From NCBI GenBank assembly GCA_002436105.1, contig DIXU01000008.1, forward strand, positions 145,979 to 209,978: a DNA stretch of 64,000 nucleotides, read 5' to 3'. This DNA comes from Candidatus Aminicenantes bacterium UBA6072. GTDB taxonomy: Bacteria; Acidobacteriota; Aminicenantia; UBA2199. The notes beneath the pieces are model-generated. The model was not told where the DNA came from. It saw nothing but the letters and a program-made list of their open reading frames with translations, and ran no database searches. A program made the position numbers and the translations under genes. Positions 1-64,000 of the stretch are shown piece by piece. How positions within the stretch are numbered: the stretch's first letter is position 1; each line of letters begins with the position of its first letter.

Positions 1-864
1 GTCGCCTTTGAAGTCGATGGAGACCAGCGGCTCGTAGGTATAGCCCATGATGCCCTTGAGCGGTCCGCCGGCGGCCTTCTCGATCACCTGGCGCACTTCG
101 TCCACCGAGGTATCCTTGGCTACATGCACCACCAGGTCGACCACCGACACGTCGGGAGTCGGGACGCGGATGGAGGTGCCGTGCAATTTTCCCTGCAGAT
201 CCTTGATGACCAGGCCCACGGCCTTGGCGGCGCCGGTCGAGGTGGGGATCATCGATATGCCGGCGGCGCGGCAGCGGCGCAGGTCCTTGTGGGGCAGGTC
301 GAGGATGCGCTGGTCGTTGGTGTAGGCGTGGATGGTGGTCATGTTGCCCTTGAGGATGCGGAAGTGATCGTGCAGCACCTTGGCCAGCGGCGCCACGCAG
401 TTGGTGGTGCAGGAAGCGTTGGAAATGATGCGGTGCTTGCCGCCGTCATAGTCGGCGTCGTTAACGCCCAGGACGATGGTCACGTCGGGATCGGTCGCCG
501 GCGCGGAGATCAGCACTTTTTTTGCCCCGGCCAGCAGATGCTTCTCGGCCTCGGGACGCTTGGTGAACAGCCCGGTGGACTCGACCACCAGGTCGATGCC
601 CAGCTCCTTCCAGGGCAGCTCCGCCGGGTTCTTGACCGCCGAGGCGCTGATCTTGCGGCCGGCGACGCTGATGAATCCTTCCCCGTGGCCGACTTCCTCG
701 GCGAACGTCCCGAAGGTCGAATCGTATTTCAACAGGTGGGCCAGGGTCCGGGTATCGGTGATATCGTTGATGGCCGCGATCTCGATGCCCGGGGTTTTGT
801 ACGCCGTGCGCAGGAAAAGCCTGCCGATCCTGCCGAAACCGTTTATCGCGATTTTATACTTCAT
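1..864 (-). CDS. gap: glyceraldehyde-3-phosphate dehydrogenase (type I), 3' part runs off window start
   Basis: Reverse translation starts MKYKIAINGFGRIGR (NAD-binding motif) and contains the SCTTNC catalytic-Cys motif. ATG at 862-864 is preceded by AGGAGG. Confidence 0.9.
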   Translation of the reverse strand, partial: MKYKIAINGFGRIGRLFLRTAYKTPGIEIAAINDITDTRTLAHLLKYDSTFGTFAEEVGHGEGFISVAGRKISASAVKNPAELPWKELGIDLVVESTGLFTKRPEAEKHLLAGAKKVLISAPATDPDVTIVLGVNDADYDGGKHRIISNASCTTNCVAPLAKVLHDHFRILKGNMTTIHAYTNDQRILDLPHKDLRRCRAAGISMIPTSTGAAKAVGLVIKDLQGKLHGTSIRVPTPDVSVVDLVVHVAKDTSVDEVRQVIEKAAGGPLKGIMGYTYEPLVSIDFKGD

Positions 865-954
865 GATGAACCTCCTTTGTTGGGAACGTAGCATAATGCC
901 GCGATATTTTCAAGGGCGCCGGGCGGCACCGTCCGGGCTTTCGCCGGAGGCAGG

Positions 955-983
955 TTGCATTTTCAGCCCCACTTGCCTATAAT
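955..983 (+). promoter_or_regulatory. sigma70-like promoter: TTGCAT, 17-nt spacer, TATAAT
   Basis: Hexamers read directly at 955-960 and 978-983, about 17 nt upstream of the GGGAGG RBS and ATG at 1000. Confidence 0.5.
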
Positions 984-999
984 CGGGCGGGAGGGCCGC

Positions 1000-1521
1000 A
1001 TGGACATCAAGGAAAGGGCGAGGGAACAGTTGAACTGGCTGGAAAGGATCCTGCACAAGCTGCCTGGCTTCAAAGGCTATTACGAAAGGGAGCTGCGCCG
1101 CGATTCCGACCGCCTGCAGCGCGAGTACATTCTCAAGCAGCAGCGCAAGGTGAAGAGCGGCATGAACAAGCTGATCCAGGCCGCCGCCCGCGCCAAGGAT
1201 TTTGACCTGCTGCGCGAGTACGACCTGTTCGTCCGGGAGATCGACAGGAGCATCGGGGCGCTGCGCTACGCCGACCAGGGCTACAGCGGCTTCTTCGACC
1301 TGGTCAAGATCCGGGAGCCTGAGCTGGACAGGGTGTACGAACAGGACGCCCTGGCCATGGATGCGGCGGAAACCCTCGTTGCCGAGTTCAAGAAGCTGTC
1401 GGCCGCCCCGCTGGATCCGTCGGGCCTCGTTTCCCTGCGCGAGGCACTGGCGCGGATCGACGATCTTTTCGAGAAACGCACCGCCCTGCTGAAGGGGGTG
1501 GATAGAGGAGAAGGCAAATGA
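1000..1521 (+). CDS. hypothetical alpha-helical protein, stop overlaps next start (ATGA)
   Basis: ORF-track frame 955..1521. Start moved to ATG 1000, which has an RBS and lies downstream of the promoter. Co-directional and overlapping with the SPFH gene. Confidence 0.55.
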   Translation: MDIKERAREQLNWLERILHKLPGFKGYYERELRRDSDRLQREYILKQQRKVKSGMNKLIQAAARAKDFDLLREYDLFVREIDRSIGALRYADQGYSGFFDLVKIREPELDRVYEQDALAMDAAETLVAEFKKLSAAPLDPSGLVSLREALARIDDLFEKRTALLKGVDRGEGK

Positions 1522-2558
1522 AACTCGAGATCATCCAGCATTTCGATGCGACCGGCCAGGAGCTGTCGCATCGCGTTCCCGAGAAAGGCTCGAGCGACAT
1601 CAAGCTCGGGGCGCAGCTGATCGTCCAGGAGAACCAGGCCGCCGTCTTCTTCCGCGACGGCAAGGCCCTGGACACCTTCCGGGCCGGGCGCCATGTCCTG
1701 TCGACGATGAACATTCCCCTGCTCACCCGGATGCTCTCCCTGCCCTTCGGATTCAAGTCTCCCTTCCAGGCCCAGGTCTATTTCGTCAATCTCAAGACTT
1801 TCCTCAACCTGAAATGGGGCACCAAGGAGCCGGTCGGATTCAGGGACAGCGAACTCGGCTTCGTCCGCCTGCGCGCCTTCGGCGTCTATTCGCTGAAAGT
1901 CGTCAATCCTCCGCTGTTCATCGGCGAAGTGGCGGGCACCCAGGCCGTATACGCCACCGGCGACATCGAGGATTTTCTGCGCGACCTGCTGGTGGGAAGG
2001 CTGAACGATTTCCTGGGCGAGACGGTCAAAAGCATCTTCGAATTGCCGCAGCATTTCGACGAGATGGCCGTCGCGCTCAAGGGGCGCATCGCCGACGACT
2101 TCGCCAAGTACGGCCTGGAGATCGCCGATTTCGTCATCAATGCCATCACGCCTCCCGAGGAAGTGCAGAAAATGATCGATGAGCGTTCGGGCATGGGCGC
2201 CGTCGGCGACATGGGCAAGTTCGTGCAGTTCAAGGCGGCCAAGGCCATGGAAAAAGCCGCGGAAAAGGGGGGCGAGGCCTCCTCGGGCATGGGCATGGGC
2301 ATGGGAGCGGGCATGGGCATGATGATCCCGGGCATGATCAACCAGGCCATGCAGGAATCGAAGCAGCAGGCCCTTGGCGCGGCCGTCGCAACGGCGACGA
2401 AAACATGCCCCGCCTGCCGGAAAGAGGCGCCGGCGACGGCCAAATTCTGCCCCGAGTGCGGCGCCGAATTCCCCAAGAATTCCTTCTGCAGCCACTGCGG
2501 CACCGCGTTGAAGAAAGGCTCGAAATTCTGCCCCGAGTGCGGCCGGAAAACCTCCTGA
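1518..2558 (+). CDS. SPFH/band-7 domain protein with C-terminal tandem zinc-ribbons (YdjI/COG4260-like)
   Basis: 346 aa. SPFH-like core, a Gly-Met low-complexity linker (GMGMGMGAGMGMM), then CPACRK...CPECG and CSHCG...CPECG zinc-ribbon motifs. Confidence 0.7.
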   Translation: MKLEIIQHFDATGQELSHRVPEKGSSDIKLGAQLIVQENQAAVFFRDGKALDTFRAGRHVLSTMNIPLLTRMLSLPFGFKSPFQAQVYFVNLKTFLNLKWGTKEPVGFRDSELGFVRLRAFGVYSLKVVNPPLFIGEVAGTQAVYATGDIEDFLRDLLVGRLNDFLGETVKSIFELPQHFDEMAVALKGRIADDFAKYGLEIADFVINAITPPEEVQKMIDERSGMGAVGDMGKFVQFKAAKAMEKAAEKGGEASSGMGMGMGAGMGMMIPGMINQAMQESKQQALGAAVATATKTCPACRKEAPATAKFCPECGAEFPKNSFCSHCGTALKKGSKFCPECGRKTS

Positions 2559-2607
2559 GAAGGCAAATCCGGCGCCGGAGGCCGGCGCCGGGGCTTCAGC
2601 TCAGCGC

Positions 2608-3510
2608 ATGAAACGCAGCAGCGAACGGATCCTGCTGATGCTGAACCCTGCCTCCGGATTCATTTCCAAGGACATCGCCGGTTCGCTGATCATCCGCAAG
2701 CTGCGCCGCCATTTCGCCAGTGTTTCACTGGTCAATACCCGCTCGGCGCTGCAGGCCCGGGAGATCGCCCGCCAGGGCTTGAAGCACTTCGACGTGTTCG
2801 TGGCCTTCGGCGGCGACGGCACGGTGAACTCGGTGGCCGGCGCCCTGGTCAACCGCGACAAGATCCTGGGCATCCTCCCGGGCGGCTCGGGAAACGGCCT
2901 GGCGCGCAACCTGGGTCTCCACCTGTCCTGGCTGCGCGCCCTCGATACGCTGATCAGCGGCCAGGACGTGAGCATCGACGCCGGCGACATCAATGGCCGT
3001 CTGTTTTTCAATGTCGCCGGCATGGGGCTGGATGGCCTGATATCCAAGAAATTCAACCTGGAATCCAGGGCGCGCGGCATCCTGCCGTATGTCTATTTCG
3101 CCCTGAAAGGCTATATGGAAATGCCCCCGTTCCGCGTGCGGGTCCGTACCGAAAACAATGAGTTCGAGGAGGACATCCTGATCCTGGCCCTGGCCAACTT
3201 CCGCGAGTACGGCGCCAAGGCCGTCATCGCCCCCCACGCCTCCCCCTACGACCGGCTGCTCGACCTTTGCCTGCTGAAGAAGTTCAATCTGCTGCAGTCA
3301 TCGCTGAACGTGCAGCGGCTGTTCACCGGGACGATCCACAAGTTCCCGTTCTACCGGACGTTCAAGTTCGAGCAGGCGCACATCCGCTCGCTGAGCGGCC
3401 CGATCCCCTATCACTTCGACGGCGAGTACGGAGGCAACGATCTGGAAGCGTTCGACGTGCGCGTGCTGCCGGCGGCGGTGCGCGTGCGCATCCGTTCCAT
3501 CAGGGAATAA
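2608..3510 (+). CDS. lipid kinase, diacylglycerol-kinase catalytic domain family (YegS/BmrU-like)
   Basis: FGGDGTVNSVAGAL motif and LPGGSGNGLARNLG, typical of the DAGK_cat family. Confidence 0.7.
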   Translation: MKRSSERILLMLNPASGFISKDIAGSLIIRKLRRHFASVSLVNTRSALQAREIARQGLKHFDVFVAFGGDGTVNSVAGALVNRDKILGILPGGSGNGLARNLGLHLSWLRALDTLISGQDVSIDAGDINGRLFFNVAGMGLDGLISKKFNLESRARGILPYVYFALKGYMEMPPFRVRVRTENNEFEEDILILALANFREYGAKAVIAPHASPYDRLLDLCLLKKFNLLQSSLNVQRLFTGTIHKFPFYRTFKFEQAHIRSLSGPIPYHFDGEYGGNDLEAFDVRVLPAAVRVRIRSIRE

Positions 3511-3544
3511 AAAAAAAAGGGAAGAATCGCTTCTTCCCTTTTTT
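3511..3544. terminator. bidirectional intrinsic terminator (A8 - GGGAAGAA/TTCTTCCC hairpin - T6)
   Basis: Perfect 8-bp stem with tcgc loop flanked by A-tract and T-tract. Sits between convergent genes 2608..3510(+) and 3560..3991(-). Confidence 0.8.
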
Positions 3545-3559
3545 GCGAGAATGTCCGTT

Positions 3560-3991
3560 TCAGTCCACAGAGGACGCTTTCTGCTCCGTCACCAGGCCGA
3601 GAATTTCGACCTGAGCTTCCTTGATGGCGTTCATCACGTCGACCACCTTGCCGTATGCGGCTTCCAGGTCAGCCTTCAACAGGACCTTCTTTTCGGTCCG
3701 CTGCATTTCCTCCATCTTGTCGAGGATCAGCTGCCCCAACTTCGCCAGATCTTCCACCGGGGTTTCATCCAGAGCCACTTCCCCGGTCTTCTTGACGTAG
3801 ACGGTGAACATCTGGCTGGGATCGGGCTGGTTGGCCACGTACTTGGCTTCAGGCAGAGTGACGTTGGCCCCCTTCTGGATCATTGGCGTCACGATCATGA
3901 AAATGATCAGCAATACCAGGAGGATATCGCAGAGAGGCACAACGTTTGGTTCAGACTTCGCGGTGCTCGTCCCGCCGATATCGACGCTCAT
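3560..3991 (-). CDS. exbD: biopolymer transport protein ExbD/TolR
   Basis: 143 aa with a single N-terminal TM and an ExbD-like periplasmic domain. Downstream of exbB and tonB on the same strand. Confidence 0.8.
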   Translation of the reverse strand: MSVDIGGTSTAKSEPNVVPLCDILLVLLIIFMIVTPMIQKGANVTLPEAKYVANQPDPSQMFTVYVKKTGEVALDETPVEDLAKLGQLILDKMEEMQRTEKKVLLKADLEAAYGKVVDVMNAIKEAQVEILGLVTEQKASSVD

Positions 3992-4003
3992 AGTCGACTC
4001 CCT

Positions 4004-4678
4004 TTACTTGGACTTCAGCTTGATAAAATGATCAATCAGCTCCGAGGAGGCGTTGGCCATTTCACCGGTGAAGATGTCCACGCGGTTCAGCAACACGTTG
4101 AAGAACCAGACGGCAACGACGGCAACGATGATGCCGAAGCCGGTGGTGATCAGGGCCTCGGCGATGCCGCCGGCGACGGCGCCGATGCCGCCCGATCCGG
4201 AGACCTTCATGCCCTGGAAGGCGGTGATGATGCCGAACACGGTGCCGAACAGGCCGACGAACGGACCGGTGGAGCCGATGGTCGCCAGGCCGTTCAAGCC
4301 TCTCTTGAATTCCTGAACGCCCTTGATGGTGGCGCGCTCAATGGCCCGCTTGGCGGATTCGACCACTTCGGGCTGGGCCGAGCGGTTGTCCTGCTGGAAC
4401 TGCAGCTCGTTCAGGCCGGCGACCAGCACCTTGGCCAGGTGGCTGTTCTTGAAGCGCTTGTCGGAGGACAGCTTGATGGATTCCTCCACCTTGCCCTCGC
4501 GCCAGAGGCCGGAGATCAGCTTGAGCAGGTCGCGGGACTGCTTTTTCGCCTTGTTGAACACGATCGCCCTTTCGATGCCGGTGGCGAAGCAATAGACCGA
4601 CATGAACAAGAGGGTGAAGACGACCGCCCGGGGAACAAAACTCATACTGTGCCACATTTCAACTAGATCCCATGACAT
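4004..4678 (-). CDS. exbB: MotA/TolQ/ExbB proton-channel protein
   Basis: 224 aa with three TM segments. Conserved C-terminal TolQ/ExbB region (GLxGTVxGI). Confidence 0.8.
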   Translation of the reverse strand: MSWDLVEMWHSMSFVPRAVVFTLLFMSVYCFATGIERAIVFNKAKKQSRDLLKLISGLWREGKVEESIKLSSDKRFKNSHLAKVLVAGLNELQFQQDNRSAQPEVVESAKRAIERATIKGVQEFKRGLNGLATIGSTGPFVGLFGTVFGIITAFQGMKVSGSGGIGAVAGGIAEALITTGFGIIVAVVAVWFFNVLLNRVDIFTGEMANASSELIDHFIKLKSK

Positions 4679-4739
4679 AGGAAACCTCCTAAATTGGTTT
4701 TATTTATTAATTCTGCCCGTGGATTTGACCACGTGGGAA

Positions 4740-5489
4740 TTACTGGTTCTGCAGGGTGAACGTGACCGTGGCCGTGAAAATGACCGGCTTCGGGATGCCG
4801 TTCAGGATGTACGGCTCATAGACCCATTGCTTGATGGCGCTGATGGCCGCGTCATTGAGCAGCGGGTGGCCGGCCACGACCCGGGCGTTGCGCACGCGGC
4901 CGTAAATGTCGGTCATGGCCTCGATGATGACCACGCCCTGGATGCGGGCCGTCAGGGCGATCTGGGGATAGATGGGCTTGACCTGCTTGATCAGCTTGGG
5001 ACGCTGCACGCTGGCGATGCGGATGGCCTGGTCGGCCCCCTCGATCAGCTGGCCGCCCTCAACGCCGCCCAGGACGCCGCCGACAACGCCGCCTTCGACT
5101 CCGCCCTCGACGCCGCCCTCGACGCCGCCATCGATCCCGAAGCTGCCGATGTCCTCTTCCTGGATGATCGTGGGCACCTCGATGGGTGCGACCAGGCGGC
5201 CGGCGATGATCGGCCGCGCTTCGACTTTTTTGGCCTCTTCAGCGGCTTTCTGCTGGCCGCCGCTCTTTTTCTTGGCCGCCGGCGGGGGCGGGGGCGGGGG
5301 CGGGGGCGGGGAACCGATGAAGACATTGGTCACCTTGATTTCCGGCAGGTTGGAGTCGGCCATCATCAAGGGGACAACGACAAAGGAAGCGACCGCGATG
5401 CCATGGATCAGCAGAGAGATGGGCAGGGTCAAGTATTTCTTGGTTGCTTTGCGCTTCTCTCCCGATATGATCAAGGATTCGCCAAACAT
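4740..5489 (-). CDS. tonB: energy transducer TonB (Pro-rich and GGVEGG-repeat linker)
   Basis: N-terminal TM, a P11 tract, (K/A/E)-rich and GGVEGGVEGGV repeats, and a C-terminal TonB domain. RBS GGAGG upstream of ATG 5489. Confidence 0.8.
   Translation of the reverse strand: MFGESLIISGEKRKATKKYLTLPISLLIHGIAVASFVVVPLMMADSNLPEIKVTNVFIGSPPPPPPPPPPAAKKKSGGQQKAAEEAKKVEARPIIAGRLVAPIEVPTIIQEEDIGSFGIDGGVEGGVEGGVEGGVVGGVLGGVEGGQLIEGADQAIRIASVQRPKLIKQVKPIYPQIALTARIQGVVIIEAMTDIYGRVRNARVVAGHPLLNDAAISAIKQWVYEPYILNGIPKPVIFTATVTFTLQNQ
5058..5312. repeat. in-frame coding microsatellites inside tonB: 12-nt GACGCCGCCCTC-like repeats and (GGGGGC)n
   Basis: About 7 tandem 12-mers at 5058-5140 (encoding GGVEGG) and a (GGGGGC)x5-6 tract at 5281-5311 (encoding poly-Pro), read directly. 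Confidence 0.7.
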
Positions 5490-5569
5490 GCTAGGCCTCC
5501 ATAGTAGTATTTTGATAATATTTCCAAGTCATCTTATATAACAAAAGCGCGCGCAATTCAAGCCCAATT

Positions 5570-6745
5570 TCAACTTTTTTTTCTTTTTAGCAGGAACCGC
5601 TCCCAGACCTTCAGCCAGGCGCAGGACTGGTAGATCGTCGAATAGGAACCGGCGATGACCCCGACCAGCATGGTGAAGGCGAAGGGACGGATCACTTCGC
5701 CGCCGAATAGGAACAGGGAAAGGACGGTGAGCAGCACGGTCAGGGAGGTGAAAATGGATCGGCTCAGCGTCTGGTTGATGCTCTTGTCCAGAATGGCTTC
5801 CAGGTTGTCCTTTCTCATGATCTTGAGGTTGTCGCGCAGGCGATCGAAGACGACGATGGTATCGTTGATCGAGTAGCCGGTGATGGTCAGCAGGGCCGCG
5901 ACGACCTGCAGCGACATCTCGACGCGGAAGAAGAGGATGAAGGCGAGGGCGATCAGCACGTCGTGGGCCAGGGTAAGGATGCCCGACAGCCCGAACAGCA
6001 GCTTGAAGCGGAAGCCGATATAGATCAGCATGCCGATCAGGGCCCAGATGCAGGCCAGCATGGCCTTGCGCCGCAGGTCCTTTCCCACCTGCGGGCCGAC
6101 GAACTCGACGCTCAGGAACGTGTACCGGCCCAGGAACGCCTTGGAACGCAGCATGGAGATGACGCGGTTCTTGACGCCGGCCTTCTCCAGCTCGGAAAAA
6201 TCGCCGATGATGCCGCTGCCGCTCTTGCGCAGGCCGATGATCAGCCGGGCGCTCTCCCGGGCGTCCTCGTCGGTGATGCCCTGCTCGCGCAGGAAGCGGG
6301 CGATCTCGCCCTCGGCGCTGTTGTTCAGGTCGATCCTGCCCGCGGCGGCCTGGGCGCGCCCGGCTTCGTCCATAATGCCCTGGCGGATCTCGCGGGCCAC
6401 CAGCTCGTACTCCTCGATGTCCTCCAGCTCCTCGCCGCCCTGCAGGTTCAGTTTCTTCAGCGAGGCCAGGGTCTTGATGAAGAACTTGTTCTCGCCGCCG
6501 ATGCGGGTGATCTGGGCGTCACCCAGGTTGATACTGGCCAGCGCGGCGCGCAGCTGGTTGACCGAAGTCGGCTCCTGGAAGCTCACCTCGATGAGGGTAC
6601 CCCCGGAAAAGTCGATGCCCCAGTTGAAGCCGCGGGTGGCAAATATGAACACCCCAGCCAGGATGATCAGCCCCGAAAGAGCGAACGCGACATGGCGCTT
6701 ATTGATGAATTTGAACTTGGGTTCTTCCTTGAATAGCTTAAGCAT
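5570..6745 (-). CDS. secF: protein translocase subunit SecF (with extra periplasmic insertion)
   Basis: C-terminal six-TM SecF domain. Immediately downstream of secD on the same strand. Confidence 0.85.
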   Translation of the reverse strand: MLKLFKEEPKFKFINKRHVAFALSGLIILAGVFIFATRGFNWGIDFSGGTLIEVSFQEPTSVNQLRAALASINLGDAQITRIGGENKFFIKTLASLKKLNLQGGEELEDIEEYELVAREIRQGIMDEAGRAQAAAGRIDLNNSAEGEIARFLREQGITDEDARESARLIIGLRKSGSGIIGDFSELEKAGVKNRVISMLRSKAFLGRYTFLSVEFVGPQVGKDLRRKAMLACIWALIGMLIYIGFRFKLLFGLSGILTLAHDVLIALAFILFFRVEMSLQVVAALLTITGYSINDTIVVFDRLRDNLKIMRKDNLEAILDKSINQTLSRSIFTSLTVLLTVLSLFLFGGEVIRPFAFTMLVGVIAGSYSTIYQSCAWLKVWERFLLKRKKS

Positions 6746-6754
6746 CTTCCTCTC

Positions 6755-8302
6755 CTATATGCTGATCCGGGACAGCTTCCTGCGCCGGCCGTAGGTCAGT
6801 TCGAAGATCACCCGCGAAACGAAGATGGCGGTGAACATGCTGGCCGCGATGCCGATGATCAGGGTGACGGCGAAGCCCTTGATGGGGCCGGTGCCGAACT
6901 GGAACAGGAAAACCGCCGAGATGACGGTGGTCAGGTTGGCGTCGAAGATGGTCCAGAAGGCCTTCTTGAAGCCGGCATCGATGGCCGACTTGGGCGACTT
7001 GCCGGCGGCGAGCTCCTCGCGGATGCGCTCGAAGATCAGCACGTTGGCATCCACGGCCATGCCGATGGACAGGATGATGCCGGCGATGCCCGGCAGGGAG
7101 AGCGTGGCGCGGAAATAGGCCATGATGCCCATCAGGATCAGCATGTTCAGCACCAGCGCCAGCACCGAGTTGATGCCCGCGGCGCGATAGTAGACCAGCA
7201 TGAAGAGGATGACCAGCAGCAGGCCGCCCAGGGCGGCGGTCAGCCCCTTGCGGATCGAGTCGGCTCCCAGCGAGGGGCCGATGGTCCGCTCCTCGATGTA
7301 TTTCAGCGGCGCCGGCAGGGCGCCGGAGCGCAGCACCAGCACCAGGTCGTCCACCTCGTCCATGGTGAAGCGGCCCTTGATGATGCCGTCGGCGGAAATG
7401 ACGTCCTGGATGGTGGCCACGCTCTCGATGCGCTCGTCGAGGACGATGGAGAGCGGCTTGCCGATGTTGGCCGCGGTGAACCTCTCGAACTGGGCCGCCC
7501 CCTGGGAGTTGAAGGAGAAGCCGACGGCCGGGGCGCCGTATTCGTCCTGGGCGCGCCGGGCGCCCTTGAGGTCCTTCCCCGGGACGACGGTGGCCGCCTT
7601 CAGCACGTAAAAACCCTTGTCGAGGCGCCGCGGGTTAGTGCGCACGATCTCCAGGTCGTCGGGCAGCTGGCCGTTGTACTCCTGGAGCGCCGCCTCCTCG
7701 GTCAGGTACGGCCCGCCGACGACCAGGTGGAACTCCAGCATGGCCGTGCTCTTGATCAGGCCCTTGACGCGCTCGGGGTTGTCGATGCCGGGCAACTCGA
7801 TCAGGATGCGGTCACCGGCCAGCCCCTCCTTCTGGATGGTGGGCTCGGCGACGCCGAACTCGTCGACGCGGTTGCGGATGGTCTCCAGGGCCTGGTCCAC
7901 CGACTGCTCGCGCAACTGCAGCTCGATGTTCGGGCGCAGCGCCAGCGAGACCAGGTTGCCGCCGACGGTATAGGTCCAGTCGCGGAAATCGTCGTCGAGG
8001 ATATCCTTGATCCTGCGCTCGTCCTCGACCCGGGTGCCGGTGATCTCGATCTGGTTGAAGCCCCGGCGTCCGATCTTGTCGTACGGGATGCTGCCGTCCT
8101 TGAACAGGCCGCGCAGCTGGGTGGCGCTCATGTCGGTCTGGATGGCCAGCGCCTCGTCGGTGACGACTTCCATGACCAGGTGCATGCCGCCCTTCAGGTC
8201 CAGCCCCAGGTTGATCTTGTCCTTGGGCGGGTACAGCAAAAAGATCGAAAGGGCGATCACGGCGATGATCAGCCCGATTTTCCAGGTCAACGACTTGTCC
8301 AT
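6755..8302 (-). CDS. secD: protein translocase subunit SecD
   Basis: 515 aa with a SecD periplasmic domain and C-terminal six-TM region. Sits in the tgt-yajC-secD-secF order. Confidence 0.9.
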   Translation of the reverse strand: MDKSLTWKIGLIIAVIALSIFLLYPPKDKINLGLDLKGGMHLVMEVVTDEALAIQTDMSATQLRGLFKDGSIPYDKIGRRGFNQIEITGTRVEDERRIKDILDDDFRDWTYTVGGNLVSLALRPNIELQLREQSVDQALETIRNRVDEFGVAEPTIQKEGLAGDRILIELPGIDNPERVKGLIKSTAMLEFHLVVGGPYLTEEAALQEYNGQLPDDLEIVRTNPRRLDKGFYVLKAATVVPGKDLKGARRAQDEYGAPAVGFSFNSQGAAQFERFTAANIGKPLSIVLDERIESVATIQDVISADGIIKGRFTMDEVDDLVLVLRSGALPAPLKYIEERTIGPSLGADSIRKGLTAALGGLLLVILFMLVYYRAAGINSVLALVLNMLILMGIMAYFRATLSLPGIAGIILSIGMAVDANVLIFERIREELAAGKSPKSAIDAGFKKAFWTIFDANLTTVISAVFLFQFGTGPIKGFAVTLIIGIAASMFTAIFVSRVIFELTYGRRRKLSRISI

Positions 8303-8383
8303 CGTGTTCCTCCTTGGTTACTGCGGGTTTGCGGCGCGGAAAGGATCGACGCTTCCGCCGCCGCGAGCGACCGGCAGGGAATG

Positions 8384-8698
8384 CTACCGGGCCTTGGGGG
8401 TCTCGTCAACGACCGTGGAGATGGAGCCCTTGGCCACCTGGATGCGGGTGTTGGCGTCCACCTGGATCTCGAAGCGGTCGTCCATGACGCGATTGACCGT
8501 GCCGTAGAGGCCGCCGGCGGTGATGACGCGCTCCCCGCCCTTGAGCGAGGAGATCAGGTTCTGGTGCTGCTTCTGCTTCTTGCGGGCCGGCAAGATGATC
8601 AGCAGGTAAAAAATGACGAAAATGACGACGAAGGGGATCATCGAAACCAGCATGTTGGGCTGGCCGGCGCCGCCCGCGGTTTGTCCGAAGAGATACAT
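8384..8698 (-). CDS. yajC: preprotein translocase subunit YajC
   Basis: Start set to MYLFGQT (ATG 8696-8698, RBS AAGGAG). Single TM then the conserved YajC core (GGLYGTV). The ORF-track N-terminal extension is discarded. Confidence 0.8.
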   Translation of the reverse strand: MYLFGQTAGGAGQPNMLVSMIPFVVIFVIFYLLIILPARKKQKQHQNLISSLKGGERVITAGGLYGTVNRVMDDRFEIQVDANTRIQVAKGSISTVVDETPKAR

Positions 8699-8699
8699 C

Positions 8700-10860
<2,161 letters not shown>

Positions 10861-10917
10861 GATCGTGACCTCCATGAACGTATTTGGCAGCAAGCGCCGG
10901 CGGAACGGTCCCGGCCG

Positions 10918-11850
10918 TTACGCCTGCAGCTGGTTCTTAAAATAGGCGATGGTCTCGCGCAGGCCGTCCTGGAGCGGGACCTTGATCTCCCAGCCCAATT
11001 TTTCCCGGGCCAGCGTGATGTCGGGACGGCGCCGGACCGGGTCGTCGACGGGAAGCTCGCGAAAAACCAACTTGGATCGCGAGGCGGTCAGGCGCAGGGT
11101 CAGCTCGGCCAGCTCCAGGACGGTGATTTCCTCGGGATTGCCCAGGTTGAACGGCCCGCTGATCCCCTCCTGCTCCATCATGCGCACCGCGCCCTCGATC
11201 ATGTCGGAGACGTAGCAGAACGAGCGTGTCTGCTCTCCCCTGCCGAAGATGGTGATCGGCTGGTGGCGCAGCGCCTGGACGATGAAATTGCTGACCACGC
11301 GGCCGTCGTCGAGGGCCATGCGCGGGCCATAGGTGTTGAAGATGCGCGCGATGCGGATATCGACGCCGTTCTGGACATGGTAATTGACCAGCAGCGATTC
11401 GGCCACGCGCTTGCCTTCGTCGTAGCAGGAGCGCGGGCCGATGGGATTCACCCGCCCCCAGTAGGACTCCTGCTGCGGGTGCTGCTCGGGGTCGCCGTAC
11501 ACCTCCGATGTCGACGCCTGCAGGATGCGCGCCTTGACCCGCTTGGCCAGCCCGAGCATGTTGATGGTCCCCAGCACCGAGGTTTTTATGGTCTTGACCG
11601 GGTTGAGTTGATAGTGGACCGGAGAGGCCGGGCAGGCAAAATTGTAGATGCGATCGGCCTCGAGCAGGATGGGATTGATGACGTCATGACGGATGAGCTC
11701 GAAATGGCCGTTGGCCAGCAGGTGGCGGATGTTGCCCTTGCGGCCGGTGAAAAAATTGTCCAGGCCGATCACATCGTGCCCCCTGGCCAGCAGGGCGTCG
11801 CATAGGTGGGAGCCCAGGAAACCGGCCGCCCCGGTCACCAGGTCGATCAT
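10918..11850 (-). CDS. UDP-glucuronate decarboxylase / UDP-xylose synthase-like NAD-dependent epimerase-dehydratase
   Basis: [10 protein letters not shown] Rossmann motif and a YDEGKR catalytic motif characteristic of the UXS/ArnA-decarboxylase subgroup. Confidence 0.8.
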
Positions 11851-11938
11851 GTCAGCCCTCCTCGATCCGAATCACCCGGCCATTCTATCCCAAAACCACC
11901 CCGCAGGCAAGCCGGAGGCGGCCGCGGCCGGGCGGCCA

Positions 11939-11967
11939 TTGACTTGCCGCCCGGGATGCAATATAAT
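11939..11967 (+). promoter_or_regulatory. consensus sigma70 promoter (TTGACT-17-TATAAT) placing feoA start at the predicted TSS (leaderless)
   Basis: Hexamers at 11939-11944 and 11962-11967. feoA ATG at 11973 lies 5-6 nt after the -10, and no RBS is possible. Confidence 0.55.
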
Positions 11968-11972
11968 ATTCA

Positions 11973-12218
11973 ATGAATTTATCTCCGCTCAACCTCGTTC
12001 CCTGCCAAATCCCGCAGCGCATCGTCGAGATCAAGGCCGGCACGGAAGCCAAAAGGAAGTTCCTGGCCATGGGACTGCACGTAGGCGATTCGATCGTCAA
12101 GCTGAACCGTTCCAGCTGGAGCCCGGTTCTGATCCGCAACCTCACCACCGGCTCCAGCAAGATCGCCATCGGCCAGGGGCTGGCCAGGAAGATCCTGGTG
12201 GTCGATGCCCGTGCATAA
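11973..12218 (+). CDS. feoA: ferrous iron transport protein A
   Basis: 81-aa FeoA/SH3-like domain. Overlaps feoB start by 14 nt. Confidence 0.75.
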
Positions 12219-14127
12219 GGTCGTTCTCGTCGGCCAGCCCAATGCCGGCAAAAGCACCCTGTTCAACGTCCTTTCCGACATCAAGTCAGCCTCCGGCAAT
12301 TTCGCCGGCACCAGCGTTCGCCTCACCCAGAGCACCGTGCAGCTGGACGGACGGGTCTTTCAGCTGCTGGACCTGCCGGGTTGCTATTCGCTGAATGCCG
12401 GCGACGACGCCGAGCGCATCTCCCGCGACCATCTGCTGGGCCAGCCGGTCGACCTGGTCATCAACGTGGTCGACTCCATGCAGCTGGCACGCAGCCTGGA
12501 ACTGACCTACGAACTGCTGGAACTGGGGCTGCCCATGGCCGTCGCCCTGAACATGCAGGATGAGGCCGAGAAGCACGGCCTGCTCATCGACCATGAAAAA
12601 CTGGAGCGGGAACTGGGAGTGCCGGTCGTTCCCACTTCCGCCCTGCACGGCAAGGGGGTTCGGCAGCTCATGGATCGCTCCCTGCGCCGGCTGGACGCGC
12701 CGCCTTCTCCGCGTCCCGCCCCGGCCTACACCGCCCACATCGAAGCCCATGTGCGGAAGCTGTCGGCCGCCCTGCCGCAGCCGGGCCCCGGGCACAACGG
12801 CAGCCGCCGCTTCTACGCCATCAAGGCCATCGAGAACCCGGACATGGTACCCAGCGAGTGGCTCCGCCCCCTGGAAGGGAACATCGCGGCCGCCTGCGCG
12901 CAGATCCGCGAGATCCACCAGCTGGAGTGCTTCGAGACGATCTCCTGCGAGCGCCATCACCTGGCCATGAAACTGAGCGAGGAGACCTGCGAGTTCGTCC
13001 CGCGCAGGACGATCCACCTGCACGACCGCATGGACCGCTTCCTGCTCCATCCGCTGCTGGGCCGTCTTTTCCTGCTCGCCTATTTCCTGACCTTTTTCAC
13101 CGTCATTTATGTCACCGGCGGCCTCTTCTCGGGCTGGATCGAACCGCTGCTGAACCGCGGGCACGCGCTGCTTCTGCCCCTGCAGCAGGTATGGCAGCCC
13201 CTCTGGCTGACGGCCGACGGCATTTACCAGGGATTGTCCGGGGCGCTGGGGATCGTCCTGCCCTATTTCCTGCCGCTCATCCTGCTCCATGCCATTTTCG
13301 AGGACTCCGGCTACCTCTCGCGCGTCGCCTTCCTGCTGGACGGCCTCCTGCACCGCGTCGGGCTGCACGGCAAATCGGTGGCCGCTTTCATCCTCGGCTT
13401 CGGCTGCACCGCGCCGGCCCTCTACGCCACGCGCATCCTGGAAAACAAGCGCGACCGCGTCCTGAGCGCCCTGCTGCTGCCGTTCATCCCCTGCTCGGCG
13501 CGCAACGCCATCATTTTCGCCATGAGCGCCGCGCTGGCCGGACCGTTGTGGGCCATGGTGATCTACCTCTTCGTGCTGCTGGTGATCGGGGTCACCGGCA
13601 GGCTCATCTCGCTGTTCCTGCCCAGGCCGGGCGGCTTGATCATGGAGATCCCGGACTTGAGAACGCCTTCCCTGCGCAACGCCCTGTCGGCCAGCGGCCG
13701 GCAATTGAAGGAGTTCGCGTTCACCGTCGTGCCCTGGCTGCTGCTGGGCAGCGCCGCCATGTCCTGGCTGGGGCGACTGGACCTCAGCGGCGCCATCGAC
13801 GCCCTGTTCGCGCCGCTGATCAACGGGCTGTTGGGACTGCCCGCCGCGCTGGGCACGACGCTGGTCTTCGGCTTCTTCCGCAAGGAACTGATCGTCGTCA
13901 TGGCCCAGCAGGCCCTGGGCGCCGCCTCGCTGGCGCTGCTGCCGCTGACGGCCGGCCAGGCCGTGGTCTTCCTGGTCTTCGTGACCCTTTATTTTCCCTG
14001 CTTCAGCACGTTCGTGGTCATGGGCCGGGAGTTCGGCTGGAGGATCGCGGGCGCCTCGGCCGTGCTGAGCGTGATCGTGGCCACGCTGGCGGCCTGGCTG
14101 TTCAAGGTCGTCATCCTCTTTTTTTAG
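12205..14127 (+). CDS. feoB: ferrous iron transport protein B
   Basis: N-terminal G-domain ([13 protein letters not shown]), a gate region, and a C-terminal polytopic membrane domain. Confidence 0.9.
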
Positions 14128-14196
14128 GGCCAGCCGGGGGGGCGGCCGAACCATACGCCGCCAGCGGGAAAAAATGATATTTCTCCCGCTTCGCGG

Positions 14197-14226
14197 TTGA
14201 CTTCCTTTCCCGCCGTCGGGTACAAT
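14197..14226 (+). promoter_or_regulatory. sigma70-like promoter (TTGACT-18-TACAAT) with likely leaderless start
   Basis: Hexamers at 14197-14202 and 14221-14226. The ATG at 14234 is about 8 nt after the -10. Confidence 0.5.
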
Positions 14227-14233
14227 GGCCGGA

Positions 14234-14929
14234 ATGTGGCTGACCTACCTGCTCTTTTATGTGGGATGCTTTTTCATCGCTTTTTTCCTCTGCATCCCCA
14301 TCGGCCCGGTCAACCTGCAGGTGTTCCAGCGCGCCGTCAAGAAGGAGCACGCCCAGGCGCTCAGCCTCGCCTTCGGCGCCGCCCTCGGCGACTCGGTCTG
14401 GGCCATGGCCGCCTTTTTCGGCATCACCCCCTTCCTGAAGAACGGCTACAACCTGAGCCTCGAAGGGATCTTCCTGCTGATCACCGCCATCGTCACGTTC
14501 GTCCTGGGATTGCTCGCGCTCAAGGACGCGCGCTTCCTCGAGCGCATCGAGGAGATTGAGAAGAAGGAGGAGGCATTCGCCGCCAAGCTCCAGAGAAAGC
14601 GCTGGGCCTTTCTCCAGGGCCTGCTGATGGTGCTGGTCAATCCCCTGGGCATCGCATCGTGGATGATCGCCCTCTCCTTTCTGAAGAAACTCCGCATCTA
14701 TATTCCCCTGACCCTGAACTATGAGCTGCTGTTCATGGTGGTCGTCCTGCTCGGCGCCTTCTCCTATTTCACCCTGATCATCCTGATCACCCACCGCGTG
14801 AAGGCTTTATGCCTGCCCCATAACACGCGCAAGGTCATCCGCATTCTGGGCTACGTTCTGATCGGTTTCAGCATCTATTTCCTGTATTTCGCGCTCAAGG
14901 CGTTGTTCTTCGCCCCCGGGCCGCACTAG
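14234..14929 (+). CDS. LysE/RhtB-family amino-acid exporter
   Basis: About 230 aa with six TM helices and an N-terminal LysE-type motif (IPIGPVNL). Start set at the second ATG, the first overlaps the -10. Confidence 0.65.
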   Translation: MWLTYLLFYVGCFFIAFFLCIPIGPVNLQVFQRAVKKEHAQALSLAFGAALGDSVWAMAAFFGITPFLKNGYNLSLEGIFLLITAIVTFVLGLLALKDARFLERIEEIEKKEEAFAAKLQRKRWAFLQGLLMVLVNPLGIASWMIALSFLKKLRIYIPLTLNYELLFMVVVLLGAFSYFTLIILITHRVKALCLPHNTRKVIRILGYVLIGFSIYFLYFALKALFFAPGPH

Positions 14930-14971
14930 CGTGGCGCAGGCCGTCACCGCCCCCAACGCCGCCCGCTGAAC

Positions 14972-15709
14972 ATGCCCCAGGCTTCGATCCCGGCCCTGGT
15001 CCTGTCCACCTCGCCGTTGAACGAGCAGGACAAGCTGGTCACGCTGCTGACTGCCGACCAGGGCTTGCTCAAGGCCGTGGCCCCCGGGGCGGCGAAGATG
15101 AAAAACCGCTTCGGCTCGCTGCTGGAGCCTTTCACCGAGGGGGACTTCCACTATTACTGGCGCGAGGACAGAGAACTGGTCACGCTCGGCAAGGGCGAGA
15201 TCCGCAAGAGCTTCTTTTCCGTGGTGTCCGCGGCGGAGAATGTTTTTTACTTTTATCTCCTGGCCGAGATCACGCTGAAGTTCATGCAGCCCGGTCACCG
15301 CGAGCCCCGCGTTTACAAGCTGCTGCTGGCCATTCTGCGCTCCAGGGAGAAAGGGGTGGCCATGGACTGGCTGCTGCTCTACTTCCTGGCCTGGCTTTTG
15401 CGCAGCGAGGGGCTGCTGTTCAACCCGCGGCGCTGCTCGAACTGCGGCGCCCGCGACCTCGAGCGGGCCTGGCTGCGCAACGACTACCGCGGGCTGCTCT
15501 GTCCCGCCTGCCGCTCGGGCGAACGCCTGGCGCTGTCCCGCGACGAGCTGGAGTTCATCGCCTGGACCGCCGCCCACGCCCCCGGGCAGTGCGGCGAGTG
15601 GGCCGATCGCTTCGCGCCGGCCGGCCTGATCCGCACCTTGACGGGAAAGATCGAGCACCACGGCGAGTTCACGCTGCAATCGCGACGCTACCTCCGCGAA
15701 TTCCACTGA
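14972..15709 (+). CDS. recO: DNA repair protein RecO
   Basis: 245 aa with an N-terminal OB-fold region and a C-terminal CxxC...CxxC zinc motif (CSNCGA...CPAC). Confidence 0.8.
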   Translation: MPQASIPALVLSTSPLNEQDKLVTLLTADQGLLKAVAPGAAKMKNRFGSLLEPFTEGDFHYYWREDRELVTLGKGEIRKSFFSVVSAAENVFYFYLLAEITLKFMQPGHREPRVYKLLLAILRSREKGVAMDWLLLYFLAWLLRSEGLLFNPRRCSNCGARDLERAWLRNDYRGLLCPACRSGERLALSRDELEFIAWTAAHAPGQCGEWADRFAPAGLIRTLTGKIEHHGEFTLQSRRYLREFH

Positions 15710-15741
15710 AAAAAAAAGGGGGAGGGGAAATCCCCTCCCCC
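15710..15741. terminator. intrinsic terminator (A8 + GGGGGAGGGG/CCCCTCCCCC hairpin)
   Basis: 10-bp perfect stem with aaat loop. The A-tract on plus strand acts as a U-tract for the minus-strand OMP gene ending at 15762. Confidence 0.7.
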
Positions 15742-15761
15742 GCAGCGGGAATCTTCTTCGC

Positions 15762-16274
15762 TCAGATCGGAAAGGTGACGCCCAGCAGCCCGCCCACGCC
15801 GGTCCAGTCGCCGATGACGCTGAAATTCAGCCGCAGGCTGACGGCCATCTTCTCGGAAAACCAGTAGCGGCCGGCGACGAATGGCGAAAGATAGAGGCCC
15901 GAGGAGCCGCCATAGCCCTCCTTGGCGGAGAAGATCGCGAAGCCCAGGCTGGCGCCGGCGAACAGGTCGAGCTTGTCCACGTCAAGCCGGGTGAAATGAT
16001 AGGCCCCGTCGGCCGACGGCATGATGATGGTGCCGTGGCTCCAGAGCCACATCATGACCGTTCCGCCGACGCCGATGTTCTCGGTGATGGCGGTCTCGAA
16101 GTTGACGCCGAAGGGGATGGCGTAGGAATTGAGGCCGATCTGCGGCGTGAGGAATTTGTCGCCCTTGTGGAATTGCAACTGGGCGTTCTTCTTCCCCTTG
16201 GGAGCCGCCGCCAGGGCCAGGGACATGCACAAGATCAGGACAAACAGTGCCAGAATGGATCGCTTGAATTTCAT
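15762..16274 (-). CDS. small outer-membrane beta-barrel protein (OmpW/OmpA-like)
   Basis: Signal peptide, then alternating hydrophobic beta-strand pattern. Paralogous to 16348..16869. Confidence 0.55.
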   Translation of the reverse strand: MKFKRSILALFVLILCMSLALAAAPKGKKNAQLQFHKGDKFLTPQIGLNSYAIPFGVNFETAITENIGVGGTVMMWLWSHGTIIMPSADGAYHFTRLDVDKLDLFAGASLGFAIFSAKEGYGGSSGLYLSPFVAGRYWFSEKMAVSLRLNFSVIGDWTGVGGLLGVTFPI

Positions 16275-16347
16275 GTTTCCTCCCGGATCGAATAGTCACC
16301 ATACGCCGCCGGCGCCGCTGAAGCGGGACACGGGCGGCGCCTGTGGC

Positions 16348-16869
16348 CTATAGTCCGTGATAGAATCCGGCATACAGCTTGAAGAACGTTCCGGTTTCCT
16401 CCTCGGCGAAAGAAACCTTCAAGGTGGTGCCGGCGCGCAGCCCCATCTTTTCATTCAAGGCATACTCGACCCCGCCGCCGATATTGAAGCCGATATCGGA
16501 GTCACTGCCCGAGAAACCCATGAAGGTGACGCTGGTGTGAATCAGGCAGATGCCGGCCTTGCCGAACAGCGTTAGCCCACCCGACAAGCCGTGCTTGTAA
16601 ACGCCGTTCAGGTTCAGTCCCCAGGCGCTGGAATCGAGGCCCGATCCCGCCGGGTTGAAGTAATACTCGAAGAGTCCCTCGGCGAACAGCTTCGGACTGA
16701 AGCCGTACTGGAAGCCGGCATCGAAGAACAGCCCTTCAAAATCGGAAACGGCCAGGCCCAGGTCGCCGAAAACCTGCATTTCGGGTTTCTGCGCTTCCTT
16801 CTTTCCCGCGGCAAAGCCCAGGGAAGACAGCAGCAGCACGCACAAAATGAAAGGCAGTATTTTTTTCAT
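16348..16869 (-). CDS. small outer-membrane beta-barrel protein
   Basis: Start MKKILPF with signal peptide (ATG 16867-16869, RBS AGGAGG). Tandem paralog of 15762..16274. Confidence 0.55.
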   Translation of the reverse strand: MKKILPFILCVLLLSSLGFAAGKKEAQKPEMQVFGDLGLAVSDFEGLFFDAGFQYGFSPKLFAEGLFEYYFNPAGSGLDSSAWGLNLNGVYKHGLSGGLTLFGKAGICLIHTSVTFMGFSGSDSDIGFNIGGGVEYALNEKMGLRAGTTLKVSFAEEETGTFFKLYAGFYHGL

Positions 16870-16930
16870 TATTTCCTCCTGGCGGATACTATACGCAAAC
16901 ACGATAAAATATCAAGGGCCCGTGAGCGGG

Positions 16931-17980
16931 TCATTCGCCGCTCATGGCCGCGGCCACGGGCCTGAGGCCGGGGATGCTTTCGAAAACGATCTTGATGACC
17001 GCGGTGATGGGCACGGCCAGGAACATTCCGACCAGACCCCACAGCCAGCCCCAGAAAACCAGCGAGAGCAGGATGATGATCGGCGAGAGGTTCATGCTCT
17101 TGCCCATGACCTGCGGCTCGAGCACGTTGCCCATGGCGAACTGCATGAGCATCAGCCCGGCGGCGACCAGGACCAGGCGCAGGCAGAAGCCGTACTTCAG
17201 GAAGGTGATCAGAACCGGGAAGATCGTGCTGAGCAGCGAGCCGAAGGTGGGGATGTAATTCAGCAAAAAGACCAGCAGGGCGGTGAAGATGACGAAATCG
17301 ACCCGGCCCACGATCAGGATCAGTGCCGCCAGCGCGGCGGTGGCCGCGCTCATCAGGGTCTTGATGAACAGGTAATGCTGGATTCTGGCCTCGATGGTCG
17401 TGACCATGTCCAGCAACTCCTCCGCCCGATCCCGGGACAGGGTCCGGGCGATGCGCGTGACCATCGGCACCCTCTCGCCCAGCATGAACATCAGCAGCAG
17501 CAGCACCAGCAGGAGGTTGCCGATAAAATTGGTAAAATTCCCCATGGCCCCCGAAACCAGAGCCGTGATCTGGGCGGGATTGAAAATATTATCCCAATCG
17601 ATGCCGGCAATGTAATGCTTGACATCGATCAGCGGCAGCTTAAAATTGGCCAGCGAACTCTTGAGCAGCTGCGTCACCTTTTCACTGTATGCCGGGAAAT
17701 GGTTGATGAAGGAGGCGGCGCCGGTGAAAAGCAGCAGCCCGCTCAGGAAAAGGCCCAGGAAGATGAGCGCCAGCACTCCGGCCAGGGCCAGGGGCTTGGG
17801 GACGCGCCAGCCCAGCAGCCGGCGCATGATCCCGTTCAGCAGGAAAAAGAGGAACAGGGCGATGCAGAAAGGGATGAAGATGGCGCGCAACTCCCGCAGC
17901 ACGATGACAACGAAAACCGCTGCAATGAAGGCAAAAGCCGCCTTCAGGAGCCCCGTGTCCCCCCGAAGGCCGTCAGCCAT
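16931..17980 (-). CDS. AI-2E family transporter (PerM/TqsA-like)
   Basis: Eight predicted TMs. Conserved C-terminal region (LxxVxxxGxxFLxxPL) typical of the AI-2E/UPF0118 family. Confidence 0.7.
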   Translation of the reverse strand: MADGLRGDTGLLKAAFAFIAAVFVVIVLRELRAIFIPFCIALFLFFLLNGIMRRLLGWRVPKPLALAGVLALIFLGLFLSGLLLFTGAASFINHFPAYSEKVTQLLKSSLANFKLPLIDVKHYIAGIDWDNIFNPAQITALVSGAMGNFTNFIGNLLLVLLLLMFMLGERVPMVTRIARTLSRDRAEELLDMVTTIEARIQHYLFIKTLMSAATAALAALILIVGRVDFVIFTALLVFLLNYIPTFGSLLSTIFPVLITFLKYGFCLRLVLVAAGLMLMQFAMGNVLEPQVMGKSMNLSPIIILLSLVFWGWLWGLVGMFLAVPITAVIKIVFESIPGLRPVAAAMSGE

Positions 17981-18329
17981 AGTTTTCGATCTGGTCCACG
18001 ACGTCGATGACCTCGTCACGCTTGAAGAACAGGAAGTTCGTCACCATGCGGTAGGAGAACGAGTAGCGGATGACTCCGCCTTCGAGCCGGGCGGCGATTT
18101 CCAGGATCTCGATATCGTGCTTCAGCAGGATTTCCTCGATGACCGCCATCAGCGCGGCATCATCCCGGTCTCCGCCGCGCGTGCTTCCCAAGGTGTCGAA
18201 TATCTCCTTCTTGATCTGCTTTTTCTCCAGGTTGCTCCCGATGTACTGGAACGCCATGTAGCCGCCGATGGCCAGTATGGCGATGGCGATCAGGCTCATG
18301 AAGGTCATTTTCCCGCTTTGTCCTTTCAT
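17973..18329 (-). CDS. small membrane-anchored protein (118 aa), translationally coupled to sucD
   Basis: ATG overlaps sucD stop (ATGA) and is preceded by GAGGGAGGA. Single N-terminal TM. The longer track ORF 17973..18869 is a frame artefact. Confidence 0.5.
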
Positions 18330-19237
18330 CGTCCTCCCTCCTTGCTTTTCGCGATTCGACCCGGGGCCTGGCCCAGGATCCTTCTTGCCGCCCGGCCGAT
18401 CTCGGCCGGGTTCTCCACCACGTGAACGCCGTGCTCGCGCAGCACCGCCATCTTCTCGGCGGCGGTGCCGCGGCCGCCGGAGATGATGGCACCGGCATGG
18501 CCCATGCGCCTGCCGGGCGGCGCGGTCTGGCCGGCAATGAACGACAGGACCGGCTTGGCGAAGCCCTTGCCGATGAATTCCGCCGCCTGCTCCTCCATGC
18601 TGCCGCCGATTTCGCCGATCATGACCACCGCCGCGGTCTGCTCGTCGGCGCCGAACAGCTCCAGGGCGTCGACGAAGCTGGTGCCGATGATCGGATCGCC
18701 GCCGATGCCGATGCAGGTGGATTGCCCCAGGCCCTCGCCGCTGATCTGGTCCACGGCGACGTAGGTCAGCGTTCCGGAACGCGATACGATGCCGACGCGG
18801 CCCGGGCGGTGGATGCGCGCAGGCATGATCCCGACCTTGCACTTGCCCGGCGAGATGACCCCGGGGCAATTCGGCCCGATCAGCCGCGAGCGCGTCGTGC
18901 CCAGGAAGCTCTTCACCTTCACCATGTCCAGGGCCGGCACCCCCTCGCTGATGCAGACGATCAGCCGGATATCGGACAGGGCCGCCTCGATGATGGCGTC
19001 GGCGGCGAACGCGGCCGGAACGAAGATGACCGACACGTCGGCCCCGGTCTCGCGGACGGCTTCGGCCACGGTGTGGAAGACCGGCCGCTCCAGGTGCATC
19101 TGCCCGCCTTTGCCCGGCGTGACGCCGCCGACCACGCGCGTGCCGTACTCGATCATCTGTGCGGCGTGGAACGACCCCTCCCGTCCCGTGAAACCCTGGA
19201 CGATCACCCGCGAATTCCCGTCGATGAGGATGGACAT
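18326..19237 (-). CDS. sucD: succinyl-CoA ligase alpha subunit
   Basis: CoA-binding and catalytic-His region (MGHAGAII). Confidence 0.9.
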
Positions 19238-19239
19238 GG

Positions 19240-20406
<1,167 letters not shown>

Positions 20407-20412
20407 CGTCTC

Positions 20413-20970
20413 CTATTTCCGCTCGTACTGCCTGCGGCCCTCCTCATAGATGTCGCCGCCGTACATGTCGTTGATCACCTGGGCCGGGAAGTCCTTCACC
20501 TCCAGCCTGCGGATGGCTTCCGGACCCAGCTCGGGGTAGGCAACCACCTCGGCCTTGAGGATGCTCTTGGAGACCAGGGCGGCGGCGCCGCCGGTCACGG
20601 CCAGGTAGACGGCCTTGTGCCTGCGGAGCGCCTCCTTCACCTCGGAGTTGCGCGACCCCTTGCCGATCGAGGCTTTCAGGCCGAGCTCGTGCAGCTTGGG
20701 AGCGTAGGCGTCCATGCGGTAGCTGGTGGTCGGCCCGGCCGAGCCAATGGGGTTGCCGGGCCGGGCCGGCGTCGGTCCCACGTAAAAAATGACCTGGCCG
20801 CGCAAATCGAAGGGCAGTTCCGCGCCGGCGGCGATCAGGTCGGTCAGCTTCTTGTGGGCGGCGTCGCGGCCGGTATACATGGTGCCGCTGATCAGCACGT
20901 TGTCCCCGGCCTTCAGGCCGGCGACGGTCTCATCGCTCATCGGGGTCGAAATTCGCTTGATTTCGCTCAC
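20413..20970 (-). CDS. class I fumarate hydratase / Fe-S hydro-lyase beta subunit (no alpha subunit adjacent)
   Basis: 185 aa homologous to FumA/TtdB C-terminal domain. The gene upstream is an unrelated propeller protein. Confidence 0.7.
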   Translation of the reverse strand: MSEIKRISTPMSDETVAGLKAGDNVLISGTMYTGRDAAHKKLTDLIAAGAELPFDLRGQVIFYVGPTPARPGNPIGSAGPTTSYRMDAYAPKLHELGLKASIGKGSRNSEVKEALRRHKAVYLAVTGGAAALVSKSILKAEVVAYPELGPEAIRRLEVKDFPAQVINDMYGGDIYEEGRRQYERK

Positions 20971-20979
20971 GGGGTCCTC

Positions 20980-22995
20980 CTAGATGGATTTTTGGAACAC
21001 CTTGTCGTTGCCGAACTCGTCGCTGAGCTTGATGAGCAGCATGCGCGAGTTTTTCGGGTTGCTCAGCTCGAAGCGGTAGGTCTCGACCCGCGAATCCCCG
21101 ACCAGGTCGTCCGGTAATACCGGGACCCACTCCTTGCCGTCCAGGGAATACAGCGCCAGGGCCACGGCCGAGGCCTGGTCCTCCGCCTTGAAGCGGACGC
21201 TGCGCCCCGTCATGGAGAACTCGGAGAGGAGCGGGGCCGTGGAATCGATGATGAACGGCGCCGAGGTCCGCACGGCGTTCCGGGCCCAGGCCGGGGCATT
21301 GTCCAGGCCGTCATCGGCCTGCACCTTCAGCTGGTACTTGCCGTCGGCGAAGAGCTCGCAGTCAAGGTACAGCCACTTCTCGCGAAGTTCCTTGCGCAGC
21401 GGCAGCCATTCATTGCCGGGAAGCTTGCGCAGGGACAGGGTGAAGTTCAGGCGGTCCTGGTTGGGGTCACTGGCCTCCCAGGAGACATGCAGGTATTTGT
21501 TCGGCGGCGTCGTCTCGGGGACCGGCTTCCTGTCGCCGGGACGCTGGACGAGGACGGGCCCGATCACCGGTTTCAGGTTGTCGGTCAGATAGTGGACGCG
21601 GTAGCCCGACAGCAGGGGGGACGCGCTGGGGCTGCTCGAGCTGAGCACGATCTTCACCTGCAGGAAGCGGTAGCCGCCGGTGTTGATGTTCGAGTTCTCC
21701 GGGTCGGTGAAGGGGGCCGACCAGTTCGTCCAGGAGCGGTCGGGATAATCGGAATTCCCCAGGCGCACGGAAAAGGAGACCGCTGAAGGGGCGGCATCCT
21801 CGACGTTCCAGGAAAGGCGGCCGAAGCGCGACTGGATGCGGGCGTCGAACACCTCGGAGAAGTACGTGCCGGTGGCGTTCATGCCTCCCTCCACCAGGGT
21901 GATGCCGGCCGTGTTGTTGGCGATCAGGTAGTAGCCCTTGCCCGGCGCAGCGCTGCCGACGATGCGGAAGATCTGGGCCGAGTCGCTCTCGCAGACTTGA
22001 GCGAAGGCGCCGGAGCGGTCCACGCGGTAGACGCGCCCGGCGTTGCCGGTGCCGATGACGACCGCTTTGGCCTGGCGGTCGAAATGGACGGCATAGGCCA
22101 GTTCCTCCGTCGAGGACCAGAGGGACTCGACCCCGCCGCCGGGGCTGAGGCAGTACAGGATGCTCTTTTCGCGGACCGCCTCCTTGTCGGGGGCCGTGTT
22201 CCGGGTGAACGCGGAGCCGATCTCGAATTCCTTGCCCGATTGCGGCGCCGGGACGCTCTTGACCGCGGTGAAATACACGTTGCCGTCATCGTCGCTGGTG
22301 ATGCCCTTGATCTCCTCGAGGGGGGAATCGAACAGCACGCGCACCTTGCGGTTCCTGATCTCGTAGAGGATGCCGCGGTCGCCGCTGCCGGCGAGGATGG
22401 CGTTGTCGGAAGTGACGTGCAGGCTGATGATATGCGAGTCCTCTGCCGTCAGCAGGTTCTCCACCGCGCCGCCCTTGGCGATGCTGTAGACGGCGCCGGT
22501 GTTGCCCAGGGCGCAGATGATGTTGCCCTGGCGGTCCTCGGCCAGGTCCCAGATGAATTTCTCGTCGGGATGGAACAGCTCAGTGGACTTGCCGTCCCTG
22601 GCGACGCGGACCACGCGGCCGTTGGGCGACGTGCCCACGATCACGTCGCCGCTGCCTTCGACCAGCAAGGCGTAGACGTCGAGCTGCTCGCCCTGGAAGA
22701 TCTTTTCGGTCTTGCCGGCCGCACTGACCCGGTAGACCGCGGCGTTGTGGCCCGTGCCCAGGTAGAGGTCGCCGGCGGAGGCGGCGGCGGCCAGGTAGAA
22801 TTCCTCGGCCGGACCGGGAATGCTCTTCAGCTTGGGCCCCAGGGAAAGGCCGCCGTTGCTGTCGATGCTGACATGGACGAAACTCCCCTTCTGAAAATCG
22901 GCCAGGCTTGACTTCTCGACCTGCTTCACCCGGACCGCGCCCAGGGCGGGGGCCAGGGCCAGCAGCGCGATGCCCGCTAGGATCTTGCTATTCAT
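20980..22995 (-). CDS. secreted beta-propeller protein (Reg_prop/Y_Y_Y-like repeats)
   Basis: Signal peptide, many repeated G-x-x-Y/SxDG blades, and a C-terminal Ig/FN3-like region. Overlaps the next gene by 8 nt. Confidence 0.55.
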   Translation of the reverse strand: MNSKILAGIALLALAPALGAVRVKQVEKSSLADFQKGSFVHVSIDSNGGLSLGPKLKSIPGPAEEFYLAAAASAGDLYLGTGHNAAVYRVSAAGKTEKIFQGEQLDVYALLVEGSGDVIVGTSPNGRVVRVARDGKSTELFHPDEKFIWDLAEDRQGNIICALGNTGAVYSIAKGGAVENLLTAEDSHIISLHVTSDNAILAGSGDRGILYEIRNRKVRVLFDSPLEEIKGITSDDDGNVYFTAVKSVPAPQSGKEFEIGSAFTRNTAPDKEAVREKSILYCLSPGGGVESLWSSTEELAYAVHFDRQAKAVVIGTGNAGRVYRVDRSGAFAQVCESDSAQIFRIVGSAAPGKGYYLIANNTAGITLVEGGMNATGTYFSEVFDARIQSRFGRLSWNVEDAAPSAVSFSVRLGNSDYPDRSWTNWSAPFTDPENSNINTGGYRFLQVKIVLSSSSPSASPLLSGYRVHYLTDNLKPVIGPVLVQRPGDRKPVPETTPPNKYLHVSWEASDPNQDRLNFTLSLRKLPGNEWLPLRKELREKWLYLDCELFADGKYQLKVQADDGLDNAPAWARNAVRTSAPFIIDSTAPLLSEFSMTGRSVRFKAEDQASAVALALYSLDGKEWVPVLPDDLVGDSRVETYRFELSNPKNSRMLLIKLSDEFGNDKVFQKSI

Positions 22996-24769
22996 TTTTC
23001 CTCTCTTTGATGCGCAGCTTGAATATCTTCTTGCCGGCGACCACCGCCGGCACCTCGAACTGATACTCGGCCACGGTGGAGAACGCCATGTTGGCCTGGT
23101 CCTTGGCCAGGGTGTTGTAAAGCAGGACGTTGCCCACGCTCGATGGCAGGTAGGAATACTCGAAGCCGCGGATGAACAGCCCCTGGGCCGGAACGAAAAG
23201 CTTCAGGTACAAGCGGCTGTTCCTGCGGATGTTGTTGATGGCACGGATGAGGGCGCCTAGGTCGGATGGGAAATAGGTCGTCTTGACGGCCTTGGCGTCG
23301 AAATCGGAGATGCCGGCGGCATCGGCGACCATGAGGTAGAACTCCGCTCCCGGCTTCAGGTTGGGCGCCTTGACCTGGATCCTCTCGGAGAACGCTCCGC
23401 CCTTCTCGTTTTTGAGCTGCATGTCGATCGTCATCAGCTCCTCCGGGAGATAGGCGACCTTGTCGATGAGGACGTTCTCCAGCTCGGCGCGCTGGACGGC
23501 CTCGCGGCCGCTGATCTCGAAATCCATCTTCTGGATGCGGGCGTTCTTTTCCCGGTTGTTCATCAGGAAATAGTTGATGACCATGACCAGGGTGGAGAAT
23601 TCATCGGCGGCCTCGGTGCCGCTGAACAGGTCATCCATGACCACGTTATCCTCGTTCTCGACGAAGATCTTGCCGTTGACGCGCAGCGACTGGAATCCGA
23701 ACTCCTGGTACTCGGCCTGCAGGGCGTTCAGCAGGGAGATGTAGGTCAGGGCCGGCGTCAACAGCGGGTGGTTGACCACCTCGAGGTTGAAATTGCGGTT
23801 GCGGTTCTTCAGGAAGATCTTCAGGGGGATCATGGCCGGCGCCTGCCCCAGCTCGGCCATGACCCCGGAGAAGCGGTCCTGGCGCACGGCCCCCACCGGG
23901 TTGCGGGTGGCGGCCAGCTTGAACGAGCTCTCGTAGGAGGGGACGACGGAGATGACCTCGGCCTTGTGCAGCGGGAAGTCCACCGTGCCCAGGTTGAAGA
24001 AGGGATGGCCGAAGACATAGACCTTCTGGCCGTCGACATGGGTCACCGTGCCGGTGGCGGCGTAGGAGGCGTCGCCGCGGATGAGCGGGATGGCGACGGC
24101 GTCGGCCGGCCGCACGGTGAACATCTCCGGGGAGAGCTTGCGCGTGCTGATGTCCTTGCCGACGGCCATGCTTTGCAGCGGGACGAACAGGTCGCCCAGG
24201 AAGGAAACCGCCTCCGGCGTGAAGCCGCGGCTGCTGGCGAAGAGCTTGATCGGCGCCAGCGAGCGGGCGGGAGAGAAGTTCAGGCGGGCGGCCAGCTCGT
24301 TGCGGATGGCCGCGGCCACGCGCCGGGCGTTCTGGCGGCCGAAATCGATCTGGATATTGCTGATCTCCACGCTGGCGGCCGGCGCCGAGGCAACGGCCGA
24401 TATCCTCAGGATGTCCTCGATCGGCGTAATGCCTGCGATCGGCTTGCGCGAGAAATTGCTCAAGCCGTAGGACACGGAACCGATGAGCCGGCCGTTGATA
24501 TATACAGGGCTGCCGCTCATGCCGGCGATGACGCCGCCGTCGTTCAGCTCCGGGGCGTTCAGCTCGGCGATGATCAGGCTCTTGTCGGAAACGAACTTTT
24601 CCATCACGCCCAGCACCTTGAAGGTGAAGGTCTCGATGGTGCTGCCCTTGAAAATGGTGCGCCCCTCCCCTTCCATGCCGGGCTTGACCTCGGACAGCTT
24701 CATGATATCGGTGGCCGCCAGCAGGCAGGAGAGCAGCAGGCCGGCAGCCGTCAGCGCGATTCGTTTCAT
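22988..24769 (-). CDS. peptidase S55 (SpoIVB-like) domain protein
   Basis: Signal peptide, then a GMSGSPVYINGRLIG motif matching the S55 catalytic serine region. Confidence 0.6.
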   Translation of the reverse strand: MKRIALTAAGLLLSCLLAATDIMKLSEVKPGMEGEGRTIFKGSTIETFTFKVLGVMEKFVSDKSLIIAELNAPELNDGGVIAGMSGSPVYINGRLIGSVSYGLSNFSRKPIAGITPIEDILRISAVASAPAASVEISNIQIDFGRQNARRVAAAIRNELAARLNFSPARSLAPIKLFASSRGFTPEAVSFLGDLFVPLQSMAVGKDISTRKLSPEMFTVRPADAVAIPLIRGDASYAATGTVTHVDGQKVYVFGHPFFNLGTVDFPLHKAEVISVVPSYESSFKLAATRNPVGAVRQDRFSGVMAELGQAPAMIPLKIFLKNRNRNFNLEVVNHPLLTPALTYISLLNALQAEYQEFGFQSLRVNGKIFVENEDNVVMDDLFSGTEAADEFSTLVMVINYFLMNNREKNARIQKMDFEISGREAVQRAELENVLIDKVAYLPEELMTIDMQLKNEKGGAFSERIQVKAPNLKPGAEFYLMVADAAGISDFDAKAVKTTYFPSDLGALIRAINNIRRNSRLYLKLFVPAQGLFIRGFEYSYLPSSVGNVLLYNTLAKDQANMAFSTVAEYQFEVPAVVAGKKIFKLRIKERKNE

Positions 24770-24939
24770 GGCTTCTCCAGACGGCGGCCGCCGGGATTCG
24801 CCCGCCGCTCGCGGCGGCAGGTTCCTGCACTGGCGGCAACCCCAATCGTTATTCCCTTCATTTTCCTATTGGTTGTGCAACGGGAAACAAAACGCATCAT
24901 AATCAAAATCACGCGAAAAATCAAGGCGGGACGCCGGGC

Positions 24940-26805
24940 TTACGTCTGCGGATCGCCGATGGTCGTCTCGGAACGGTCGTTGCTGCCGGAAACGATGATC
25001 TGGTTGCTGGCCAGGTCGAGATGCAGCTCCTGCCCGCGCGTCGTCCCGGCCCCGCGGCGGCGGATCTCGGCCCGCTCGCGGAAGACGACGGACTGGCGCG
25101 CGTATTGCCAGTGCAGCGCCTGGCCCCGGCCCTCGATATCCTCCTTGCGGAAGGAGGCGGCGTCAAAGGCGAAAACGTCCTGCAGCCTGTCATCGGGGCC
25201 GAAAACCAGCTCGATCCTGCGCGCGGCCAGCGAGTTCGCGCCCTGCTCCAGCCGGGCATCCCTCTCGATGACGATCCGGCCACCGCCGGCATCCAGGTCG
25301 ATCGCCTGTCCGTGCAGGACCAGCGGCTGCCCGTCGTTGGCGAACTTCAATTCGGCGCCGCCGCGGCAGGACAGCGCGCCGCCGCCGCCGAACAGCAGCT
25401 CGCCGGCATGCAGTTCCACCTCATCCTGGAACAGGCTCACCCGGCCGGTGAAGCGGCTGGCGTCATCCTTTTGCGAGGTTTCCAGCTCGTCGGCGGTGAC
25501 GAAAACCGGCTTGGCCCCCAGCAGGGCGCTCTTCCTGCCGGGGATGATCGTGGCCTTGACGCCTTGCTCGCCGGTGATGCGTTTCGACCCGGTTTGCATG
25601 CGGAAATGACGGGATTGAAAGCGGTTTTTGCCGCTCTCGATGGTGGAATTCGGTCCGGAAATGCCGATCTCCCCGCTGGACGCGTCATAATCGAGGCGCT
25701 GGGAAACGCCGGAAAAATCGTCGGTGACGAACCGGCATTCGCCTTTCGCCTGGACCGCCGTGAGTTCGCCGGCCGGGTCGTACGCCGCGTCCAGGATCAG
25801 GCAGTCGACGCGGAGATTCTCCCGGCCTTCGCTGGCCAGGGTGCCGCGGGCGAGCATGCGGGCCTCGCGCAGGATCTGGGTCTCGGGATCCAGCGTGATG
25901 TCGACGGCATCGGAAAGCAAACGGCTTTTGCCTTCCCGGGAGCTGGTGGAGATCGTGGCCCGTTCGCGAACTTCCAGCAGCCGCAGCCGTCCCTGGTCCC
26001 CATACAGGAGCTTGATGCGTTCGGCGGCGATCTCCTTGTCCAGCCGCTGTCCGTCGTCGCCGGCCTGCCGGGTGTCAAAAAGGCATTCGCCGGTGGCCAG
26101 CGCCCACTGCGCCTGGGCGAAATCCGGATCGAACTGCATCAGGACGCGCCGCGCCCTGAGCGCGGAGCGGGCTCCCTCCACGCGGACGTCCCCTTCCATC
26201 AGCAGCCAGTTCTGCTTCCGGTTCACCCGGAGCAGCCGGGCCTGGAAATCGAACGGCCGCTCGTCGCGGATCATCACGCCCTTGAAATCGAGCAGCTTCA
26301 TGAGCTTGGCCTGGATCACGTAGACCATGCCCCCGGCGGCCCGGCCGCTGACCGGATTGAGCCGGATCTCCACGGCGTCCTGGCTGGAAAGCAGGTCCAG
26401 GCTTTTCAGGTCGAAGCTGCGGCCGGAGAGGGTGAAGCGCGGCGAAGAGATGCGCACGTCCCCCTCCAGGAAAAAGTCGTTGAACTCGTTTCCGGCCCGG
26501 CCGCTGTCGGCCGCAACGCGGATGTCCTCGCCCAGCTTGTCGACGCGGTAGAGGGTCGCCACGATCTGCTTCATGCGCAGGGTGTCGTCGTCACCTTTCT
26601 GGGATTCGGCGCACTGAACCTGCAGTTTTTTTTCATTGTCCAGGTTGAAGGTCAGGTAGGTCAGGTCGATGCCCTCGACCTCGCCCTCCGGGGTCTTCGC
26701 CGCCGCGGCGGCCCCTCCCGGGCGGTTGCGCACCCACAGCAGTCCGACCAGCAGCAGCGCGGCGAGCAAGGACCAGGCAATGATCGTTTTCTTCTTCGCT
26801 TTCAT
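24940..26805 (-). CDS. LptA/OstA-like repeat protein with N-terminal membrane anchor (LptC/LptA-like)
   Basis: 621 aa with an N-terminal TM and repeated OstA-N-like beta-jellyroll segments. Confidence 0.5.
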   Translation of the reverse strand: MKAKKKTIIAWSLLAALLLVGLLWVRNRPGGAAAAAKTPEGEVEGIDLTYLTFNLDNEKKLQVQCAESQKGDDDTLRMKQIVATLYRVDKLGEDIRVAADSGRAGNEFNDFFLEGDVRISSPRFTLSGRSFDLKSLDLLSSQDAVEIRLNPVSGRAAGGMVYVIQAKLMKLLDFKGVMIRDERPFDFQARLLRVNRKQNWLLMEGDVRVEGARSALRARRVLMQFDPDFAQAQWALATGECLFDTRQAGDDGQRLDKEIAAERIKLLYGDQGRLRLLEVRERATISTSSREGKSRLLSDAVDITLDPETQILREARMLARGTLASEGRENLRVDCLILDAAYDPAGELTAVQAKGECRFVTDDFSGVSQRLDYDASSGEIGISGPNSTIESGKNRFQSRHFRMQTGSKRITGEQGVKATIIPGRKSALLGAKPVFVTADELETSQKDDASRFTGRVSLFQDEVELHAGELLFGGGGALSCRGGAELKFANDGQPLVLHGQAIDLDAGGGRIVIERDARLEQGANSLAARRIELVFGPDDRLQDVFAFDAASFRKEDIEGRGQALHWQYARQSVVFRERAEIRRRGAGTTRGQELHLDLASNQIIVSGSNDRSETTIGDPQT

Positions 26806-26910
26806 GGGCGATGCGCACTGGCGGCGGGTCCCCGGCGCCGGGCCGGCGTGCGCGCCGCGCGGGCCCCGCTGCCCCCCTTGCTTTCGTTTACGATACGGCC
26901 CGGGATCGAC

Positions 26911-27417
26911 TCAGGGGCCAACGTGGATGAGCTCCTGCTCCTCGCCGTATTCCTCGAAACGCTCCAGGCTGCTTTTTTCCACGTCAAGCAGCTTGTAATG
27001 CCCCATCTCCATCATGGAAAAATAGAGCAGCAGGTTCTTCCTGGCGGGGTCGTCGGCGAACAGCTCGGCCAGCTGCAGGTAGAAATCGTGGGCCGCCTGC
27101 TCGGCGTCCATGGCCTGGGCAATGATGCCGCTCAGCGGCACCAGCTCGTCGCGGAAGCGGACCTCGGGCAGGGGCACGACGGGGGTGTCGGGGACAACGA
27201 TGGCCTGGCCGGGAAAACGCTGGCGGAAAAGCTCCTCCAGCGACTTCTGGTGCTTGCCTTCCTCGAGGGCGAGGAAATCCAGGCGCTCCTTCAGGAAGGC
27301 GTTCTTCACCGCTTTCGCCAGCCGGGTATAGACGGCCTGGCTGTCGATCTCGCTCTTGACGGCGGCCAGCAGCAGGTCGGCCAGCGCGTATTTCTTCAAA
27401 TTCAAATTCTTCATCAT
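26911..27417 (-). CDS. ferritin-like / rubrerythrin-like four-helix-bundle protein
   Basis: 168 aa with two ExxH-like diiron motif pairs (EEGKH, MMEMGHYK). Confidence 0.5.
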   Translation of the reverse strand: MMKNLNLKKYALADLLLAAVKSEIDSQAVYTRLAKAVKNAFLKERLDFLALEEGKHQKSLEELFRQRFPGQAIVVPDTPVVPLPEVRFRDELVPLSGIIAQAMDAEQAAHDFYLQLAELFADDPARKNLLLYFSMMEMGHYKLLDVEKSSLERFEEYGEEQELIHVGP

Positions 27418-27445
27418 GACCTCCTTGGAACGGCCGCAGCCGTGA

Positions 27446-28030
27446 TCAATAGTTCTCCACCCAGAGCTCGAAATGCTCCCGGGGATGATCGCAGACCGGG
27501 CACTTCTCCGGGGCCTGGTCCGCTTCGACGACCGCGCCGCAGACGCGGCATTTCCAGGCGGTCTTGCGCGGCCTGGCGAAGACCGTCCTGTCCTTCACGT
27601 TCTGCAGCAGCTTGCGGTAGCGCGCCTCGTGCCGCTTTTCCACCGTGGCCACGGCGCGGAAAACGCGGGCGACCTCGGGGAAGCCCTCCTCGTCGGCGAC
27701 GCGGGCGAACTCCGGGTAGAGGGCGCACCACTCCTCGTTCTCGCCGGCGGCGGCGTACTCGAGGTTCTTTTCCGTCGTGTCCAGCGCCACCGGGTAGGCG
27801 GCCTGGATCTCCAGGGGCTCGCCGTTCATCGCCGCAGCCAGGGGCTTGTAGAACAGCTTGGCATGCATGCGCTCGTTCTCGGCCGTCTCCAGGAACAGCT
27901 CCTCGATCTGCTTGAAGCCTTCCTTGCCCGCCGTCTTGGCATAGAACGTGTAGCGCATCCGCGCCTGCGATTCGCCGGCAAAAGCCTTGAGAAGATTCTC
28001 CGCCGTGCGGCTGCCCTTGAGTTGCTTCAT
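27446..28030 (-). CDS. rbr: rubrerythrin
   Basis: Diiron ferritin-like domain plus a C-terminal rubredoxin-like CRVCG...CPVC. Start set at MKQLKG. Confidence 0.85.
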
Positions 28031-28050
28031 GGTTCGACCTCCACAATCCG

Positions 28051-28716
28051 TCATTGTAGCTTTTTTCCGCCCAAAGTCAAGGAGGATCGGCCTCCGTCCC
28101 CTTGCAGCAGGGACAGGGCTTTTTCTTCGTCATCGCCGCGGCGGACGATGCGCGGCGTCTCGCCGGTTGCATCGACCACGGTCGATCCCCTGGAAGGCGG
28201 CAGCGCTCCCCCGTCGATGAGCAGGTCGAGGCCCGGGAACTCGCGGGCGATGCGCCGCGGGTCGTTCAGGGGCGGCCGTCCGCTCAGGTTCGCCGAGGTG
28301 CCGATCAAAGGGAAGCCGAGGGCGGAGATCAATTCCAGCAGCAGCGGCAGGCCCGGCATGCGGATGCCGATTTTCCCGCTCCCCTTGAGCAGGGCCGGGT
28401 CGACGGCCGGGCCCGGCTTGAAAAGGAAGGTGAACTTCCCGGGCAGCAGATCCTGGAGCCGCCCGCGGAAAACATCGGGGATCTCGGCAACGAGCGATTC
28501 CAGCATGGCCCAGTCGGCGACCGCGGCCGAGTAGGGCGATCCTCCCCTCCCCTTCAAGCGGTCGACGGCCGCATGGGCGGCCGGCGACAGGAAATTCCCT
28601 CCCAGCCCGTACAGGGTGTCGGTGGGATAGGCCATGATGCCGCCGGCGTGCAGGCAATCGCGGATGCACGCCGAATTATCGGGGACGAGGACAGAGTCGA
28701 AAGGAATGACGGTCAT
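28051..28716 (-). CDS. tsaC: L-threonylcarbamoyladenylate synthase (TsaC/YrdC family)
   Basis: [10 protein letters not shown] hallmark motif. Start MTVIPFD overlaps upstream stop (ATGA). Confidence 0.8.
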
Positions 28717-29879
28717 GGGTAGAGCAGGAACGGCCGGACCGCTTCGGCGTAGGCATTGATCTCGCGCTCGATGTCGCACTGAATTTCGGGAAAGGGAATG
28801 TTTTTATCAATGGCCTTGCGGATCGCGCCCGTGCCGCAGATCATGTCGATGGGCAGGCGCTCGGACTCGAATTCATAGGGCGGGGCCTGCCACTTGAATT
28901 TCCCGGGATACAGCCGCGCCGCCAGGCGGATCAATTCATAGTATGCCCGGAACGGGCGGAATTTTTCCTGGCCCGGCACTTGCACCAGCACGCCGCCGCA
29001 CACCCGGCCGGCGTGCTTGGAGAACTCGGGCTTGAAGAACATGGGGACGAAACGGACCCCGGGCAGCATCAACCGCTTCATCTCCGCGGCCAGGCGCAAC
29101 GGCTCGATGAAGGGCGCGCCGACGAGCTCGAACGGCCGTGTGCTGCCCCGGCCTTCGGAAAGGTTCGTCCCCTCGAGGAGCACGGCTCCGGGATAGACCC
29201 GGGCGGCGGCGAAGGAGGGCATGTTGGGGGACGGCAGGGTCCAGTCCCCGGGGAAGAACTCCTCCCGCGGCCAGCCGCGCGCCTTGACCACCCGGAGCGG
29301 GACGTCGAGCCCGTATTCATTCAGGGCGAAGGAGAGGTATTCGCCGGCGGTCAGGCCGTGGCGCATGGGAACGGGCAGCTGGGCGACGATGCTGAAATGA
29401 TCGGGTTGGGCGACCGGGCCTTCAAGAACACGGCCGTTGAGCGGGTTGGGGCGGTCCAGGACGACCACCTCGACGCCGCGCCCGGAGAGCCAGCGCAGCA
29501 GCATGACCAGGTGGTTGACGAAGGTGTAGACCCGGGTTCCGATGTCAAAGGGATCGACCAGCAATGCATCGACGCCCTCGAGCCAGTCATCCCCGGGCAG
29601 CAGCCTTTTCCCGTACAGGCTGCGCACGGCCACTCCCCTGGCTTTCCAGAAAAAGGACGGCGAAAGGACCATGTTGTCCTGCCGGTCGATGAAGAAGCCG
29701 TGCTGCAGCGACCAGATCGCCTGCAATCGCTTTCCGGCCAGTTCATGGACCACCCGGTAAACCGGCTGGCCGGCGGAATCGATGTTGGCGCTGCCGGTGA
29801 CCAGGGCGACGCCGCGCCGGCCGATGGCCTCACGGTAAACCCACGGCAAGACATCGATGCCATTCAGAATTATGGCCAA
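28713..29879 (-). CDS. DUF1343 family protein (exo-beta-N-acetylmuramidase NamZ-like)
   Basis: 388 aa. Resembles YbbC/NamZ-family proteins by overall conservation. Confidence 0.55.
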   Translation of the reverse strand: MAIILNGIDVLPWVYREAIGRRGVALVTGSANIDSAGQPVYRVVHELAGKRLQAIWSLQHGFFIDRQDNMVLSPSFFWKARGVAVRSLYGKRLLPGDDWLEGVDALLVDPFDIGTRVYTFVNHLVMLLRWLSGRGVEVVVLDRPNPLNGRVLEGPVAQPDHFSIVAQLPVPMRHGLTAGEYLSFALNEYGLDVPLRVVKARGWPREEFFPGDWTLPSPNMPSFAAARVYPGAVLLEGTNLSEGRGSTRPFELVGAPFIEPLRLAAEMKRLMLPGVRFVPMFFKPEFSKHAGRVCGGVLVQVPGQEKFRPFRAYYELIRLAARLYPGKFKWQAPPYEFESERLPIDMICGTGAIRKAIDKNIPFPEIQCDIEREINAYAEAVRPFLLYP

Positions 29880-29948
29880 GAAATACCTCTTCTCCCGTTA
29901 ACCCAATTGCGCTGGAAAGTCAAGGCCTGGAGTATGCCGGAACCCGGT

Positions 29949-31805
29949 TCACCTGCCCGGTTTACATACCTTGCCGGTCGCCTGCCACGACGGTGCCAGC
30001 CAGGCGTGCCCCAGGATGCGGTATTCGACCAGCGGCGGCAGGTAAGCGTTCATCCAGTTGCTGTGCTTCCAGCTGTAGTGGAAGAAGCGGCGCTCCCGGG
30101 GCCGGTCAACCGGAATGCTGAAGAGCGGCTCGCCGCTGCCTTGCTTTTCCATCCCCAGCTCGTCGAAGATCGTGGCCGGGACGTCCGCCAGGGATGCGGG
30201 CGCATCCGTGATCCTGAGCTCCCCCCGGTCGCCCGGGCGCTTGGCCAGCAGGAGGGGGATGCCCGATCGCAACACGCGGTCGAAGCCCGGGGCAGCCGCG
30301 GCACCGGCTTCCCCCAGGTCGGGTGGCACGCGCACATCGTAGGCGCCAAAAGGATGACCGTGGTCGCCGAGGATGAAGATCAGCGCCTGGTCGTAGATGC
30401 CCATCTCCCTCAGCCCGTCCAGGAACAGCCGCACCAGCTTGAGCTCCCCGCGCGCCAGGTCGGTGAGGTTGGCGCGGTTCAGCGGCAGGTTGACCCGCTC
30501 GAAGTCCGCGTTCATCTGGATGGGCTCGTGCGGGCCGCGCCAATGGTAGAGCTTGAAGACATGGCTCTCGTTCACGGCCGCCGCCTGCATCAGGAAATTG
30601 GCGATGAAGCGCGAGTCGGAGTTCACCGGCAGCGAATCGCGGACCAGATCCACCCCGCGCATGTGGTTCCTGGAGCTGACATGGGGAAACTTGCGGCGCT
30701 GCGCCAGCCGCGAGCGGATCGCCTTCAGCGATCTCGGCGGCGGTTCGTCCTCGTTCAGCAGGTTGGCCAGGACGTCCTTGCGGATCCAACGTGACAGGAA
30801 CCAATGACCGTCATGGTAGATCACGCGCTTGAGCAGATGAGGCAGATGACGGAACAGGGTCAGATCAATCAGCCACACCAGCCTGGAGTCGCTCATGCGC
30901 CGGGTTCTTTTTTTGATGTTGGATAAAACCGCCGGGTCAAAGTAAATCGTGTTGGGCACCAGGGGGACGAGGTGAACCTGCCAGCCGCGCCGGGTCAATT
31001 GGTACGGGACCGAGGAGGGAGAACTGTAGGCTTGGGCGATGAAGCTCTGGATGGGCACGGAATTGGAGTAATACTGCCCTGTCAGCAGCAAGGGAATGGA
31101 GGCGTAGGTGCTGGGGAATCCTCCCGTCGTGTTGCGGAAATAGGTGAAGTCGCCGAAAATATCCCTATACGATGGGTCGCGGTCGATGATCTCCTGGAAA
31201 ACGTCGGACTGGAAACTGTCCAGGATGAGGACGATGACGTTCCGGCGGCTTGAGAAATCGAACTCCACCATGCGATCGAACTGGTATTTCTTGAAGCTCG
31301 GCATCTCCGGCTGGCGAACGACCGTGATCGAAGTGGACAGCAGCTGGATCGCCAGGAACAGCAATGAGATCGCCTTCACCCGCCGATAAAGGAATCCCGG
31401 GCGCCACAGCGCCAGGATCAAGGCCGCGACCCACAGGGGGGTGTCGATCAGGCCATTGAGCGCCTTCTCCCCCCAGGCGATCTCGTGGCCGCTCAGGGCG
31501 CCGTACTGCCAGAGCAGGATGTTGCCCTGGAGCCACAGGAGAAGGCCGAGAGCGAGCACGAAGGCCACGCCGCGCTCGTGAAGCCGGAAGCGGCAGGGAA
31601 GCAGGAGCAGAAGCAGCGTCAATACCAGGAAAACGCCCAGGGCGATGATGCCGAGATAGGGCAGGAGATGGAAGAAGCCGAATTTGAACTCGAGGGAATT
31701 GGTCAGGAAGATCTGCGCCGGCCCGAACAGGGTCAGGGTGCAGGAAAACAGCAGCGCGGCCAGCAGGGCGCTGGGCCATTTCTTTATTTTCTGGGCAACG
31801 GGCAT
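29949..31805 (-). CDS. membrane-anchored alkaline-phosphatase-superfamily transferase (LtaS/EptA/sulfatase-like)
   Basis: About 5 N-terminal TMs then a sulfatase-fold domain with DSFQSD metal site and GDHG motif. Adjacent to LPS core genes. Confidence 0.65.
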   Translation of the reverse strand: MPVAQKIKKWPSALLAALLFSCTLTLFGPAQIFLTNSLEFKFGFFHLLPYLGIIALGVFLVLTLLLLLLPCRFRLHERGVAFVLALGLLLWLQGNILLWQYGALSGHEIAWGEKALNGLIDTPLWVAALILALWRPGFLYRRVKAISLLFLAIQLLSTSITVVRQPEMPSFKKYQFDRMVEFDFSSRRNVIVLILDSFQSDVFQEIIDRDPSYRDIFGDFTYFRNTTGGFPSTYASIPLLLTGQYYSNSVPIQSFIAQAYSSPSSVPYQLTRRGWQVHLVPLVPNTIYFDPAVLSNIKKRTRRMSDSRLVWLIDLTLFRHLPHLLKRVIYHDGHWFLSRWIRKDVLANLLNEDEPPPRSLKAIRSRLAQRRKFPHVSSRNHMRGVDLVRDSLPVNSDSRFIANFLMQAAAVNESHVFKLYHWRGPHEPIQMNADFERVNLPLNRANLTDLARGELKLVRLFLDGLREMGIYDQALIFILGDHGHPFGAYDVRVPPDLGEAGAAAAPGFDRVLRSGIPLLLAKRPGDRGELRITDAPASLADVPATIFDELGMEKQGSGEPLFSIPVDRPRERRFFHYSWKHSNWMNAYLPPLVEYRILGHAWLAPSWQATGKVCKPGR

Positions 31806-31931
31806 CTTGACTGGCTTAAAAAAAGGGATTCGCCCTTCGTGACGCTTATAGCACCAATCGCCGCCCCTGTCAATTTGAGCCGGCGCACGGGCTCCGCCGG
31901 CGCCAACGGGGAAACTTGAACGCCGGCGACC

Positions 31932-31959
31932 TTGACGAAAGCAGATAATATGCTATAAT
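31932..31959 (+). promoter_or_regulatory. sigma70-like promoter TTGACG-16-TATAAT upstream of rpoZ
   Basis: Hexamers at 31932-31937 and 31954-31959. GGAGGA RBS at about 31970, TTG start at 31980. Confidence 0.5.
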
Positions 31960-31979
31960 TTCACTTTCTGGAGGAATCC

Positions 31980-32300
31980 TTGCAAACATTGAACGGCATC
32001 GACAGCAAGTTCAGGCTGGCCATCCTGGTCGCCCGCCGCGCCAAGCAGCTGATCAACGGCGCCCACAGGAAGGTGGAGATCAAGAGCGACAACACCCTGA
32101 CCGTGGCCATGGAAGAATTCCGGCAGGGGAAAATAAACTTCGACGTGCTCGACGAGGAAGAAAACTTCTTCACGCAGCAGGCCGCGGGCGAGGCCGGGAC
32201 CGAGGCCGTTGCCGGCGCGGAGGAAGATGCCGACATCGAATCCGATCTCGGCGCCGAGGAGGACGGGGGGGAAGAGGCCGAGGCGGAAAGCGAGTCCTGA
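31980..32300 (+). CDS. rpoZ: DNA-directed RNA polymerase subunit omega (TTG start, acidic C-terminal tail)
   Basis: KFRLAILVARRAKQL motif. C-terminal D/E-rich extension. Confidence 0.85.
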   Translation: MQTLNGIDSKFRLAILVARRAKQLINGAHRKVEIKSDNTLTVAMEEFRQGKINFDVLDEEENFFTQQAAGEAGTEAVAGAEEDADIESDLGAEEDGGEEAEAESES

Positions 32301-32314
32301 CCCCGCGTTCCTGA

Positions 32315-33331
32315 ATGAGCACCGTCATCCGCTCGCCGAACTGGATCGGCGACGGGATCATGTGCCTTCCCGCCATCCGGGCTTTCAAGGCGAGTTTCCC
32401 CGACGAGCGCCTGGCCGTCGCGGCCAAGCGCTACCTGGCCGCCGTGTTCCTGAACATCCCGGAGATCGACGAGATCGTTCCTTTGCCCGACCGCTGGACC
32501 CCGAGCTCGATCGCGTCCGCCATCGGGGAATTCAGGCACAGGGGATTCCGCCGAGGCGTCCTGTTCACCAACTCCTTCTCATCCGCCCTCTTCTTCCGCC
32601 TGGCCGGCATCCGTTCCCTGGCCGGCTATGCCCGCGACGGCCGCGGATTCCTGCTCCGTGACCGGGTGCCGCCGCCTTTGGCCGGCGGCCATCATCAGCA
32701 TTATTACCTGAACATCATCGGGCACCTGCCGGGGAATAGCGCGGGCCCGTCCTTCCCGGCCAACCTGGTTGTCAGCGCCGGGGAGAAGGAATGGGCGGCG
32801 GACTGGCTGCGGGAACAGGGGATCGCCGGCGAACGCCCCCTGCTGGCCGTCTCCCCGACCGCGGCCTACGGCAGCGCCAAGGCCTGGCTCCCCGACCGCT
32901 TCCGCGAGGTCATCCGCCGCTGGCTGGAGAGATTTCCCGAAGCCGCCGTGCTGCTGCTGGGCGGCCGGTCGGAGCGGGAGCGGATCGCCGCCATTGCCGA
33001 CGGGCTGCCGGGGAGCGTGCTCAACCTGGCCGGCGCGCTCGACCTGCGCCGCTCCATCGCCGTGCTGTCGCGCTGCCGGCTGTTCGTCGGCAACGACTCG
33101 GGGCTGATGCACGTGGCGGCCGCCCTCTCCGTGCCGCTGGTCGCCGTGTTCGGCCCCACCGAGCCCGGCCGCACCGCGCCGCTCGCCGACCGTTTCCGGC
33201 TGTTGCACCACGGGGCCGACTGCGCTCCCTGCCGCCGGCGCGAATGCCCCGGCGACCATCGCTGCATGACCGCCGTCAGCGTCGACGAGGTCCTGGCGGC
33301 GGCGACCGAGCTGTGGCGGGGGGCGCAATGA
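32315..33331 (+). CDS. ADP-heptose:LPS heptosyltransferase (GT9, WaaF/RfaF-like)
   Basis: 338 aa GT9 fold with PNWIGD and GNDSGLMH motifs. Confidence 0.75.
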   Translation: MSTVIRSPNWIGDGIMCLPAIRAFKASFPDERLAVAAKRYLAAVFLNIPEIDEIVPLPDRWTPSSIASAIGEFRHRGFRRGVLFTNSFSSALFFRLAGIRSLAGYARDGRGFLLRDRVPPPLAGGHHQHYYLNIIGHLPGNSAGPSFPANLVVSAGEKEWAADWLREQGIAGERPLLAVSPTAAYGSAKAWLPDRFREVIRRWLERFPEAAVLLLGGRSERERIAAIADGLPGSVLNLAGALDLRRSIAVLSRCRLFVGNDSGLMHVAAALSVPLVAVFGPTEPGRTAPLADRFRLLHHGADCAPCRRRECPGDHRCMTAVSVDEVLAAATELWRGAQ

Positions 33332-33903
33332 CCCGGGCCGTCTTCCTCGACCGCGACGGGACGCTGATCGAGAACCGCGGCTACATCTGCGAGCTTTCCC
33401 AGGCCTTGGTGTTTCCCTTCGCCGCCGCCGCCGTGCGCAGGCTGAACCGCGCCGGCTACCGCGTCATCGTGGTCAGCAACCAGTCGGCCGTGGCCCGCGG
33501 CATCTGCAGCGAGGAGCAGGTGCTCGCCCTGCACCGCGGGCTGCGGGAGCATTTCGCCGGGCAGGGGGCCGAGATCGCCGCCTTCTATCATTGCCCGTTC
33601 CTGGCCGACGCCGCGCTGGCCGCCTACCGGCGCGAGAGCCCGCTGCGCAAGCCGGCGCCGGGCATGCTGCTGCAGGCGGCCGCCGAACACGGCATCGACC
33701 TGGCCGCCAGCTTCATGGTCGGCGACAGCCTCGACGACATCGAAGCCGGCCGCCGGGCCGGCTGCCGCACCGTGCTGGTGCGCACCGGCCACGGCGCTGA
33801 AAGCGAATCCCGGCTCGCGGCGACGGGGCCGCGCCCCGACCACATCGTCGCCGACCTGGCCGTTGCCGCCGCCCTCATCGACGAAGGCGGCACAAGGCCT
33901 TGA
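33328..33903 (+). CDS. gmhB: D-glycero-D-manno-heptose-1,7-bisphosphate phosphatase (HAD)
   Basis: VFLDRDGT motif I and GDSLDD motif. ATGA overlap with waaF. Confidence 0.8.
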   Translation: MTRAVFLDRDGTLIENRGYICELSQALVFPFAAAAVRRLNRAGYRVIVVSNQSAVARGICSEEQVLALHRGLREHFAGQGAEIAAFYHCPFLADAALAAYRRESPLRKPAPGMLLQAAAEHGIDLAASFMVGDSLDDIEAGRRAGCRTVLVRTGHGAESESRLAATGPRPDHIVADLAVAAALIDEGGTRP

Positions 33904-33952
33904 GCGGAGCGGGGCGGCGCAAGAAAATCGCCGCCCGGGTGTTGTCCGTGCC

Positions 33953-34552
33953 ATGGATGATCCCCGGCTGACCGATGACGAGGTCGTCACATCCGTCCTG
34001 GGCGGCCGCCGGCAGGACTTCGAGGTCCTGGTCCGGCGCTACTCGTCGCGCATCGTCCATTTCGTCGCGCGCATGACCGGGGACAACGATGAGGCCCGCA
34101 GCATCGCCCAGGACGTTTTCCTGAAGATCTTCGTGAACCTCCCCTACTACCGGCGCGAGAACAACTTCTCGGCCTTCATTTTCAGGATCGCCCGCAACAT
34201 GACCCTGAACTGGCTCAAGCGCCGGAAGCGCACCGTCTTTTTCTCGCGCCTGCTGGGGCACGAACTGGACCGCCTCCCCCCCAGCCAGGACCCGCCTTCC
34301 CTTTCGCCAATGGAGCAGGGCGAGCGCGAGCAGGCCCTGACGCGCCAGCTGCGCCGGCTCCCGGTGGAGCAGCGCCTGGCCCTGGTCCTCAAGGTCTACC
34401 TGGAATTCTCCTACAAGCAGATCGCCGACGTGACCGGCTGGTCGGTGCCCAAGATCGAGACGCTCATATCGCGGGCCAAGGCCCGCCTGAAAAAAGGCAT
34501 CCGCCTGCAAGAAAGCGGCAACGAGCCTGTTGTAGAAGCGAGGGAAAAATGA
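33953..34552 (+). CDS. ECF-family RNA polymerase sigma factor
   Basis: Sigma70 regions 2 and 4. Start set to MDDPRLTDDE after the gmhB stop. Confidence 0.75.
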   Translation: MDDPRLTDDEVVTSVLGGRRQDFEVLVRRYSSRIVHFVARMTGDNDEARSIAQDVFLKIFVNLPYYRRENNFSAFIFRIARNMTLNWLKRRKRTVFFSRLLGHELDRLPPSQDPPSLSPMEQGEREQALTRQLRRLPVEQRLALVLKVYLEFSYKQIADVTGWSVPKIETLISRAKARLKKGIRLQESGNEPVVEAREK

Positions 34553-34998
34553 ATTGCCGAAAGATCGTCCGCCGGCTCAGCGCTTTCCAGGACGGGGAAC
34601 TTGCTTCCTCGCTGGAGCGGCAGATCGAGATGCACCTGCGCGAGTGCGCCGCCTGCAGCCGCGAACTTGCGGAAATGAACCGGCTGCGCGAACGACTGCT
34701 GCGGCTGCCGCCGCCCGCGGCCGACCCTTATTTCCCCGGCCGCGTCATGGCCCTGCTGCCGGGGCGGCCGGCGGCCGCCCAGCGCCTGCTGCGGGCCGCC
34801 GCCTGGGCCGCGCTGTTCATCGCCGTCTTCCTCGGCGGCTTCCTGCTGAAGACATCCGCCGGCGCGACGGACGCCGACGGCCGCCATCCGGCCGCCACCT
34901 TCAGCTCCGTGCTGCTGGAGCCGCAGGCGTTCGGCCTGCTCGCCGTTCACGACGACTCCCTCGACCTGTTCAACGGAGGCGGCCATGAACAGGAGTAG
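34549..34998 (+). CDS. anti-sigma factor, zf-HC2 type, single TM
   Basis: HLRECAACSRE zinc motif, central TM, and overlap with the sigma gene. Confidence 0.7.
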   Translation: MNCRKIVRRLSAFQDGELASSLERQIEMHLRECAACSRELAEMNRLRERLLRLPPPAADPYFPGRVMALLPGRPAAAQRLLRAAAWAALFIAVFLGGFLLKTSAGATDADGRHPAATFSSVLLEPQAFGLLAVHDDSLDLFNGGGHEQE

Positions 34999-35446
34999 GA
35001 TCGTCACCCTGCTGCTCACCGTTTCCCTGGCGCTCAACCTGGCTTTCCTGGCGGCTTTCTTCTACCAGCGGACCCGGCGCCCGCCTTTGCCGGCGCCGCC
35101 CGAGTTCAAGAGCGATTTCGGCCTCAGCGCCGAGCAGGACGCCCGGGTGCGCGGGATCGTCCGCAAGTTCAAGATCAACTCCATCCTGTTCAGGGAGGAC
35201 ATTTTGGACAAGCGAGTGGAGATCATCGAGGAGCTCGGCCGTGAGCAGGGCGACCGGGAGAAGATCGCCGCCCGCATCGAGGAACTGAACTCACTGGAGA
35301 ACCAGCTCAATCGCGACTTCATCGCCGCCCTGCTCCAGATCGGCGACATCCTCGAGCCGGAGCAGCGCCTGGACATGATCTACCGCCTGAGCCGCAACTG
35401 GTTCTTTTTCGATCGCGATGGCAAAAAAGGAGGACCCCATGAATAA
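34985..35446 (+). CDS. periplasmic LTXXQ-motif protein (Spy/CpxP/ZraP family)
   Basis: N-terminal anchor/signal, then an all-helical domain with LSAEQ and LEPEQ motifs. Confidence 0.6.
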   Translation: MNRSRIVTLLLTVSLALNLAFLAAFFYQRTRRPPLPAPPEFKSDFGLSAEQDARVRGIVRKFKINSILFREDILDKRVEIIEELGREQGDREKIAARIEELNSLENQLNRDFIAALLQIGDILEPEQRLDMIYRLSRNWFFFDRDGKKGGPHE

Positions 35447-35996
35447 ACGCGTCATTTTTCTGCTGGTCACGATCCTGCTGCTCGGTTCCCTGGCGCCGGC
35501 CCAGGACGGCAAGCGGCTGCGGCCCAACCTGCTGAACAGCCTGAGGTTCGGCCTGCACATGGCGGAAAACAACCTCTTCGAGGCCCGCTTCATCCTGCGC
35601 CTGAAGGACGGGATCGGCCTGAGCGCCCAGCAGGAGCAGAAGATCGGCGACCTGATGCTGGCCTACGAGGAGAGCTCCATCCGCCGGGGATCCGACATCA
35701 AGGTGCTGGAGCTCAAGTTCGCCGCGCTGCTCAAGGGCAACCGCATCGACCGCCGGCAGATGGAGAAGATGGCCCGCGAGATCGGCAACAAGCGCACCGA
35801 CCTGCAGGTCGATCACCTCAACTACCTGCTCGACGTGCGCGACGTCCTGACCGGCGAACAGATCGCCAAACTGGAGAAGATGAAGCGGAATTTCCGCCCG
35901 AACCTGCCCGGGGCCCGGATGAACCTGCCGGGCCGGATGCCGCCGCCCCCGCCGCCCGACGGCGACGAGCCGGGGCCCGAAACGGAAAGCGACTGA
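35439..35996 (+). CDS. periplasmic LTXXQ-motif protein, second paralog, Pro-rich tail
   Basis: Signal peptide MNKRVIFLLVTILLLGSLAPAQD, with LSAQQ and LTGEQ motifs. RBS AAGGAGG. Confidence 0.6.
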   Translation: MNKRVIFLLVTILLLGSLAPAQDGKRLRPNLLNSLRFGLHMAENNLFEARFILRLKDGIGLSAQQEQKIGDLMLAYEESSIRRGSDIKVLELKFAALLKGNRIDRRQMEKMAREIGNKRTDLQVDHLNYLLDVRDVLTGEQIAKLEKMKRNFRPNLPGARMNLPGRMPPPPPPDGDEPGPETESD

Positions 35997-36044
35997 TTTC
36001 TTCCGGACGTCCGCCCCTCGTCCGTTCTCCCCTTTCCTCCCCGA

Positions 36045-36072
36045 CCGCGGCCCCCGGGCCGCGGTTTTTTTT
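36045..36072. terminator. bidirectional intrinsic terminator (CCGCGGCCC ccg GGCCGCGG + T8)
   Basis: GC hairpin followed by T8. Lies between convergent genes. Confidence 0.75.
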
Positions 36073-37174
36073 ATTTCGATATGAAGCGCTTGAAGTTCAG
36101 CAAAGATATGGAGACCAGGGTGACGGCGATGGCGCCCATGGCCAGGAGCTCTTTCCAAAAATAGGCGATGCCGTTGCCCTTGAGGAAGATCTCGCGGATG
36201 ATCTGCACCAGGTAGCGCATGGGGTTGACGTCGGCCAGCAGGCGCAGCGGGTAGGGAATGTTGTCCACCGGCGTGAAGAATCCCGACATCAGGAGGAAGA
36301 TGATCAGCGAGAACCAGGAGAAGAACATCGCCTGCTGCGCCGTGGAGGAGAGGACCGAGATCAGCAGGGCGTAGGAGAGGATGGCCGTCAGGTAGACCAG
36401 GGCGGCCAGGAACAGGACGGGAACGCCGCCGCGGAAGGGGATGCCGAACCACAGGACCACGACCGCCAGGCCGATGAGCATGTCGACCAGCCCGACCAGG
36501 ATCGCCGGCAGCGCCTTGCCCACGTAGATCTCCAGGGCGCCCAGCGGCGACATGAGCAGCGTGTCCAGAGTCTGCTGCTCCTTCTCGCGCACCAGCGAGG
36601 TGGAGGTCATGAACAGGGTGATGATGGTCAGCAGGAAGGCGACGATCCCCGGCCCCATGGTGTTGATGCCGCGCAGCTGCGGGTTGAAGCGGAACAGCGG
36701 CCGGGCCGCCACCGGCAGCCCGCGCCCCTTTTTCTCCATGTCGTCCAGGATGTAGCCCTTGATGATGCCGCTGAAATAGCCGGAGGCGATCATGGCCGTG
36801 TTGGCGTCGATGCCGTCCATGAGCACCTGCACCTCGGGATAGGCCGACGCCCCGCGCTTGCGGTCCAGGGCGTCGCGGAAGACGATGACGGTCTTCACCT
36901 CCCCCTTCTTGAGCCGGTCCAGGGAGTCCTCGTTGCGGGCGCTTTCGAAGCGCACGTTGAACAGCGGCGAGCGGCGCACGCGCTCGATGACGCGCGTGGC
37001 CGCCTGCCCGCCCGACAGGTTGACGATGCCCACCGGCACGTTGCGGATGTCGCTGGAGACGACGTAGCCCAGGACGATGATCTGGATCACCGGCGAGACG
37101 AGCATCAGGAACAGCAGCTCCTTCTGGCGCACGACCTCGATCAGTTCCTTTTTGACCAGGTGGCGCAGCTTCAT
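36071..37174 (-). CDS. ABC-2 type transporter permease
   Basis: N-terminal TM, a large periplasmic loop, and five C-terminal TMs. Paralogous to the next gene. Confidence 0.8.
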   Translation of the reverse strand: MKLRHLVKKELIEVVRQKELLFLMLVSPVIQIIVLGYVVSSDIRNVPVGIVNLSGGQAATRVIERVRRSPLFNVRFESARNEDSLDRLKKGEVKTVIVFRDALDRKRGASAYPEVQVLMDGIDANTAMIASGYFSGIIKGYILDDMEKKGRGLPVAARPLFRFNPQLRGINTMGPGIVAFLLTIITLFMTSTSLVREKEQQTLDTLLMSPLGALEIYVGKALPAILVGLVDMLIGLAVVVLWFGIPFRGGVPVLFLAALVYLTAILSYALLISVLSSTAQQAMFFSWFSLIIFLLMSGFFTPVDNIPYPLRLLADVNPMRYLVQIIREIFLKGNGIAYFWKELLAMGAIAVTLVSISLLNFKRFISK

Positions 37175-38307
37175 TGGGCCGCCTTGCGCTGGCCGGCGAA
37201 TTTGCGGATGGCGACGGCGAGCAGCAGCAGGCTGTACGCCGCCAGCATGGCGCCGTCGAAGAGAAAGTGGCGCAGCTCGGCGCCCTTGAGGATCACGCCG
37301 CGGATGATGCGCAGGAAATAGGTGGCCGGGACAACGTAGGAGATCGCGCGCAGCACCGGGCTCAGGGAATCGAGGGGGAAGATGAAGCCCGACAGCAGGA
37401 ACGAGGGCAGCATGGTGATCAGCAGGGCGGCCAGCATGGCCGTGGTCTGGGTGGGCGCCACGGTCGAGATCAGGATGCCCAGGGCCAGGCCGGCGACGAT
37501 GTAGAGCAGGCCGAAGGCCAGCAGCACCGGCAGGGCGCCGCGGAAGGGAATGCCGAACCAGAAGCGGGCGAAGAGCAGGATGACGGCGCCGTCAAGCAGG
37601 GCGACGAAAATGTAGGGGATCGTCTTGCCGACGATGATCTCGACCGACTTCAGCGGCGAAATGAACAGCAGGGAGAGCGAGCCCGTCTCGCGCTCGCGGG
37701 TGATGCTCAGCGAGGTCAGCATGGCCGAGATCATCAGCAGGATGACGGCGACCAGCCCGGGGATGAAGAAGAAGCGGCTGCGGGCCTCGGGGTTGAAGTG
37801 CATCTGGGTGCCGATCTTCAGCAGCCCGGCGCTGCCCATCCTGGCCGCGTTGAAATCCAGGATGACGCGCTCGCTGTACTGGTAGACCAGGTTGGCCACG
37901 TTGACGTCGCTGCCGTCGATGATCAGCCCGACTTCCGCCCGGCGGCCGGCGGCGGCGAGGCGGTCGAAGCCGGCCGGGATGACGATCACCTCGCGCACCA
38001 GCCCCTGGCGCAGCATGTCCTCGGCCTCGGCCGGCGAGAGCGCCCCGCCATCGGCGGAGCGCGAGCGGACCTGGAACACCGGGCTGGCGGCAAAGGCGCG
38101 CGCCAGCTGCCGCGAAGTCCCGCCCTGCGAAAGGTCGATCAGCGCGACCTCGACGCGGTCCAGGTCGTAGGAGACCGAGTAGCCGAGGATGAAGATCTGG
38201 ATCAGGGGGATGATGAAGACCAGGGTCAGGCTGCGCGGGTCGCGCAGGATGTGCAGGAACTCCTTGCGGATGATGGCCTTAATTCTGCCCATGATCGTGG
38301 ATCGCAT
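37171..38307 (-). CDS. ABC-2 type transporter permease
   Basis: Same architecture as 36071..37174, with a 4-nt overlap. Confidence 0.8.
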   Translation of the reverse strand: MRSTIMGRIKAIIRKEFLHILRDPRSLTLVFIIPLIQIFILGYSVSYDLDRVEVALIDLSQGGTSRQLARAFAASPVFQVRSRSADGGALSPAEAEDMLRQGLVREVIVIPAGFDRLAAAGRRAEVGLIIDGSDVNVANLVYQYSERVILDFNAARMGSAGLLKIGTQMHFNPEARSRFFFIPGLVAVILLMISAMLTSLSITRERETGSLSLLFISPLKSVEIIVGKTIPYIFVALLDGAVILLFARFWFGIPFRGALPVLLAFGLLYIVAGLALGILISTVAPTQTTAMLAALLITMLPSFLLSGFIFPLDSLSPVLRAISYVVPATYFLRIIRGVILKGAELRHFLFDGAMLAAYSLLLLAVAIRKFAGQRKAAQ

Positions 38308-39019
38308 CCTTGAACAGTTCCTCGATATCGGCTTTGCCCTGCCGGCGCAGCAGCTCGTCCGGCTCGCCGGCGGCGATCAGCTCGCCGTTATGAAGAATGA
38401 GGATGCGGTCGCAGTATTCGGCCTCGTCGAGGTTGTGGGTGGAGACCAGCAGGGTCTTGCCCTGCGTCTTCAGGCCGTAGATGTCGTTCCAGAACAGCCG
38501 CCGCGCCTCGGGATCGACCCCCGAGGTCGGTTCGTCGAGCAGGATGATCCCGGGATCGGGCATGAGGCAGACGAACATGGCCACCTTCTGGCGGATGCCG
38601 GGGGGAATGTCCTGCACCTTCTGGCGCAGCACGGCCTCCGGCAAATCCTGGCGGATGCGCGCCGCGTGCCGGCGCCTCTCCCCAGGGGCCAGGCCGGAGA
38701 TGCCTGCGAAAAAATCGATGTTCTCCAGCGCCGTGAGCAGCGGGTAGAGGGAGAACTTCTGCGACATGTATCCCATTTTCCTCCTGGCCGCGGCCGGGTG
38801 TTCCCGGATGTCGAGGCCCTCGACGCGCACCGTGCCGGAGGTGATCTTCAGCAGCCCGGTGATCATCTTGATGGTCGTGGTCTTGCCGGCGCCGTTGGGG
38901 CCGAGAAAACCCACGATCTCCCCGCCGGCCACGTCGAAGGAGACGCCCTTGACGGCCTGGAAGCGGCCGAAGTCCTTGCGCAGGTCGCGGACCTCGATGG
39001 CCGGCGCGGCGCCGCTCAT
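38279..39019 (-). CDS. ABC transporter ATP-binding protein
   Basis: Walker A GPNGAGKTT, Walker B ILLDEPTSGVD, H-loop. Confidence 0.85.
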   Translation of the reverse strand: MSGAAPAIEVRDLRKDFGRFQAVKGVSFDVAGGEIVGFLGPNGAGKTTTIKMITGLLKITSGTVRVEGLDIREHPAAARRKMGYMSQKFSLYPLLTALENIDFFAGISGLAPGERRRHAARIRQDLPEAVLRQKVQDIPPGIRQKVAMFVCLMPDPGIILLDEPTSGVDPEARRLFWNDIYGLKTQGKTLLVSTHNLDEAEYCDRILILHNGELIAAGEPDELLRRQGKADIEELFKDAIHDHGQN

Positions 39020-39906
39020 GCCTGCCTCTCGTAATAGATGTACATGTCCTCCAGCGTCGGCTGCTCCTCGACCATCTCCAGGTGCGGGATGCGGGCGCCG
39101 GGGTTCTCCCTGCCCTCCTGCAGGCAGCGGATGAACTTGCCGCGCAGGTACGCCCGGCCGGCCAGCTCGGGGTCGGCGGCGATGCCCTGCATGGCCGCGA
39201 AGACGTTGCCGCGCGGCAGGATGCGGAACATGCGCGCCGGAAAGGCGCGGCGCAGCCCGGCGATCGAATCCTGGCGCAGCACCCGGCCCTTGCGCATCAG
39301 GACGATATGATCCCCCTTTTCGGCCTCGTCGAGATAGGGGGTCGACATGACGATGGTCCTGCCCTCGCGCTTCAGCTCCTCGATGATGGCGAAGAACTCG
39401 ATGCGCGAAAGCGGGTCGACGCCGGTGGTCGGCTCGTCCAGGATGATCAGCTGCGGCGAAGAGAGCAGGATGGTCGAGAGGGCCAGCTTCTGCTTCATGC
39501 CCCCGGAAAGGGCGCCGGCCCGGCGGCCGCGGAACGGCTCCATGCCCGTGCGCTCCAGCAGCCGCTGCTTCAGCTCGCGGCGCCGTTGCTCCGGGACCTG
39601 CTGGACGGCGGCGAAAAAATCCATGTTCTCCTCGACGCTCAGGTCGGAGTAAAGGGAGAACTTCTCGGGCATGTAGCCGCAGACGGAGGTGACCCGGGAA
39701 TAGTCATCGCCCACGTCCGCGCCGTTCAGCAGGATGGCGCCGGAGTCCTTCTTGACCAGGCCGACCAGCATCTTGAAGAGGGTCGACTTGCCGGCGCCGT
39801 CGGCGCCGGCCAGGATGGTGATCGCGGCCGGGGCGATCTCCAGGGAGACGCGGTCCACGGCGCGGATGGCGCCGAAGGCCTTGGAGATCTCCTGGAAGCG
39901 GACCAT
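39016..39906 (-). CDS. ABC transporter ATP-binding protein
   Basis: Walker A GADGAGKST, signature LSGGMKQK, Walker B LIILDEPTTGVD. Confidence 0.85.
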   Translation of the reverse strand: MVRFQEISKAFGAIRAVDRVSLEIAPAAITILAGADGAGKSTLFKMLVGLVKKDSGAILLNGADVGDDYSRVTSVCGYMPEKFSLYSDLSVEENMDFFAAVQQVPEQRRRELKQRLLERTGMEPFRGRRAGALSGGMKQKLALSTILLSSPQLIILDEPTTGVDPLSRIEFFAIIEELKREGRTIVMSTPYLDEAEKGDHIVLMRKGRVLRQDSIAGLRRAFPARMFRILPRGNVFAAMQGIAADPELAGRAYLRGKFIRCLQEGRENPGARIPHLEMVEEQPTLEDMYIYYERQA

Positions 39907-39915
39907 GCGCCCTCC

Positions 39916-40797
39916 CTACCTGGCGAAAACGACCGTGACCGGCATGCCGATCTTGAAAACATCCAGGTCAGAGTCAATCCCGACCTTCACCTGGTAGAGG
40001 AGCGCCTGGCGCTCCTTCTCGGCGACGATGTACTTGGGGGAGAATTCGGCCTTGCGGCCGAAAAAGGCGATGCGCCCGGAAAAGGTGCGGTTTGCCATGC
40101 CGTCGACGGAAATGACGGCCTGCTGGCCGAGCTTCAGCGCCGCGATCTCCTTCTCCTCGATGAACACGTCGACGAACAGGCTGGAGAGGTCGAGGATGTC
40201 GGCCACGGCGACTCCGGGCATGACGGTCTCCCCCGGGACGGCAAAGGTCTCGAGCACCACGCCGGAAACCGGCGACTGCAGCAGCAGGTCCTTTTCGGCG
40301 AGATCCAGCGCCTGGCGCTGGTTGGCGATGCGTTCCCTCTGGATCTGCAGCGCCTCCAGCGAGCTGTCGAGCTCGAACAGGGCGGTTTGCGCCTCCTTCA
40401 GCTGCAGGCGCGATTTTTCCAGCTGGTCCCCGGATATGGATCGGCTCTGCTTCAGCCGCTCGAAGCGCTCCACCTGCTCCCGCCAGTAGAGCTGGTTGGC
40501 CAGCAGCAGCCGGCGCTTCTCCCGGGCGCGGGTCTCGCTGTTGGCGACATCGCGCTCCATGAGGGCCAGCTCCTCCCGGCGGTTGCGCACCTTGTCGCGG
40601 TTCATCTCCGCCACCGGGTCGCCCTTGCCGACGGCCTGGCCTTCCCGCACCAGGAGGCGGTCGAGGGTGCCGGCCGCCAGGACCCGGACGCTGGCGATCT
40701 CGCCGTCGACGACCCCGGGGGCGCGGATCTGTCGTTCGTTGCCGCCGCAGGATACCAGCCACACCATCAATGAGGCGAGCGCCGTCGTCTTTTTCAT
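39916..40797 (-). CDS. HlyD-family membrane fusion protein
   Basis: Start set at MKKTTALASL (RBS AGGAGG). Coiled-coil hairpin and beta-barrel/lipoyl regions. The track ORF N-terminal extension is discarded. Confidence 0.75.
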   Translation of the reverse strand: MKKTTALASLMVWLVSCGGNERQIRAPGVVDGEIASVRVLAAGTLDRLLVREGQAVGKGDPVAEMNRDKVRNRREELALMERDVANSETRAREKRRLLLANQLYWREQVERFERLKQSRSISGDQLEKSRLQLKEAQTALFELDSSLEALQIQRERIANQRQALDLAEKDLLLQSPVSGVVLETFAVPGETVMPGVAVADILDLSSLFVDVFIEEKEIAALKLGQQAVISVDGMANRTFSGRIAFFGRKAEFSPKYIVAEKERQALLYQVKVGIDSDLDVFKIGMPVTVVFAR

Positions 40798-42101
40798 CCT
40801 TCCTCCTCGAATTTTCCGACCAGGGTGTCGATCGCCGCCTTGAGCATTTCGAGCTGCGCCAGGGCCTCGTCGCGGCTGGAGCGGTAGCGTTCCTGCCCGG
40901 CCATGGCCGCCAGCAGCAGAAAATGGTCGATCTGCCGCTCCTCGTAGAGCTTTTCCTTCAGTGCCGCGTCCTCGCCGGCATTGGCCAGCAGGCCCTCCAG
41001 GAGAACGAGCTTGCGGCGGACGCTGTCCAGGGAAAGATACAGCTGCCGCAGGTTCTTTTCGCTCTCGCGGATGAAATCGGCGCGCTGGTTCTCCAGCTTG
41101 CGCACTGCGATGTCGGCCAGTTCCAGGTCGCGCCCGCGCTGGTTCCAGTCGAAGACCGGCAGCGAGACGCGCAGGCCGCCCATGACATAGAAGGCCCATT
41201 CGTTGACGAAGAAATTCTGCCCCGGCCGGGCGTAATGCGCCTGGGCAAAGGCGCTGACCTGCGGCCGGTAGGCGGCGGCGGAGGCCCGCTTTTGCTCCTG
41301 CAGCATGCGCGCCCGCCCGTCCAGGGAGCGCAGCAGCGGATGACGCTTCAGGAAATATTCCCAGTCGGCCTCGAAGCCGTCGGCGCCGGCGCCGGGCTGG
41401 AAATCGACGTCCTGCGGGTCATGGCCGCAGAGGCTGCGGAACTGCACGGCCTCCTGCCCCAGCAGCTGCTCCAGGTCCTGCAGGCCCAGCCGCGCTTCAT
41501 CGGCCCTGGCCCTGGCCTCCAGCAGGTCCGACCTCCTCACCAGCTCCTCCTCGTGCAGGCGCGCCACTTTCTTCACGTGCAGGTCCAGGCTGGCCAGCAG
41601 GGAATTCAGCGAGTCGCGCTTGCGGCTGAAGCGCAGGTGATTGAAAAAGGAGGCCTTGACCAGGCCGGCCAGCTCGATCTTCTTCAGGCGCGTCAGGTCA
41701 CGCTCCGCCGCCCCGCGCGCCGCCTCCATCTTCACGGCGCTGGCGAGGCGGCCCCCGGTATGGAGCGGCTGGAGCAGCGTAACGTTCAGATCGGCCGTCC
41801 CGTGGGGCGTCGAGAGGATGACCGTTCCCGCCGGCACCTGGGGGCCGAGGGGGAAGGGGAAATCCGCGGCGGTCACCTGGATGGCGTCGGAACTGTAGCG
41901 GTAGCTGCCTTCAAAACCGGCCGTGAAGCGCCGGCGCCGCAGCGCGCTCCGCTCGGCAATGGCGGCGGCCGCCACCTCCAGTTTCTGGCTGTCCAGGCCG
42001 CGGTTGATGGCCCAGGCGTCGGCCACGGCGCGGGAGAGGGTCACCCTGGCCGGCAGCATCATGGCCGATGCCAACAGGATCGCGAACAGAGTTTTTTTCA
42101 T
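40794..42101 (-). CDS. TolC-family outer membrane efflux protein
   Basis: Signal peptide, duplicated alpha/beta repeats, 435 aa. Confidence 0.75.
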   Translation of the reverse strand: MKKTLFAILLASAMMLPARVTLSRAVADAWAINRGLDSQKLEVAAAAIAERSALRRRRFTAGFEGSYRYSSDAIQVTAADFPFPLGPQVPAGTVILSTPHGTADLNVTLLQPLHTGGRLASAVKMEAARGAAERDLTRLKKIELAGLVKASFFNHLRFSRKRDSLNSLLASLDLHVKKVARLHEEELVRRSDLLEARARADEARLGLQDLEQLLGQEAVQFRSLCGHDPQDVDFQPGAGADGFEADWEYFLKRHPLLRSLDGRARMLQEQKRASAAAYRPQVSAFAQAHYARPGQNFFVNEWAFYVMGGLRVSLPVFDWNQRGRDLELADIAVRKLENQRADFIRESEKNLRQLYLSLDSVRRKLVLLEGLLANAGEDAALKEKLYEERQIDHFLLLAAMAGQERYRSSRDEALAQLEMLKAAIDTLVGKFEEEG

Positions 42102-42718
42102 TTCAGCATCCCCTGCTTGAGAACATTGACGACGCTTGTGACACGCTTGCGGTAGAAGTCCTTGTCGCTGGCGACCCGGATCCCGGAGATGGCCTCCACC
42201 ATGGGCTTGCCGATAAAGGAGAATATGGACAGGGAAACGATATTCATCATGAAATGGATGGGATCGGCCTCGGAGATCAATCCCTTTTCGTGCCAGCGCT
42301 TGATCAGTTCAAAGAGCGGATGGGGCTGGAACGAGGTCATCTGCGAAATGATGCCGGCCATGACGGCGCAGATGTTGTCGGGATTATGGATCAGGTCGAA
42401 GGCGACGATGCGCACGAAATCGGGATGGTCGGCGCAGAGCCGGATGTAAAGCTCGGGAAATTTTTCCATGAAGAGGGCGGGCGTCAGCTCCGTAGTGACG
42501 AGGCCGCTGATCTGGGTGAAAAATTCGCTCATGACCTCGTGCAGGATGGTCTGGTAGAGCTTTTCCTTCGAGGAGAAATAATAGAAAAGCATGGCCTTGT
42601 TGATCCCGGCCCGGCGGGCGATGGCCTCCATTCGAGCCCCGGCATAACCGCGGGCGGCAAACTCGCGGCGGGCCGCTGCCAGGATGGCATCCCTGCTGGA
42701 TTCGCTCTTCTCAGCCAT
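42098..42718 (-). CDS. TetR/AcrR-family transcriptional regulator
   Basis: N-terminal HTH ARMEAIARRAGINKAMLFYYF. First gene of the efflux operon. Confidence 0.85.
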   Translation of the reverse strand: MAEKSESSRDAILAAARREFAARGYAGARMEAIARRAGINKAMLFYYFSSKEKLYQTILHEVMSEFFTQISGLVTTELTPALFMEKFPELYIRLCADHPDFVRIVAFDLIHNPDNICAVMAGIISQMTSFQPHPLFELIKRWHEKGLISEADPIHFMMNIVSLSIFSFIGKPMVEAISGIRVASDKDFYRKRVTSVVNVLKQGMLK

Positions 42719-42735
42719 TTGACCAACCGAATGGT

Positions 42736-42751
42736 TTAACCATATGGTTAA
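42736..42751. promoter_or_regulatory. 16-bp perfect palindrome TTAACCATATGGTTAA, candidate TetR operator
   Basis: Located about 18 bp upstream of the tetR start codon in the divergent intergenic region. Confidence 0.5.
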
Positions 42752-42832
42752 TATAACATCGGATCAGGAACCTGTCAACACTTTTTCGTTTTTTCTTTTC
42801 CGGGCCGCTGTTCTGCTATAATGCGACCGTCA

Positions 42833-43588
42833 ATGAAAACAAAAGCGATCCTGCTCCTTCTGCTGCTGCCCGGCCTGCCCCTGGGCGCTGCCGGCTGGGA
42901 ATGGCAGCTTTCCCTCGGCCCCTGGACGCTGCAGCCGTTCAACTCGCCGGTGGAGCGCCTGGCCGAGAAGGTCGTCGACGAAGAGGCAAGCGAACTGCTC
43001 GCCCCCCTGCTCGAAAACTTCACCGTCATCGGCTACACCCCCCGGGTGACCATGCGCTCGGGCGGGATCTTTTTCAGCGCCGCCGTCTGGCGGCATCTGG
43101 CCGCGAAGCGCTTGGCGGTGGGCCTGGCGGCAAGCCATCTCCGTTTCGACCTGCCGTTCACCCTGCGCGACGACCAGGAAATCTTCTACCAGGGGATACC
43201 CGTCGCCTCCATCACCACCCGCGGCGAGGGCCGCATCCGGCTGCGGACCTTCATGCTGGCGGCGCTGGGGCGCTGGCGGGCCTTCCAGCGCGGCCGCGCG
43301 ACGGCCTATGCCTCGCTGGGGCTGGCGCTGCTGCGCTTCAGCGGCGACCTGCACCTGCCGCTGAACGCCCGCATCCGCTCGTTCCTGGGCGATGCCGAGC
43401 TGGACCAGGTTCAGGATATGACCCTGGACGAACTCCGGGAGGAGAACGGCGGCATCCCGGCCTGGAGCGTGTCCCCCGCCCTGGGCGCCGCGCTGCACTA
43501 CCGGCTCGGGGCGGCGGTCCGGCTGGTCATCGATGCCAGCCTGTCGCAGGGGACATTCCTGTCCGCCGGGCTTGGTTTCGATCTCTGA
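42833..43588 (+). CDS. secreted hypothetical protein (possible OM beta-barrel)
   Basis: Signal peptide MKTKAILLLLLLPGLPLGAAG. No recognisable motif. Confidence 0.45.
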   Translation: MKTKAILLLLLLPGLPLGAAGWEWQLSLGPWTLQPFNSPVERLAEKVVDEEASELLAPLLENFTVIGYTPRVTMRSGGIFFSAAVWRHLAAKRLAVGLAASHLRFDLPFTLRDDQEIFYQGIPVASITTRGEGRIRLRTFMLAALGRWRAFQRGRATAYASLGLALLRFSGDLHLPLNARIRSFLGDAELDQVQDMTLDELREENGGIPAWSVSPALGAALHYRLGAAVRLVIDASLSQGTFLSAGLGFDL

Positions 43589-43667
43589 TCCCTTCCGCGC
43601 TGCCTCCCAACTGCAACTTTGCTGCGGACGGGAAGGACATCGCCGCGGGAGGACAAGCCCGAAGGCC

Positions 43668-44135
43668 CTACAAGCGAAATCCCAGCGTCGCGCCCACCAC
43701 CGTGTTCTTGAAAAGGCTGTTGAAATCCATGATGACGTAGGCGGTCAACTTGAGGTTCCTGGAGAACAGCCCGGCGTTCAGCTTGAGCGCGAAATCGTCG
43801 GAGACGAAGGTTTCGCCGCTGCCGATGTAGATGCCCTTGACCAGGCCGCCGCCTACAAAAAAGTTGCTGGGGGTGAAATTCAGGACCGCTCCCGGGAAGA
43901 GGAGGAATTCCTTGAACTTGAAGCCGTTGCCCACCAGCGTCACCTCGGGGCTGAGCATCAGGTACTGGCCGAGCTGGAGATCGATCTCGGCCCCGGCCGT
44001 CCACAGCAGGGGGTCGAAGGAGAAACTATCGTCGGTCATGATGCCGAAGTTGACGCCGAAGGTCGTCTGTTTTTCAAAAGCGTACAAGCCCGAGACCAGC
44101 AGCAGTCCGCAGAGAACCATGAGTGCTTTTTTCAT
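43668..44135 (-). CDS. small outer-membrane beta-barrel protein (third paralog type)
   Basis: MKKALMVLCGLLLVSGLYAF signal peptide, alternating strands. The N-terminus of the track ORF is discarded. Confidence 0.5.
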   Translation of the reverse strand: MKKALMVLCGLLLVSGLYAFEKQTTFGVNFGIMTDDSFSFDPLLWTAGAEIDLQLGQYLMLSPEVTLVGNGFKFKEFLLFPGAVLNFTPSNFFVGGGLVKGIYIGSGETFVSDDFALKLNAGLFSRNLKLTAYVIMDFNSLFKNTVVGATLGFRL

Positions 44136-44199
44136 TTTTCCTCCTTGATTATCTGGAAAAACTATATTGAATGGCAAAGTCAAAGTCAATGCACGGCAT

Positions 44200-46560
44200 T
44201 CAGTTGTCCAGCCGCTCCAGGAGCAATTTGAGGATGAAGCGCGCCGCGGCCTTGGGATTGCCGCCGGCGCGGATGGCCGGGCCGACGCAGGAGGGGCAGC
44301 CGCCCGGGCAGGGGCAGTTCTCGATGATCTCCAGCGCCTTCTCCAGCAGCAGGTTTCCCTTCTCGTACAGGGTTTCGGAAAATCCGACGCCGCCCGGGTA
44401 CCTGTCGAAGATGAAGACATTGGGCTCGAAGCGGTCGACGAAGGCCATGTCCGCCTGGCCGCGCATCATGCCCTTGAGCGCTCCCGGGTGCAGCGGCTCC
44501 TTGGTCAGGTTGTCCTCGATGGCCACGCCCAGGTCGCGGGTGTCGCACAACAGGATGACCGGGCTGATCTGCCTGACCAGGTAGGCGATGCCGGAGACGG
44601 CCTCGAGCTTCTCCTCGTTGGCGAAATCCAGGCCCTGCAGCACCTCGTTCTTCACTGTCAGCCAGAAGCCGGTGGTGTGCATCTCCTGCTGCGGCAGCTG
44701 CAGCTCGCCGGCGCCGACGTTCTCCATGGTGAAGAACTTCAGCTTCTTGAAGCCCACCACCTGGGAGAAGACGTGGACGTCGCCGCAAGAGAAATTCACG
44801 TTCTTTTTCCGGGTCTCGTCGAAGACATCCAGCACCTTGATCTTGGTGTAGGTGATCGAGTCAGTGAAGTAATCGGCGTTGGAGCGGGTCAGGAAGGCCT
44901 TGCGGTTCTCGTAGTCCAGCTCCTCGACGATGTACTGCTCCCCTTCCAGGATGTAGATGGCCTTGGGATGGAGCGTTTCCAGCGCATCGCTGAAACCGAC
45001 CTCGGCGATCACCCGCTCGCCGTCGCTGCGGTCGACCACGACGAAGTTGTCGGAGGTGACGCGGGTGAGGCTGACGGCGTCGGCCGGGTAGCCCTCCTCG
45101 GTCCAGAACCACTTGCCGTCCTTGGCCAGCAGCACCTGGTGCTCGGCCAGGTAAGAGAGGATCTCTTCCAGGTCCTCGGAGCCGAAGCGGTCCCCCCGGG
45201 CGAAGGGCAGCTCGAAGGCGGCGCACTTGACATGATCGACGAGCAGGGTCAGGTTATCGGCGTTGATGCGCCCCATTTCGGGCGACTGGCCGGAGAAATA
45301 CTCGGGATGGCTGACGATGTACTGGTCGATGGGCATCGAGGAGGCGACCAGCACGCCCAGCGACGGGCCGCCGCGGCGGCCGGCGCGGCCGAGGCGCTGC
45401 CAGGTCGAGGAGATCGATCCCGGGTAGGAGGCCAGCACGGCGGCGTCGAGCGAGCCGATGTCGATGCCCAGTTCCAGGGCGTTGGTGGCGACCACGGCGC
45501 GGATCCTGCCCTGGCGCAGCTCCTTCTCGATCTCGCGCCGCTGCCTGGGCAGGTAGCCGCCGCGGTAGCCGCGCACCGTGTCGCGGTCCTGAACGGTCTT
45601 CTCGAAGTCGTTCTTCAGGTACTTGACCAGGATCTCGGTGATCAGCCTGGAGTTGGCGAAGGTGATCACCTGCAGGCCGTGCCGGAGGAGAATGCCGGCG
45701 ATCTCGCGCGTCATGGAGACGTAGGAGCGGCGGATGCCCAGCTGCTTGTTGACCACCGGCGGGTTGAAGAACACCAGGAACTTCTCGCCGCGCGGCGCGC
45801 CGTTGCGGTCGACCAGCGCCACCTCCTCCTCGATCAGCTTCCCGGCCAGCTCGGCCGGGTTGGCGATGGTGGCCGAGCTCATGATGAACACCGGCTTCGT
45901 GCCGTAGAAGGAGCAGACGCGCTTCAGGCGGCGCATGACGTTGGCCACGTGCGAGCCGAAGACGCCGGTGTAGTAGTGCAGCTCGTCGATGACCACGTAC
46001 TTCAGGTTCTCGAACAGGCCGGCCCACTTGGTGTGGTGCGGCAGGATGCCGGAATGGAGCATGTAGGGATTGGTGATCACGATCTGCGCCTGCTTGCGGA
46101 TGGCCTGGCGCATGCTGGTCGGCGTGTCGCCGTCGTAGGTGTAAAGCCCCAGTGTCTCCCCCAGCGCCTTGTTCAGGTCGAACAGCTCGGCCAGCTGGTC
46201 CTGGGAAAGGGCTTTGGTCGGGAAGAGGTAGAGCGACTTGGCCTGCGGGTCGCGCTGCAGGGCGTCGAGCGCGGCGGCGTTGTAGATCAGCGTCTTGCCC
46301 GAGGCGGTCGGCGTGGCCACCACCGTATGGCGGCCCGCCAGGACGTTGTCCAGCGCCGCGGCCTGGTGGGAAAAGAGGCGCTCGATGCCGCGCTGTTTAT
46401 AGATCTCGACGATCTCGGGCGCCAGCCGCCCGGGAAAATCGGCGAATTCGCCGCTGAAGGGATCGATGCGGATCAGGCGCAGCTCGGTCTCGACGTCGTT
46501 GCGCAGCTGGAACAGGTCCTTCAGCGCCAGCTCGACCCGGGAATTCTTGCCATCGTCCAT
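44200..46560 (-). CDS. DEAD/DEAH-box helicase with C-terminal DUF1998 zinc domain (YprA/MrfA-like)
   Basis: ATPTASGKT, VIDELH, SAT, QRLGRAGRRG motifs. C-terminal CPCPGGCPSC four-Cys cluster. Confidence 0.8.
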   Translation of the reverse strand: MDDGKNSRVELALKDLFQLRNDVETELRLIRIDPFSGEFADFPGRLAPEIVEIYKQRGIERLFSHQAAALDNVLAGRHTVVATPTASGKTLIYNAAALDALQRDPQAKSLYLFPTKALSQDQLAELFDLNKALGETLGLYTYDGDTPTSMRQAIRKQAQIVITNPYMLHSGILPHHTKWAGLFENLKYVVIDELHYYTGVFGSHVANVMRRLKRVCSFYGTKPVFIMSSATIANPAELAGKLIEEEVALVDRNGAPRGEKFLVFFNPPVVNKQLGIRRSYVSMTREIAGILLRHGLQVITFANSRLITEILVKYLKNDFEKTVQDRDTVRGYRGGYLPRQRREIEKELRQGRIRAVVATNALELGIDIGSLDAAVLASYPGSISSTWQRLGRAGRRGGPSLGVLVASSMPIDQYIVSHPEYFSGQSPEMGRINADNLTLLVDHVKCAAFELPFARGDRFGSEDLEEILSYLAEHQVLLAKDGKWFWTEEGYPADAVSLTRVTSDNFVVVDRSDGERVIAEVGFSDALETLHPKAIYILEGEQYIVEELDYENRKAFLTRSNADYFTDSITYTKIKVLDVFDETRKKNVNFSCGDVHVFSQVVGFKKLKFFTMENVGAGELQLPQQEMHTTGFWLTVKNEVLQGLDFANEEKLEAVSGIAYLVRQISPVILLCDTRDLGVAIEDNLTKEPLHPGALKGMMRGQADMAFVDRFEPNVFIFDRYPGGVGFSETLYEKGNLLLEKALEIIENCPCPGGCPSCVGPAIRAGGNPKAAARFILKLLLERLDN

Positions 46561-46608
46561 AGCTGGAAATTAGCATAAAAAGCCGGAATAGTAAAATAAC
46601 GAACTATC

Positions 46609-46864
46609 GTAACGCGTGACGCGTGACGCGTGACGCGAAAGAACCCTGAGGTAATCCTGATCACATCTATCTTTGTTTTCGCTGGTCTGAGTATACTGGC
46701 GAACCCATGCAACGCATGACAAGCAAGCGCCGAGGGGCAATCCCGATCAAGTTCACCGCATTAATTCACTTGGTAGTGGCGTCGCTTTGTTCTTTTATTC
46801 AATGCCCATTTATAAAGATTGATTCCTGTGGTTACATGTCACGCGTTACGCGTTACGCGTCACG
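46609..46864. repeat. inverted arrays of ACGCGTG heptamer repeats flanking an AT-richer core of about 200 bp
   Basis: ACGCGTGACGCGTGACGCGTGACGCG at 46612-46637. Its near-reverse-complement CACGCGTTACGCGTTACGCGTCACG at 46840-46864 overlaps the trx stop. Confidence 0.7.
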
Positions 46865-47240
46865 TAGTCTTCGGTTCTTCCTTCTTGACTCCCAGGATCT
46901 CGGCGATCGCCTTGTCGAAGCCGCGGCGGTCCATGGCGCCGCGGGCCATCTGCGGCGGGCCGGAAACGGGGATGAACAGCAGGCTGGGGATGCTCTGGAT
47001 GCCGAAGGCGCCGGCCAGCTCCTGTTCCTTGTCGGTGTCGACCTTGTAAACGGCCAGCTGGCCGTCATAATCGGCGGAGATCTTCTCCAGGATCGGGGTC
47101 ACCATCTTGCACGGCCCGCACCAGTCGGCGTAAAAGTCGATGATGGCCGGCAGCGTGCCGCGGTATTTCCACTCCTTCTCGTTCTCGTAGTCGAATACCT
47201 TCTCGATGAACGCTTGCTTGTCCAGTTTTTCCATGTTCAT
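46860..47240 (-). CDS. trxA: thioredoxin
   Basis: WCGPC active site. Confidence 0.85.
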   Translation of the reverse strand: MNMEKLDKQAFIEKVFDYENEKEWKYRGTLPAIIDFYADWCGPCKMVTPILEKISADYDGQLAVYKVDTDKEQELAGAFGIQSIPSLLFIPVSGPPQMARGAMDRRGFDKAIAEILGVKKEEPKTT

Positions 47241-47644
47241 GCTCCTTGTTTATTTTTTTGCTTGCGAAAGGCGATGAAGTCGCGGACCACGCCCATGTCG
47301 CAGGCACGGCCCCTCTGGAAGCGGCGGCAGAACAGCTCCAGGTTCTTGCGGTCGGAGGCGAACGGCTTGCCCCCGGGGTGGCTTGCGGCCAGGGCGTTCA
47401 TCACGGCGAGCCCAACGGGCGGCAGCGCCCCGCTGAGGCGATAGAACACATGCTTGCCCTGGCGGCGCGACGCCGCCAGGCCTTCGCGCTCCAGCAGGGC
47501 CATGCTGCGCGATACCAGGGACTGGGACAGCCCGGTGACGGCCATGAGCTGGCAGACGAAGAGCTCCCGGGCCTGCAGCAGCAGCAGCAGGCGCAGGCGG
47601 TTCTCGTCAGCCAGGGTTTTCAGGATGCGGACGTCGCTTATCAC
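47237..47644 (-). CDS. ArsR/SmtB-family transcriptional regulator
   Basis: Winged-HTH (LRLLLLLQ...ELFVCQL) with Cys in a metal-site-like position. 4-nt overlap with trx. Confidence 0.75.
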   Translation of the reverse strand: MISDVRILKTLADENRLRLLLLLQARELFVCQLMAVTGLSQSLVSRSMALLEREGLAASRRQGKHVFYRLSGALPPVGLAVMNALAASHPGGKPFASDRKNLELFCRRFQRGRACDMGVVRDFIAFRKQKNKQGA

Positions 47645-47690
47645 ATCAACATATTAACATTTGTTTTTTTGTTTGTCAACTTTTTTGCCT

Positions 47691-47806
47691 GTAGACGAGT
47701 AGACGGGTTGATGGGTAGAAGGGTTAACGGCACTGGCAACGAGTTCTTGCGAGCGCCTCATCCCTCTGACTCTTCAACCCCTGAACTCTTCTACCCTTCT
47801 ACGTCT
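47691..47806. repeat. inverted arrays of GTAGANGG-like octamer repeats around rluA 3' end
   Basis: gtagacga gtagacgg gttgatgg gtagaagg gttaacgg at 47691-47730, and reverse-complement units (tagaaggg, tagaagag) at 47785-47806. Confidence 0.55.
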
Positions 47807-48684
47807 TCGCCAAGCCCCATGGCTTCCCGCCAGGCAGGGGGGATGAAACGCACGGAAAGCCTGTCCCCGGTCGCGGGATGGGGGAAGACGTACTGGAAGC
47901 AGAGCAGCCAGAGCTCGCCACCGGGGGCGGCGCCGCCGTAGCGCACGTCCCCCAGCAGCGGCGCCACCTGTTCCTGGAAATGGCGGCGGATCTGGTGGGT
48001 GCGACCGCTCTGCGGCAGGACCAGGAAAAAGCAGCGTCCGTTCCGCTCCCGGCAGAAGCGCACGTAGGTCAGCGCGCCGCGCCGCCGCCCCTGCCATTCG
48101 AGCTCCGAGCGGATGACGTACGACGGCCGGACGCCGGGAAATGGGGCGGTGGCGGCCAGGTAGCGCTTGCGCACGCGGCGCTCCTGGAAGAGCCGGTGCA
48201 GCGCGACCTCGGTTCCCTTGTTCTTGGCGAAGACGACCAGCCCCTGGGCCGGCAGGTCCAGGCGGTTGACCGGGGCGGCCCGGTAGCGCAGGCGCCGGCC
48301 GTCATAATACTTCTGCACTCCGTGCAGCAGGTTGTCGATGTCGCTGTAGGGGGTGGGCTGGGCCGCCGCCCCTCCCCTTTTGTAGACGATCAGCAGCTGT
48401 TCGTCCTCGAAGCGGATATCCTCGCGCCTGAGCACGTATTCGCGGATCGGAAATCTGGGCCGGTCGACGCGCAACAGCTGCCCGCTGATCGTCATTCCTC
48501 CATCGCGCAGGCGGATCTTGCGCTCATTGTCCCAGACCGACCCCTGATGCAGCAGCTGCTCCGCCTCTCCGGGATCGACCCGCAAGTGCTTCTGGAGCGC
48601 TTCGGCCAGGATCATGCTCTCCCCTGCCTTGAGGCGGATAAAGAAGCGGTCCATGTTGCGATAGCCGGGAGCAGAGCCTGTCAT
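47791..48684 (-). CDS. RluA-family pseudouridine synthase
   Basis: RLD motif (HRLDLPAQGLVVFAKN). Start set at MTGSAPG, the track ORF extends upstream into the regulatory region. Confidence 0.7.
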   Translation of the reverse strand: MTGSAPGYRNMDRFFIRLKAGESMILAEALQKHLRVDPGEAEQLLHQGSVWDNERKIRLRDGGMTISGQLLRVDRPRFPIREYVLRREDIRFEDEQLLIVYKRGGAAAQPTPYSDIDNLLHGVQKYYDGRRLRYRAAPVNRLDLPAQGLVVFAKNKGTEVALHRLFQERRVRKRYLAATAPFPGVRPSYVIRSELEWQGRRRGALTYVRFCRERNGRCFFLVLPQSGRTHQIRRHFQEQVAPLLGDVRYGGAAPGGELWLLCFQYVFPHPATGDRLSVRFIPPAWREAMGLGEDVEG

Positions 48685-48731
48685 GGCGGAATTGTAGAAC
48701 CCGGGCTTGGGTCTGTCAAACAAAAAATCAA

Positions 48732-48849
48732 AACTCGGTGTACGGTCCACGGTTGACGGCAAGAGAAGAGTTGCGAAATTCATATTGCATCGCCGCAATA
48801 CTTCTTCTTGACCGTACACCGTATACCGTCCACCGTGAACCGAGTTCGG
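48732..48849. repeat. about 118-bp imperfect palindrome built from inverted CGGTNNN / ACCGNNN heptamer arrays
   Basis: Left arm cggtgta cggtcca cggttga. Right arm accgtac accgtat accgtcc accgtga accg. Central ttgcg...cgcaa inner inverted repeat. Confidence 0.65.
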
Positions 48850-48870
48850 AGAGCAGAAAAAACGAATTCC

Positions 48871-48899
48871 TTGACAATCGAGGTCATATAATTTATAAA
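48871..48899 (+). promoter_or_regulatory. sigma70-like promoter TTGACA-17-TATAAA for acs
   Basis: Hexamers at 48871-48876 and 48894-48899. A leader of about 50 nt with GGAGGG RBS before ATG 48953. Confidence 0.5.
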
Positions 48900-48952
48900 A
48901 TCGTTTTGCCGGGAACACGCATCTCAACGCAAATCAATGCCTGGAGGGCTGT

Positions 48953-50656
<1,704 letters not shown>

Positions 50657-50660
50657 GCCA

Positions 50661-50712
50661 GCGCTCCCTCAGCGAGGGAACACCGCCAGTCGCCTTGCTT
50701 TCGTTTTTCCGT
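50661..50712 (+). terminator. weak intrinsic terminator after acs
   Basis: CTCCCTC-agc-GAGGGA hairpin followed by a T-rich stretch, where GC content drops. Confidence 0.35.
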
Positions 50713-50815
50713 TTTCAACGAGGACCTTCCATTCAACAATTATTCAGAAAAGAGTAGAATTCATATGAAAGGCAGTACCGGGTGACCTGTAAAACGTTAC
50801 CGAGGAGAAGACAAG

Positions 50816-51724
50816 ATGCCCACTCTGCTTTGGACAGGCACGATATCCTTCCCTTTACGGCTCATGTTGAACATGGGGAACATCATTGCCTGGATAACGG
50901 GGAATGCCCGGGACTCTTCCGCGATGAAACGGAGAATGAAAGGCGGGTACAATGGCGAATACTCTGATTATGTGCGGCAATACGACAAGTCAGCGTCATT
51001 TCATTATGAAAAAATCTCCGACTCGCTCATGCAAAATATCGATTGCCGAGGGAAAAAGGTGGTCGATGTCGGATGCGGAACGGGTATCCTCTCCCTGAAT
51101 GCCCTGGAGAAAGGGGCGGCAAAATTGGATTGCGTTGACCTGTCCAGGTTCATGCTGGAAAAGTGCAGGGAAAAAATCATTGCCAAGGGGTATTCCGCCG
51201 AGCTCATTTCCTTCCATGAGGGCGATGCGGAGAGATTGCCATTCAATGATGCCACGTATGATGTCGTCTTATTCAACATGGTCTTGGGAATGATCCCGAA
51301 TCAGCAAGAAGCCATCATTGAGTTGGCGAGGATTCTTCGCCCTGGCGGTACCATCGCGCTATCAGCGCATGGTCCCGCTTATTATAGGGAAGCAATAGAA
51401 GCCGGGGTGAAAGCAATGAATTTGCGCTATTTTTTGGGTCATCGCTTTGAATATTGGCCGCGGGATGAAAACGGGATAAAAGCATTTTTCAGGCTCGCGG
51501 GCCTGGATGACACACAGACATCGCGAATGACATGGGTGGATGAATTTGAGAACGGCGGCAAGGCGTTTGATTTTTTTGCCTCGTCGACCGGGCTGTGGTG
51601 GCATCATCGCTTGCCCCCGGAGATCAGAAACAAGGAAACAGAAAAAACACGCGCGTATTTCCAGCGTAGGCATGTCACTGAAATCACCAGTGATGTGGTT
51701 TTCGCGTTTGCGTCAAAAAAGTAA
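50816..51724 (+). CDS. class I SAM-dependent methyltransferase (low-GC gene)
   Basis: VVDVGCGTGILS motif I, ILRPGG post-II motif. About 48% GC versus 65% in flanks. Confidence 0.7.
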   Translation: MPTLLWTGTISFPLRLMLNMGNIIAWITGNARDSSAMKRRMKGGYNGEYSDYVRQYDKSASFHYEKISDSLMQNIDCRGKKVVDVGCGTGILSLNALEKGAAKLDCVDLSRFMLEKCREKIIAKGYSAELISFHEGDAERLPFNDATYDVVLFNMVLGMIPNQQEAIIELARILRPGGTIALSAHGPAYYREAIEAGVKAMNLRYFLGHRFEYWPRDENGIKAFFRLAGLDDTQTSRMTWVDEFENGGKAFDFFASSTGLWWHHRLPPEIRNKETEKTRAYFQRRHVTEITSDVVFAFASKK

Positions 51725-51843
51725 AGGCACGCAATAAAGCGAATGCAGCCGGCACTGAAAGCCGCGCGATCGAGCAGCGGCGTCAAGAAAAGAGTGAAGA
51801 TAATGAATCTGAAGGTACCAGAAATCACCAATTCCGAAAAAAG

Positions 51844-52512
51844 CTAATCCAGCAGATCCTCGATCCTTCTGGCCGCGGCGAAGAGGTCGGGCTCGACCCA
51901 GTCGGCTTCGGAAAAGTCCTGGCCGCGGGTGTAGTCGTTGGGCACGGCAATGACCCGGCAGCCGGCGGCCTTGCCGGCCAGCACGCCGTTGCGCGCATCC
52001 TCGAGCACGACGCATTTCCCCGGCGCCAGCCCCAGGCGGCCGCAGGCGATGCGGTAGATTTCCGGATCGGGCTTGCCCCGATCCAGGCCGTCGGCCGTCT
52101 GCAGCACGGCGAAATACTTCCGGAGGCGCAGCGTGTCGAGGGCGATATCGAGGAATTCCCGCTGGGCGCCGGTGGCCACGGCCAGCTTGAGGCGGCCGTG
52201 AAAGGCGTTCAGGATCTCGTACAACCCGGGCATGGCGCCCAGGTCACGGCCCATCTTCTCCAGCATCAGCCGGTTGCGCCACTCGAGCAGTTCCTCGGGA
52301 GAGGTCTCGATCCCCAGGATCCCGCGCAGCAGGCGCAGCGACTCGATGGGCTTGCGCCCCATCAGCGGCCAGAGCTGCTCGTCGCGGATCTCCCTGCCGA
52401 AGTGGGCGGCCATCTCGCGCTCGGCGGCGAAATAGAGGCGCTCGGAATCGATCATCAGCCCGTCCATGTCGAAGATCAGGGCCTGCGGGATCAAGTGCGA
52501 TAGCTGCGGCAT
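51844..52512 (-). CDS. HAD-family hydrolase (beta-phosphoglucomutase-like phosphatase)
   Basis: IFDMDGLMIDSE motif I, GKPDPEIY, and a terminal D motif. High GC. Confidence 0.75.
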   Translation of the reverse strand: MPQLSHLIPQALIFDMDGLMIDSERLYFAAEREMAAHFGREIRDEQLWPLMGRKPIESLRLLRGILGIETSPEELLEWRNRLMLEKMGRDLGAMPGLYEILNAFHGRLKLAVATGAQREFLDIALDTLRLRKYFAVLQTADGLDRGKPDPEIYRIACGRLGLAPGKCVVLEDARNGVLAGKAAGCRVIAVPNDYTRGQDFSEADWVEPDLFAAARRIEDLLD

Positions 52513-52770
52513 CCGCCATTATACACGATCTCCTTCCCAGCGCAGCATATCTTGTTGTTTGTCCTTCAAGAAGTGTTTTGAGGTATCCTCATCGAGGAAA
52601 ATCCCGATTACGCCCTGGTGGCCTCGCGCAATTTCCTGCCGGTGCGCATCGAGCGCTCGGTCAATGAGAATCTTTGCAAGGGAAAATTTGCTCCGCTTAC
52701 AAAGGTAGTTTTATCAAAGCCAATAGAGGATGAAAACCGTTTTTAGAATTCATGGTTGACCGGCGGGGAA

Positions 52771-54669
52771 TCAGTCGTTGATCACCTGGATGGCAGGGTA
52801 AATTTTCCAACCTCTGCCTTTGGTAAAAGAAAAATGATTCATCTCGCAATGAGGCAAATTGATGGCATAGCCATTTTGTTGCTTATAGCCTTCATAAATA
52901 TGGATTTCCCGATGGATCGGGAATGAATCTTCGAGGATGGGAAAACCATTCTCGGTCATGGCGGGCAGGCAGGATTGCGAGAAAATGGTGGCTGCAATAT
53001 CTGCGGTTTGCGTTTCCCTCTGGGAAATCGTGAGCTGTGATGCGGAACGATGAGCCGGTTTGATCAGCAATAATGCCTGGCTCCATTTATCCATTTGCCT
53101 GGCATCAAAATCAGGGCGTTTGATCAGGGCATCGATTTCACTCATCGTCTCCGCAGATTCGGGGGTTTTCAGGGAAAACAGATTATCTTCTTTGTATGCG
53201 AAGCCATGGTCGGAATGGATCATTATGGTCGCATTATCGTAACGATCAAGGCGCTTCAACTCGGAAACGAATTGATCGATCAAGTTGAAACAGGCTTGAA
53301 CCTGGTCGTTGCGGGTCGTTCCTTCCGGGTGATAGACGAGTTTGCCGTCCAAAACATATGGATTATGTGGAAGATAAATATGCGCCTCGACATAATGTCC
53401 TTGGTGCCCGCGCAATTCTTCCTCAGCAAGCATTGTCCGAAATATGTTCAAGGCGGTACCGACCCGCAAGTGCGTATTGGAAAAATCGCCTTTCTTGCCA
53501 AAATTTCGGCTCAGTAAGCCCCGACCTTGGTCATAAACCTCTTTTCGTAATGGAACCGGTGCCAGTCTCAGCAGGCAGAGATCTGCGAAATTCAGGCGGT
53601 GCAGAATCTGATTATGCGCATGATGCTGGATTCTGTCAGCAACCGCGAAGGACACCTTTCTGAATGCAGGCTCATTTCTTTTAAAACTCGCATTCCCATA
53701 AAGGGAAGTCAGCCAACCGTTTTCCAGCATTCGTTCGGAAATGGTTGGAATGGCTGCATTCAAAATCCACTCCCGCATATTCCCACCTTTAAAAAATGAG
53801 CCGGTTTTGCAGCATGTCACCGATGGCTGAGTCCATAAATAGTTTGCTCTATTTTTCGGATAAAAAATGAAGTCTTTTAAGGTTCTTTGGTGCTTGCTTT
53901 TTGGATAGCATGTTTGAAATTCTTGTGAACCGAAACTGTCAAAAAGCAGCCGGTAGATGTTGCCGCCGGTAATGGTCGCTTGGGGAATGGGATAAGTGAT
54001 TTTTTTGGTTGGATCGGCATAACCATGGTCTGAATGACTTCCCTTGACATCCAATTTCACCAGCAGCAGGATGAGTATCAAAATGGCTATTGTTCCGCCC
54101 ATCGCTCGCAGCAATTTCCGCGGCAAACGAATGAAAGCGAATAGCAGCAGCAAAAATATCAAGCACTGCAGCAAAGTCGCAGCCACAGGTTCAAGCGGTG
54201 TCCATTTGTCCTCCATCCCGCTCGGGGATGACATGCGCAACGGGAAAAGGATTTGCGACAGGTAGACAAACAGCCCAATGAAAAAGAACAACCGGCTCAG
54301 TCGTGAGCGCCACAATGGAGAAAACGTGAACGAAAGAAATAAAAGAACCCCCATGCTTGCGCCGGCGGCAATCAAAAAGGAGTGCAATACATCGCTGGGG
54401 AATTCATTCAGGTTACCCAGGAACAATTCCACCGGAATGGAAATGAATAAAATGGTGGGCAGGAAGCTGGCCAGTGCCATATCACTGAGCCGGTCAATCA
54501 GCAAACTCTTGTGATTTTTCACAAGCCCCCCCTGTGCCATCCGCCAACATTTTATATAATTTTTTCTTTCCGTCAATATAGTTTCAATTGCCGATGGGGT
54601 GCCGATACTGCATGACAATAAATGGTTCTCTTTCCCCATATTTCCGCAAGTTGGGCTTGAAATTTCCAT
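52771..54669 (-). CDS. membrane-anchored LtaS/EptA/sulfatase-like transferase, low-GC paralog of 29949..31805
   Basis: Multi-TM N-terminus then a sulfatase-fold domain (HSDHGF). True start may be an internal Met (MAQGGL or MALASF). Confidence 0.6.
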   Translation of the reverse strand: MEISSPTCGNMGKENHLLSCSIGTPSAIETILTERKNYIKCWRMAQGGLVKNHKSLLIDRLSDMALASFLPTILFISIPVELFLGNLNEFPSDVLHSFLIAAGASMGVLLFLSFTFSPLWRSRLSRLFFFIGLFVYLSQILFPLRMSSPSGMEDKWTPLEPVAATLLQCLIFLLLLFAFIRLPRKLLRAMGGTIAILILILLLVKLDVKGSHSDHGYADPTKKITYPIPQATITGGNIYRLLFDSFGSQEFQTCYPKSKHQRTLKDFIFYPKNRANYLWTQPSVTCCKTGSFFKGGNMREWILNAAIPTISERMLENGWLTSLYGNASFKRNEPAFRKVSFAVADRIQHHAHNQILHRLNFADLCLLRLAPVPLRKEVYDQGRGLLSRNFGKKGDFSNTHLRVGTALNIFRTMLAEEELRGHQGHYVEAHIYLPHNPYVLDGKLVYHPEGTTRNDQVQACFNLIDQFVSELKRLDRYDNATIMIHSDHGFAYKEDNLFSLKTPESAETMSEIDALIKRPDFDARQMDKWSQALLLIKPAHRSASQLTISQRETQTADIAATIFSQSCLPAMTENGFPILEDSFPIHREIHIYEGYKQQNGYAINLPHCEMNHFSFTKGRGWKIYPAIQVIND

Positions 54670-54747
54670 GCTCCTTCGAGACTGAATCCACGCTGCGCGA
54701 GCATAAGGTTATGGCCGGGCGGCTGTGGCGGGCAATCCCGGCCCAAC

Positions 54748-54950
54748 GAACATGGAGGCGGTCAAGGCTTCATCTCCCTAACGCCCGGCTTCCATGCCTC
54801 CAAGATGCTCGAACTGGACATGATGGACTTTTCCGCCAGACGCTCTTGTCGCTGGCCTTTCTCCGAGAAATCAAATTCATGCCCGGGCTGCCCAAAAACA
54901 CCCGGGCAGGGTCACGGGCCGCGTACGGGTCACCTGATCGTGGGGCAAGT
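54748..54950 (+). pseudogene. degenerate copy of the acs 3' end (frameshifted, premature stop)
   Basis: About 70% nt identity to 50416-50620. Translation PGFHASKMLELDMMDF...PGCPKT versus acs PGFQASKMLELDIMNF...PGLPKT, broken by indels. Confidence 0.7.
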
Positions 54951-55056
54951 AGACCACCGGCATTTACACCCTGGAAAACGGCTGCAGCTCCCGCTATCGC
55001 CCGCCGCATCGGGATCCGCGATCGTTGCGGATCGAGAAATCTTGCCGACCGCTCCC

Positions 55057-57819
55057 CTACTTCTCCGGCGGAACAGCCAGGGAGCGGTAAATTCCGGAAT
55101 CGACGAAAGCACGATGGAAGCTTTCGCCGCTCAGTTCGCGTACCGTCGGCAGCCGGCGCAGGTAATCGTGGGTGCGGAGGATCAGGTCCCGGTCCATCAG
55201 CTTGGCCGCCGCCTCGGGCAGGGATTGAAAATAAAAAGGGTACTCTGCCCCCAGGTATTCCACCACCGACTCCAGGGGATTGATCAGCAGCGGCGTGTAG
55301 CGCACCATGCATTCGACGATGGCATTGCAGGCGGACGAGTCGTACAGGAACATGAAGACGACGTTCCGGCTCAGCAGCCAGTCATATTCCTGGTTGGACA
55401 GGCAGGGGATGGTCACGACGGAGGAGAGATCCACGTGGACGAAAGTGCCCTCGCGGACCAACATCTCCTTTTCTTTGGCCATCAGCGCGGGGAGGCTGGG
55501 ATGGCCGACGTCCAGAAAGACTTTTTTGAAGTCGGTTTTGGGCAGCTGGTGGATCGCGTGCAGCCGCCGCAGCCACCACCCCACCTGGACGATCATTTTA
55601 TCCGCGTTGGCGGCGAACGCCTCCGGGGACCATTTCAAATCGGGCGTCTCGCTGGGCAAGCGCAGCGTCTCCACCGGGATCTTCAGCATCTCCATCAGAT
55701 GCCTCTGGTGATACCGGGAAAAGGCGAAAAGCCCGCGGCACCAGGGCAGGCTTTTCCGCCAGGATTCCGAGGCGAAGATGGCCGGGTTGCTCTGTTCGGG
55801 ATGGAACCACTCGGGCAGGCGCGGCGGGACATGGATGAAGCCGATCCAGGGCGTTTCGTGGCCCTGATTGCCCTGGGGCAGCCAGGAAAAGGTCCTCTCG
55901 ATGAACGCGTCGAGCTCGACGCCCCGGGGATGGTGCAGCCCCAGCAGGAAGCGCAGCCCGTATTTCAATCCGCTGCGATGAAGCCCGAAATCCAGGCGCA
56001 GCTGGTCGGCCAAAGCGATCTTCCTCTCCCCGGCGGGAGGCATGGCGGCCAGGCTGGCGATCTCGCTTTCGGGCAGCCTTCGTTCCGCCTGCCGCGCTTT
56101 CAGGCTTTGCAGGAACTTCTTCCCCATGCGCAACGGCAGCAGCAGGAACCGGCCCAGGCGGAACGAATGGCTGTTCCGGAGGATGGCCACGTTGTTCCGC
56201 AGCAGGGAGATCTCCGCGGTTTTTTCCCTCAGCGCTCCGTTCAACTCCCCGATCGTCCGCTCATTCTCCTGCAGGTCATTCTTCAGCCGCCCGATCGACA
56301 ATTCCCTCTCTGCCAGCACACCCGTCAGTGCTTGGCTTTTCTCGCCTACTCGATCCAACTCGCCGGATAAGTGCGCGATCTCCATTTCCCTTCCCTGCAG
56401 TGCGGCCTTCAAGGCATCGATCTTCCGATTTTTCTCGATCCCGTCACTTTGCAGCCGCCAGAGCGATGCGTTTTCCTCGGTCAGCGTGCCGCTGAGCGTT
56501 TCGATCTTCCGGTCCCTCTCCTTCAGGTCGCCTTGCAGTCGCCCGATCGTCCCTTCCCTTTCGGCCAGCGCGCCCTTCAGCTCCTCGATCTCCCTTCTTC
56601 TCTCCCCCACCTCCGTGGCTCCCCGGGCAAGCGAATCGGAGAATCGCGAAACCTGCTCATTCCTGACCTTCAGCTCCGCGACCAGGCCGTCGATCGTCTC
56701 CACTTTCTTTCGCCAGCCGTCCAGCAACCGGTCCGTCATTCTCTCCGCGAGTCTTATCCAATCGCCATTCCTTCCGTCCTCCAGGATATTCCTGGATCTG
56801 ACCGGCTTCACCGCTTCCGCGGCCCGCAGCCGGGTGGCGATCCCGGCCGGAAGCCGCCTGGCGGCCTCCCGGGAAAGCACATGCGGCTGGTTGCCGGCGA
56901 TCAAGCCCTGCACTTGGTCCTCGATCGCCGCCATGGCCTCCGGCGGCAGGGGAAAGGCCGAATAGCGCGTGATATGGCAGTCGCTGAAATCCAGGGAGCC
57001 GGCTTTTTTACCGCCGAGCCAGCGCTGGACCCCGGCGCGGTAGGCGTGGTCAGCGGACAGGGCATTGATGTCCCAGAGCATGTCCGCATGCGTGGCGTTC
57101 TCGAGCAGTGCCAGCAGCCAAAGGTAATAGAAGATGAAGTACTTCTCTTTTTCTTCGTACGCCTGGCTCAGGACCCGGTAGAACGATTCTTCATCGGCAT
57201 AGTCGGAGGAATCGAATTTCAGCAACGGCAGCGCATCCCATAAGGGGCGGATAAGGTCATGTTCACGGTTTTTGCTCATGGCGATGATATCCATCAGGAA
57301 GAACGCGTCATAGCCTGTCCGCTCGCGAAGGGCCGCGTACGACTGCCATTGATCCCTCGGGTCGCGGTGGAGATAGATGTTCAATGAACGGGGATAGGCG
57401 GCCTTGAACCAGGCGCTGCGCAGCGCCGTGCGGTTGAACTGGAACAGCGGTACGCGGGGGCCGCTGGCCTGGATCAGAAAGTCGATATATTTTTTCTGTT
57501 CGGAATCGGCCTCGCTGCCCGCCTGGCAGAACCAGTCGAAGCTCAGTTCCTTCCTGAAAAAAGGCACGCCGGGGATTCCGGGCCTCAGTAGGGTTTCGTA
57601 TTCGTACAGATAGTGCCGGTCGAGCTCCGGGTGTCCCGCCGCCTTGAAATTGCGGGTCAGGACATCCTGGACGTTGTCCACGGTCACGCCCCCGAGAAGC
57701 TGATGGAACGGCTCGTAATAACAGACGTAGCCCGGAAGCTGGCGGAACTTGTTCCAGACATAGGTGCTGCCGGTGCGGAACAGGGCATGGATGAAAATCG
57801 GGCGCGCTTTCATGTTCAC
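55057..57819 (-). CDS. sulfotransferase-like P-loop domain + repetitive coiled-coil spacer + C-terminal domain (920 aa)
   Basis: N-terminal IFIHALFRTGSTYVW (5'-PSB-like P-loop). Residues about 395-560 form heptad-rich degenerate about 28-aa repeats. RBS-less, possibly leaderless. Confidence 0.6.
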   Translation of the reverse strand: MNMKARPIFIHALFRTGSTYVWNKFRQLPGYVCYYEPFHQLLGGVTVDNVQDVLTRNFKAAGHPELDRHYLYEYETLLRPGIPGVPFFRKELSFDWFCQAGSEADSEQKKYIDFLIQASGPRVPLFQFNRTALRSAWFKAAYPRSLNIYLHRDPRDQWQSYAALRERTGYDAFFLMDIIAMSKNREHDLIRPLWDALPLLKFDSSDYADEESFYRVLSQAYEEKEKYFIFYYLWLLALLENATHADMLWDINALSADHAYRAGVQRWLGGKKAGSLDFSDCHITRYSAFPLPPEAMAAIEDQVQGLIAGNQPHVLSREAARRLPAGIATRLRAAEAVKPVRSRNILEDGRNGDWIRLAERMTDRLLDGWRKKVETIDGLVAELKVRNEQVSRFSDSLARGATEVGERRREIEELKGALAEREGTIGRLQGDLKERDRKIETLSGTLTEENASLWRLQSDGIEKNRKIDALKAALQGREMEIAHLSGELDRVGEKSQALTGVLAERELSIGRLKNDLQENERTIGELNGALREKTAEISLLRNNVAILRNSHSFRLGRFLLLPLRMGKKFLQSLKARQAERRLPESEIASLAAMPPAGERKIALADQLRLDFGLHRSGLKYGLRFLLGLHHPRGVELDAFIERTFSWLPQGNQGHETPWIGFIHVPPRLPEWFHPEQSNPAIFASESWRKSLPWCRGLFAFSRYHQRHLMEMLKIPVETLRLPSETPDLKWSPEAFAANADKMIVQVGWWLRRLHAIHQLPKTDFKKVFLDVGHPSLPALMAKEKEMLVREGTFVHVDLSSVVTIPCLSNQEYDWLLSRNVVFMFLYDSSACNAIVECMVRYTPLLINPLESVVEYLGAEYPFYFQSLPEAAAKLMDRDLILRTHDYLRRLPTVRELSGESFHRAFVDSGIYRSLAVPPEK
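56142..56637. repeat. degenerate tandem coding repeats (about 84 nt unit) specifying the coiled-coil spacer
   Basis: Repeated units visible on the plus strand (…cagccgcccgatcg…ccttcaag/ctgcag…) and as a repeated SxSxxPxSxSI pattern in the shadow frame. Confidence 0.55.
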
Positions 57820-57899
57820 CTCAATTCATCGCTGCGGCCGGGATACTGAGCGTTCGTCAACATTCCGACCTCCCCTGCCATCCAGTATATCACAAGCGT

Positions 57900-59330
57900 T
57901 CATTCGCCGACGATGATTTCAACCCGATGCGGATGCCCGTCGGCGTCGGGGTCGAGTACCCGGTTGACGCGCACGAAAACGAGAGAATGAGAGCCCTGCT
58001 CGACACGATGGACATTCCGCACCCGCGCTTCCCCGGCGGCTGCAAATTTCAGCCGGTCCCCGGCCCTGACCGGCAGGGACGCATCCCTGGCGACATCCAG
58101 CAAGAACAGGTTCTTTCTTTCCCGGTGGATGCCGTTCGACCACTTGCCGTTCGTAAATCGGCTGATTGGATGCGACCGGGGCAATTCAGCGCGCCGCGCT
58201 CCATTGCCATGGTTGCAATACGCCTGCGCCAGCTTCCGCGAGAATTCTCCGGCGCGGGACATCTTAAGATGGAAATAATCCGGGATGTCGTCATCGGCAT
58301 ACGAGAAATCGGTTGTCAGCAGCGCAACGCCCCATTTTTTGAACTGTTCCCTTATTATGGCTTTATTCCTCTCATGGTTCGGCGTCGCGTAGGCCTTGAG
58401 TTCCATGGAATAAGCCGGCAGGTTTACGAAAAACACCTCCCCGCCCTGCCTCTTGATCAAGCGGACGATATCCGCCAGCACGCTGCCGTCCCAGCGGTTG
58501 AGAATCGGCCGGCGACTCGCTGCCAGCGATTGATAGTATCGCCGCGCGCTTTTCTTGGCCCTCTCCATGGTTTTCGCGTCGGTCATGATCCCGCCGATCG
58601 CCTGGATCACGGGCCTTGGCTCGGGCGGGAGCGGAGGCAGGCGCAACAGCAGGTTCGCTACCCGGTAGAGCATTTTTTGCCCCTGCGCCTCGAATTCATG
58701 CCTGACCCGTTCCCGATTGCTGACGATTTTTGAGCTTCCCAGCAGGAATTTCGCCGTCACCAGGAATTTGTCCGTCCATGCGGTTCCCTTGGAGCGCCAG
58801 AAGGGCAAGAGGTCGGGGAAGCGCAGCAGAGGCACGAGAAGCTCCGGCTGGCGGTTGAACCATATGGACTTCCAATTGCCGTGATATTGATAAAGAGGGG
58901 CATCCGACATGGCTTCAGCGAACAAGGTCACGCCTTTCAGGGATTCCGGGTATCTGCGCAGCAGGTTGCGCAGCCCAAGGTAATGAAGCTGGGGCGAGGA
59001 GAAGCCCCTGCCCAGGTTGACGGAGACGATCCTTCGCTGCCGAACCTTCGCCATCTCCACGCTGAAAGCCTTCTCGATGAAGGCGGCCGCCACCTTGGAC
59101 GAACCGACAAAGGCAAAATCGATCCTGCCCCGCCTGGCGATCGCTTCGGCGCGGGCATACCACAGGGGAGCCGCCACATCGCTCTTTCGCAGCAAATATT
59201 CAACGGCGACCAGGATCAGGAGTGGGATGACCACCCACTGGGAACGGACGAGCAGCCTTCGTAATACCGGTTTTCCGGCCTTGGAAACTGGAGAAGACGG
59301 CGGCACCATCGAGTCCTCAGAACCGGGCAT
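57900..59330 (-). CDS. membrane-anchored hypothetical protein, likely MBOAT partner (DltD/AlgJ-like role)
   Basis: N-terminal TM then a large extracytoplasmic domain. 14-nt overlap with the MBOAT gene. Confidence 0.5.
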   Translation of the reverse strand: MPGSEDSMVPPSSPVSKAGKPVLRRLLVRSQWVVIPLLILVAVEYLLRKSDVAAPLWYARAEAIARRGRIDFAFVGSSKVAAAFIEKAFSVEMAKVRQRRIVSVNLGRGFSSPQLHYLGLRNLLRRYPESLKGVTLFAEAMSDAPLYQYHGNWKSIWFNRQPELLVPLLRFPDLLPFWRSKGTAWTDKFLVTAKFLLGSSKIVSNRERVRHEFEAQGQKMLYRVANLLLRLPPLPPEPRPVIQAIGGIMTDAKTMERAKKSARRYYQSLAASRRPILNRWDGSVLADIVRLIKRQGGEVFFVNLPAYSMELKAYATPNHERNKAIIREQFKKWGVALLTTDFSYADDDIPDYFHLKMSRAGEFSRKLAQAYCNHGNGARRAELPRSHPISRFTNGKWSNGIHRERKNLFLLDVARDASLPVRAGDRLKFAAAGEARVRNVHRVEQGSHSLVFVRVNRVLDPDADGHPHRVEIIVGE

Positions 59331-60762
59331 AGATGAAATCCTGGGAGGCAGGCGCGAAAAAAACGATCAGCAGCAGGATCAAGGCCGTGACCAGGGCGGG
59401 ACCCAGCCCGTATCTCCAGCCCGGAATGCTCCGGGGGTCATCGCGGCTGCAGCCCAGTGATTCAAGCCCCCAGAGGATGAAGCAGTAAAAAAGAGGCATG
59501 AAAAGCATTTTGATATCGGCGGCGGCCGGCGGGAAATCGACGAAGATCCGGCGCAGGAAATCCCAGGCCTGGCCCAGGCTATGCGCCCGGAAGATGAGCC
59601 ACCCCAAGGCGGTCAGGTGAAAAAAAACGAATGCTTTCGCCAGCCGCAGAAACCCGGATCGGCTGCGCCTCTTTTTTCTGCGCCGGACCAAAAGATGATG
59701 CAAGGCAATGAGGATGCCGTGGTAGCCGCCCCAGACGACGAAGGTCCAGGCGGCGCCGTGCCAAAGGCCGGCGAGGAGCATGGTGCCGGTGATGCCGATC
59801 ACGTATCCCCAGTCTTCGACTTTCAGCTTCAGGGCCGGTTTTTCAACATGCCGCATCACGGCGTAGGCGATGGGCAGGAATAAATAATCCCTGAGCCAGG
59901 TGGAGAGCGTGATGTGCCAGCGTTGCCAGAATTCCACCGGGTTTGCGGCCAGGTAGGGGCGGTCGAAATTCAACGGGGTTTCGAATCCCAGGAGCTTGCC
60001 GATGCCGCGGGCAATATCCGAGTAGCCGCTGAAATCGCAGTAGATCTGGAAGGAGAATGCATAGGTCGCCAGGAGAACATGGAATCCGGAAACGGAGCCG
60101 CCGCCATCGAACACGTCATGCACGACGAGCGCGAGGTTGTCGGCCACGACCGCTTTCTTGAAGAGGCCCCAAAGGATCAACCAGGAACCCTGGATCATCT
60201 TGTCCCTTGACAGGGACCGGGGAGCATGCAATTGGGGGAGAAAGTGGGCGGCGCGCTCGATGGGACCGGCCAGGAGCTGCGGAAAGAAGGAAACGTAAAG
60301 GGCGTAATCGAAAAAATTGCCGGTGGGTTCCAGCTGCCCGCGATAGACGTCGATGGTGTAGGTCAGGGTCTTGAAGGTATAGAAGGACAATGCCGCGGGC
60401 ACGATGATGTGCAGCGCCGGTTCGGGCAGCCCGAGGCCCAGCATTCGCGAAAATCCAACGAGGCTGGATATGAAGAACCCCAGGTACTTGAAGAGGAACA
60501 GGATCCCCAGGTTGACGGCCAGGCTGATCCCCAGGTAGCGCCGCTTCTTGGCCATGCCGTCGGCGAGGTGGATCTTCCGCGCCACCAGGAAGTCCACCGC
60601 GGTGGAGAAAAGGATCAGGAACAGGAAGCGCGGGTCCAGCGCACCGTAGAACGCATAGCTGGCGGCCAGCAGCAGGCGGTTTTGCTTTTTTTGTGAAAAA
60701 AAACTATGGAGCACGAGGACAAGGCCTATGAAGAGAAAGAACTGCGCAGAGTGAAAGGACAA
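59317..60762 (-). CDS. MBOAT-family membrane O-acyltransferase (AlgI/DltB-like)
   Basis: Polytopic. Conserved FWQRWHITLSTWLRDY with catalytic His, and LWHGAAWTF. Confidence 0.8.
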   Translation of the reverse strand: MSFHSAQFFLFIGLVLVLHSFFSQKKQNRLLLAASYAFYGALDPRFLFLILFSTAVDFLVARKIHLADGMAKKRRYLGISLAVNLGILFLFKYLGFFISSLVGFSRMLGLGLPEPALHIIVPAALSFYTFKTLTYTIDVYRGQLEPTGNFFDYALYVSFFPQLLAGPIERAAHFLPQLHAPRSLSRDKMIQGSWLILWGLFKKAVVADNLALVVHDVFDGGGSVSGFHVLLATYAFSFQIYCDFSGYSDIARGIGKLLGFETPLNFDRPYLAANPVEFWQRWHITLSTWLRDYLFLPIAYAVMRHVEKPALKLKVEDWGYVIGITGTMLLAGLWHGAAWTFVVWGGYHGILIALHHLLVRRRKKRRSRSGFLRLAKAFVFFHLTALGWLIFRAHSLGQAWDFLRRIFVDFPPAAADIKMLFMPLFYCFILWGLESLGCSRDDPRSIPGWRYGLGPALVTALILLLIVFFAPASQDFIYARF

Positions 60763-61623
60763 CTATTTCCTCAATATCACTTCGAGGACACCGGTGGAAT
60801 AATTGCCGATCGCAGCGGATTGTCCGGGCAGGGAAATTCCGGAGAGCGGCCGAGATGCCATGTCTTTAATCGCGGCCAGTTTGCGTAAAACGCCTCTGGG
60901 CGGATTCCCCCATGAAGTTTCCCTCAGCTTTTCGATGGTGAGTTTTGCTTCCCTCAGGATACGGACAATGGTTTCAACCGGGTAGCGGTTCAGCATGGGG
61001 TTGTCGTAGATCCAGTCTGCGATCTTCTGGGCATGAACCTGGGGGATGCCCTCTGTCTCCAGGTAGCGCCTCATTTCGTCCTTATTGTAAATCAAATGAT
61101 ACCAATCGGGGATGGGATTGTTGGCATTGAATTCATACTTGACACCGTCGGCTTGCACCCAGACATGATGCCCAAGGCGGCAAGACCACAACGGCCCCCC
61201 GTGCAAATAGGCCCGGCCGCCTCTTGTCAGCACCCGGCATATTTCCGCTAAAACCTTATCCAGGTCATGCAGGTGCTCCAGGACGGCAATGCCGAAAACG
61301 ATGTCGAACTCCTCCCCGGGAAATTTCAAATCGCGAGCGTCCATATTGGAATAATCGATATCCGTATCGATTGGCTTGCTGGCGATATCCGTCCGATTGT
61401 TGATAACGCATATTTTTCTTGCGCCCCGTGTGCGCAATTCTCTGGCGACGCTATAAGGCGGACTTCCTCCGATTTCCAGCACCTTCTTCCCTGTGAACGG
61501 GTATCTGGCATTAAAATAATCAATGGATTGTTTTTGATATTTCTGCAATTCAAAGCCGCTGTTTTTCATGATCTGTCGGGCAAGGCCGGCGACGGCGAAG
61601 TACAGATCGGACATGGGCCACAA
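60763..61623 (-). CDS. class I SAM-dependent methyltransferase
   Basis: VLEIGGSPPYS motif I, DIVFGIAVLEH motif, RGGRAYL. Confidence 0.7.
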   Translation of the reverse strand: MWPMSDLYFAVAGLARQIMKNSGFELQKYQKQSIDYFNARYPFTGKKVLEIGGSPPYSVARELRTRGARKICVINNRTDIASKPIDTDIDYSNMDARDLKFPGEEFDIVFGIAVLEHLHDLDKVLAEICRVLTRGGRAYLHGGPLWSCRLGHHVWVQADGVKYEFNANNPIPDWYHLIYNKDEMRRYLETEGIPQVHAQKIADWIYDNPMLNRYPVETIVRILREAKLTIEKLRETSWGNPPRGVLRKLAAIKDMASRPLSGISLPGQSAAIGNYSTGVLEVILRK

Positions 61624-61674
61624 AAGGATGGTCGTACGGGGCTCAAGGATGTGCCGCCTGGCTCTCGAATCCGC

Positions 61675-64000
61675 TCACTCCAACGCCGCGGCGCGGACCC
61701 ATTTTTTGCGTGCTTTTTCCCGCTCAGCCGGCGGATAGAAGTGCCGGGCATAGCGCGAAGAATAGATCCGGTCGAACAACTCTTCCGAAAGGGAAAATTT
61801 CCGCAGAACGGCCTGGTATTCATTCCAGTAAGACTTGCTCTTGGCGGTATTCACCTTGATCAACTCCAGATCCGGCAGGAGCAGAAAATCGGCCATGGCC
61901 GGACGGAAACTTCGCTCCAGGTCCTCCAGCCGGATCAGCACCACGCTGACGTTCCCCTTGTTGAGGATCGTATAACCGCGGGCGAAGTCATATGGAACTG
62001 AATAAATGTCGATCCCGAAAACCTGCTCCAACTCCACGTTGAACCAGGAGCTTGAGTAATCCCGCTTTTCATCAAATTCGTGGAACACCGTGTTCATCAG
62101 TGTCCTGACCACCTTGTCGATATTGATCTTCTGCGGTGAGTCAAAGACCTCATGACGGTATACGGCGATGTTTTCAAAAAACGAGGACAACTTCACGCTC
62201 ACCGGGTCCCGGGTCATGGTGATGATCTTCCAAGGCACCCGCGTCCGGTTGGCATCGATCCATGCCCTGAGATCCCTGCTGAATTGCAGATCCTCCGCTA
62301 TCCTGGGGAGCTGCAGGGAATCAAAATATTTCAGCCAATCCGTTTTTCGCTGGATCCCCTGTTCCGACAACTGATGGACATGGAAAATGGCATGGCGGCT
62401 GTCGGCCTGCTTCAATGTCCTGTAAACCGATGACGACCCCACCTTGCCCATCTGGTAGATCAGGAGAGGAGAAGGATCTCCAGCACGTCCGACTTGGGGG
62501 AAATCCTGGGAAGATCCGGCCCGGGAGTTCAACGCCGTTTCGACCATCCGCGGGTATCTGCGATCTGTTCGAATCAAGTCCGCGTTCGGGGCGTTATTCC
62601 CGCAGGCGGCCAAAAGCGGCGATGGCGGGGCAGCCTGACCGGCAACGGATCCCTTGACGGCAACGAGATGACCGGCCAGGCCGTATTTGGCCAATAGCCG
62701 GCGGGGATAATCGATGGGAGAGAGGGGGGGCAGGAATCGCTGCAGATCCCGGCGCCGGCGATAGAACTGGATAAAAACCAGGGGATCACGGAAAAGCCAG
62801 GGCAAACCGATCCCGATCCTTCGCAGCAGTGGCAGAGGCATCGGGGCGGAACGCTGCCGGGCTTCCCTGAGCGTCTCAACCAGCCTTTCTTTCCGATAGA
62901 GGCAGATCAGTTCGCTGAGGCGCAGCTTGCGTAGGAGTTTGGGCTCGATGCGGCGGGCGGCGCGGAAGGCATGACGCACCATCATGATCAGTTCGCGCTT
63001 CCGGCTGGCCGCGTCCAGTTTGCTGATGTCGGTATTCTGCCGCTCATGGACTCTCCAGGCAGCCAGTGTGCGGGGCACATGGACGGTGTCGGCCAGCAAG
63101 GACGCTCGCATGCCCCATTCAAAATCGGCGGCCGGGCCGAATCGCGTCGAGAACAGGCCCACCCGCTCAAAAAGCCGCCTGCGGATCAACAATTGAGTCA
63201 TGGATGTATAAACAGTCCGCACGCCGCAATGCAGCACGCCGTCAAAAGGAGCGCGGCGGATGTGCGCATGATCGATCCAATCCTCAAAAAACCTCGTACT
63301 GAACAGGCGATCCCAGTTCAGGCGCGAACTTGGATCCCCATTTTCGTCAATGATGCGCAGTTTGCAATGGGCCAGGTCGCAGTCCGGGTTCTCGTCCAGC
63401 GCCCGAACCATATGCTCGAGGAAGTCAAGCTCCATGGTGTCATCGCTGGGCGCGATCAGCACGTATTCCCCCCTGGCCAGTCCGATGCAGCGGTTCCAGT
63501 TCACGTAAATGCCCCGCTGCGGCGTCTGGAAGATGCGAATGCGCGGATCCTTGGCGGCCCATTCCCGGAAGAATTCCCAGGCGCCGTCCGTGGATTGGCT
63601 GTCCACCACCACCAGCTCCCAATCGCCGAACGTCTGCCCCTGGATCGACCGCATCCGCTCGTCCAGGAAGGGCCTGTGATTCAGGTTGGGAAGCAGAATG
63701 GAAACTCGCGGCGCCGGCAGGGGCGCATCCGGGGCGTCATTGCCGGCGGACAATGTTCTCAGCCTTGCCAGCAGATCCTGCTCCGCCGCCAGGGATGCGG
63801 GAATGGGTGGCGGTGCCATCCCCCCATGAAACTCCCCGGCGGCCCGGCCCAGGTCATCCAGACCGGCAAATTCAAACAGCCCGGCCCCGTTGAACTCATG
63901 GTAGGAACGGGCGGCATGGGCGTTGGCCAAAACCGGCACTCCGGCCAGCAGCATTTCCCTGATCTTCGTCAAGGCGCCCGAGCCGGATTCCTGGAAACAG
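61675..64000 (-). CDS. multidomain glycosyltransferase: GT4-like C-terminus (runs off window) + GT2 + sulfotransferase-like domain
   Basis: Continuous frame to the window end. Encodes ESGSGALTKIREMLLAGVPVLA (GT1/GT4 C-terminal motif), VSILLPNLNHRPF...DSQSTDG (GT2, DxD), then LLIYQMGKVGSSSVYRTL (P-loop). Confidence 0.6.
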   Translation of the reverse strand, partial: CFQESGSGALTKIREMLLAGVPVLANAHAARSYHEFNGAGLFEFAGLDDLGRAAGEFHGGMAPPPIPASLAAEQDLLARLRTLSAGNDAPDAPLPAPRVSILLPNLNHRPFLDERMRSIQGQTFGDWELVVVDSQSTDGAWEFFREWAAKDPRIRIFQTPQRGIYVNWNRCIGLARGEYVLIAPSDDTMELDFLEHMVRALDENPDCDLAHCKLRIIDENGDPSSRLNWDRLFSTRFFEDWIDHAHIRRAPFDGVLHCGVRTVYTSMTQLLIRRRLFERVGLFSTRFGPAADFEWGMRASLLADTVHVPRTLAAWRVHERQNTDISKLDAASRKRELIMMVRHAFRAARRIEPKLLRKLRLSELICLYRKERLVETLREARQRSAPMPLPLLRRIGIGLPWLFRDPLVFIQFYRRRRDLQRFLPPLSPIDYPRRLLAKYGLAGHLVAVKGSVAGQAAPPSPLLAACGNNAPNADLIRTDRRYPRMVETALNSRAGSSQDFPQVGRAGDPSPLLIYQMGKVGSSSVYRTLKQADSRHAIFHVHQLSEQGIQRKTDWLKYFDSLQLPRIAEDLQFSRDLRAWIDANRTRVPWKIITMTRDPVSVKLSSFFENIAVYRHEVFDSPQKINIDKVVRTLMNTVFHEFDEKRDYSSSWFNVELEQVFGIDIYSVPYDFARGYTILNKGNVSVVLIRLEDLERSFRPAMADFLLLPDLELIKVNTAKSKSYWNEYQAVLRKFSLSEELFDRIYSSRYARHFYPPAEREKARKKWVRAAALE

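Follow-up and report, generated by a model that had tools for sequence, protein, structure and literature searches.

The closest described counterparts of the gene pair analyzed here are SpoIVB of Bacillus subtilis (crystal structure 9lnf), the founder of peptidase family S55, and the S1 proteases of the SGPB, MarP, MucD and DegP type, which act in the periplasm or envelope of diderms. In the serine proteases tricorn protease, prolyl oligopeptidase and DPP-IV, access of substrates is controlled by a beta-propeller; this propeller belongs to the protease chain itself, and the catalytic domains are of other folds. Peptidase clans are defined in part by the linear order of the catalytic residues, and in clan PA, where family S55 is listed, one barrel carries the His between its third and fourth strands and the Asp between its fifth and sixth (PMC3944710); there is disagreement on the third member of the S55 triad (PMC12502668). 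That Acidobacteria have S55-domain proteins is in itself not a new finding: the family was "widely detected" in acidobacteria in a MEROPS-based survey (PMC8841776), and databases already use the name "SpoIVB peptidase S55 domain-containing protein" for acidobacterial proteins. Here, a protease gene and its downstream neighbor were analyzed in a window of 64,000 nucleotides, the whole stretch of DNA under study, from Candidatus Aminicenantes, a diderm of the Acidobacteriota. We consider it fairly probable that their products are an exported, active, permuted S55/clan PA serine endopeptidase and a propeller partner that together form one envelope complex.

Both genes are encoded on the reverse strand, to which all coordinates of the pair refer. 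According to the ORF list, the gene of the S55-related, serine protease-like exported protein (593 aa) occupies 22988..24769 and that of the exported propeller/Ig-like product (671 aa) 20980..22995, the stop codons being included. The overlap of 8 nt between them (22988..22995, ATGAATAG) that the preliminary description had reported is present in the ORF list as well as in the junction sequence, which reads ...AAAAATGAATAGCAAG, the TAG of the protease gene being overlapped by the ATG of the propeller gene. Upstream of this ATG, GAGAGGAAAA forms a ribosome-binding-site-like stretch, and the overlap is identical in closer orthologous loci (gap of -4 between tblastn matches); we infer that the partner gene is translationally coupled to the protease gene. 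A sigma-70-like promoter match (24896..24924, reverse strand) in the 170-nt gap preceding the protease gene is weak evidence, with one promoter-like site found in 17800..27600 and 1.1 expected by chance. Genes for an LptC+LptA-like protein (24940..26805), an OMP beta-barrel (16348..16902), a TolC-type OEP (40794..42101) and an HlyD-type protein (39916..41199) in the window bear out the diderm context proposed earlier. Acidobacteriota are not known to sporulate.

By inspection, both N-termini start with charged residues and continue with a hydrophobic stretch, MKRIALTAAGLLLSCLLAAT in the protease (residues 1-20, 24710..24769; AF2 helix 2-16) and MNSKILAGIALLALAPALGA in the partner. The signal peptide previously assigned to the protease was thus upheld, by inspection only, as a signal-peptide-like segment. 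The protease is unlikely to be a lipoprotein because the Cys of its N-terminal segment is not conserved across the family.

The homology to S55 is centered on the first barrel of the protease. Pfam Peptidase_S55 (PF05580) matched with 32 bits as compared to a gathering score of 25 (E 1.7e-7), the match being limited to residues 26-105, which correspond to profile positions 116-196 of 210. The sequence of 9lnf aligned over the same 80 residues and placed Ser85 of GMSGSP, the predicted nucleophile (codon checked at 24515..24517; residues 83-97 read GMSGSPVYINGRLIG), on Ser378 of SpoIVB, in agreement with the catalytic-serine motif pointed out before. In hhalign, the Ser barrel (residues 24-126, 24392..24700) matched the SpoIVB family at 99% probability (E 1.5e-18) with an alignment that extends through the terminal helix; its homologous counterpart is the C-terminal barrel of SpoIVB/S55 together with this helix. 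The AF2 model shows strands at residues 33-39, 45-60, 63-71, 88-91, 94-103 and 111-116, followed by a helix at 117-125. The assignment as an S55 protease stands in part: the homology around the catalytic serine is sound, the gathering threshold is passed and a GxSGxP serine equivalent to Ser378 is present, but only half of the S55 domain is matched in the native order. Instead of a contiguous domain with the His N-terminal to the Ser, His255 lies 170 residues C-terminal to Ser85.

The Ser barrel is followed by a mostly helical, poorly conserved linker of about 90-100 residues (residues 127-217, 24119..24391; pLDDT 52-93 in AF2, lower than elsewhere), in which neither PDZ nor another Pfam family was matched, and by a second barrel (residues 218-312, 23834..24118), which corresponds to the N-terminal barrel of chymotrypsin and S55 and here comes after the Ser barrel. 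Its six AF2 strands (224-232, 235-246, 249-252, 261-276, 283-299 and 302-307) place His255 (codon 24005..24007), which is predicted to be the general base and forms part of a GHP motif, between strands 3 and 4. Asp298 (codon 23876..23878), the third member of the predicted triad, is located where strand 5 ends, ahead of strand 6. His255 and Asp298 are 43 residues apart, the corresponding spacing in chymotrypsin being 45 residues. Thus, the architecture of clan PA was found in the AF2 model, namely two six-stranded barrels with the His and Asp positions in one and the Ser in the other, but the linear order is Ser85-His255-Asp298 and not His, Asp, Ser. The model, built with 143 diverse sequences, reached a pLDDT of 92.3 and a pTM of 0.90, which indicates confident domain packing without showing which packing, and we infer that Ser85, His255 and Asp298 are juxtaposed in three dimensions. 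The C-terminal region (residues 313-593, 22991..23833) was predicted by AF2 to form alpha/beta domains with pLDDT mostly above 90.

The catalytic fold therefore appears to be circularly permuted, with the Ser barrel first and the His barrel after the linker. Residues 235-311 aligned in hhalign to SpoIVB 214-303, His255 on His236 (GTVT..GHP as compared to GTMT..GHV) and Asp298 on Asn290, the shared motifs being GTxT..GH and xGxI..(D/N)..FGI. The pairwise P value of the His barrel against the SpoIVB family profile was 0.002-0.01 at an hhalign "probability" of only 4-12%. In a window scan, only windows containing residues 201-331 scored; all others gave P values of 0.09 or worse, and the reversed control gave 0.087. 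Un-permutation in silico, i.e., placing residues 218-312 before residues 24-126, raised the Pfam S55 score over that of length-matched controls in 5/5 members, one of which yielded a single alignment over S55 profile positions 14-194 of 210. At the profile level, the re-ordered construct aligned over 173 columns covering both barrels, whereas native order and controls aligned over 95-106. These gains were modest, at +2.5 to +10.6 bits and +3.6 to +12.6 hhalign score units. Foldseek retrieved SpoIVB, SGPB, Rv3671c and MucD at probabilities of 0.9-1.0 with only about 110-137 columns matched; such partial matches are what an order-dependent aligner would be expected to give if the fold is permuted.

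More than 3500 full-length homologues of the protease were found; the family comprises about 1800 clusters at 50% identity and bears the labels Aminicenantes, Terriglobia and Vicinamibacterales. Among 381 homologues with 27-95% identity (median 34%), Ser85, His255 and the whole GxSGSP motif were present in 381/381, and Asp298 and Asp233 each in 379/381. Most columns are variable, the mean column identity in the 143-sequence alignment being 25%.

The partner comprises a beta-propeller domain (residues ~60-370, 21886..22818, borders approximate) with blades of the form G-x-G-x-x-G-x-V-Y-R-V, the blade motifs being located at residues 80, 121, 164, 203 and 315. Its family profile matched propeller structures over residues 64-247 with E values of 2e-27 to 1e-16. 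Among 23 orthologues, Pfam detected Reg_prop in 23/23, Vgb_lyase in 15/23 and SGL in 14/23, with the Reg_prop score of the window's own protein lying below the Pfam cut-off (18.8 vs 20.4 bits). The C-terminal part (residues ~371-671, 20983..21885) comprises, in this order, a Trp-rich beta domain and FN3/Ig-like domains and carries an invariant D-P-N-x-D motif as well as invariant W396, W422, W425, D510, N512 and D514. FN3/Ig chains (IFNAR1, titin) were matched over residues ~498-600, and Big_13, fn3 and Y_Y_Y matched some orthologues. Together with the signal-peptide-like start, these matches substantiate the secreted propeller/Ig-like protein of 671 aa that had been proposed.

A dedicated partner gene had been suggested from the overlap in a single genome, and a check of co-occurrence across genomes extends this considerably. 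In 73/73 genome loci with room for it and in 3/3 distant metagenome loci, the protease gene is directly followed by the partner gene, which makes 76/76 altogether, and in the reverse test the protease gene was located upstream in 74 of 76 propeller loci with room, no protease gene being found nearby in the other two. The linkage holds in Terriglobia, both proteins being about 30% identical between Aminicenantes and Terriglobia. Moreover, one natural protease-propeller fusion, protein P0268, with a Pro/Ala/Glu-rich linker was found on a single 4-kb contig. Flanking genes are not conserved between clades, neither these genes nor any annotation indicates a substrate, and searches of protease and partner with PADLOC anti-phage defence models detected no family at E<=0.01. 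We consider the pair to be an autonomous two-gene module kept across Acidobacteriota, for which a housekeeping role in the envelope fits better than sporulation-type signalling. This agrees with the non-sporulation role suggested earlier.

Following on from the observed homology, domain order, residue conservation, gene linkage and fusion, we propose that the two barrels pack as in SpoIVB and chymotrypsin, which would create a Ser-His-Asp triad and give an active enzyme, and that the C-terminal region of 280 residues and the separately encoded partner may stand in place of the SpoIVB PDZ domain. Protease and partner would associate in a complex in the periplasm or cell envelope, and there the partner might select, gate or present substrates to the protease.

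Two other interpretations concern the catalytic domain itself. That there is no true permutation, the second barrel being an unrelated beta domain whose likeness to the His barrel arose by chance or as a modelling artefact and any catalysis being arranged otherwise, e.g., by a Ser/Lys or Ser/His dyad from elsewhere, appears improbable. It would be in line with the profile-level P values given above, with the finding that the His-barrel segment alone matched neither a Pfam family nor the single SpoIVB sequence, and with the conservation of Lys284 in 91-96%. It does not account for the topology of six strands, in which strand 3 precedes the His and strand 5 the Asp, for the motif matches and the specificity of the window scan, for the full-length S55 alignment obtained solely after re-ordering, or for the two barrels being the only strongly conserved regions of the protease. 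Slightly less probable still is a pseudo-protease, in which the barrels would be non-catalytic and, as part of an envelope complex that includes the propeller protein, provide a scaffold for binding peptides or proteins. The S55 profile is indeed only half-matched in native order, and most of the protein, residues 313-593, matched no Pfam family and no fold in PDB or BFVD (E<=1e-3). Against this, Ser85, His255 and GxSGSP are invariant and Asp298 nearly so while most columns vary, and residues of this kind are usually lost in pseudo-enzymes.

A third interpretation concerns the partner: the protease might act alone, and the propeller/Ig protein, instead of being a subunit that selects or gates substrates, might be cleaved by it, inhibit it or simply be an envelope protein transcribed along with it. 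We regard this as unlikely, though less so than the two preceding alternatives. Linkage, overlap and fusion show functional coupling but leave its kind unspecified; the protease could bind substrates via its own C-terminal region, and the two propeller homologues without a protease gene nearby are also compatible with this interpretation. Furthermore, SpoIVB itself cleaves a specific partner protein (PMC6581720). However, enzymes are less commonly fused covalently to their own substrates or inhibitors than subunits are to one another, and the similar divergence of both proteins between Aminicenantes and Terriglobia fits a co-evolving complex.

Acidobacteriota are a phylum with high abundance in soil and sediment, and hardly any work has been done on the biology of their envelope. 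A large natural family with the fold and triad of clan PA and reversed barrels would be a useful case of fold evolution, and the bidirectional linkage across Acidobacteriota classes together with the fusion makes the two-component protease a concrete and testable one. With regard to annotation, domain models detect only half of the catalytic domain and these proteins are therefore named after SpoIVB despite their unlike architecture and context. More tentatively, the natural permutation of clan PA may define a new peptidase subfamily or family, near-universal in Acidobacteriota, which works only as a two-protein machine with the propeller/Ig partner, fused to it in rare cases, controlling access of substrates in the periplasm; the pair would then count among the core proteases of the envelope, so far uncharacterized, in a phylum of major importance in soils and sediments.

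Compared to the S1-type proteases, the predicted positions of His, Asp and Ser within the barrels agree with their fold, and SGPB (3sgb), Rv3671c/MarP (3k6z) and MucD (8k2y) are partial structural matches (probability 0.9-0.97, 112-137 columns), but the barrel order is permuted, the PDZ domain is absent and the propeller partner is separate. Pfam Trypsin and Trypsin_2 did not match the protease. An HtrA/DegP-type PDZ protease (S1C) was rejected, since there was no Trypsin_2 or PDZ match in Pfam and the probability for DegP structures was only 0.06-0.21. Whether the motif aligns better to S1 is not a matter of either/or: S55 itself belongs to clan PA, and Foldseek finds both SpoIVB and S1 enzymes in part. 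In contrast to tricorn, prolyl oligopeptidase and DPP-IV, the propeller is here a separate protein, fused in one case, and gating is suggested by analogy only; Pfam searches of the protease and of the partner orthologues showed no homology to these families. The partner shares Reg_prop and a predicted extracytoplasmic location with the Reg_prop/Y_Y_Y sensors of hybrid two-component systems, but it has no kinase or regulator domains, and such sensors are not characterized by linkage to a protease.

The comparison with SpoIVB is the most instructive. The earlier view of a SpoIVB-type enzyme was not sustained: the score against the NCBIfam equivalog TIGR02860 was 31 bits at a cut-off of 305.25, which rejects orthology, no PDZ family was detected at E<=0.1 in the Pfam search of the protease, while SpoIVB homologues carry PF17820, PF00595 or PF13180, and the barrel order is reversed. 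Both are exported proteins with the clan PA double-barrel fold; the Ser barrels are homologous with GMSGxP on Ser378 and the terminal helix is kept, and GTxT..GH of the His motif falls on His236 when the order is disregarded. In SpoIVB the order is His...Ser, whereas it is Ser...His...Asp in the protease described here, which has no PDZ domain and adds a linker of 90 residues and the C-terminal region of 280 residues. Its partner is a propeller protein and not SpoIVFA/BofA, and its host is a non-sporulating diderm. Finally, Asn290 of SpoIVB occupies the place of Asp298, an alignment that bears on which residue completes the S55 triad in SpoIVB.

The protein encoded by 22988..24769 on the minus strand (593 aa) had been assigned to peptidase family S55 in the preliminary description; this homology is real, but it is confined to the serine barrel (residues 24-126). 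Pfam Peptidase_S55 matched residues 26-105 only, with 32 bits as compared to a gathering score of 25 and over profile positions 116-196 of 210, and the SpoIVB equivalog model was failed by far (31 bits against a 305-bit cut-off). The sequence of the SpoIVB structure (PDB 9lnf) aligns over the same 80 residues, with its residue 378 paired with the leading Ser of GMSGSP, and in hhalign the family profile matched the C-terminal SpoIVB barrel up to and including the final helix (97.6-99% probability). The serine barrel begins directly after the signal peptide, and thus no space is left upstream of it for a His barrel.

When 143 diverse homologues, 26-84% identical to the protease, were aligned (25% mean identity per column), only ten columns were invariant, namely G83, S85, G86, S87, P88 and G97 near Ser85, and G232, H255, G261 and G293 within residues 232-293, while D233 and D298 were each 99% conserved. 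Ser85 and His255 are present in 381 out of 381 homologues, and Asp298 and Asp233 in 379 of them. The AlphaFold2 model derived from the 143-sequence alignment (pLDDT 92.3, pTM 0.90; a model from a shallow alignment of 34 close homologues had a pLDDT of 43 and was discarded) has a first barrel made up of strands 33-39, 45-60, 63-71, 88-91, 94-103 and 111-116 followed by a helix (117-125), a mostly helical linker and a second barrel of six strands (224-232, 235-246, 249-252, 261-276, 283-299 and 302-307). In the latter, His255 lies between strands 3 and 4 and Asp298, 43 residues further on, between strands 5 and 6, the same positions that His and Asp occupy in the N-terminal barrel of clan PA (PMC3944710). 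Residues 313-593 were confidently modelled as alpha/beta domains, for which no relatives were found in Pfam, PDB or BFVD.

The order Ser barrel before His barrel is the reverse of that in SpoIVB and clan PA. In hhalign, the His-barrel profile aligned with the SpoIVB family profile (residues 235-311 on SpoIVB 214-303, pairwise P of 0.0096), with His255 on SpoIVB His236 (GTVTHVDG..KVYVFGHP vs GTMTFYEPKTKKYGALGHV). A sliding-window scan gave P values of 0.002-0.004 in constant register only for windows with residues 201-331, as compared to at least 0.09 for the remaining windows and 0.087 for the reversed control. When residues 218-312 were put before residues 24-126, the Pfam S55 score exceeded that of length-matched controls in five out of five family members (35.8, 36.4, 36.9, 44.4 and 34.2 bits vs 33.3, 32.8, 32.3, 33.8 and 31.2 bits), and the re-ordered construct of one member gave a single alignment over Pfam S55 positions 14-194 of 210. 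At the profile level, the re-ordered alignment covered 173 columns of the SpoIVB family, including both barrels, whereas the native order and three controls covered 95-106 columns only. Foldseek, which requires co-linear order, retrieved SpoIVB, SGPB, Rv3671c and MucD at high probability over only about one barrel's columns; a search with the full-length model of 593 residues gave no match at E<=1e-3 in either PDB or BFVD. That there is no true permutation of the barrels would fit the lack of any Pfam match for the His-barrel segment alone, even at E<=10, and of any hhalign match with a single SpoIVB sequence, the signal being seen only with the SpoIVB family profile; set against the constant register and the gain in all five re-ordered members, we consider this improbable. 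The permutation tests are each modest singly, but they agree with one another.

When the profiles are aligned after re-ordering, Asp298 (codon 23876..23878), which hardly varies in the family, falls on the conserved SpoIVB Asn290 (9lnf chain position 194; NRNSPFGIFG). In the paper on the SpoIVB crystal structure, Asp363 lies about 24 Å from His236, and Thr393 is proposed to complete the triad (PMC12502668); in this debate the Asn290 position may merit attention.

As the preliminary description had it, the partner is encoded by a second minus-strand ORF (20980..22995, 671 aa) that overlaps the protease gene by 8 nt (ATGAATAG), with the partner ATG on the protease TAG; GAGAGGAAAA lies immediately upstream of this ATG. 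Both proteins were judged by inspection to carry signal-peptide-like N-termini, and a lipoprotein reading of the protease (LLSC) was dropped because the Cys varies across the family alignment. A profile of 23 partner orthologues matched propeller structures (the designed Cake, Bagel and Scone proteins and one PQQ-like propeller) over residues 64-247 with E values down to 2e-27, and FN3/Ig chains over about residues 498-600. Reg_prop repeats were found in all 23 orthologues, and blade motifs G-x-G-x-x-G-x-V-Y-R-V are present at residues 80, 121, 164, 203 and 315.

The sole sigma-70-like match of the region, a number also predicted by chance, sits in the 170-nt gap between the protease gene and the upstream LptC+LptA-like gene (24940..26805, minus strand). 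Downstream of the partner gene, the fumarate hydratase beta-subunit gene (20413..20970, minus strand, 185 aa, Fumerase_C only) begins 9 nt past the propeller stop and is followed after gaps of 6 and 2 nt by sucC (19240..20406) and sucD (18326..19237), both on the minus strand; given these gaps of 2-9 nt, the pair may be co-transcribed with TCA-cycle genes in Aminicenantes. The diderm context was confirmed by genes for an OMP beta-barrel, a TolC-type OEP and an HlyD-type protein besides the Lpt-like gene in the window. No defence-system model matched protease or partner. The 621-aa Lpt-like protein has an LptC-like N-terminus (residues 13-172) and, at residues 436-532, an LptA/LptD_N-like domain. 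Its sequence changes much more quickly than those encoded by the neighbouring genes (59% identity in the homologous locus L001 vs 92-96% for protease, propeller, fumarase and sucC). Just upstream of its gene, the domain scan detected a rubrerythrin-family gene (26911..27417, minus strand), adjoined by a second gene (27446..28054, minus strand) whose product, judged by eye, resembles a rubrerythrin with a C-terminal CxxC..CxxC rubredoxin-like end. Long ORFs (476-920 aa) without a Pfam match at E<=1e-5 are found at 52771..54669, 55057..57819, 57900..59330 (minus strand) and 12286..14154 (minus strand); those at 52-60 kb have a GC content of 52-57% as compared to about 63-65% elsewhere, with MBOAT and glycosyltransferase genes adjoining, and this stretch may be a surface-polysaccharide island.

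The proposed dedication of the partner to the protease held in comparative analysis: among 79 genome loci retrieved via the protease, the partner gene lies directly downstream in all 73 that have room for it, including Terriglobia loci in which protease and partner are 31-35% and 29-31% identical to the window proteins, and three more representatives (27-31% identity) keep the pair amid unrelated neighbours. All of the loci compared derive from MAGs. In reverse, among 80 metagenome loci retrieved via the partner, the protease gene is directly upstream in 74, the contig ends in 4 and the gene is absent within 4 kb in 2. In these two (L159:4001-6106 and L162:4001-6112), the propeller homologue is 29% identical, the 4 kb to each side of it contain no protease gene, and another weak propeller-like match follows downstream at about 6800-7300; these homologues may be paralogues with another role. 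No flanking gene is common to all clades: only Aminicenantes sub-clades share sucC/fumB, the LptC/A-like gene or a CheY-like receiver gene, only low-identity clades share EF-P and others, and Tol-Pal, Opp, M1 peptidase and HslV neighbours occur in single loci each and are anecdotal. In 46 Aminicenantes loci of 40-65% identity (within L021-L049 and L102-L116) the nearest upstream ORF encodes a protein of about 137 aa that, by eye, is a CheY-like receiver domain; loci of the clade to which the window belongs do not have this ORF and carry the Lpt-like gene at that place. In the 1285-aa protein P0268, protease (residues 14-596) and partner (687-1215) are joined in one chain by a linker of about 90 Pro/Ala/Glu-rich residues; this single ORF (L080:196-4053, GCA_041890195.1) is known from one 4.1-kb contig only, and the fusion may be an assembly or frameshift artefact. 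Linkage in both directions, the clade-restricted flanks and the fusion mark the pair as an autonomous, co-inherited module.

When the representatives of 50%-identity clusters were searched exhaustively, 5964 matched at E<=1e-3; the stricter limit of E<=1e-30 left 1795. The best of them are, with few exceptions, full-length proteins of about 580-640 aa. The matches are labelled Aminicenantes, Terriglobia/Versatilivoraceae, Vicinamibacterales and 'Acidobacteria' by their sources, and the homologues of 95-96% identity come from Candidatus Aminicenantes MAGs. Labels of Clostridia, Chrysiogenales or Patescibacteria are attached to several MAG proteins whose identity to Aminicenantes proteins exceeds 75%. 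In loci such as L002, L007, L012-L015, L057 and L058, labels (uncultured Clostridia, Chrysiogenales, Patescibacteria group, Acidimicrobiia) are at odds with protein identity and synteny, both of which are close to Aminicenantes or Terriglobia genomes; these labels look unreliable and are probably due to submitter mislabelling.

Taken together, we regard it as fairly probable that protease and partner are both exported, that Ser85, His255 and Asp298 are brought together as a triad by the two barrels, as is the case for other clan PA enzymes, and that the protease is bound by the partner, which would recruit or gate substrates and so stand in for the PDZ domain that SpoIVB or HtrA enzymes have, with a housekeeping role in the envelope. 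Homology, the order of the domains, residue conservation and gene linkage are shown by the data; activity, the geometry of the triad, the formation of a complex and what the partner does are inferred. The gene pairing and the fusion would also suit a partner that is the substrate or an inhibitor of the protease, which we think unlikely. As to the 593-aa protein being a pseudo-protease, the activity is predicted from conserved residues, and with Ser85 and His255 kept in every homologue this is very improbable, slightly more so than the absence of a permutation. The recruiting or gating partner remains our preferred reading.

Databases already list the family and label it S55, with 'hypothetical protein' or 'SpoIVB peptidase S55 domain-containing protein' as the only names, and S55 was 'widely detected' in acidobacteria in a comparative-genomics paper (PMC8841776). 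In the literature searched, which was incomplete, no paper dealt with acidobacterial S55 architecture, partner or function, or with permuted chymotrypsin-fold proteases; as far as this literature goes, the swapped order of the barrels, the obligate partnership with a propeller and the fused protein appear undescribed. The two-gene system is phylum-wide, and what makes it odd in structure and evolution is clear and can be tested. Domain searches detected no PDZ domain in the window protease, whereas genuine SpoIVB homologues carry PDZ families. The protein is best viewed as a distant relative of SpoIVB/S55 and clan PA proteases that would work like them, but whose membership fails on architecture, namely residue order, PDZ domain and equivalog score.

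Follow-up and report, generated by a model that had tools for sequence, protein, structure and literature searches.

A heptamer-array element at the 3' end of a thioredoxin gene in Candidatus Aminicenantes and its probable kinship with four-helix-bundle intervening sequences

The gap between a thioredoxin gene (trx) and a DEAD-box helicase gene in a 64,000-nucleotide stretch of Candidatus Aminicenantes DNA (the whole of which is referred to here as the window) harbours a small element bounded by inverted arrays of ACGCGTR heptamers. This element quite likely belongs to a class of intervening-sequence (IVS) type in which heptamer arrays accompany a four-helix-bundle gene, a placement made from arm architecture alone, since neither the window nor the corresponding loci of relatives contain such a gene. 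The class has the form of convergent arrays of about four tandem heptamers, or sometimes octamers. Its arrays are associated with the four-helix-bundle gene, and the gene-bearing elements are intergenic and co-transcribed in their placement. An element of this kind has long been resident at the trx-helicase site, with turnover of both its unit and its core.

The window copy is probably an ordinary relic, and the real interest lies in the general link between arrays and gene. Intergenic heptamer repeats have so far been reported piecemeal, with no agreed origin or function in the literature searched; an explanation is likewise lacking for the 23S rRNA intervening sequences and for the 'four helix bundle protein' genes, which are very common. 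All three are brought together by the data presented here, which yield a specific model, open to testing, of a class of repeats found in many phyla.

Architecture and surroundings of the element

The features discussed in this report are as follows.

44200-46560, minus strand: DEAD-box helicase gene, MrfA/Hrq1-like, 786 aa, the downstream gene
46561-46607, minus strand: AT-rich block, 47 bp, 31.9% GC, separating the element from the helicase start
46608-46864, 257 bp: whole element, two inverted ACGCGTR heptamer arrays around a non-coding core
46608-46637, no strand: left arm, CGTA + (ACGCGTG)x3 + ACGCGAA
46638-46837, no strand: core, 200 bp, 44.6% GC
46838-46864, no strand: right arm, GTC + ACGCGTT x2 + ACGCGTC + ACG
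46860-47240, minus strand: thioredoxin gene (trx), the end of its ORF lying within the right arm
47237-47644, minus strand: gene for an ArsR-family regulator
48738-48850, no strand: second heptamer-periodic inverted repeat, with ACGGTNN x3 / NNACCGT x4 arms and a core of about 48 bp

Two arrays of period 7 were identified with Tandem Repeats Finder, at 46608-46637 (4.3 copies) and at 46841-46864 (3.4 copies). The + strand reads ...ctatCGTA ACGCGTG ACGCGTG ACGCGTG ACGCGAAag... at 46608-46640 and ...catGTC ACGCGTT ACGCGTT ACGCGTC ACGtag... at 46835-46867. The left arm is of the 'R-type', its spacer being a purine on the + strand, and its outer edge (CGTR) and inner edge (ACGCGA) fit the family consensus (aat)CGTR-(ACGCGTR)n-ACGSG(A) obtained from 142 arrays. 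The right arm is of the 'Y-type' and convergent with the left one, and a degenerate additional heptamer carries it inward to 46829. The best inverted repeat (46608-46634 with 46838-46864) comprised 27 nt, 89% complementary, at a spacing of 203 nt; on the sense strand, its 27 positions form 24 Watson-Crick pairs, one G.U and two A.C. The inverted ACGCGT-heptamer arrays described in the earlier note are therefore real, and the description of the arms as reverse complements with two mismatches is accurate for a 23-nt register (46615-46637 with 46842-46864, 91%). The motif ACGCGTNACGCGT, with at most one mismatch, was matched five times in the 64 kb, always in the element, compared with 0.06 times expected from shuffled sequences. 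The two arms account for 6 of the 11 ACGCGT sites of the window, which contains a single element of the ACGCGTR type.

The core had been described as about 200 bp long, with about 45% GC, and foreign to the genome. The measured size and composition agreed with this description. The foreign origin was not supported: the whole window has a GC content of 62.3%, and other intergenic gaps are as low as the core (46.7% at 44005-44199, 44.5% at 47645-47790 and 47.0% at 48700-48952), so the core has the GC content of ordinary non-coding DNA of this genome. No credible ORF, Rfam match or four-helix-bundle remnant was detected in the core. By blastn, it had no match elsewhere in the window or in any locus retrieved, and only the arms were matched. 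Nothing in the window reached the Rfam gathering score, and in 46400-47000 a permissive threshold yielded only chance-level matches. No tRNA or tmRNA was found, and no rRNA is present in the window. The six-frame translations of the window and of loci L120-L127 gave no match to PF05635 in hmmsearch at E up to 10, and the window copy was accordingly filed as ORF-less.

The element sits in the 299-bp gap between trx and the helicase gene, and not in a 23S rRNA helix. The helicase presents WHD_HRQ1 and MrfA Zn-binding domains, with a C-terminal Zn-binding MZB domain. As had been noticed earlier, the right arm overlaps the trx stop codon. The TGA at 46860-46862 lies within this arm and is formed by its outermost GTGAC heptamer, and the element thus sets the C-terminus of the thioredoxin. 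The trx stop likewise comes from the first GTGAC heptamer in several relatives (L120, with the trx end at 9851-9853; L124, at 9709-9711; L126; and L210), and in L211 the stop (TAA) is upstream of the arms. The 47-bp block on the other side of the element was conserved in all aligned relatives irrespective of their cores, and is a putative helicase promoter or leader (TTTACT-N17-TAATTT). A scan for consensus promoters returned no site on the - strand (the gene strand). A terminator scan of 46300-47100 returned no terminator-like site and no U-tract, and the loop of the hairpin is 203 nt.

The two arms had been claimed to be able to pair, and a fold prediction was run. In agreement with the claim, the arms were paired in the predicted MFE and centroid folds of both strands. 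The fold energy was -96.6 kcal/mol for the gene strand (z = -2.7) and -104.5 kcal/mol for the opposite, + strand (z = -3.5), the strand antisense to the genes folding slightly better.

The array family and the history of the trx-helicase site

GTDB, represented by one genome per species, was scanned for ACGCGTNACGCGTNACGCGT, that is (ACGCGTN)2ACGCGT, and at least 119 loci were recovered. Among the matches listed, about 23 belonged to Vulcanimicrobiota ER2, about 20 to a MAG labelled Synergistia, about 12 to CTOTU7676 and about 9 to ER1; all of these genomes have about 36% GC, and such a G+C-rich motif is very unexpected there. The other matches listed were from Aminicenantes, Acidobacteria, Acetothermia/Bipolaricaulota, Bacteroidota, Planctomycetota, Chloroflexota, Nitrospirota, Clostridia, Verrucomicrobiota and others. 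Additional copies, for which the earlier note proposed a search, were thus found for the arms, which recur at these loci in many phyla, but not for the core, which matched neither the rest of the window nor the loci retrieved.

The arrays are oriented: their outer edge is sharp and their inner one defined, as given by the consensus above, and a spacer with a purine on one strand confers polarity on them. Among the matches listed, pairs of arrays less than 330 bp apart were convergent in 27 cases and divergent in one. Arrays also occurred singly. In the low-GC genomes, 109 of 111 arrays among the matches listed were intergenic. Divergent gaps held 24 of these 109 arrays, compared with 44 of 303 gaps in the background, and tandem and convergent gaps were used as well, with no depletion. 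A terminator-type placement was rejected on this basis, divergent gaps being used at least as often as in the background. The alternative offered in the earlier note, that the element might be just a long terminator hairpin, is likewise disfavoured, as a U-tract is lacking and divergent promoter gaps contain arrays as frequently as other gaps do.

When 2913 ORFs from the 119 loci listed were clustered all against all, no transposase-like family recurred, and only housekeeping families did. Widely spaced convergent pairs contained ordinary housekeeping genes. In 25 pairs, no direct repeat was consistently present outside the arms; an outer 'AT' could be an extension of the inverted repeat and, being self-complementary, is uninformative as to target-site duplication. 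Some copies (for example L110 7901-7927, L071 2281-2307 and L086 4322-4348) have no core at all: their R-type heptamers switch straight to Y-type heptamers, which results in near-perfect palindromes such as aatCGTAACGCGTAACGCGTAACGCGTTACGCGTTACGaat.

The history of the site was followed in relatives with helicase homologues of 85-94% identity, in assemblies labelled Aminicenantes or Acidobacteria. The order arsR-trx-helicase was kept in L120/121, L122/123, L124/125, L126/127 and L210; L211 presented trx, the helicase and the repeat, with no arsR call. Each of the six relatives with trx upstream of the helicase had a heptamer-periodic inverted repeat at this site, indicating that the element is old there and not a recent insertion. 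The unit was GTGACGC/GTAACGC in the window, L124 and L210, GTGACGA/GTAACAG in L120 and L126, GTGATGA in L122 and GTWATGC in L211. Within each genome the arms were complementary (159 of 186 positions Watson-Crick, 8 G.U, 8 A.C and 11 other, for the seven sequences). The loop between the best-paired arms measured 203 nt in the window, 172 nt in L124, 78 nt in L126, 77 nt in L210, 45 nt in L120, 33 nt in L122 and 32 nt in L211, and no alignment was obtained between the cores of the window and its relatives. In the 22-kb loci of the relatives, neither a four-helix-bundle gene nor a remnant of one was found. Judged from these alignments, the arms and core of this old element turn over much faster than the adjoining non-coding DNA.

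More distant helicase homologues (76% and 69% identity) had different upstream genes and no arrays. Upstream of a 69%-identical helicase, at 2340-2500 of L209, a different and long composite palindrome was observed (GGACCCACCTTTTTACAAAAAGGTGGGCCGCCGGAGGCAT ... ATGCCTCCGGCGGCCAGGAACCTTTTTGAAAAAAGGTTCCTGG), which lacks a heptamer period.

The second repeat of the window (48738-48850) lies in the gap between an acyl/acetyl-CoA-synthetase-like (AMP-ligase) gene and a pseudouridine synthase gene. At this site the relatives carried GTTCGNN, TAAGG-like, GTGAT/GTCACGC or CGAACNT arrays, with conserved flanks.

A Y1/RAYT-like transposase gene (303 aa; PF01797, with an NF047646 match below the model cut-off) was observed in L124 at 4046-5064; the corresponding position of the window lacks this gene. 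Flanking it in L124 is a 25-nt, 96% complementary inverted repeat (GGGTCGGTACTTTAATTCTTGTATT), which is unrelated to the heptamer arrays.

Heptamer arrays around four-helix-bundle genes

Two of the 119 loci listed, L074 and L069, contained a convergent pair of arrays with a small gene inside, and no other PF05635 genes were present in this set. In L074 (7040-7532, Acetothermia) the gene encodes a protein of 124 aa, which matched PF05635 (23S_rRNA_IVP) at E = 3e-34 and also TIGR02436 ('four helix bundle protein'). In L069 (87-446, Bacteroidota) a truncated PF05635 copy lies between ACGCGTR arms. A query protein of this family matched PDB 2GSC (XCC0516, a crystallised four-helix-bundle homopentamer) at E = 7.6e-27.

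Eighty PF05635 genes were then considered, taken from metagenome contigs with an alignment of 15 diverse homologues as the query, and not selected on the presence of arrays. This sample consists of the best-scoring 80 of 597 matches and for that reason represents one part of the protein family. Arrays of period 5-9 within 150 bp of the gene were scored with Tandem Repeats Finder for the 70 of the 80 genes with at least 120 bp of flank. Arrays were present on both sides of 44 of these 70 genes and on one side of 18, and the units on the two sides were mutually inverse for 36 of the 70. The dominant period was 7 (74 arrays), followed by 8 (27 arrays). The density of arrays was 4.36/kb within 200 bp of a PF05635 gene and 0.61/kb beyond 400 bp. 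The arrays had a median of 4.3 units, with a mode of 3.5-4.5, and the longest reached 30 units. When the two flanks of each PF05635 locus were compared, their best inverted repeat was almost always a pair of tandem arrays.

The units flanking PF05635 genes were diverse, and included GTGATGG/CCATCAC, CGTGAGG x5, GTGAGTG x15, AGTTACG, AGGGGTC, TTAGGGA and octamers such as GGTTACAG. Arms of the GTGACNN type, as in L120, flanked four-helix-bundle genes in L148, L154 and L163. Arms of the ACGCGT type flanked the genes in L074 and L069 and, in degenerate form, in L128 and L137. The same unit was carried by closely related four-helix-bundle proteins, which indicates that gene and arms are inherited together.

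The PF05635 genes were mostly co-directional with their neighbours (52 of 57 upstream, 49 of 60 downstream and 34 of 44 on both sides). These genes sit in sense orientation within host transcription units, and the model put forward here would account for the finding of four-helix-bundle genes in operons, including cas loci. Zhang et al. listed 18 23S_rRNA_IVP genes within cas loci, one example being located between cmr3 and cmr2 (PMC3936711).

The closest likeness in the literature is with the S23p-type intervening sequences of 23S rRNA in Coxiella burnetii and Leptospira. The Coxiella IVS is a 428-nt 'selfish element' that contains an S23p ORF of the PF05635 family and has a 28-bp terminal stem, which RNase III cleaves in vitro; its tandem GACAGAT heptamers number three to four, depending on the strain (PMC4990558). 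In common with the element described here, these IVSs have terminal inverted repeats forming a stem of about 28 bp, tandem heptamers in their termini, an association with PF05635 at the family level and a sporadic distribution suggestive of horizontal transfer. The window copy differs in that it lies outside rRNA, is ORF-less and has the heptamer ACGCGTR instead of GACAGAT, and RNase III excision is known for the rRNA copies only.

Intergenic tandem heptamers have also been described on their own. In cyanobacteria they were reportedly described as STRR heptamers by Mazel et al. in 1990; they too comprise about four units, but of another sequence. In Xanthomonas, 70-75 convergent pairs of GGGAATC heptamers were reported, with four units preferred (Rehm et al. 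2015, PMC4692102). Most of these arrays lie between genes; they are transcribed, and their authors read them as G-quadruplex repeats (PMC4692102). They resemble the present arrays, as do the GGGGAYT repeats of Nostoc (PMC4692102), in being intergenic tandem heptamers of about four units, and the Xanthomonas arrays additionally in being transcribed, distributed genome-wide and often arranged as convergent inverted pairs. The unit of the GGGAATC and GGGGAYT repeats is nevertheless another one, and the formation of G-quadruplexes proposed for them is impossible for ACGCGTR. One Xanthomonas array abuts a four-helix-bundle gene: array no. 15 of X. campestris (622956-622983) overlaps the start of XCC0516 (-17), as listed in supplementary file 2 of PMC4692102 without comment by the authors, who draw no link between heptamer repeats and four-helix-bundle genes.

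TAACTGA arrays, for their part, are common to Beggiatoaceae, cyanobacteria and Bacteroidetes; horizontal transfer was suspected, for which 'no mechanism is evident' (MacGregor 2015, PMC4679880). Like the arrays studied here they are abundant, intergenic, of 2-6 units and common to distant phyla, but they are mostly single, directly oriented and located just upstream of start codons, with one inverted case reported (PMC4679880). A link between arrays and four-helix-bundle genes was not found in the literature searched, and may exist in subscription papers, which were mostly outside that search. A search for the exact heptamer dimers returned nothing but an unrelated oligonucleotide.

Proposed mechanism, rival explanations and further observations

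We consider it rather probable that the window element is an ORF-less, IVS-type copy of the heptamer-array class, a passive or mildly domesticated relic at the 3' end of trx. The complete form of such an element encloses a gene for a pentamer-forming four-helix bundle (PF05635/TIGR02436, 'S23p', the 23S rRNA intervening-sequence protein, related to the Avd of DGRs). In the arsR-trx message the element would make up the 3' end; since its first arm starts at the trx stop and no terminator precedes it, the arsR-trx transcript should run into it. Once transcription had reached the second arm, the two arms would pair with each other, giving a stem of about 27-33 bp. By analogy with the ORF-bearing IVSs of Coxiella and Leptospira 23S rRNA, for which such cleavage has been demonstrated experimentally, this stem might be cut by RNase III, a step that we put forward tentatively for the window element and that the substitution patterns of the arms (see the G.U and A.C counts below) do not support. 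The cleavage would trim the 3' end of trx and detach it from the helicase, a gene with a conserved upstream block of its own. The window copy is probably passive or mildly domesticated, and not an active transposon. Candidate routes for the spread of the class are recombination or gene conversion between arrays and homing into existing ones; the four-helix-bundle protein might also have an activity that drives it.

The element had been described as MITE-like. What remains of this description is its form: a small non-coding element with terminal inverted repeats, and with arms from a dispersed multi-copy family. It does not extend to the core, which is unrepeated, to the genes around the arrays, which include no recurring transposase, to the age of the element, which is not a recent insertion, or to the gene-bearing form, which contains a four-helix-bundle gene. 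A classical MITE in the strict sense, a deletion derivative of a DNA transposon whose heptamer arrays are multi-site terminal inverted repeats served by a transposase in trans, is distinctly unlikely. The inverted termini do have sharp, conserved outer edges, the family is present in many copies in some genomes and crosses phyla (among the matches listed), and its cores vary down to the coreless palindromes of L110, L071 and L086. Against this, no transposase-like family recurred in the 2913 ORFs near the arrays listed, widely spaced convergent pairs have ordinary housekeeping genes within them, no target-site duplication was seen (the self-complementary outer 'AT' being uninformative), the sole Y1/RAYT-like gene near a relative's locus has an unrelated 25-nt inverted repeat, and the gene found within such arms is that of a four-helix-bundle protein. 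The Correia elements of Neisseria, which are bacterial MITEs, resemble the window element in their small size, intergenic position, lack of coding sequence and terminal inverted repeats; they are co-transcribed with their neighbours, and their hairpin is a substrate of RNase III. The window element differs from them in having no evident TA or other target duplication, no cognate transposase found, arms that are tandem heptamer arrays and a core that is not conserved between copies. REP, BIME and REPIN sequences, which are mobilised by RAYT, are also high-copy intergenic palindromic units, often in inverted pairs, and REPs are lineage-specific. The ACGCGTR family has no GTAG head and no RAYT association, and its sequence is identical across phyla. 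A link with RAYT and REPs was rejected, as the RAYT-like gene of L124 is flanked by an unrelated repeat and no RAYT was found among the 119 loci listed.

Chance replication slippage, creating two independent and unrelated simple-sequence repeats, is effectively refuted: heptamer simple-sequence repeats can expand, and their copy number varies between Coxiella strains (PMC4990558), but five matches were observed in the window for 0.06 expected, the pairing rule is strict (27 convergent to 1 divergent among the matches listed), and the edges of the arrays are conserved. A regulatory hairpin that evolved locally, selected in situ as a terminator, insulator or 3'-end stabiliser of arsR-trx and unrelated to mobile elements, has a slim chance of being correct. 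It would suit the start of the structure at the trx stop codon and its retention in six of six relatives with trx upstream, in which the arms are complementary despite their differing sequence. It is at odds with the lack of a U-tract or terminator-like site, with identical arms in dozens of unrelated intergenic contexts in many phyla, and with the second site of the window (48738-48850), where the same architecture is built of other units; related elements inside operons, such as the cmr3/cmr2 example (PMC3936711), also make efficient termination unlikely. The arrays might instead be putative binding sites, as DNA or single strand, for an oligomeric protein, for example a pentamer with one heptamer per subunit, the functional form being a nucleoprotein or cruciform and not an RNA stem. 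Arrays of about 4-5 units (median 4.3, and four preferred in PMC4692102) would suit the pentamer of PDB 2GSC, related proteins have units in common, and some arrays are single or lie in divergent promoter gaps. The sense strand, moreover, showed no excess of G.U in its arm mismatches, either in 65 gene-bearing elements (G.U 91 vs A.C 108) or at the trx-helicase locus (8 vs 8), and with G.U no commoner than A.C a role at the level of DNA or protein binding is compatible with these counts. This explanation nonetheless appears unlikely, because the unit differs at orthologous sites of close relatives, so that the specificity of the protein would have to co-change rapidly, because arrays can reach 30 units, and because the strong co-orientation of the genes with host transcription points to an RNA-level life style.

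The reading of the window element as an IVS-type relic can be extended, more speculatively, to a single widespread class of selfish elements with convergent heptamer arrays as termini, encoding a pentameric S23p/Avd-like protein. Such a class would unite the 23S rRNA IVSs, the STRRs and the GGGAATC, TAACTGA and ACGCGTR arrays. Its ORF-less copies would depend on the protein, the pentamer of which might bind about one heptamer per subunit, and the elements might be 'transcript parasites' freed by RNase III. We regard this extension as possible but doubtful.

Two further ideas were dropped. Only eight matches were found in 2.9 million viral contigs, with one marginal four-helix-bundle match (E = 1.3e-4), and phages were rejected as the vector, as these eight viral-contig matches came with no credible four-helix-bundle gene. 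The Chi site of Lactococcus is GCGCGTG, and its resemblance to ACGCGTG was set aside because the spacer purine varies and the same sequence is present in many phyla. For practical purposes, the arrays are flagged here because they can lead to false calls of CRISPRs or repeats and to breaks in assemblies.

Some other arrangements were observed in the ACGCGTR family. In a Porphyromonadaceae MAG (L001, 382-1883), an ORF pair lies between ACGCGT arrays 1.75 kb apart; judged by eye it looks like an AbiEi/AbiEii-like toxin-antitoxin pair, and its position between the arrays is probably coincidental. ORF-less elements from MAGs of about 36% GC (L016 1660-1837, L098 3083-3291, L076 2012-2268, L108 3802-3915 and L093 7547-7740) had in common a sub-terminal module beside the inner edge of the arm, GACGGGAGGA...TTTATTA...ATGCTCATGCTCAGGTCAG, which includes a Shine-Dalgarno-like GGAGGA. 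A second module, ...AATAACCGTAATTTGACAGAGTTATTTTCTTAC..., was also common to the ORF-less elements of these MAGs. The modules common to these five loci indicate that sub-families with conserved inner ends exist. In a Planctomycetota MAG (L047), three consecutive intergenic gaps each contained a convergent pair with a short core of 35-41 bp (3029-3109, 3971-4045 and 5344-5428), so that hairpins separate successive genes.

Follow-up and report, generated by a model that had tools for sequence, protein, structure and literature searches.

Facing arrays of 7- and 8-nucleotide tandem repeats in the spacers between transcription units of an Aminicenantes genome

The stretch of DNA analysed here, 64,000 nt of contig DIXU01000008.1 from Candidatus Aminicenantes bacterium UBA6072 (the window), contains three intergenic spacers in which two arrays of short tandem repeats face each other from opposite strands. 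The neighbouring genes, which encode a helicase, thioredoxin, an ArsR regulator, RluA and an acetate-CoA ligase (acs), are chromosomal housekeeping genes. At locus A, the left arm (46608-46635, plus strand) reads CGTAACG CGTGACG CGTGACG CGTGACG, followed by a degenerate CGAAAGA, and lies approximately 12 nt from the -35 box of the helicase promoter on the minus strand. A centre of approximately 195 nt of unique sequence (46636-46829), conserved only in a 95%-identical relative (L003), separates it from the right arm (46830-46864). The latter reads CGTGACG CGTAACG CGTAACG CGTGACA TGTAACC on the minus strand, and its outermost unit includes the thioredoxin stop codon TGA (46860-46862).

Locus B is built of octamers. 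Its left arm (47691-47730, plus strand; GTAGACGA GTAGACGG GTTGATGG GTAGAAGG GTTAACGG) has its outer end 11 nt from the arsR -35 box (47679-47674, minus strand), while the right arm (47755-47802) reads GTAGAAGG GTAGAAGA GTTCAGGG GTTGAAGA GTCAGAGG GATGAGGC on the minus strand and carries the rluA stop codon TAG (47791-47793) inside its second unit. The initial annotation had placed the five left-hand octamers correctly; its right arm, given as 47785-47806, is replaced by the six octamers listed here. The arsR-trx promoter (47651-47679, minus strand; TTGACA-N17-TAATAT) flanks the locus and is overlapped by a separate conserved palindrome; the ArsR regulator beside locus B has a palindromic operator to itself, distinct from the arrays. 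A sigma-54 promoter considered for the conserved centre of locus B was rejected on account of wrong spacing.

Locus C consists of a left arm of four units (48734-48761, plus strand; CTCGGTG TACGGTC CACGGTT GACGGCA) and a right arm of five (48810-48844, minus-strand reading CTCGGTT CACGGTG GACGGTA TACGGTG TACGGTC), so that the facing heptamer arms reported earlier for 48732-48849 are retained within corrected limits. The pair sits between two back-to-back promoters that flank it and are not part of it. The outer end of the left arm is 14 nt from the -35 box (48719-48714, minus strand) of the rluA promoter (48691-48719, minus strand; TTGACA-N17-TACAAT), which is followed after 6 nt by the rluA ATG at 48684 and would thus yield a near-leaderless transcript. 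The outer end of the right arm is 26 nt from the -35 box (48871-48876) of the acs promoter (48871-48899, plus strand; TTGACA-N17-TATAAA), which is kept in all relatives; the 22 bp given before is the distance from the end coordinate then in use. An element dedicated to the acs promoter, as the earlier reading implied, does not fit this position, nor the relative L007, in which the acs and rluA promoters are both intact and no array is present at all.

The initial annotation had assigned a common architecture to three loci within 2.3 kb and had made this depend on periodicity beyond background, which was found. Self-identity at a lag of 7 nt was 0.96/0.75 for locus A and 0.72/0.70 for locus C, and at a lag of 8 nt 0.75/0.59 for locus B; each of the six arms was at or above the maximum among all equal-length windows elsewhere in the 64 kb (empirical fraction ≤1e-4). 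A scan for at least 4 units with a lag identity of at least 72% returned four arrays in the window, all within the three loci and none in any other intergenic spacer, compared to a mean of 0.2 and a maximum of 2 arrays in 100 second-order Markov simulations. Tandem Repeats Finder also called 46608-46637, 46841-46864 and 48811-48842. The facing arms are complementary over 27 nt (89%) at A, 33 nt (73%) at B and 28 nt (79%) at C, and the loci fold with z-scores of -3.2 (A, RNA), -3.6 (B, RNA) and -5.6 (C, DNA), none of 200 shuffles being equally stable.

Each arm comprises 4-6 units, with periods of 7 (A), 8 (B) and 7 (C), and the arms of a pair are separated by 24-195 bp. All three pairs are convergent, the G-rich strand reading inward, and every pair stops 11-26 nt short of a conserved -35 box. 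In a common register, the units are CGTRACG (A), GTWRAMGR (B) and NACGGYN (C). Because these three sequences are mutually unrelated, and because relatives add up to at least eight unit types, the earlier suggestion of a single DNA-binding protein serving all loci is unsupported. An invertible promoter (inverton) would be expected in both orientations and with an invertase close by; a JGI contig and a Logan run, the two further assemblies compared, matched the window at 100% in the same orientation, with no recombinase next door. Rfam returned no match in the window at gathering score; at E ≤1, three weak sub-gathering matches between 46500 and 49000 (19-26 bits versus cut-offs of 34-70) all fell in coding sequence and none on an array.

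We then compared the region with 16 related genomes, all of which keep the gene order. Most of them carry facing arrays in the same three spacers, so the shared architecture proposed for this region extends well beyond one genome. The repeat unit itself varies by species, and between species both arms switch unit in concert; units are gained or lost whole, as in the whole-unit indel that distinguishes the window from L003. The arrays are inherited vertically: they persist at orthologous spacers although RluA identity between species is 58-77% and the remaining spacer is unalignable. They are absent, collapsed or chimeric at orthologous sites in L007, L008, L009, L013 and L014. The collapsed array of L008 is still palindromic, and in the array-less L013, L014, L016 and L017 other, plain palindromes occupy the array positions. 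When the three centres and the full elements were searched by BLAST against 136 loci, only L003 matched, apart from one 29-nt match to a B arm.

Within the units, mismatches cluster at fixed positions, namely 4 and 7 in A, 3, 6 and 8 in B, and 1 and 7 in C (chi-square p = 0.03, 0.02 and 0.004, respectively), leaving the partly dyad-like invariant cores GTRA, GT..A.G and A.GG. At the spacer IG-A, the core GTRA is found in every species while the other three positions are species-specific (CGTGACG, AGTGACN, AGTGATR, AGTGAAA). Among orthologous IG-C arms of five species, positions 4-5 are invariant and position 2 differs in 8% of comparisons, versus 36-60% for positions 1, 3, 6 and 7. The two arms agree with an identity of 0.68 in the best register, against 0.59 when slipped by one unit; what they have in common is a unit consensus, not a mirror image. 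Although 17 of 22 elements fold as a continuous single hairpin, the idea that centres generally extend the palindrome was dismissed, as shuffled centres gave nearly as many cross pairs as real ones (198 versus 238; significant in L009 and L010 only). Arm-to-arm distance showed no helical or unit phasing (helical p about 0.17). Across the 17 genomes of this one syntenic region, what is kept is thus a core of 3-5 nt in every unit, the period, the number of units in an arm (4-6) and the polarity; free are the positions between the cores, the centre and the exact mirror register, which narrows the candidate mechanisms.

Nor are the elements absent elsewhere, which had been named as a second point on which the proposal might fail. 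Arrays of CGTRACG, the basis of locus A, occur in more than 120 metagenome loci, none of which (120 loci) overlaps the genes of the window, on contigs of 30-75% G+C. The GTRAC module is also seen in Streptomyces and Burkholderia replicons. Four units is the mode among 186 related arrays (three units, 62; four, 113; five, 9; more than five, 2), and this narrow distribution is unlike that of a free microsatellite. Arrays of this type lie between tandem, convergent and divergent genes in 85, 35 and 30 cases, respectively. The stop codon of a long open reading frame is overlapped by, or within 30 nt of, an array in the sense orientation in 71 cases versus 9 in antisense. Polarity is also maintained, with 21 convergent pairs versus 2 of divergent order (18:2 in a separate count), and among the approximately 30 pairs of the relatives only the AAATTCC family departs from the convergent order. 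The repeats are bordered by conserved motifs, namely GAACTCGG at either end of C-type elements and ATC before and GCG after CGTRACG modules. The array architecture is therefore a genuine, recurrent class of extragenic element.

Very probably, the three loci are the Aminicenantes members of an already described and functionally unsolved class of extragenic heptanucleotide repeats: convergent pairs whose arms each hold 4-6 units of 7 or 8 bp, set in fixed spacers between transcription units, prone to whole-unit slippage and dispensable in some relatives. We base this assignment on the architecture that they share with the GGGAATC repeats of Xanthomonas and the paired sites of Geobacter. The intergenic heptamers of Xanthomonas (GGGAATC) and Nostoc (GGGGAYT) are 7-nt tandem units, preferably four, with 70-75 cases per genome of two convergent arrays on opposite strands; the G-rich strand is the coding strand, 0-50 bp from or overlapping the stop codon, and the same gene pairs carry them in related species with variable length and sequence, without association with mobile elements and with an unsolved function (Rehm et al. 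2015, PMC4692102). Loci A, B and C likewise have units of approximately 7 nt, about four per array, convergent on opposite strands and extragenic, in conserved orthologous spacers, and at A and B an arm includes a stop codon. They differ in belonging to Acidobacteriota/Aminicenantes, in the coexistence of several unrelated unit families rather than a single one, in that two of the three units are incapable of forming a G-quadruplex and one locus has 8-nt units, and in that one locus lies between divergent promoters, a context under-represented in Xanthomonas.

The 'putative global regulator binding sites' of Geobacter metallireducens (classes 1-3) are likewise intergenic opposite-strand pairs at variable distance, each site having 3-5 tandem octa-, nona- or heptanucleotides (GTTGCTYN x4, TCTCCGTS[Y] x3, MTYCTGA x5), with several classes per genome of 8-24 pairs each and a putative role only (Aklujkar et al. 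2009, PMC2700814). Unit sequences differ from ours, and the Geobacter classes are multicopy, whereas the comparison here covers 64 kb. In Geobacter, ISGme8/9 insert at a fixed distance from the paired sites (PMC2700814); in the relatives L003-L006, locus B is replaced or interrupted by a MITE-like element of another kind. According to PMC4679880 and PMC2670836, which cite Mazel 1990 and Mrazek 2007, cyanobacterial STRR and other heptanucleotide repeats are tandem 7-nt intergenic units with several families per genome, their inverted arrays can form hairpins, and slippage is their accepted generator. Such repeats, TAACTGA included, reach 26-43 copies and are mostly unpaired, in contrast to the 4-6 units per arm, nearly always paired and convergent, seen here. 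The intergenic heptanucleotide excess has been known since about 1990-2007 without an accepted function; new are the convergent-pair architecture in an uncultured phylum-level lineage and the several unit families side by side.

REP, BIME and REPIN sequences are also extragenic, palindromic overall, often at gene 3' ends, arranged as polar inverted doublets and occasionally targeted by insertion elements, and the REP-like label of the initial annotation remains a fair functional analogy. A REP, however, is a single imperfect palindrome of 20-40 nt, present in hundreds of near-identical copies and mobilised by a RAYT transposase, whereas the present loci are tandem 7-8-nt units, have no further copies in the 64 kb and have unique centres; no RAYT-like match was found among the scanned genes adjoining the arrays. 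The companion label, iterons, was discarded: the units are 7-8 bp versus about 17-22 bp, no replication gene or origin is nearby, and the neighbours are chromosomal housekeeping genes. Annotators should note that neighbouring genes have their stop codons within these arrays, and that to read the arrays as iterons, CRISPR-like arrays or transposon ends would be an error.

Our best guess, which we hold tentatively, is that the arms serve an oligomerising DNA-binding factor at the boundaries of transcription units, each arm offering it a series of equivalent sites. Given that every unit has an invariant, partly dyad-like core of 3-5 nt, each arm can be read as 4-6 equivalent contiguous sites; we infer from this both the binding and what the complex might do. 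Binding of a sequence-specific factor would spread cooperatively along the row, with a subunit or dimer on every 7-8 bp. From two facing rows, a symmetric nucleoprotein block would result that separates one gene's end from the -35 box of the following promoter, acting as a boundary or insulator element and not as a gene-specific operator. The metboxes of MetJ, a ribbon-helix-helix protein, are 8-bp units. A precedent for cooperative coating is provided by omega (ParB of pSM19035), also ribbon-helix-helix, which places one dimer on each 7-bp heptad, needs at least four contiguous heptads and accepts direct and inverted arrangements (PMC9499535). Loci A and C reach this number (4-5 contiguous 7-bp units per arm), and the omega consensus WATCACW, read on the opposite strand, matches the AGTGATA units of L017 and L004. 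Omega sites, however, overlap the promoters of their own plasmid operons with the protein gene adjacent, whereas ours are chromosomal, lie upstream of the -35 box and occupy all intergenic contexts.

In favour of a binding factor we count the fixed mismatch positions, the invariant cores at IG-A and IG-C beside unalignable centres, arms alike in consensus rather than in mirror image, the narrow unit count, the spread over 30-75% G+C, the strict polarity, the lack of folding asymmetry and the proximity to -35 boxes. On the other side, 10 small open reading frames scanned, of 13 predicted genes <160 aa in the window, gave no match to a DNA-binding family, and four of them had no Pfam match at all (two more of the 13, the ArsR regulator and thioredoxin, were scanned separately); a ribbon-helix-helix domain was found neither in these 10 nor in the neighbouring genes. 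To account for three unrelated units in 2.3 kb and for at least eight across the clade, one would have to assume either a number of different binders or a single one of very broad tolerance. The spread over tandem, convergent and divergent gene pairs argues against a classical promoter operator, and the missing helical phasing of arm distance also speaks against the model. The absent, collapsed or chimeric sites and the substitute palindromes are at least as compatible with a structural or positional role, and the cores could merely be the paired segments of a register-tolerant hairpin. A bolder version, which we consider rather unlikely, is that the arrays form a 'heptad code' whose readers are small, oligomerising proteins of dyad symmetry (ribbon-helix-helix-like) from an uncharacterised DNA-binding family. 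These would line up in two head-to-head rows of four to six, with a subunit or dimer on every 7-8 bp, and would mark transcription-unit boundaries. If so, the GTRAC module would be a cross-phylum binding site, and the long-noted heptanucleotide excess of bacteria would finally be explained.

Nearly as likely as a binding factor is a slippage-built hairpin, a possibility to which we give somewhat less weight: an imperfect, register-tolerant palindrome, made and resized by replication slippage, would act as a stem-loop in read-through RNA or, between transcription units, as cruciform-prone DNA, its sequence mattering through pairing only. As RNA it might serve 3'-end protection, pausing or termination, or translational coupling at stop codons, as is thought for REP/BIME and for cyanobacterial STRR hairpins, such as those between hupS and hupL (PMC2670836). 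Such an element is indifferent to unit sequence and hence explains the many families, and the origin of heptamer bias has been attributed to polymerase slippage (PMC4679880). The stability of all three loci relative to shuffles is in line with it, as are the substitute palindromes of array-less relatives and the still palindromic L008 site, the concerted change of both arms, which a pairing constraint predicts, and the whole-unit indel in L003. Moreover, A and B start at, or within, the upstream gene's stop codon in a region (46400-49100) in which a scan scoring stems with loops ≤8 nt found no terminator-like site; a canonical intrinsic terminator was thereby dismissed for these loci, and canonical terminators are present elsewhere in the genome. 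Against pairing as the sole determinant, complementarity is barely better in mirror register than slipped by one unit, and the centres are no more palindromic than chance. The difference between sense and antisense folding energy at IG-A and IG-B has no consistent sign, so that there is no RNA-level signal, and selection at the RNA level was rejected. U-rich tails follow only A (trx sense) and C (minus strand), while an A-tract follows the B hairpin in the rluA sense; between the divergent promoters at locus C, no transcript needs a 3' hairpin. Finally, inward polarity, the four-unit mode and the wide G+C range are not predicted by a pure hairpin.

Less probable is that the arrays are neutral or selfish by-products, i.e. 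heptamer microsatellites that arise at harmless places such as stop codons or between promoters, are duplicated in the opposite orientation by template switching and persist without function. Among the long simple repeats of prokaryotes, those with heptanucleotide units are the most frequent (PMC4679880), the arrays are dispensable in several relatives and vary in unit number among close ones, and all intergenic contexts are occupied roughly in proportion to their frequency; a GTGACSC array of 12 units that begins at a stop codon in a Streptomyces plasmid would also suit such an origin. Functionless repeats would, on the other hand, hardly persist in orthologous spacers that are otherwise unalignable, keep invariant core positions beside saturated variable ones, or show so narrow a unit count and so strict a polarity.

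That the loci are ends or remnants of mobile elements (MITE, REPIN or transposon), with the units as subterminal transposase-binding sites, is improbable. The defined polarity, the conserved terminal motifs (GAACTCGG; ATC/GCG) and the insertion of Geobacter elements near analogous sites would agree with this, as would the occurrence of one unit type at different spacers, AGTGACN being found at IG-A in L005, L011 and L018 and at IG-C in L015. Yet the centres are unique, hence there are no whole-element copies among the loci searched, and MITE copies were rejected. By Pfam, 10 representative genes between or beside arrays on seven contigs were ordinary cellular genes with no transposases or recombinases, as were the nine largest open reading frames of the array-dense contig L053 (housekeeping or ordinary genes). 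The positions are orthologous across the clade with the unit drifting in place, and no target-site duplications are evident.

G-quadruplex formation, proposed for the Xanthomonas and Nostoc heptamers and seen in vitro for Xanthomonas repeats of the same architecture (PMC4692102), is highly improbable here despite GGG tracts every 8 nt in the B left arm (GGGTTGATGGGTAGAAGGGTTAACGG), since four tracts of at least three G are lacking (no GG in A, GG but no GGG in C, three GGG and one GG in B) and CGTRACG arrays nevertheless show the architecture, the four-unit preference and the polarity. That these properties and stop adjacency hold for units incapable of G-quadruplexes leaves the class without the one structural explanation that had been put forward for it. 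A Chi- or KOPS-like polar motif was rejected because several unrelated units cannot all be one motif. A literature search for the exact CGTGACG array sequence returned nothing relevant. A three-frame stop cassette, considered as a property common to all units, holds for GTRAC, GTAGA and GGCGTAA, fails for NACGGYN, GTTCGAN, GGAATTT and the GGGAATC of Xanthomonas, and was therefore dropped as a general account.

The 2.3-kb array stretch is set among four genes on the minus strand, encoding a DEAD/MZB helicase (44200-46560), a thioredoxin (trx, 46860-47240), an ArsR/SmtB regulator (arsR, 47237-47644) and an RluA-family pseudouridine synthase (rluA, 47791-48684), and one gene on the plus strand encoding acetate-CoA ligase (acs, 48953-50656; its score exceeds the NF003313 cut-off). 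The three spacers contain one pair of facing tandem arrays each: locus A between trx and the helicase gene (left arm 46608-46635, right arm 46830-46864; unit CGTRACG), locus B between rluA and arsR (47691-47730 and 47755-47802; GTWRAMGR) and locus C between acs and rluA (48734-48761 and 48810-48844; NACGGYN). The pairs occupy the interval from the preceding stop codon to the following -35 box, and the array ends 11-14 nt from the -35 box of helicase, arsR and rluA and 26 nt from that of acs. The outermost heptamer of locus A contains the trx stop codon TGA, and the second octamer of locus B the rluA stop codon TAG.

The periodicity reported in the initial annotation, which had described inverted arrays of 7-8-nt repeats at three loci within 2.3 kb, proved to be real and beyond chance. 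Lag-7/lag-8 self-identity of the six arms was 0.59-0.96, compared with a window background of 0.25 +/- 0.08, and the empirical fraction of background windows reaching the value of each arm was at most 1e-4. When all 64 kb were scanned for period-7/8 arrays, four were found, all at loci A-C (0.2 expected from Markov simulations), and no arrays of this kind were found in the other intergenic spacers of the window. Folding of the three pairs gave z = -3.2, -3.6 and -5.6, with 0/200 equally good shuffles.

The window sequence is identical to that of a 333-kb contig from the metagenome of a toluene-degrading methanogenic community. Searching GTDB genomes with the RluA protein yielded 16 related loci (L003-L018; amino-acid identity 58-95%), labelled mostly as Candidatus Aminicenantes/Aminicenantia or Acidobacteria(ota), with two MAGs titled "uncultured Clostridia bacterium". 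The gene order acs / rluA-arsR-trx-helicase is kept in 16/16 relatives. Conserved sigma-70-type promoters with nearly leaderless starts bound all spacers, namely those of rluA (TTGACA-N17-TACAAT, 6 nt, ATG), arsR (TTGACA-N17-TAATAT), acs (TTGACA-N17-TATAAA) and helicase (TTTACT...TGCTATTTT). As the start codon lies only ~6-12 nt past the -10 box of the rluA, arsR and helicase promoters (48684-48719, 47644-47679 and ~46561-46603) in all relatives, leaderless or near-leaderless mRNAs are implied for this lineage. Overlapping the -10 box of the arsR-trx promoter is a conserved palindrome (47645-47668; consensus ACATATGTTAATATG, window version AACAAATGTTAATATGTTGAT), present upstream of arsR in 16/16 relatives; it probably serves as the operator for ArsR/SmtB and bears no relation to the arrays.

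Facing arrays occur at the same spacers in most relatives, and their repeat unit varies. After trx the unit is CGTRACG in the window, L003, L009, L010 and L012, AGTGACN in L005, L011 and L018, AGTGATR in L004 and L017, and AGTGAAA in L016; GTRA is kept in every case, and the two arms always switch unit jointly. In nine species the arrays of the acs-rluA spacer are built on N-A-[C/A]-G-G-[T/C]-N, and a conserved (C/A)TCGG unit terminates both ends. Other families (GTTCGAN, AAATTCC, AGTGACN, GACGCGT) are present there alone or alongside in L005, L009, L011, L012 and L015, the left and right arms of L009 belonging to two different families. The octamer family is found after rluA in the window, L007, L010, L012 and L015, and as a remnant in L006. 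Units are also gained or lost (five in L003 versus four in the window), the trx-helicase pair of L008 has collapsed to CGTGACGCGTCACGTGTCACG, and L007 has the two acs-rluA promoters back to back with the array absent. The centre of locus A (46636-46829), 195 nt of unique sequence, is kept in L003 only, and centre length at this site ranges from ~25 to ~195 nt in relatives.

Plain G+C-rich REP-like palindromes stand at array positions in L013, L014, L016 and L017. One, TAGGGACAGGTCGCGACCTGTCCCTA, is found in the trx-helicase spacer of L013 and L014 and also in the rluA-arsR spacer of L013; another, GGGTAGGGAACGCAAATTTGCGTTCCCTAC, in the rluA-arsR spacer of L016 and L017. In L003-L006 a ~230-nt G+C-rich palindromic MITE-like element, in either orientation, replaces or adjoins the octamer arrays of the rluA-arsR spacer (L003:1070-1330, L004:5460-5760, L005:1880-2120, L006:900-1130). 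Because it takes this spacer and in L006 adjoins the surviving right arm, its placement suggests that the arrays are targeted by insertions; IS elements in Geobacter have been reported to behave likewise. The acs-rluA spacer of both L017 and L018 holds a ~300-nt G+C-rich insert with loose similarity to this element.

Mismatches within units concentrate at fixed positions. In orthologous locus C arms GG is invariant, and at four further positions 36-60% of comparisons show a difference, positions 3-6 being partly constrained by the array-finding pattern. The centres are specific to each species, and their cross-pairing is no better than that of shuffled centres. Arm-versus-arm identity was 0.68 in the best register versus 0.59 one unit slipped; what looks like an inverted repeat is thus two arms built on one unit consensus rather than a palindrome matched base by base. 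No sense-strand preference was found in folding energy.

An exact-pattern scan of metagenome contigs for three CGTRACG units gave at least 120 loci, where by rough estimate a few are expected by chance. Among the matches listed, contig G+C was 30-75%, some contigs were packed with arrays, and the neighbouring genes were ordinary (e.g. S20, NusG-like, MutS2, carboxyltransferase). The unit count among these listed matches was narrow (3 units, n = 62; 4, n = 113; 5, n = 9; more, n = 2), the arrays were flanked by outer ATC and inner GCG, and pairs were convergent, with the G-rich strand of both arms reading inward, in a ratio of 21:2. Beside a stop codon, heuristic gene calls on the listed matches placed GTRAC in the gene's sense in 71 cases versus 9 antisense; crude gene calls gave tandem/convergent/divergent contexts of 85/35/30. 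Twelve GTGACSC units beginning at a stop codon are present on a Streptomyces plasmid, and a short array on a Burkholderia replicon.

Rehm et al. (2015, PMC4692102) described the same facing-array architecture for the GGGAATC repeats of Xanthomonas, with a preference for four units and 70-75 convergent pairs in each genome. Their G-rich strand coincides with the coding strand and lies at the stop codon or overlaps it; positions are conserved, length is variable, and the repeats are unlinked to mobile elements and have no known function (PMC4692102). In Geobacter metallireducens, Aklujkar et al. (2009, PMC2700814) annotated opposite-strand pairs of sites, each made of 3-5 tandem 7-9-nt repeats, as putative sites for a global regulator or IHF, and cyanobacterial STRR heptamers form hairpins with no known function (PMC2670836). 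MacGregor 2015 (PMC4679880) reviews the excess of heptamers together with the proposal of slippage made by Mrazek 2007. Loci A-C are securely members of this convergent heptamer-repeat class, which they extend to a new phylum and to new units.

To our knowledge, the omega/ParB sites of pSM19035 are the only contiguous heptad arrays understood experimentally; MetJ metbox arrays have 8-bp units. The locus B octamers (47691-47802) contain TAGA, the Arc box, and AGACG, half a MetJ metbox, resemblances to known ribbon-helix-helix (RHH) sites that are striking yet at chance level. Omega binds the heptad WATCACW with one RHH dimer per heptad and at least four contiguous heptads (PMC9499535). AGTGATA (L017:7736-7789; L004:6564-6607) is the reverse complement of this heptad, again a chance-level resemblance.

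We tentatively rank first the possibility that the arrays would act as a DNA-level multi-site binding platform, because this best fits short cores that are invariant and regularly spaced, the restricted number of units and strict polarity, the recurrence of one module in DNA of widely differing base composition, and the missing true mirror register and RNA-strand signal. A close second is a slippage-built, register-tolerant hairpin, which would explain why there are multiple unit families, why the two arms change jointly and why other palindromes stand in for arrays at the same sites. Binding and hairpin formation are compatible, because REP elements are hairpins and protein-binding sites at once. 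It is doubtful that the arrays are a by-product without function, a reading hard to square with arrays that persist at orthologous sites and with conserved cores. Transposon ends, as well as the G-quadruplexes proposed for the Xanthomonas GGGAATC repeats (Rehm et al. 2015, PMC4692102), failed direct tests.

Elsewhere in the window, ~52500-55100 may be a foreign island: its G+C is 47-52% versus 62% overall, high-GC3 ORFs are missing over long regions, and large proteins adjoining it have no Pfam match. One metagenome contig with arrays (L053:1-7600; Ga0181533_1005811, 46% G+C) covers a housekeeping region (S20, NusG-like, GTPase, MutS2) in which 7- and 8-nt arrays from several GTCAC-type families fill nearly all spacers. 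Among them are octamer arrays of 14 units (GTCACTCT/GTTACTTT) and a 39-nt module, composed of four CGTCACG units and GATTTTTACCCG, that is present in four tandem copies.

Follow-up and report, generated by a model that had tools for sequence, protein, structure and literature searches.

The arrangement described here has its closest counterparts in the Rhs 'C-terminal displacement' arrays, the orphan modules of CdiA and the orphan-immunity arrays of T6SS (PMC2935791; Kirchberger et al. 2017, PMC5361080). In these loci, fragments of the 3' or core region of a conserved gene lie in direct orientation behind the intact gene itself. They are of variable length and fall in the clade of the resident gene, and each separates a different piece of laterally acquired cargo; the newest unit adjoins the intact gene, and a dedicated recombinase is lacking. 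The mechanisms proposed are homologous recombination with circular intermediates, as put forward for the variable-length core fragments of Rhs arrays (Jackson et al. 2009, PMC2935791), or homology-facilitated illegitimate recombination. A further precedent is prophage e14 in icd of E. coli, which leaves a 163-bp icd' copy (PMC6379469). Like phage 21 in the same gene, it supplies a replacement 3' end, and the original end is left as a pseudo-copy at the far edge; the prophage e14 encodes its own integrase and uses a single fixed att site.

Islands in tRNA and tmRNA genes are bounded by direct repeats of the 3' end of the gene, and the tandem accretion of integrase-less CIME beside ICEs gives arrays that are split by att repeats and in which some units lack an integrase of their own. 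Both need a recognisable tyrosine integrase in the array and a fixed core site; no such integrase was found at the locus under study, and a fixed core site is not apparent there. Defence hotspots flanked by core genes are variable slots beside a conserved gene, without mobility genes, and are usually described without a duplication of the end of the flanking gene.

In the window (the whole 64-kb stretch of DNA that was analysed, from a Candidatus Aminicenantes bacterium) the acs gene, whose product has the Pfam domains AMP-binding and AMP-binding_C and whose homologues carry the database name acetate--CoA ligase, is intact, and a degenerate direct repeat of its end lies about 4 kb downstream of the real gene (Table 1). 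Copies of the acs end are denoted here by F and a number, the number being the length up to the stop codon, which makes this copy F319. With the Rhs, CdiA and T6SS arrays the acs loci of the window and its relatives share each of the features listed above. Unlike in those arrays, in which a functional toxin tip is displaced with its immunity gene, Acs remains the same as a protein, and the homology is provided by the terminal DNA of its gene alone; moreover, the cargo consists of independent genes on either strand (defence systems, toxin-antitoxin pairs, enzymes), and the host gene encodes a housekeeping metabolic enzyme in an uncultured phylum. With e14 and phage 21 the locus has in common the protein-coding target, the supply of a replacement 3' end and the original end left as a far-edge pseudo-copy. 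A protein-coding target, to which the first-pass annotation had pointed, is therefore not exceptional in itself. Unlike e14, the acs locus lacks an integrase and phage genes, its repeats range from 46 to 319 bp and its cargo is a mosaic of small blocks. The difference from the usual defence hotspots is that the duplicated acs ends record the order of insertion. Insertion at a gene end (e14 in icd) and recombinase-free fragment arrays (Rhs, CdiA, T6SS) are known already; what sets the present case apart is the terminus of a housekeeping gene as a probable recombination handle, with independent defence and accessory cargo, in an uncultured phylum.

We consider it probable (roughly 0.6) that F319 is the former 3' end of acs, shunted downstream when incoming DNA, which brought its own acs end together with other genes, recombined into the acs terminus through this homology. 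The end of a highly conserved metabolic gene would then be the entry point of an accessory and defence hotspot, where each entry can leave a dated scar by which the order of acquisition is recorded, and the 'displacement array' architecture, so far a matter of polymorphic toxin loci, would extend to an ordinary housekeeping gene. By itself F319 is an old, inert pseudogene relic, the value of which lies in what it marks; the comparative pattern, above all the pair of loci L170 and L171, is more interesting than the fragment in the window. All data are metagenome assemblies of uncultured organisms.

Table 1. Features around acs in the window, in order of position, and gene order behind acs in related loci.
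Feature	Position	Strand	Basis
Intact acs, 567 aa, conserved anchor gene	48953-50656	+	ORF; Pfam PF00501 4.9e-75, PF13193 1.1e-24
Terminal 319 nt of acs with stop codon, the segment duplicated downstream	50337-50658	+	Alignments (Smith-Waterman: pairs with 54670-54988)
Block 1, methyltransferase cassette, 49% GC, gene 50816-51724	50657-51838	+	Pfam
Block 2, HAD hydrolase, 65-67% GC, gene 51844-52512	51839-52541	-	Pfam
Block 3, left edge, decayed C-terminal fragment of a MiaB-like radical-SAM gene (MiaB')	52570-52692	+	tblastn E 1e-10
Block 3, gene for a 583-aa membrane sulfatase-like protein, 47% GC	52771-54522	-	ORF, weak PF00884 match, homologues
F319, degenerate copy of the acs 3' terminus, probable displaced old gene end	54670-54988	+	74% identity, frameshifted
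Gene for a 920-aa sulfotransferase-like/coiled-coil protein, convergent with F319	55057-57819	-	ORF, Pfam
L003: acs, AbiE, F59, methyltransferase			
L004: acs, papain-like protease + hypothetical, F178, DUF6036 nucleotidyltransferase, F87, AbiEii/AbiEi + HNH + DUF3024, F176, HAD, F46, ACP-like + Kbl			
L005: acs, nucleotidyltransferase, F74, HAD			
L163/L164: acs, 535-aa gene, F85			
L170: acs, Avs4, F98, HNH protein + protease-like protein, F167, AbiE			
L173: acs, nucleotidyltransferase, F80, 252-aa gene, HAD			

The first-pass annotation had described a degenerate direct copy of the acs 3' end of about 200 nt. Its reality and its direct orientation stand, but the extent had to be revised: the copy is about 120 nt longer. 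In blastn 50337-50655 aligns with 54670-54984 over 319 columns (74.3% identity, E 1.6e-50), and the local alignment score is 131 against 11.0 +/- 1.6 (maximum 19) in shuffles and 12.5 +/- 2.1 (maximum 20) for random segments of the window, so that the similarity noted at first sight is borne out against shuffling. The copy spans Acs residues ~463-567, which comprise the entire AMP-binding_C domain, the tail and the position of the stop codon. It had been called a pseudogene fragment, and indeed it contains five single-base deletions, extra small indels and in-frame stops in all frames. The mismatches are distributed over the three codon positions as 22/104, 24/103 and 28/104, an even spread from which it follows that the divergence built up without selection at the protein level. 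Neither tblastn nor an nhmmer profile of acs 3' ends found further acs-like pieces in the window, the profile matching only 54670-54984 and giving no copy at the junction of methyltransferase and HAD or at that of HAD and MiaB'. The same layout of acs and F319 is present in two independent assemblies (a JGI TOLCLC contig and a Logan SRR5323176 contig) and is thus not an assembly artefact. The JGI annotation has a 61-aa gene on the opposite strand across F319 (window 54762-54963, minus strand; L001 15810-16011), a gene call that is almost certainly spurious.

Compared with the consensus of close relatives, F319 has undergone 42 GC-to-AT and 23 AT-to-GC changes, and its GC content has gone down from 66% to 60%. 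At the 28 sites that separate the acs genes of the close clade from the distant ones, it carries the close-clade base 19 times, the distant one 3 times and neither 6 times. Across 168 acs genes, the identity profiles of F319 and of the resident acs are closely correlated (r = 0.98). F319 is thus a neutrally decaying relic of the acs terminus of its own lineage, or of that of a very close relative. The possibility of a foreign acs allele was rejected, as the copy groups with the close clade at 19 of the 22 informative sites.

The DNA between acs and F319 is a mosaic of at least three blocks with GC contents of 49%, 65-67% and 45-49%. A uniform low-GC insertion, as had been suggested, is contradicted by the HAD block, which is GC-rich and an ordinary acs neighbour. 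Block 1 begins directly after the acs stop codon and recurs, including its leader, in L003 behind F59 (window 50599-51509 corresponds to L003 11853-12763, 83%). The HAD gene of block 2 is the usual convergent neighbour of acs in relatives and lies immediately beside it in L036 and L172; the homology with L004, L005 and L036 extends from 51839/51846 to 52529/52541. Block 3, of low GC, spans about 52545-54669. At its left edge only the last ~56 aa of a MiaB-like radical-SAM methylthiotransferase are found, with an in-frame stop and a 15-aa gap (queries: the radical-SAM proteins of L176 and L177). In L176-L180 the intact MiaB-like gene and the sulfatase-like gene are convergent neighbours, in a housekeeping context by purE/purD; given this natural arrangement elsewhere, the cargo of block 3 is a random piece of another chromosome that was cut within a gene. 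After F319, the MiaB-like fragment is thus the second pseudogene in these 4 kb to consist of a gene end. It was also considered whether the MiaB-like fragment and the sulfatase-like gene adjoin acs elsewhere, which is not so: at 53-63% identity the gene is found beside purE/purD. The sulfatase-like ORF is open to 54669, and a promoter scan gave a promoter-like site at 54576-54549. A second sulfatase-family membrane protein, high in GC, is encoded at 29949-31805 on the minus strand (618 aa, PF00884 7e-10) and could be the native equivalent of the 583-aa gene of low GC that was imported.

The order HAD, MiaB', sulfatase-like gene is also present in L174 and L175, two Logan contigs with 87% DNA identity. 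These contigs have the left junction of the acs fragment in common with the window, which places the junction before the split of the two lineages; their fragment is truncated at about -235. Where the window has the 920-aa gene after the fragment, L174 (1349-2161) has another Methyltransf_11 gene (270 aa) and a gene of 413 aa, and hence the DNA beyond the fragment was also exchanged in that lineage.

In relatives, copies of the acs end were sought by scanning each locus with its own acs end and with the nhmmer profile. Extra copies, numbering one to five per Aminicenantes genome and 46-319 bp long, were found solely in the close clade (Acs at least 88% identical): four in L004, two in L170 and one each in L003, L005, L163, L173 and the window. 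All copies end on the right at the position of the stop codon, with the cargo starting at the next base, whereas the left boundaries lie at -319, -178, about -170 (F176 of L004 and F167 of L170), -98, -85, -81 to -87, -59 and -46. In all seven of these loci acs itself is intact, the gene having been reconstituted. The same cargo may be found behind the real gene in one genome and behind an F copy in another, as is the case for the nucleotidyltransferase (L005 and L173 versus L004), AbiE (L003 versus L004) and the methyltransferase block (the window versus L003). The nucleotidyltransferase cassette has kept the junction between cargo end and F in three genomes, and the DNA past F differs. The largest array found occupies 11705-18518 of L004 and contains F178, F87, F176 and F46. 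Two of these, F178 and F176, have a derived +1 change in common (GG to TCT before GCAAGATCATG), which implies that copies of the acs end have themselves been copied or targeted, besides the real gene.

Other DNA follows the acs stop directly in L083, L084 and L167, without an F copy in the available sequence. In L167 this is SocA/Panacea. In L084 (11829-13251) it is a Thoeris system (ThsB TIR and ThsA Macro, 34% GC), and in L083 (11745-14039) a methyltransferase, an IS200-like Y1_Tnp and a 149-aa gene lie between acs and HAD. The Acs proteins of L083 and L084 are equally similar (93%) to that of the window, and the upstream gene maps coincide, with divergence setting in right after the stop. 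The cargo in relatives consists of defence and toxin-antitoxin genes only, and Avs4, AbiE, Thoeris and HNH proteins are among the contents of the slot. The position next to acs thus qualifies as a hotspot for accessory and defence genes, with hypervariable contents.

A fresh insertion could be followed in L170 and L171, which belong to the same species (identical Acs protein, 99.97% identity over 11.7 kb upstream). L170 equals L171 plus 7,313 bp (L170 11705-19017), with 38% GC compared with 56% in the flanks. The insert codes for a full-length Avs4 (PADLOC 1660 bits) as well as for an HNH protein and a protease-like one; F98 lies inside it and F167 at its end, and it carries no integrase, transposase or resolvase gene. 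The intact acs of L170 differs from that of L171 at six sites, all in the last 64 nt (-64, -19, -16, -10, -4 and -2), and the stop codon TGA of L171 is TAA in L170. Conversely, F167 matches L171 exactly from -138 through the stop and over all of the 1,533 bp available downstream, whereas to the left of -139 it represents a diverged, foreign acs allele. L170 thus arose when the resident acs end and an acs-terminal segment on the incoming DNA were exchanged reciprocally somewhere in 74 bp of identical sequence (-138 to -65). The exchange interval was mapped for this one occupied/empty pair, and its length and identity are compatible with host homologous recombination or with a circular intermediate. 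The pair shows that an Avs4-bearing block arrived through 74 bp of identical acs sequence without a mobility gene, and it bears on how defence hotspots that lack the hallmarks of mobile elements get filled. Together with the repetition of the pattern in relatives, it upholds the original proposal that DNA was inserted at the acs end and that the fragment in the window marks its far edge.

That proposal went on to invoke site-specific integration into the acs 3' end, which fits the repeat lengths of 46-319 bp, the truncated MiaB-like piece and the integrase-less fresh insert of L170 less well than recombination through acs homology does. The accompanying remark that no integrase remains is correct for the window, but the loss it implied is not supported, as the recent 7.3-kb insertion in L170 came without one as well. 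Among the ~59 genes of the 64-kb window there is no integrase, resolvase, recombinase or transposase gene, nor are there recombinase genes in the F-delimited arrays of L003, L004, L163, L170 and L173; the sole transposase-like gene found is the Y1_Tnp of L083, in a block without F copies. Genes for phage, conjugation, excision or replication functions are absent from the cargo of the window, which consists of the methyltransferase, the HAD hydrolase, the MiaB-like fragment and the sulfatase-like gene. A search of the block edges for short att-like core repeats, which had been proposed for the flanks, gave chance-level matches only, and the left ends of different cassettes have no arm-like motif in common, with matches between identical cassettes only. 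An element-borne attP was not found either: when viral contigs were searched for exact matches to the acs core, two 19-nt matches turned up, both at chance level and without wider acs homology. BLAST against phages gave one irrelevant 52-nt match, and against plasmids only full acs genes on megaplasmids, with no isolated acs terminus. As to integrons and CALIN, the window has no integrase and the repeats are acs coding sequence.

Recombination through acs homology best fits the variable repeat lengths, the truncated gene at the edge of the cargo, the junctions without F, the hybrid product in L170 and the negative searches. An incoming molecule with an acs-terminal F and cargo would pair and recombine with the resident acs 3' end. 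If the molecule is a circle, one crossover would do; if it is linear, a misaligned double crossover would have the same effect. The product would consist of acs (hybrid, with an intact end), the cargo, F (hybrid, non-functional) and the old downstream DNA. The left boundary of F would be where the acs homology on the incoming DNA began, which would account for the variable F lengths; on the right every copy ends at the stop codon, since the homology between genomes goes no further. A unit of cargo plus F might subsequently be excised or copied through the flanking acs and F repeats and inserted before any acs or F, which would lead to arrays with the newest unit beside acs. New units probably form through illegitimate joins for which acs homology serves as the anchor (homology-facilitated illegitimate recombination), and this would explain the truncated chromosomal genes at block edges and the junctions without F, which are those of methyltransferase and HAD and of HAD and MiaB' in the window, and those in L083 and L167. 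The event in the window would be an old one, with the HAD, MiaB' and sulfatase-like genes and F319 assembled before the L174/L175 lineage branched off. The methyltransferase block would have joined next to acs separately, and the neutral decay of F319 followed. F copies between the blocks may have been lost or never have been present. The present acs terminus would be the incoming copy or a hybrid thereof.

Underlying this reconstruction are the observations that the acs end is duplicated, that the copy is decaying neutrally, that the DNA in between is a mosaic, that the pattern recurs in relatives, that L170 holds a reciprocal hybrid and that recombinase genes are absent; from these we infer that host homologous recombination is required, what the intermediate was and in which order the events took place. 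Some points weigh on the other side. F46 and F59 provide little length for RecA to recombine efficiently, which counts against homologous recombination, and displacement by this route does not directly explain the origin of the very first duplication.

These points leave some room for a defined insertion site at the acs terminus, entered by small integrase-less cassettes through a tyrosine or serine recombinase encoded elsewhere, with F319 as a decayed attR. Comparable cases are CIME and MGI elements mobilised in trans and IMEX elements that exploit Xer. Direct repeats of the target end do flank the inserts, the gene is always restored, and e14 in icd with its 163-bp copy is a precedent. Each F copy keeps the last ~46 bp, including the imperfect inverted repeat GAGGAGAT-CGGCGAC-ATCTCCAC, and GAGATCGGCGA is invariant in all nine of the non-window copies inspected; yet this invariant core also encodes conserved Acs residues, and its conservation may just reflect the recent origin of the copies. 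The inverted repeat, moreover, lies at -39 to -17, outside the exchange interval of L170. That interval does span -83, about which an imperfect GATC-centred palindrome, GCAAGATCATGC, is located, and the F copy of L163, the nucleotidyltransferase-linked copies (L004, L005, L173) and an internal discontinuity in F176/F178 of L004 start or change within ~6 nt of this position. The clustering could be the signature of a specific crossover site for a recombinase encoded elsewhere. A precise site-specific junction at -83 was nevertheless not upheld on inspection, as the boundaries differ by a few nt and the copies have a derived 'TGCAAG' change in common, by virtue of which common descent accounts for the clustering at least as well. 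F59 and F46 do not reach the -83 site, and the repeat lengths range from 46 to 319 bp. Given also the lack of a recombinase gene in the window, in the F-delimited cassettes and in the fresh insert, the lack of a conserved arm-like motif at different cassette ends, the truncated chromosomal genes in the cargo, the junctions without F and the viral contigs that match the acs core only by chance, we regard entry through a dedicated recombinase as rather unlikely. Equally doubtful, or slightly more so, is that the acs-terminal repeats are the working parts of a cassette system, integrase-free or with a recombinase in trans, and not passive scars. If they were, an F of about 46-180 bp would be a portable recombination site, and defence and accessory cassettes would excise, pass from one Aminicenantes strain to another and line up one after the other behind a housekeeping gene. 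Such a system would be comparable in function to an integron, with the coding end of acs as its basis, and its crossover may be specific and lie close to the GATC-centred palindrome at -83.

Two further explanations concern the history of the window alone. Methyltransferase, HAD, MiaB' and sulfatase-like gene (4 kb) may have entered in one step as a single foreign element, as would fit the single repeat pair that brackets the region, without a detectable internal F, and the composite multi-cassette inserts that move as one unit in L170. The blocks, however, differ in GC (49%, 66% and 47%) and are found apart from each other: HAD lies beside acs without the other blocks in L036 and L172, the methyltransferase block is separate, behind F59, in L003, and L174 and L175 have HAD, MiaB', the sulfatase-like gene and F, with a different methyltransferase gene beyond F. 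A one-step origin is therefore improbable. Still less credence is due to a decaying tandem paralog, by which acs was once duplicated in tandem and F319 is the leftover after deletions and insertions. F319 does fall in the clade of the resident acs, and its upstream part could have gone with the insertion of block 3. A second intact acs in relatives, which the first-pass annotation had named as the mark of such a paralog, was however found in none of ~170 related loci, each of which gave a single Acs match within flanks of up to 10 kb. The truncated state and the same left junction are already present in L174 and L175, the copies in relatives are terminal pieces of many lengths that all end at the stop codon, and in L170/L171 the copies arose through foreign DNA with a diverged allele and not by duplication within the genome. 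Displacement of the resident end through acs homology thus remains our preferred reading for F319.

Finally, canonical terminators and RNA elements were not found in or beside F319, the window having no Rfam matches, and the 64 kb contain no tRNA genes. An orthologue of the 920-aa gene sits downstream of acs and HAD in L005, and the gene is presumably the first of the flank that once followed acs directly. Between the end of F319 and the stop codon of this gene there is a perfect 7-bp hairpin (55013-55033, GATCCGC-gatcgtt-GCGGATC), which is not followed by a T-run and was not called by the terminator scan; it may be a relic of the old intergenic structure between acs and the 920-aa gene. The flank at 55057-63972 resembles a surface-polysaccharide locus, with genes for the 920-aa protein, a 476-aa protein of unknown function, an MBOAT acyltransferase, a methyltransferase (of lower GC, 52%) and a GT2 and NKWYS capsular-synthesis protein. 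The strongly negative GC and AT skew at 56000-57000 corresponds to the coiled-coil part of the 920-aa gene.
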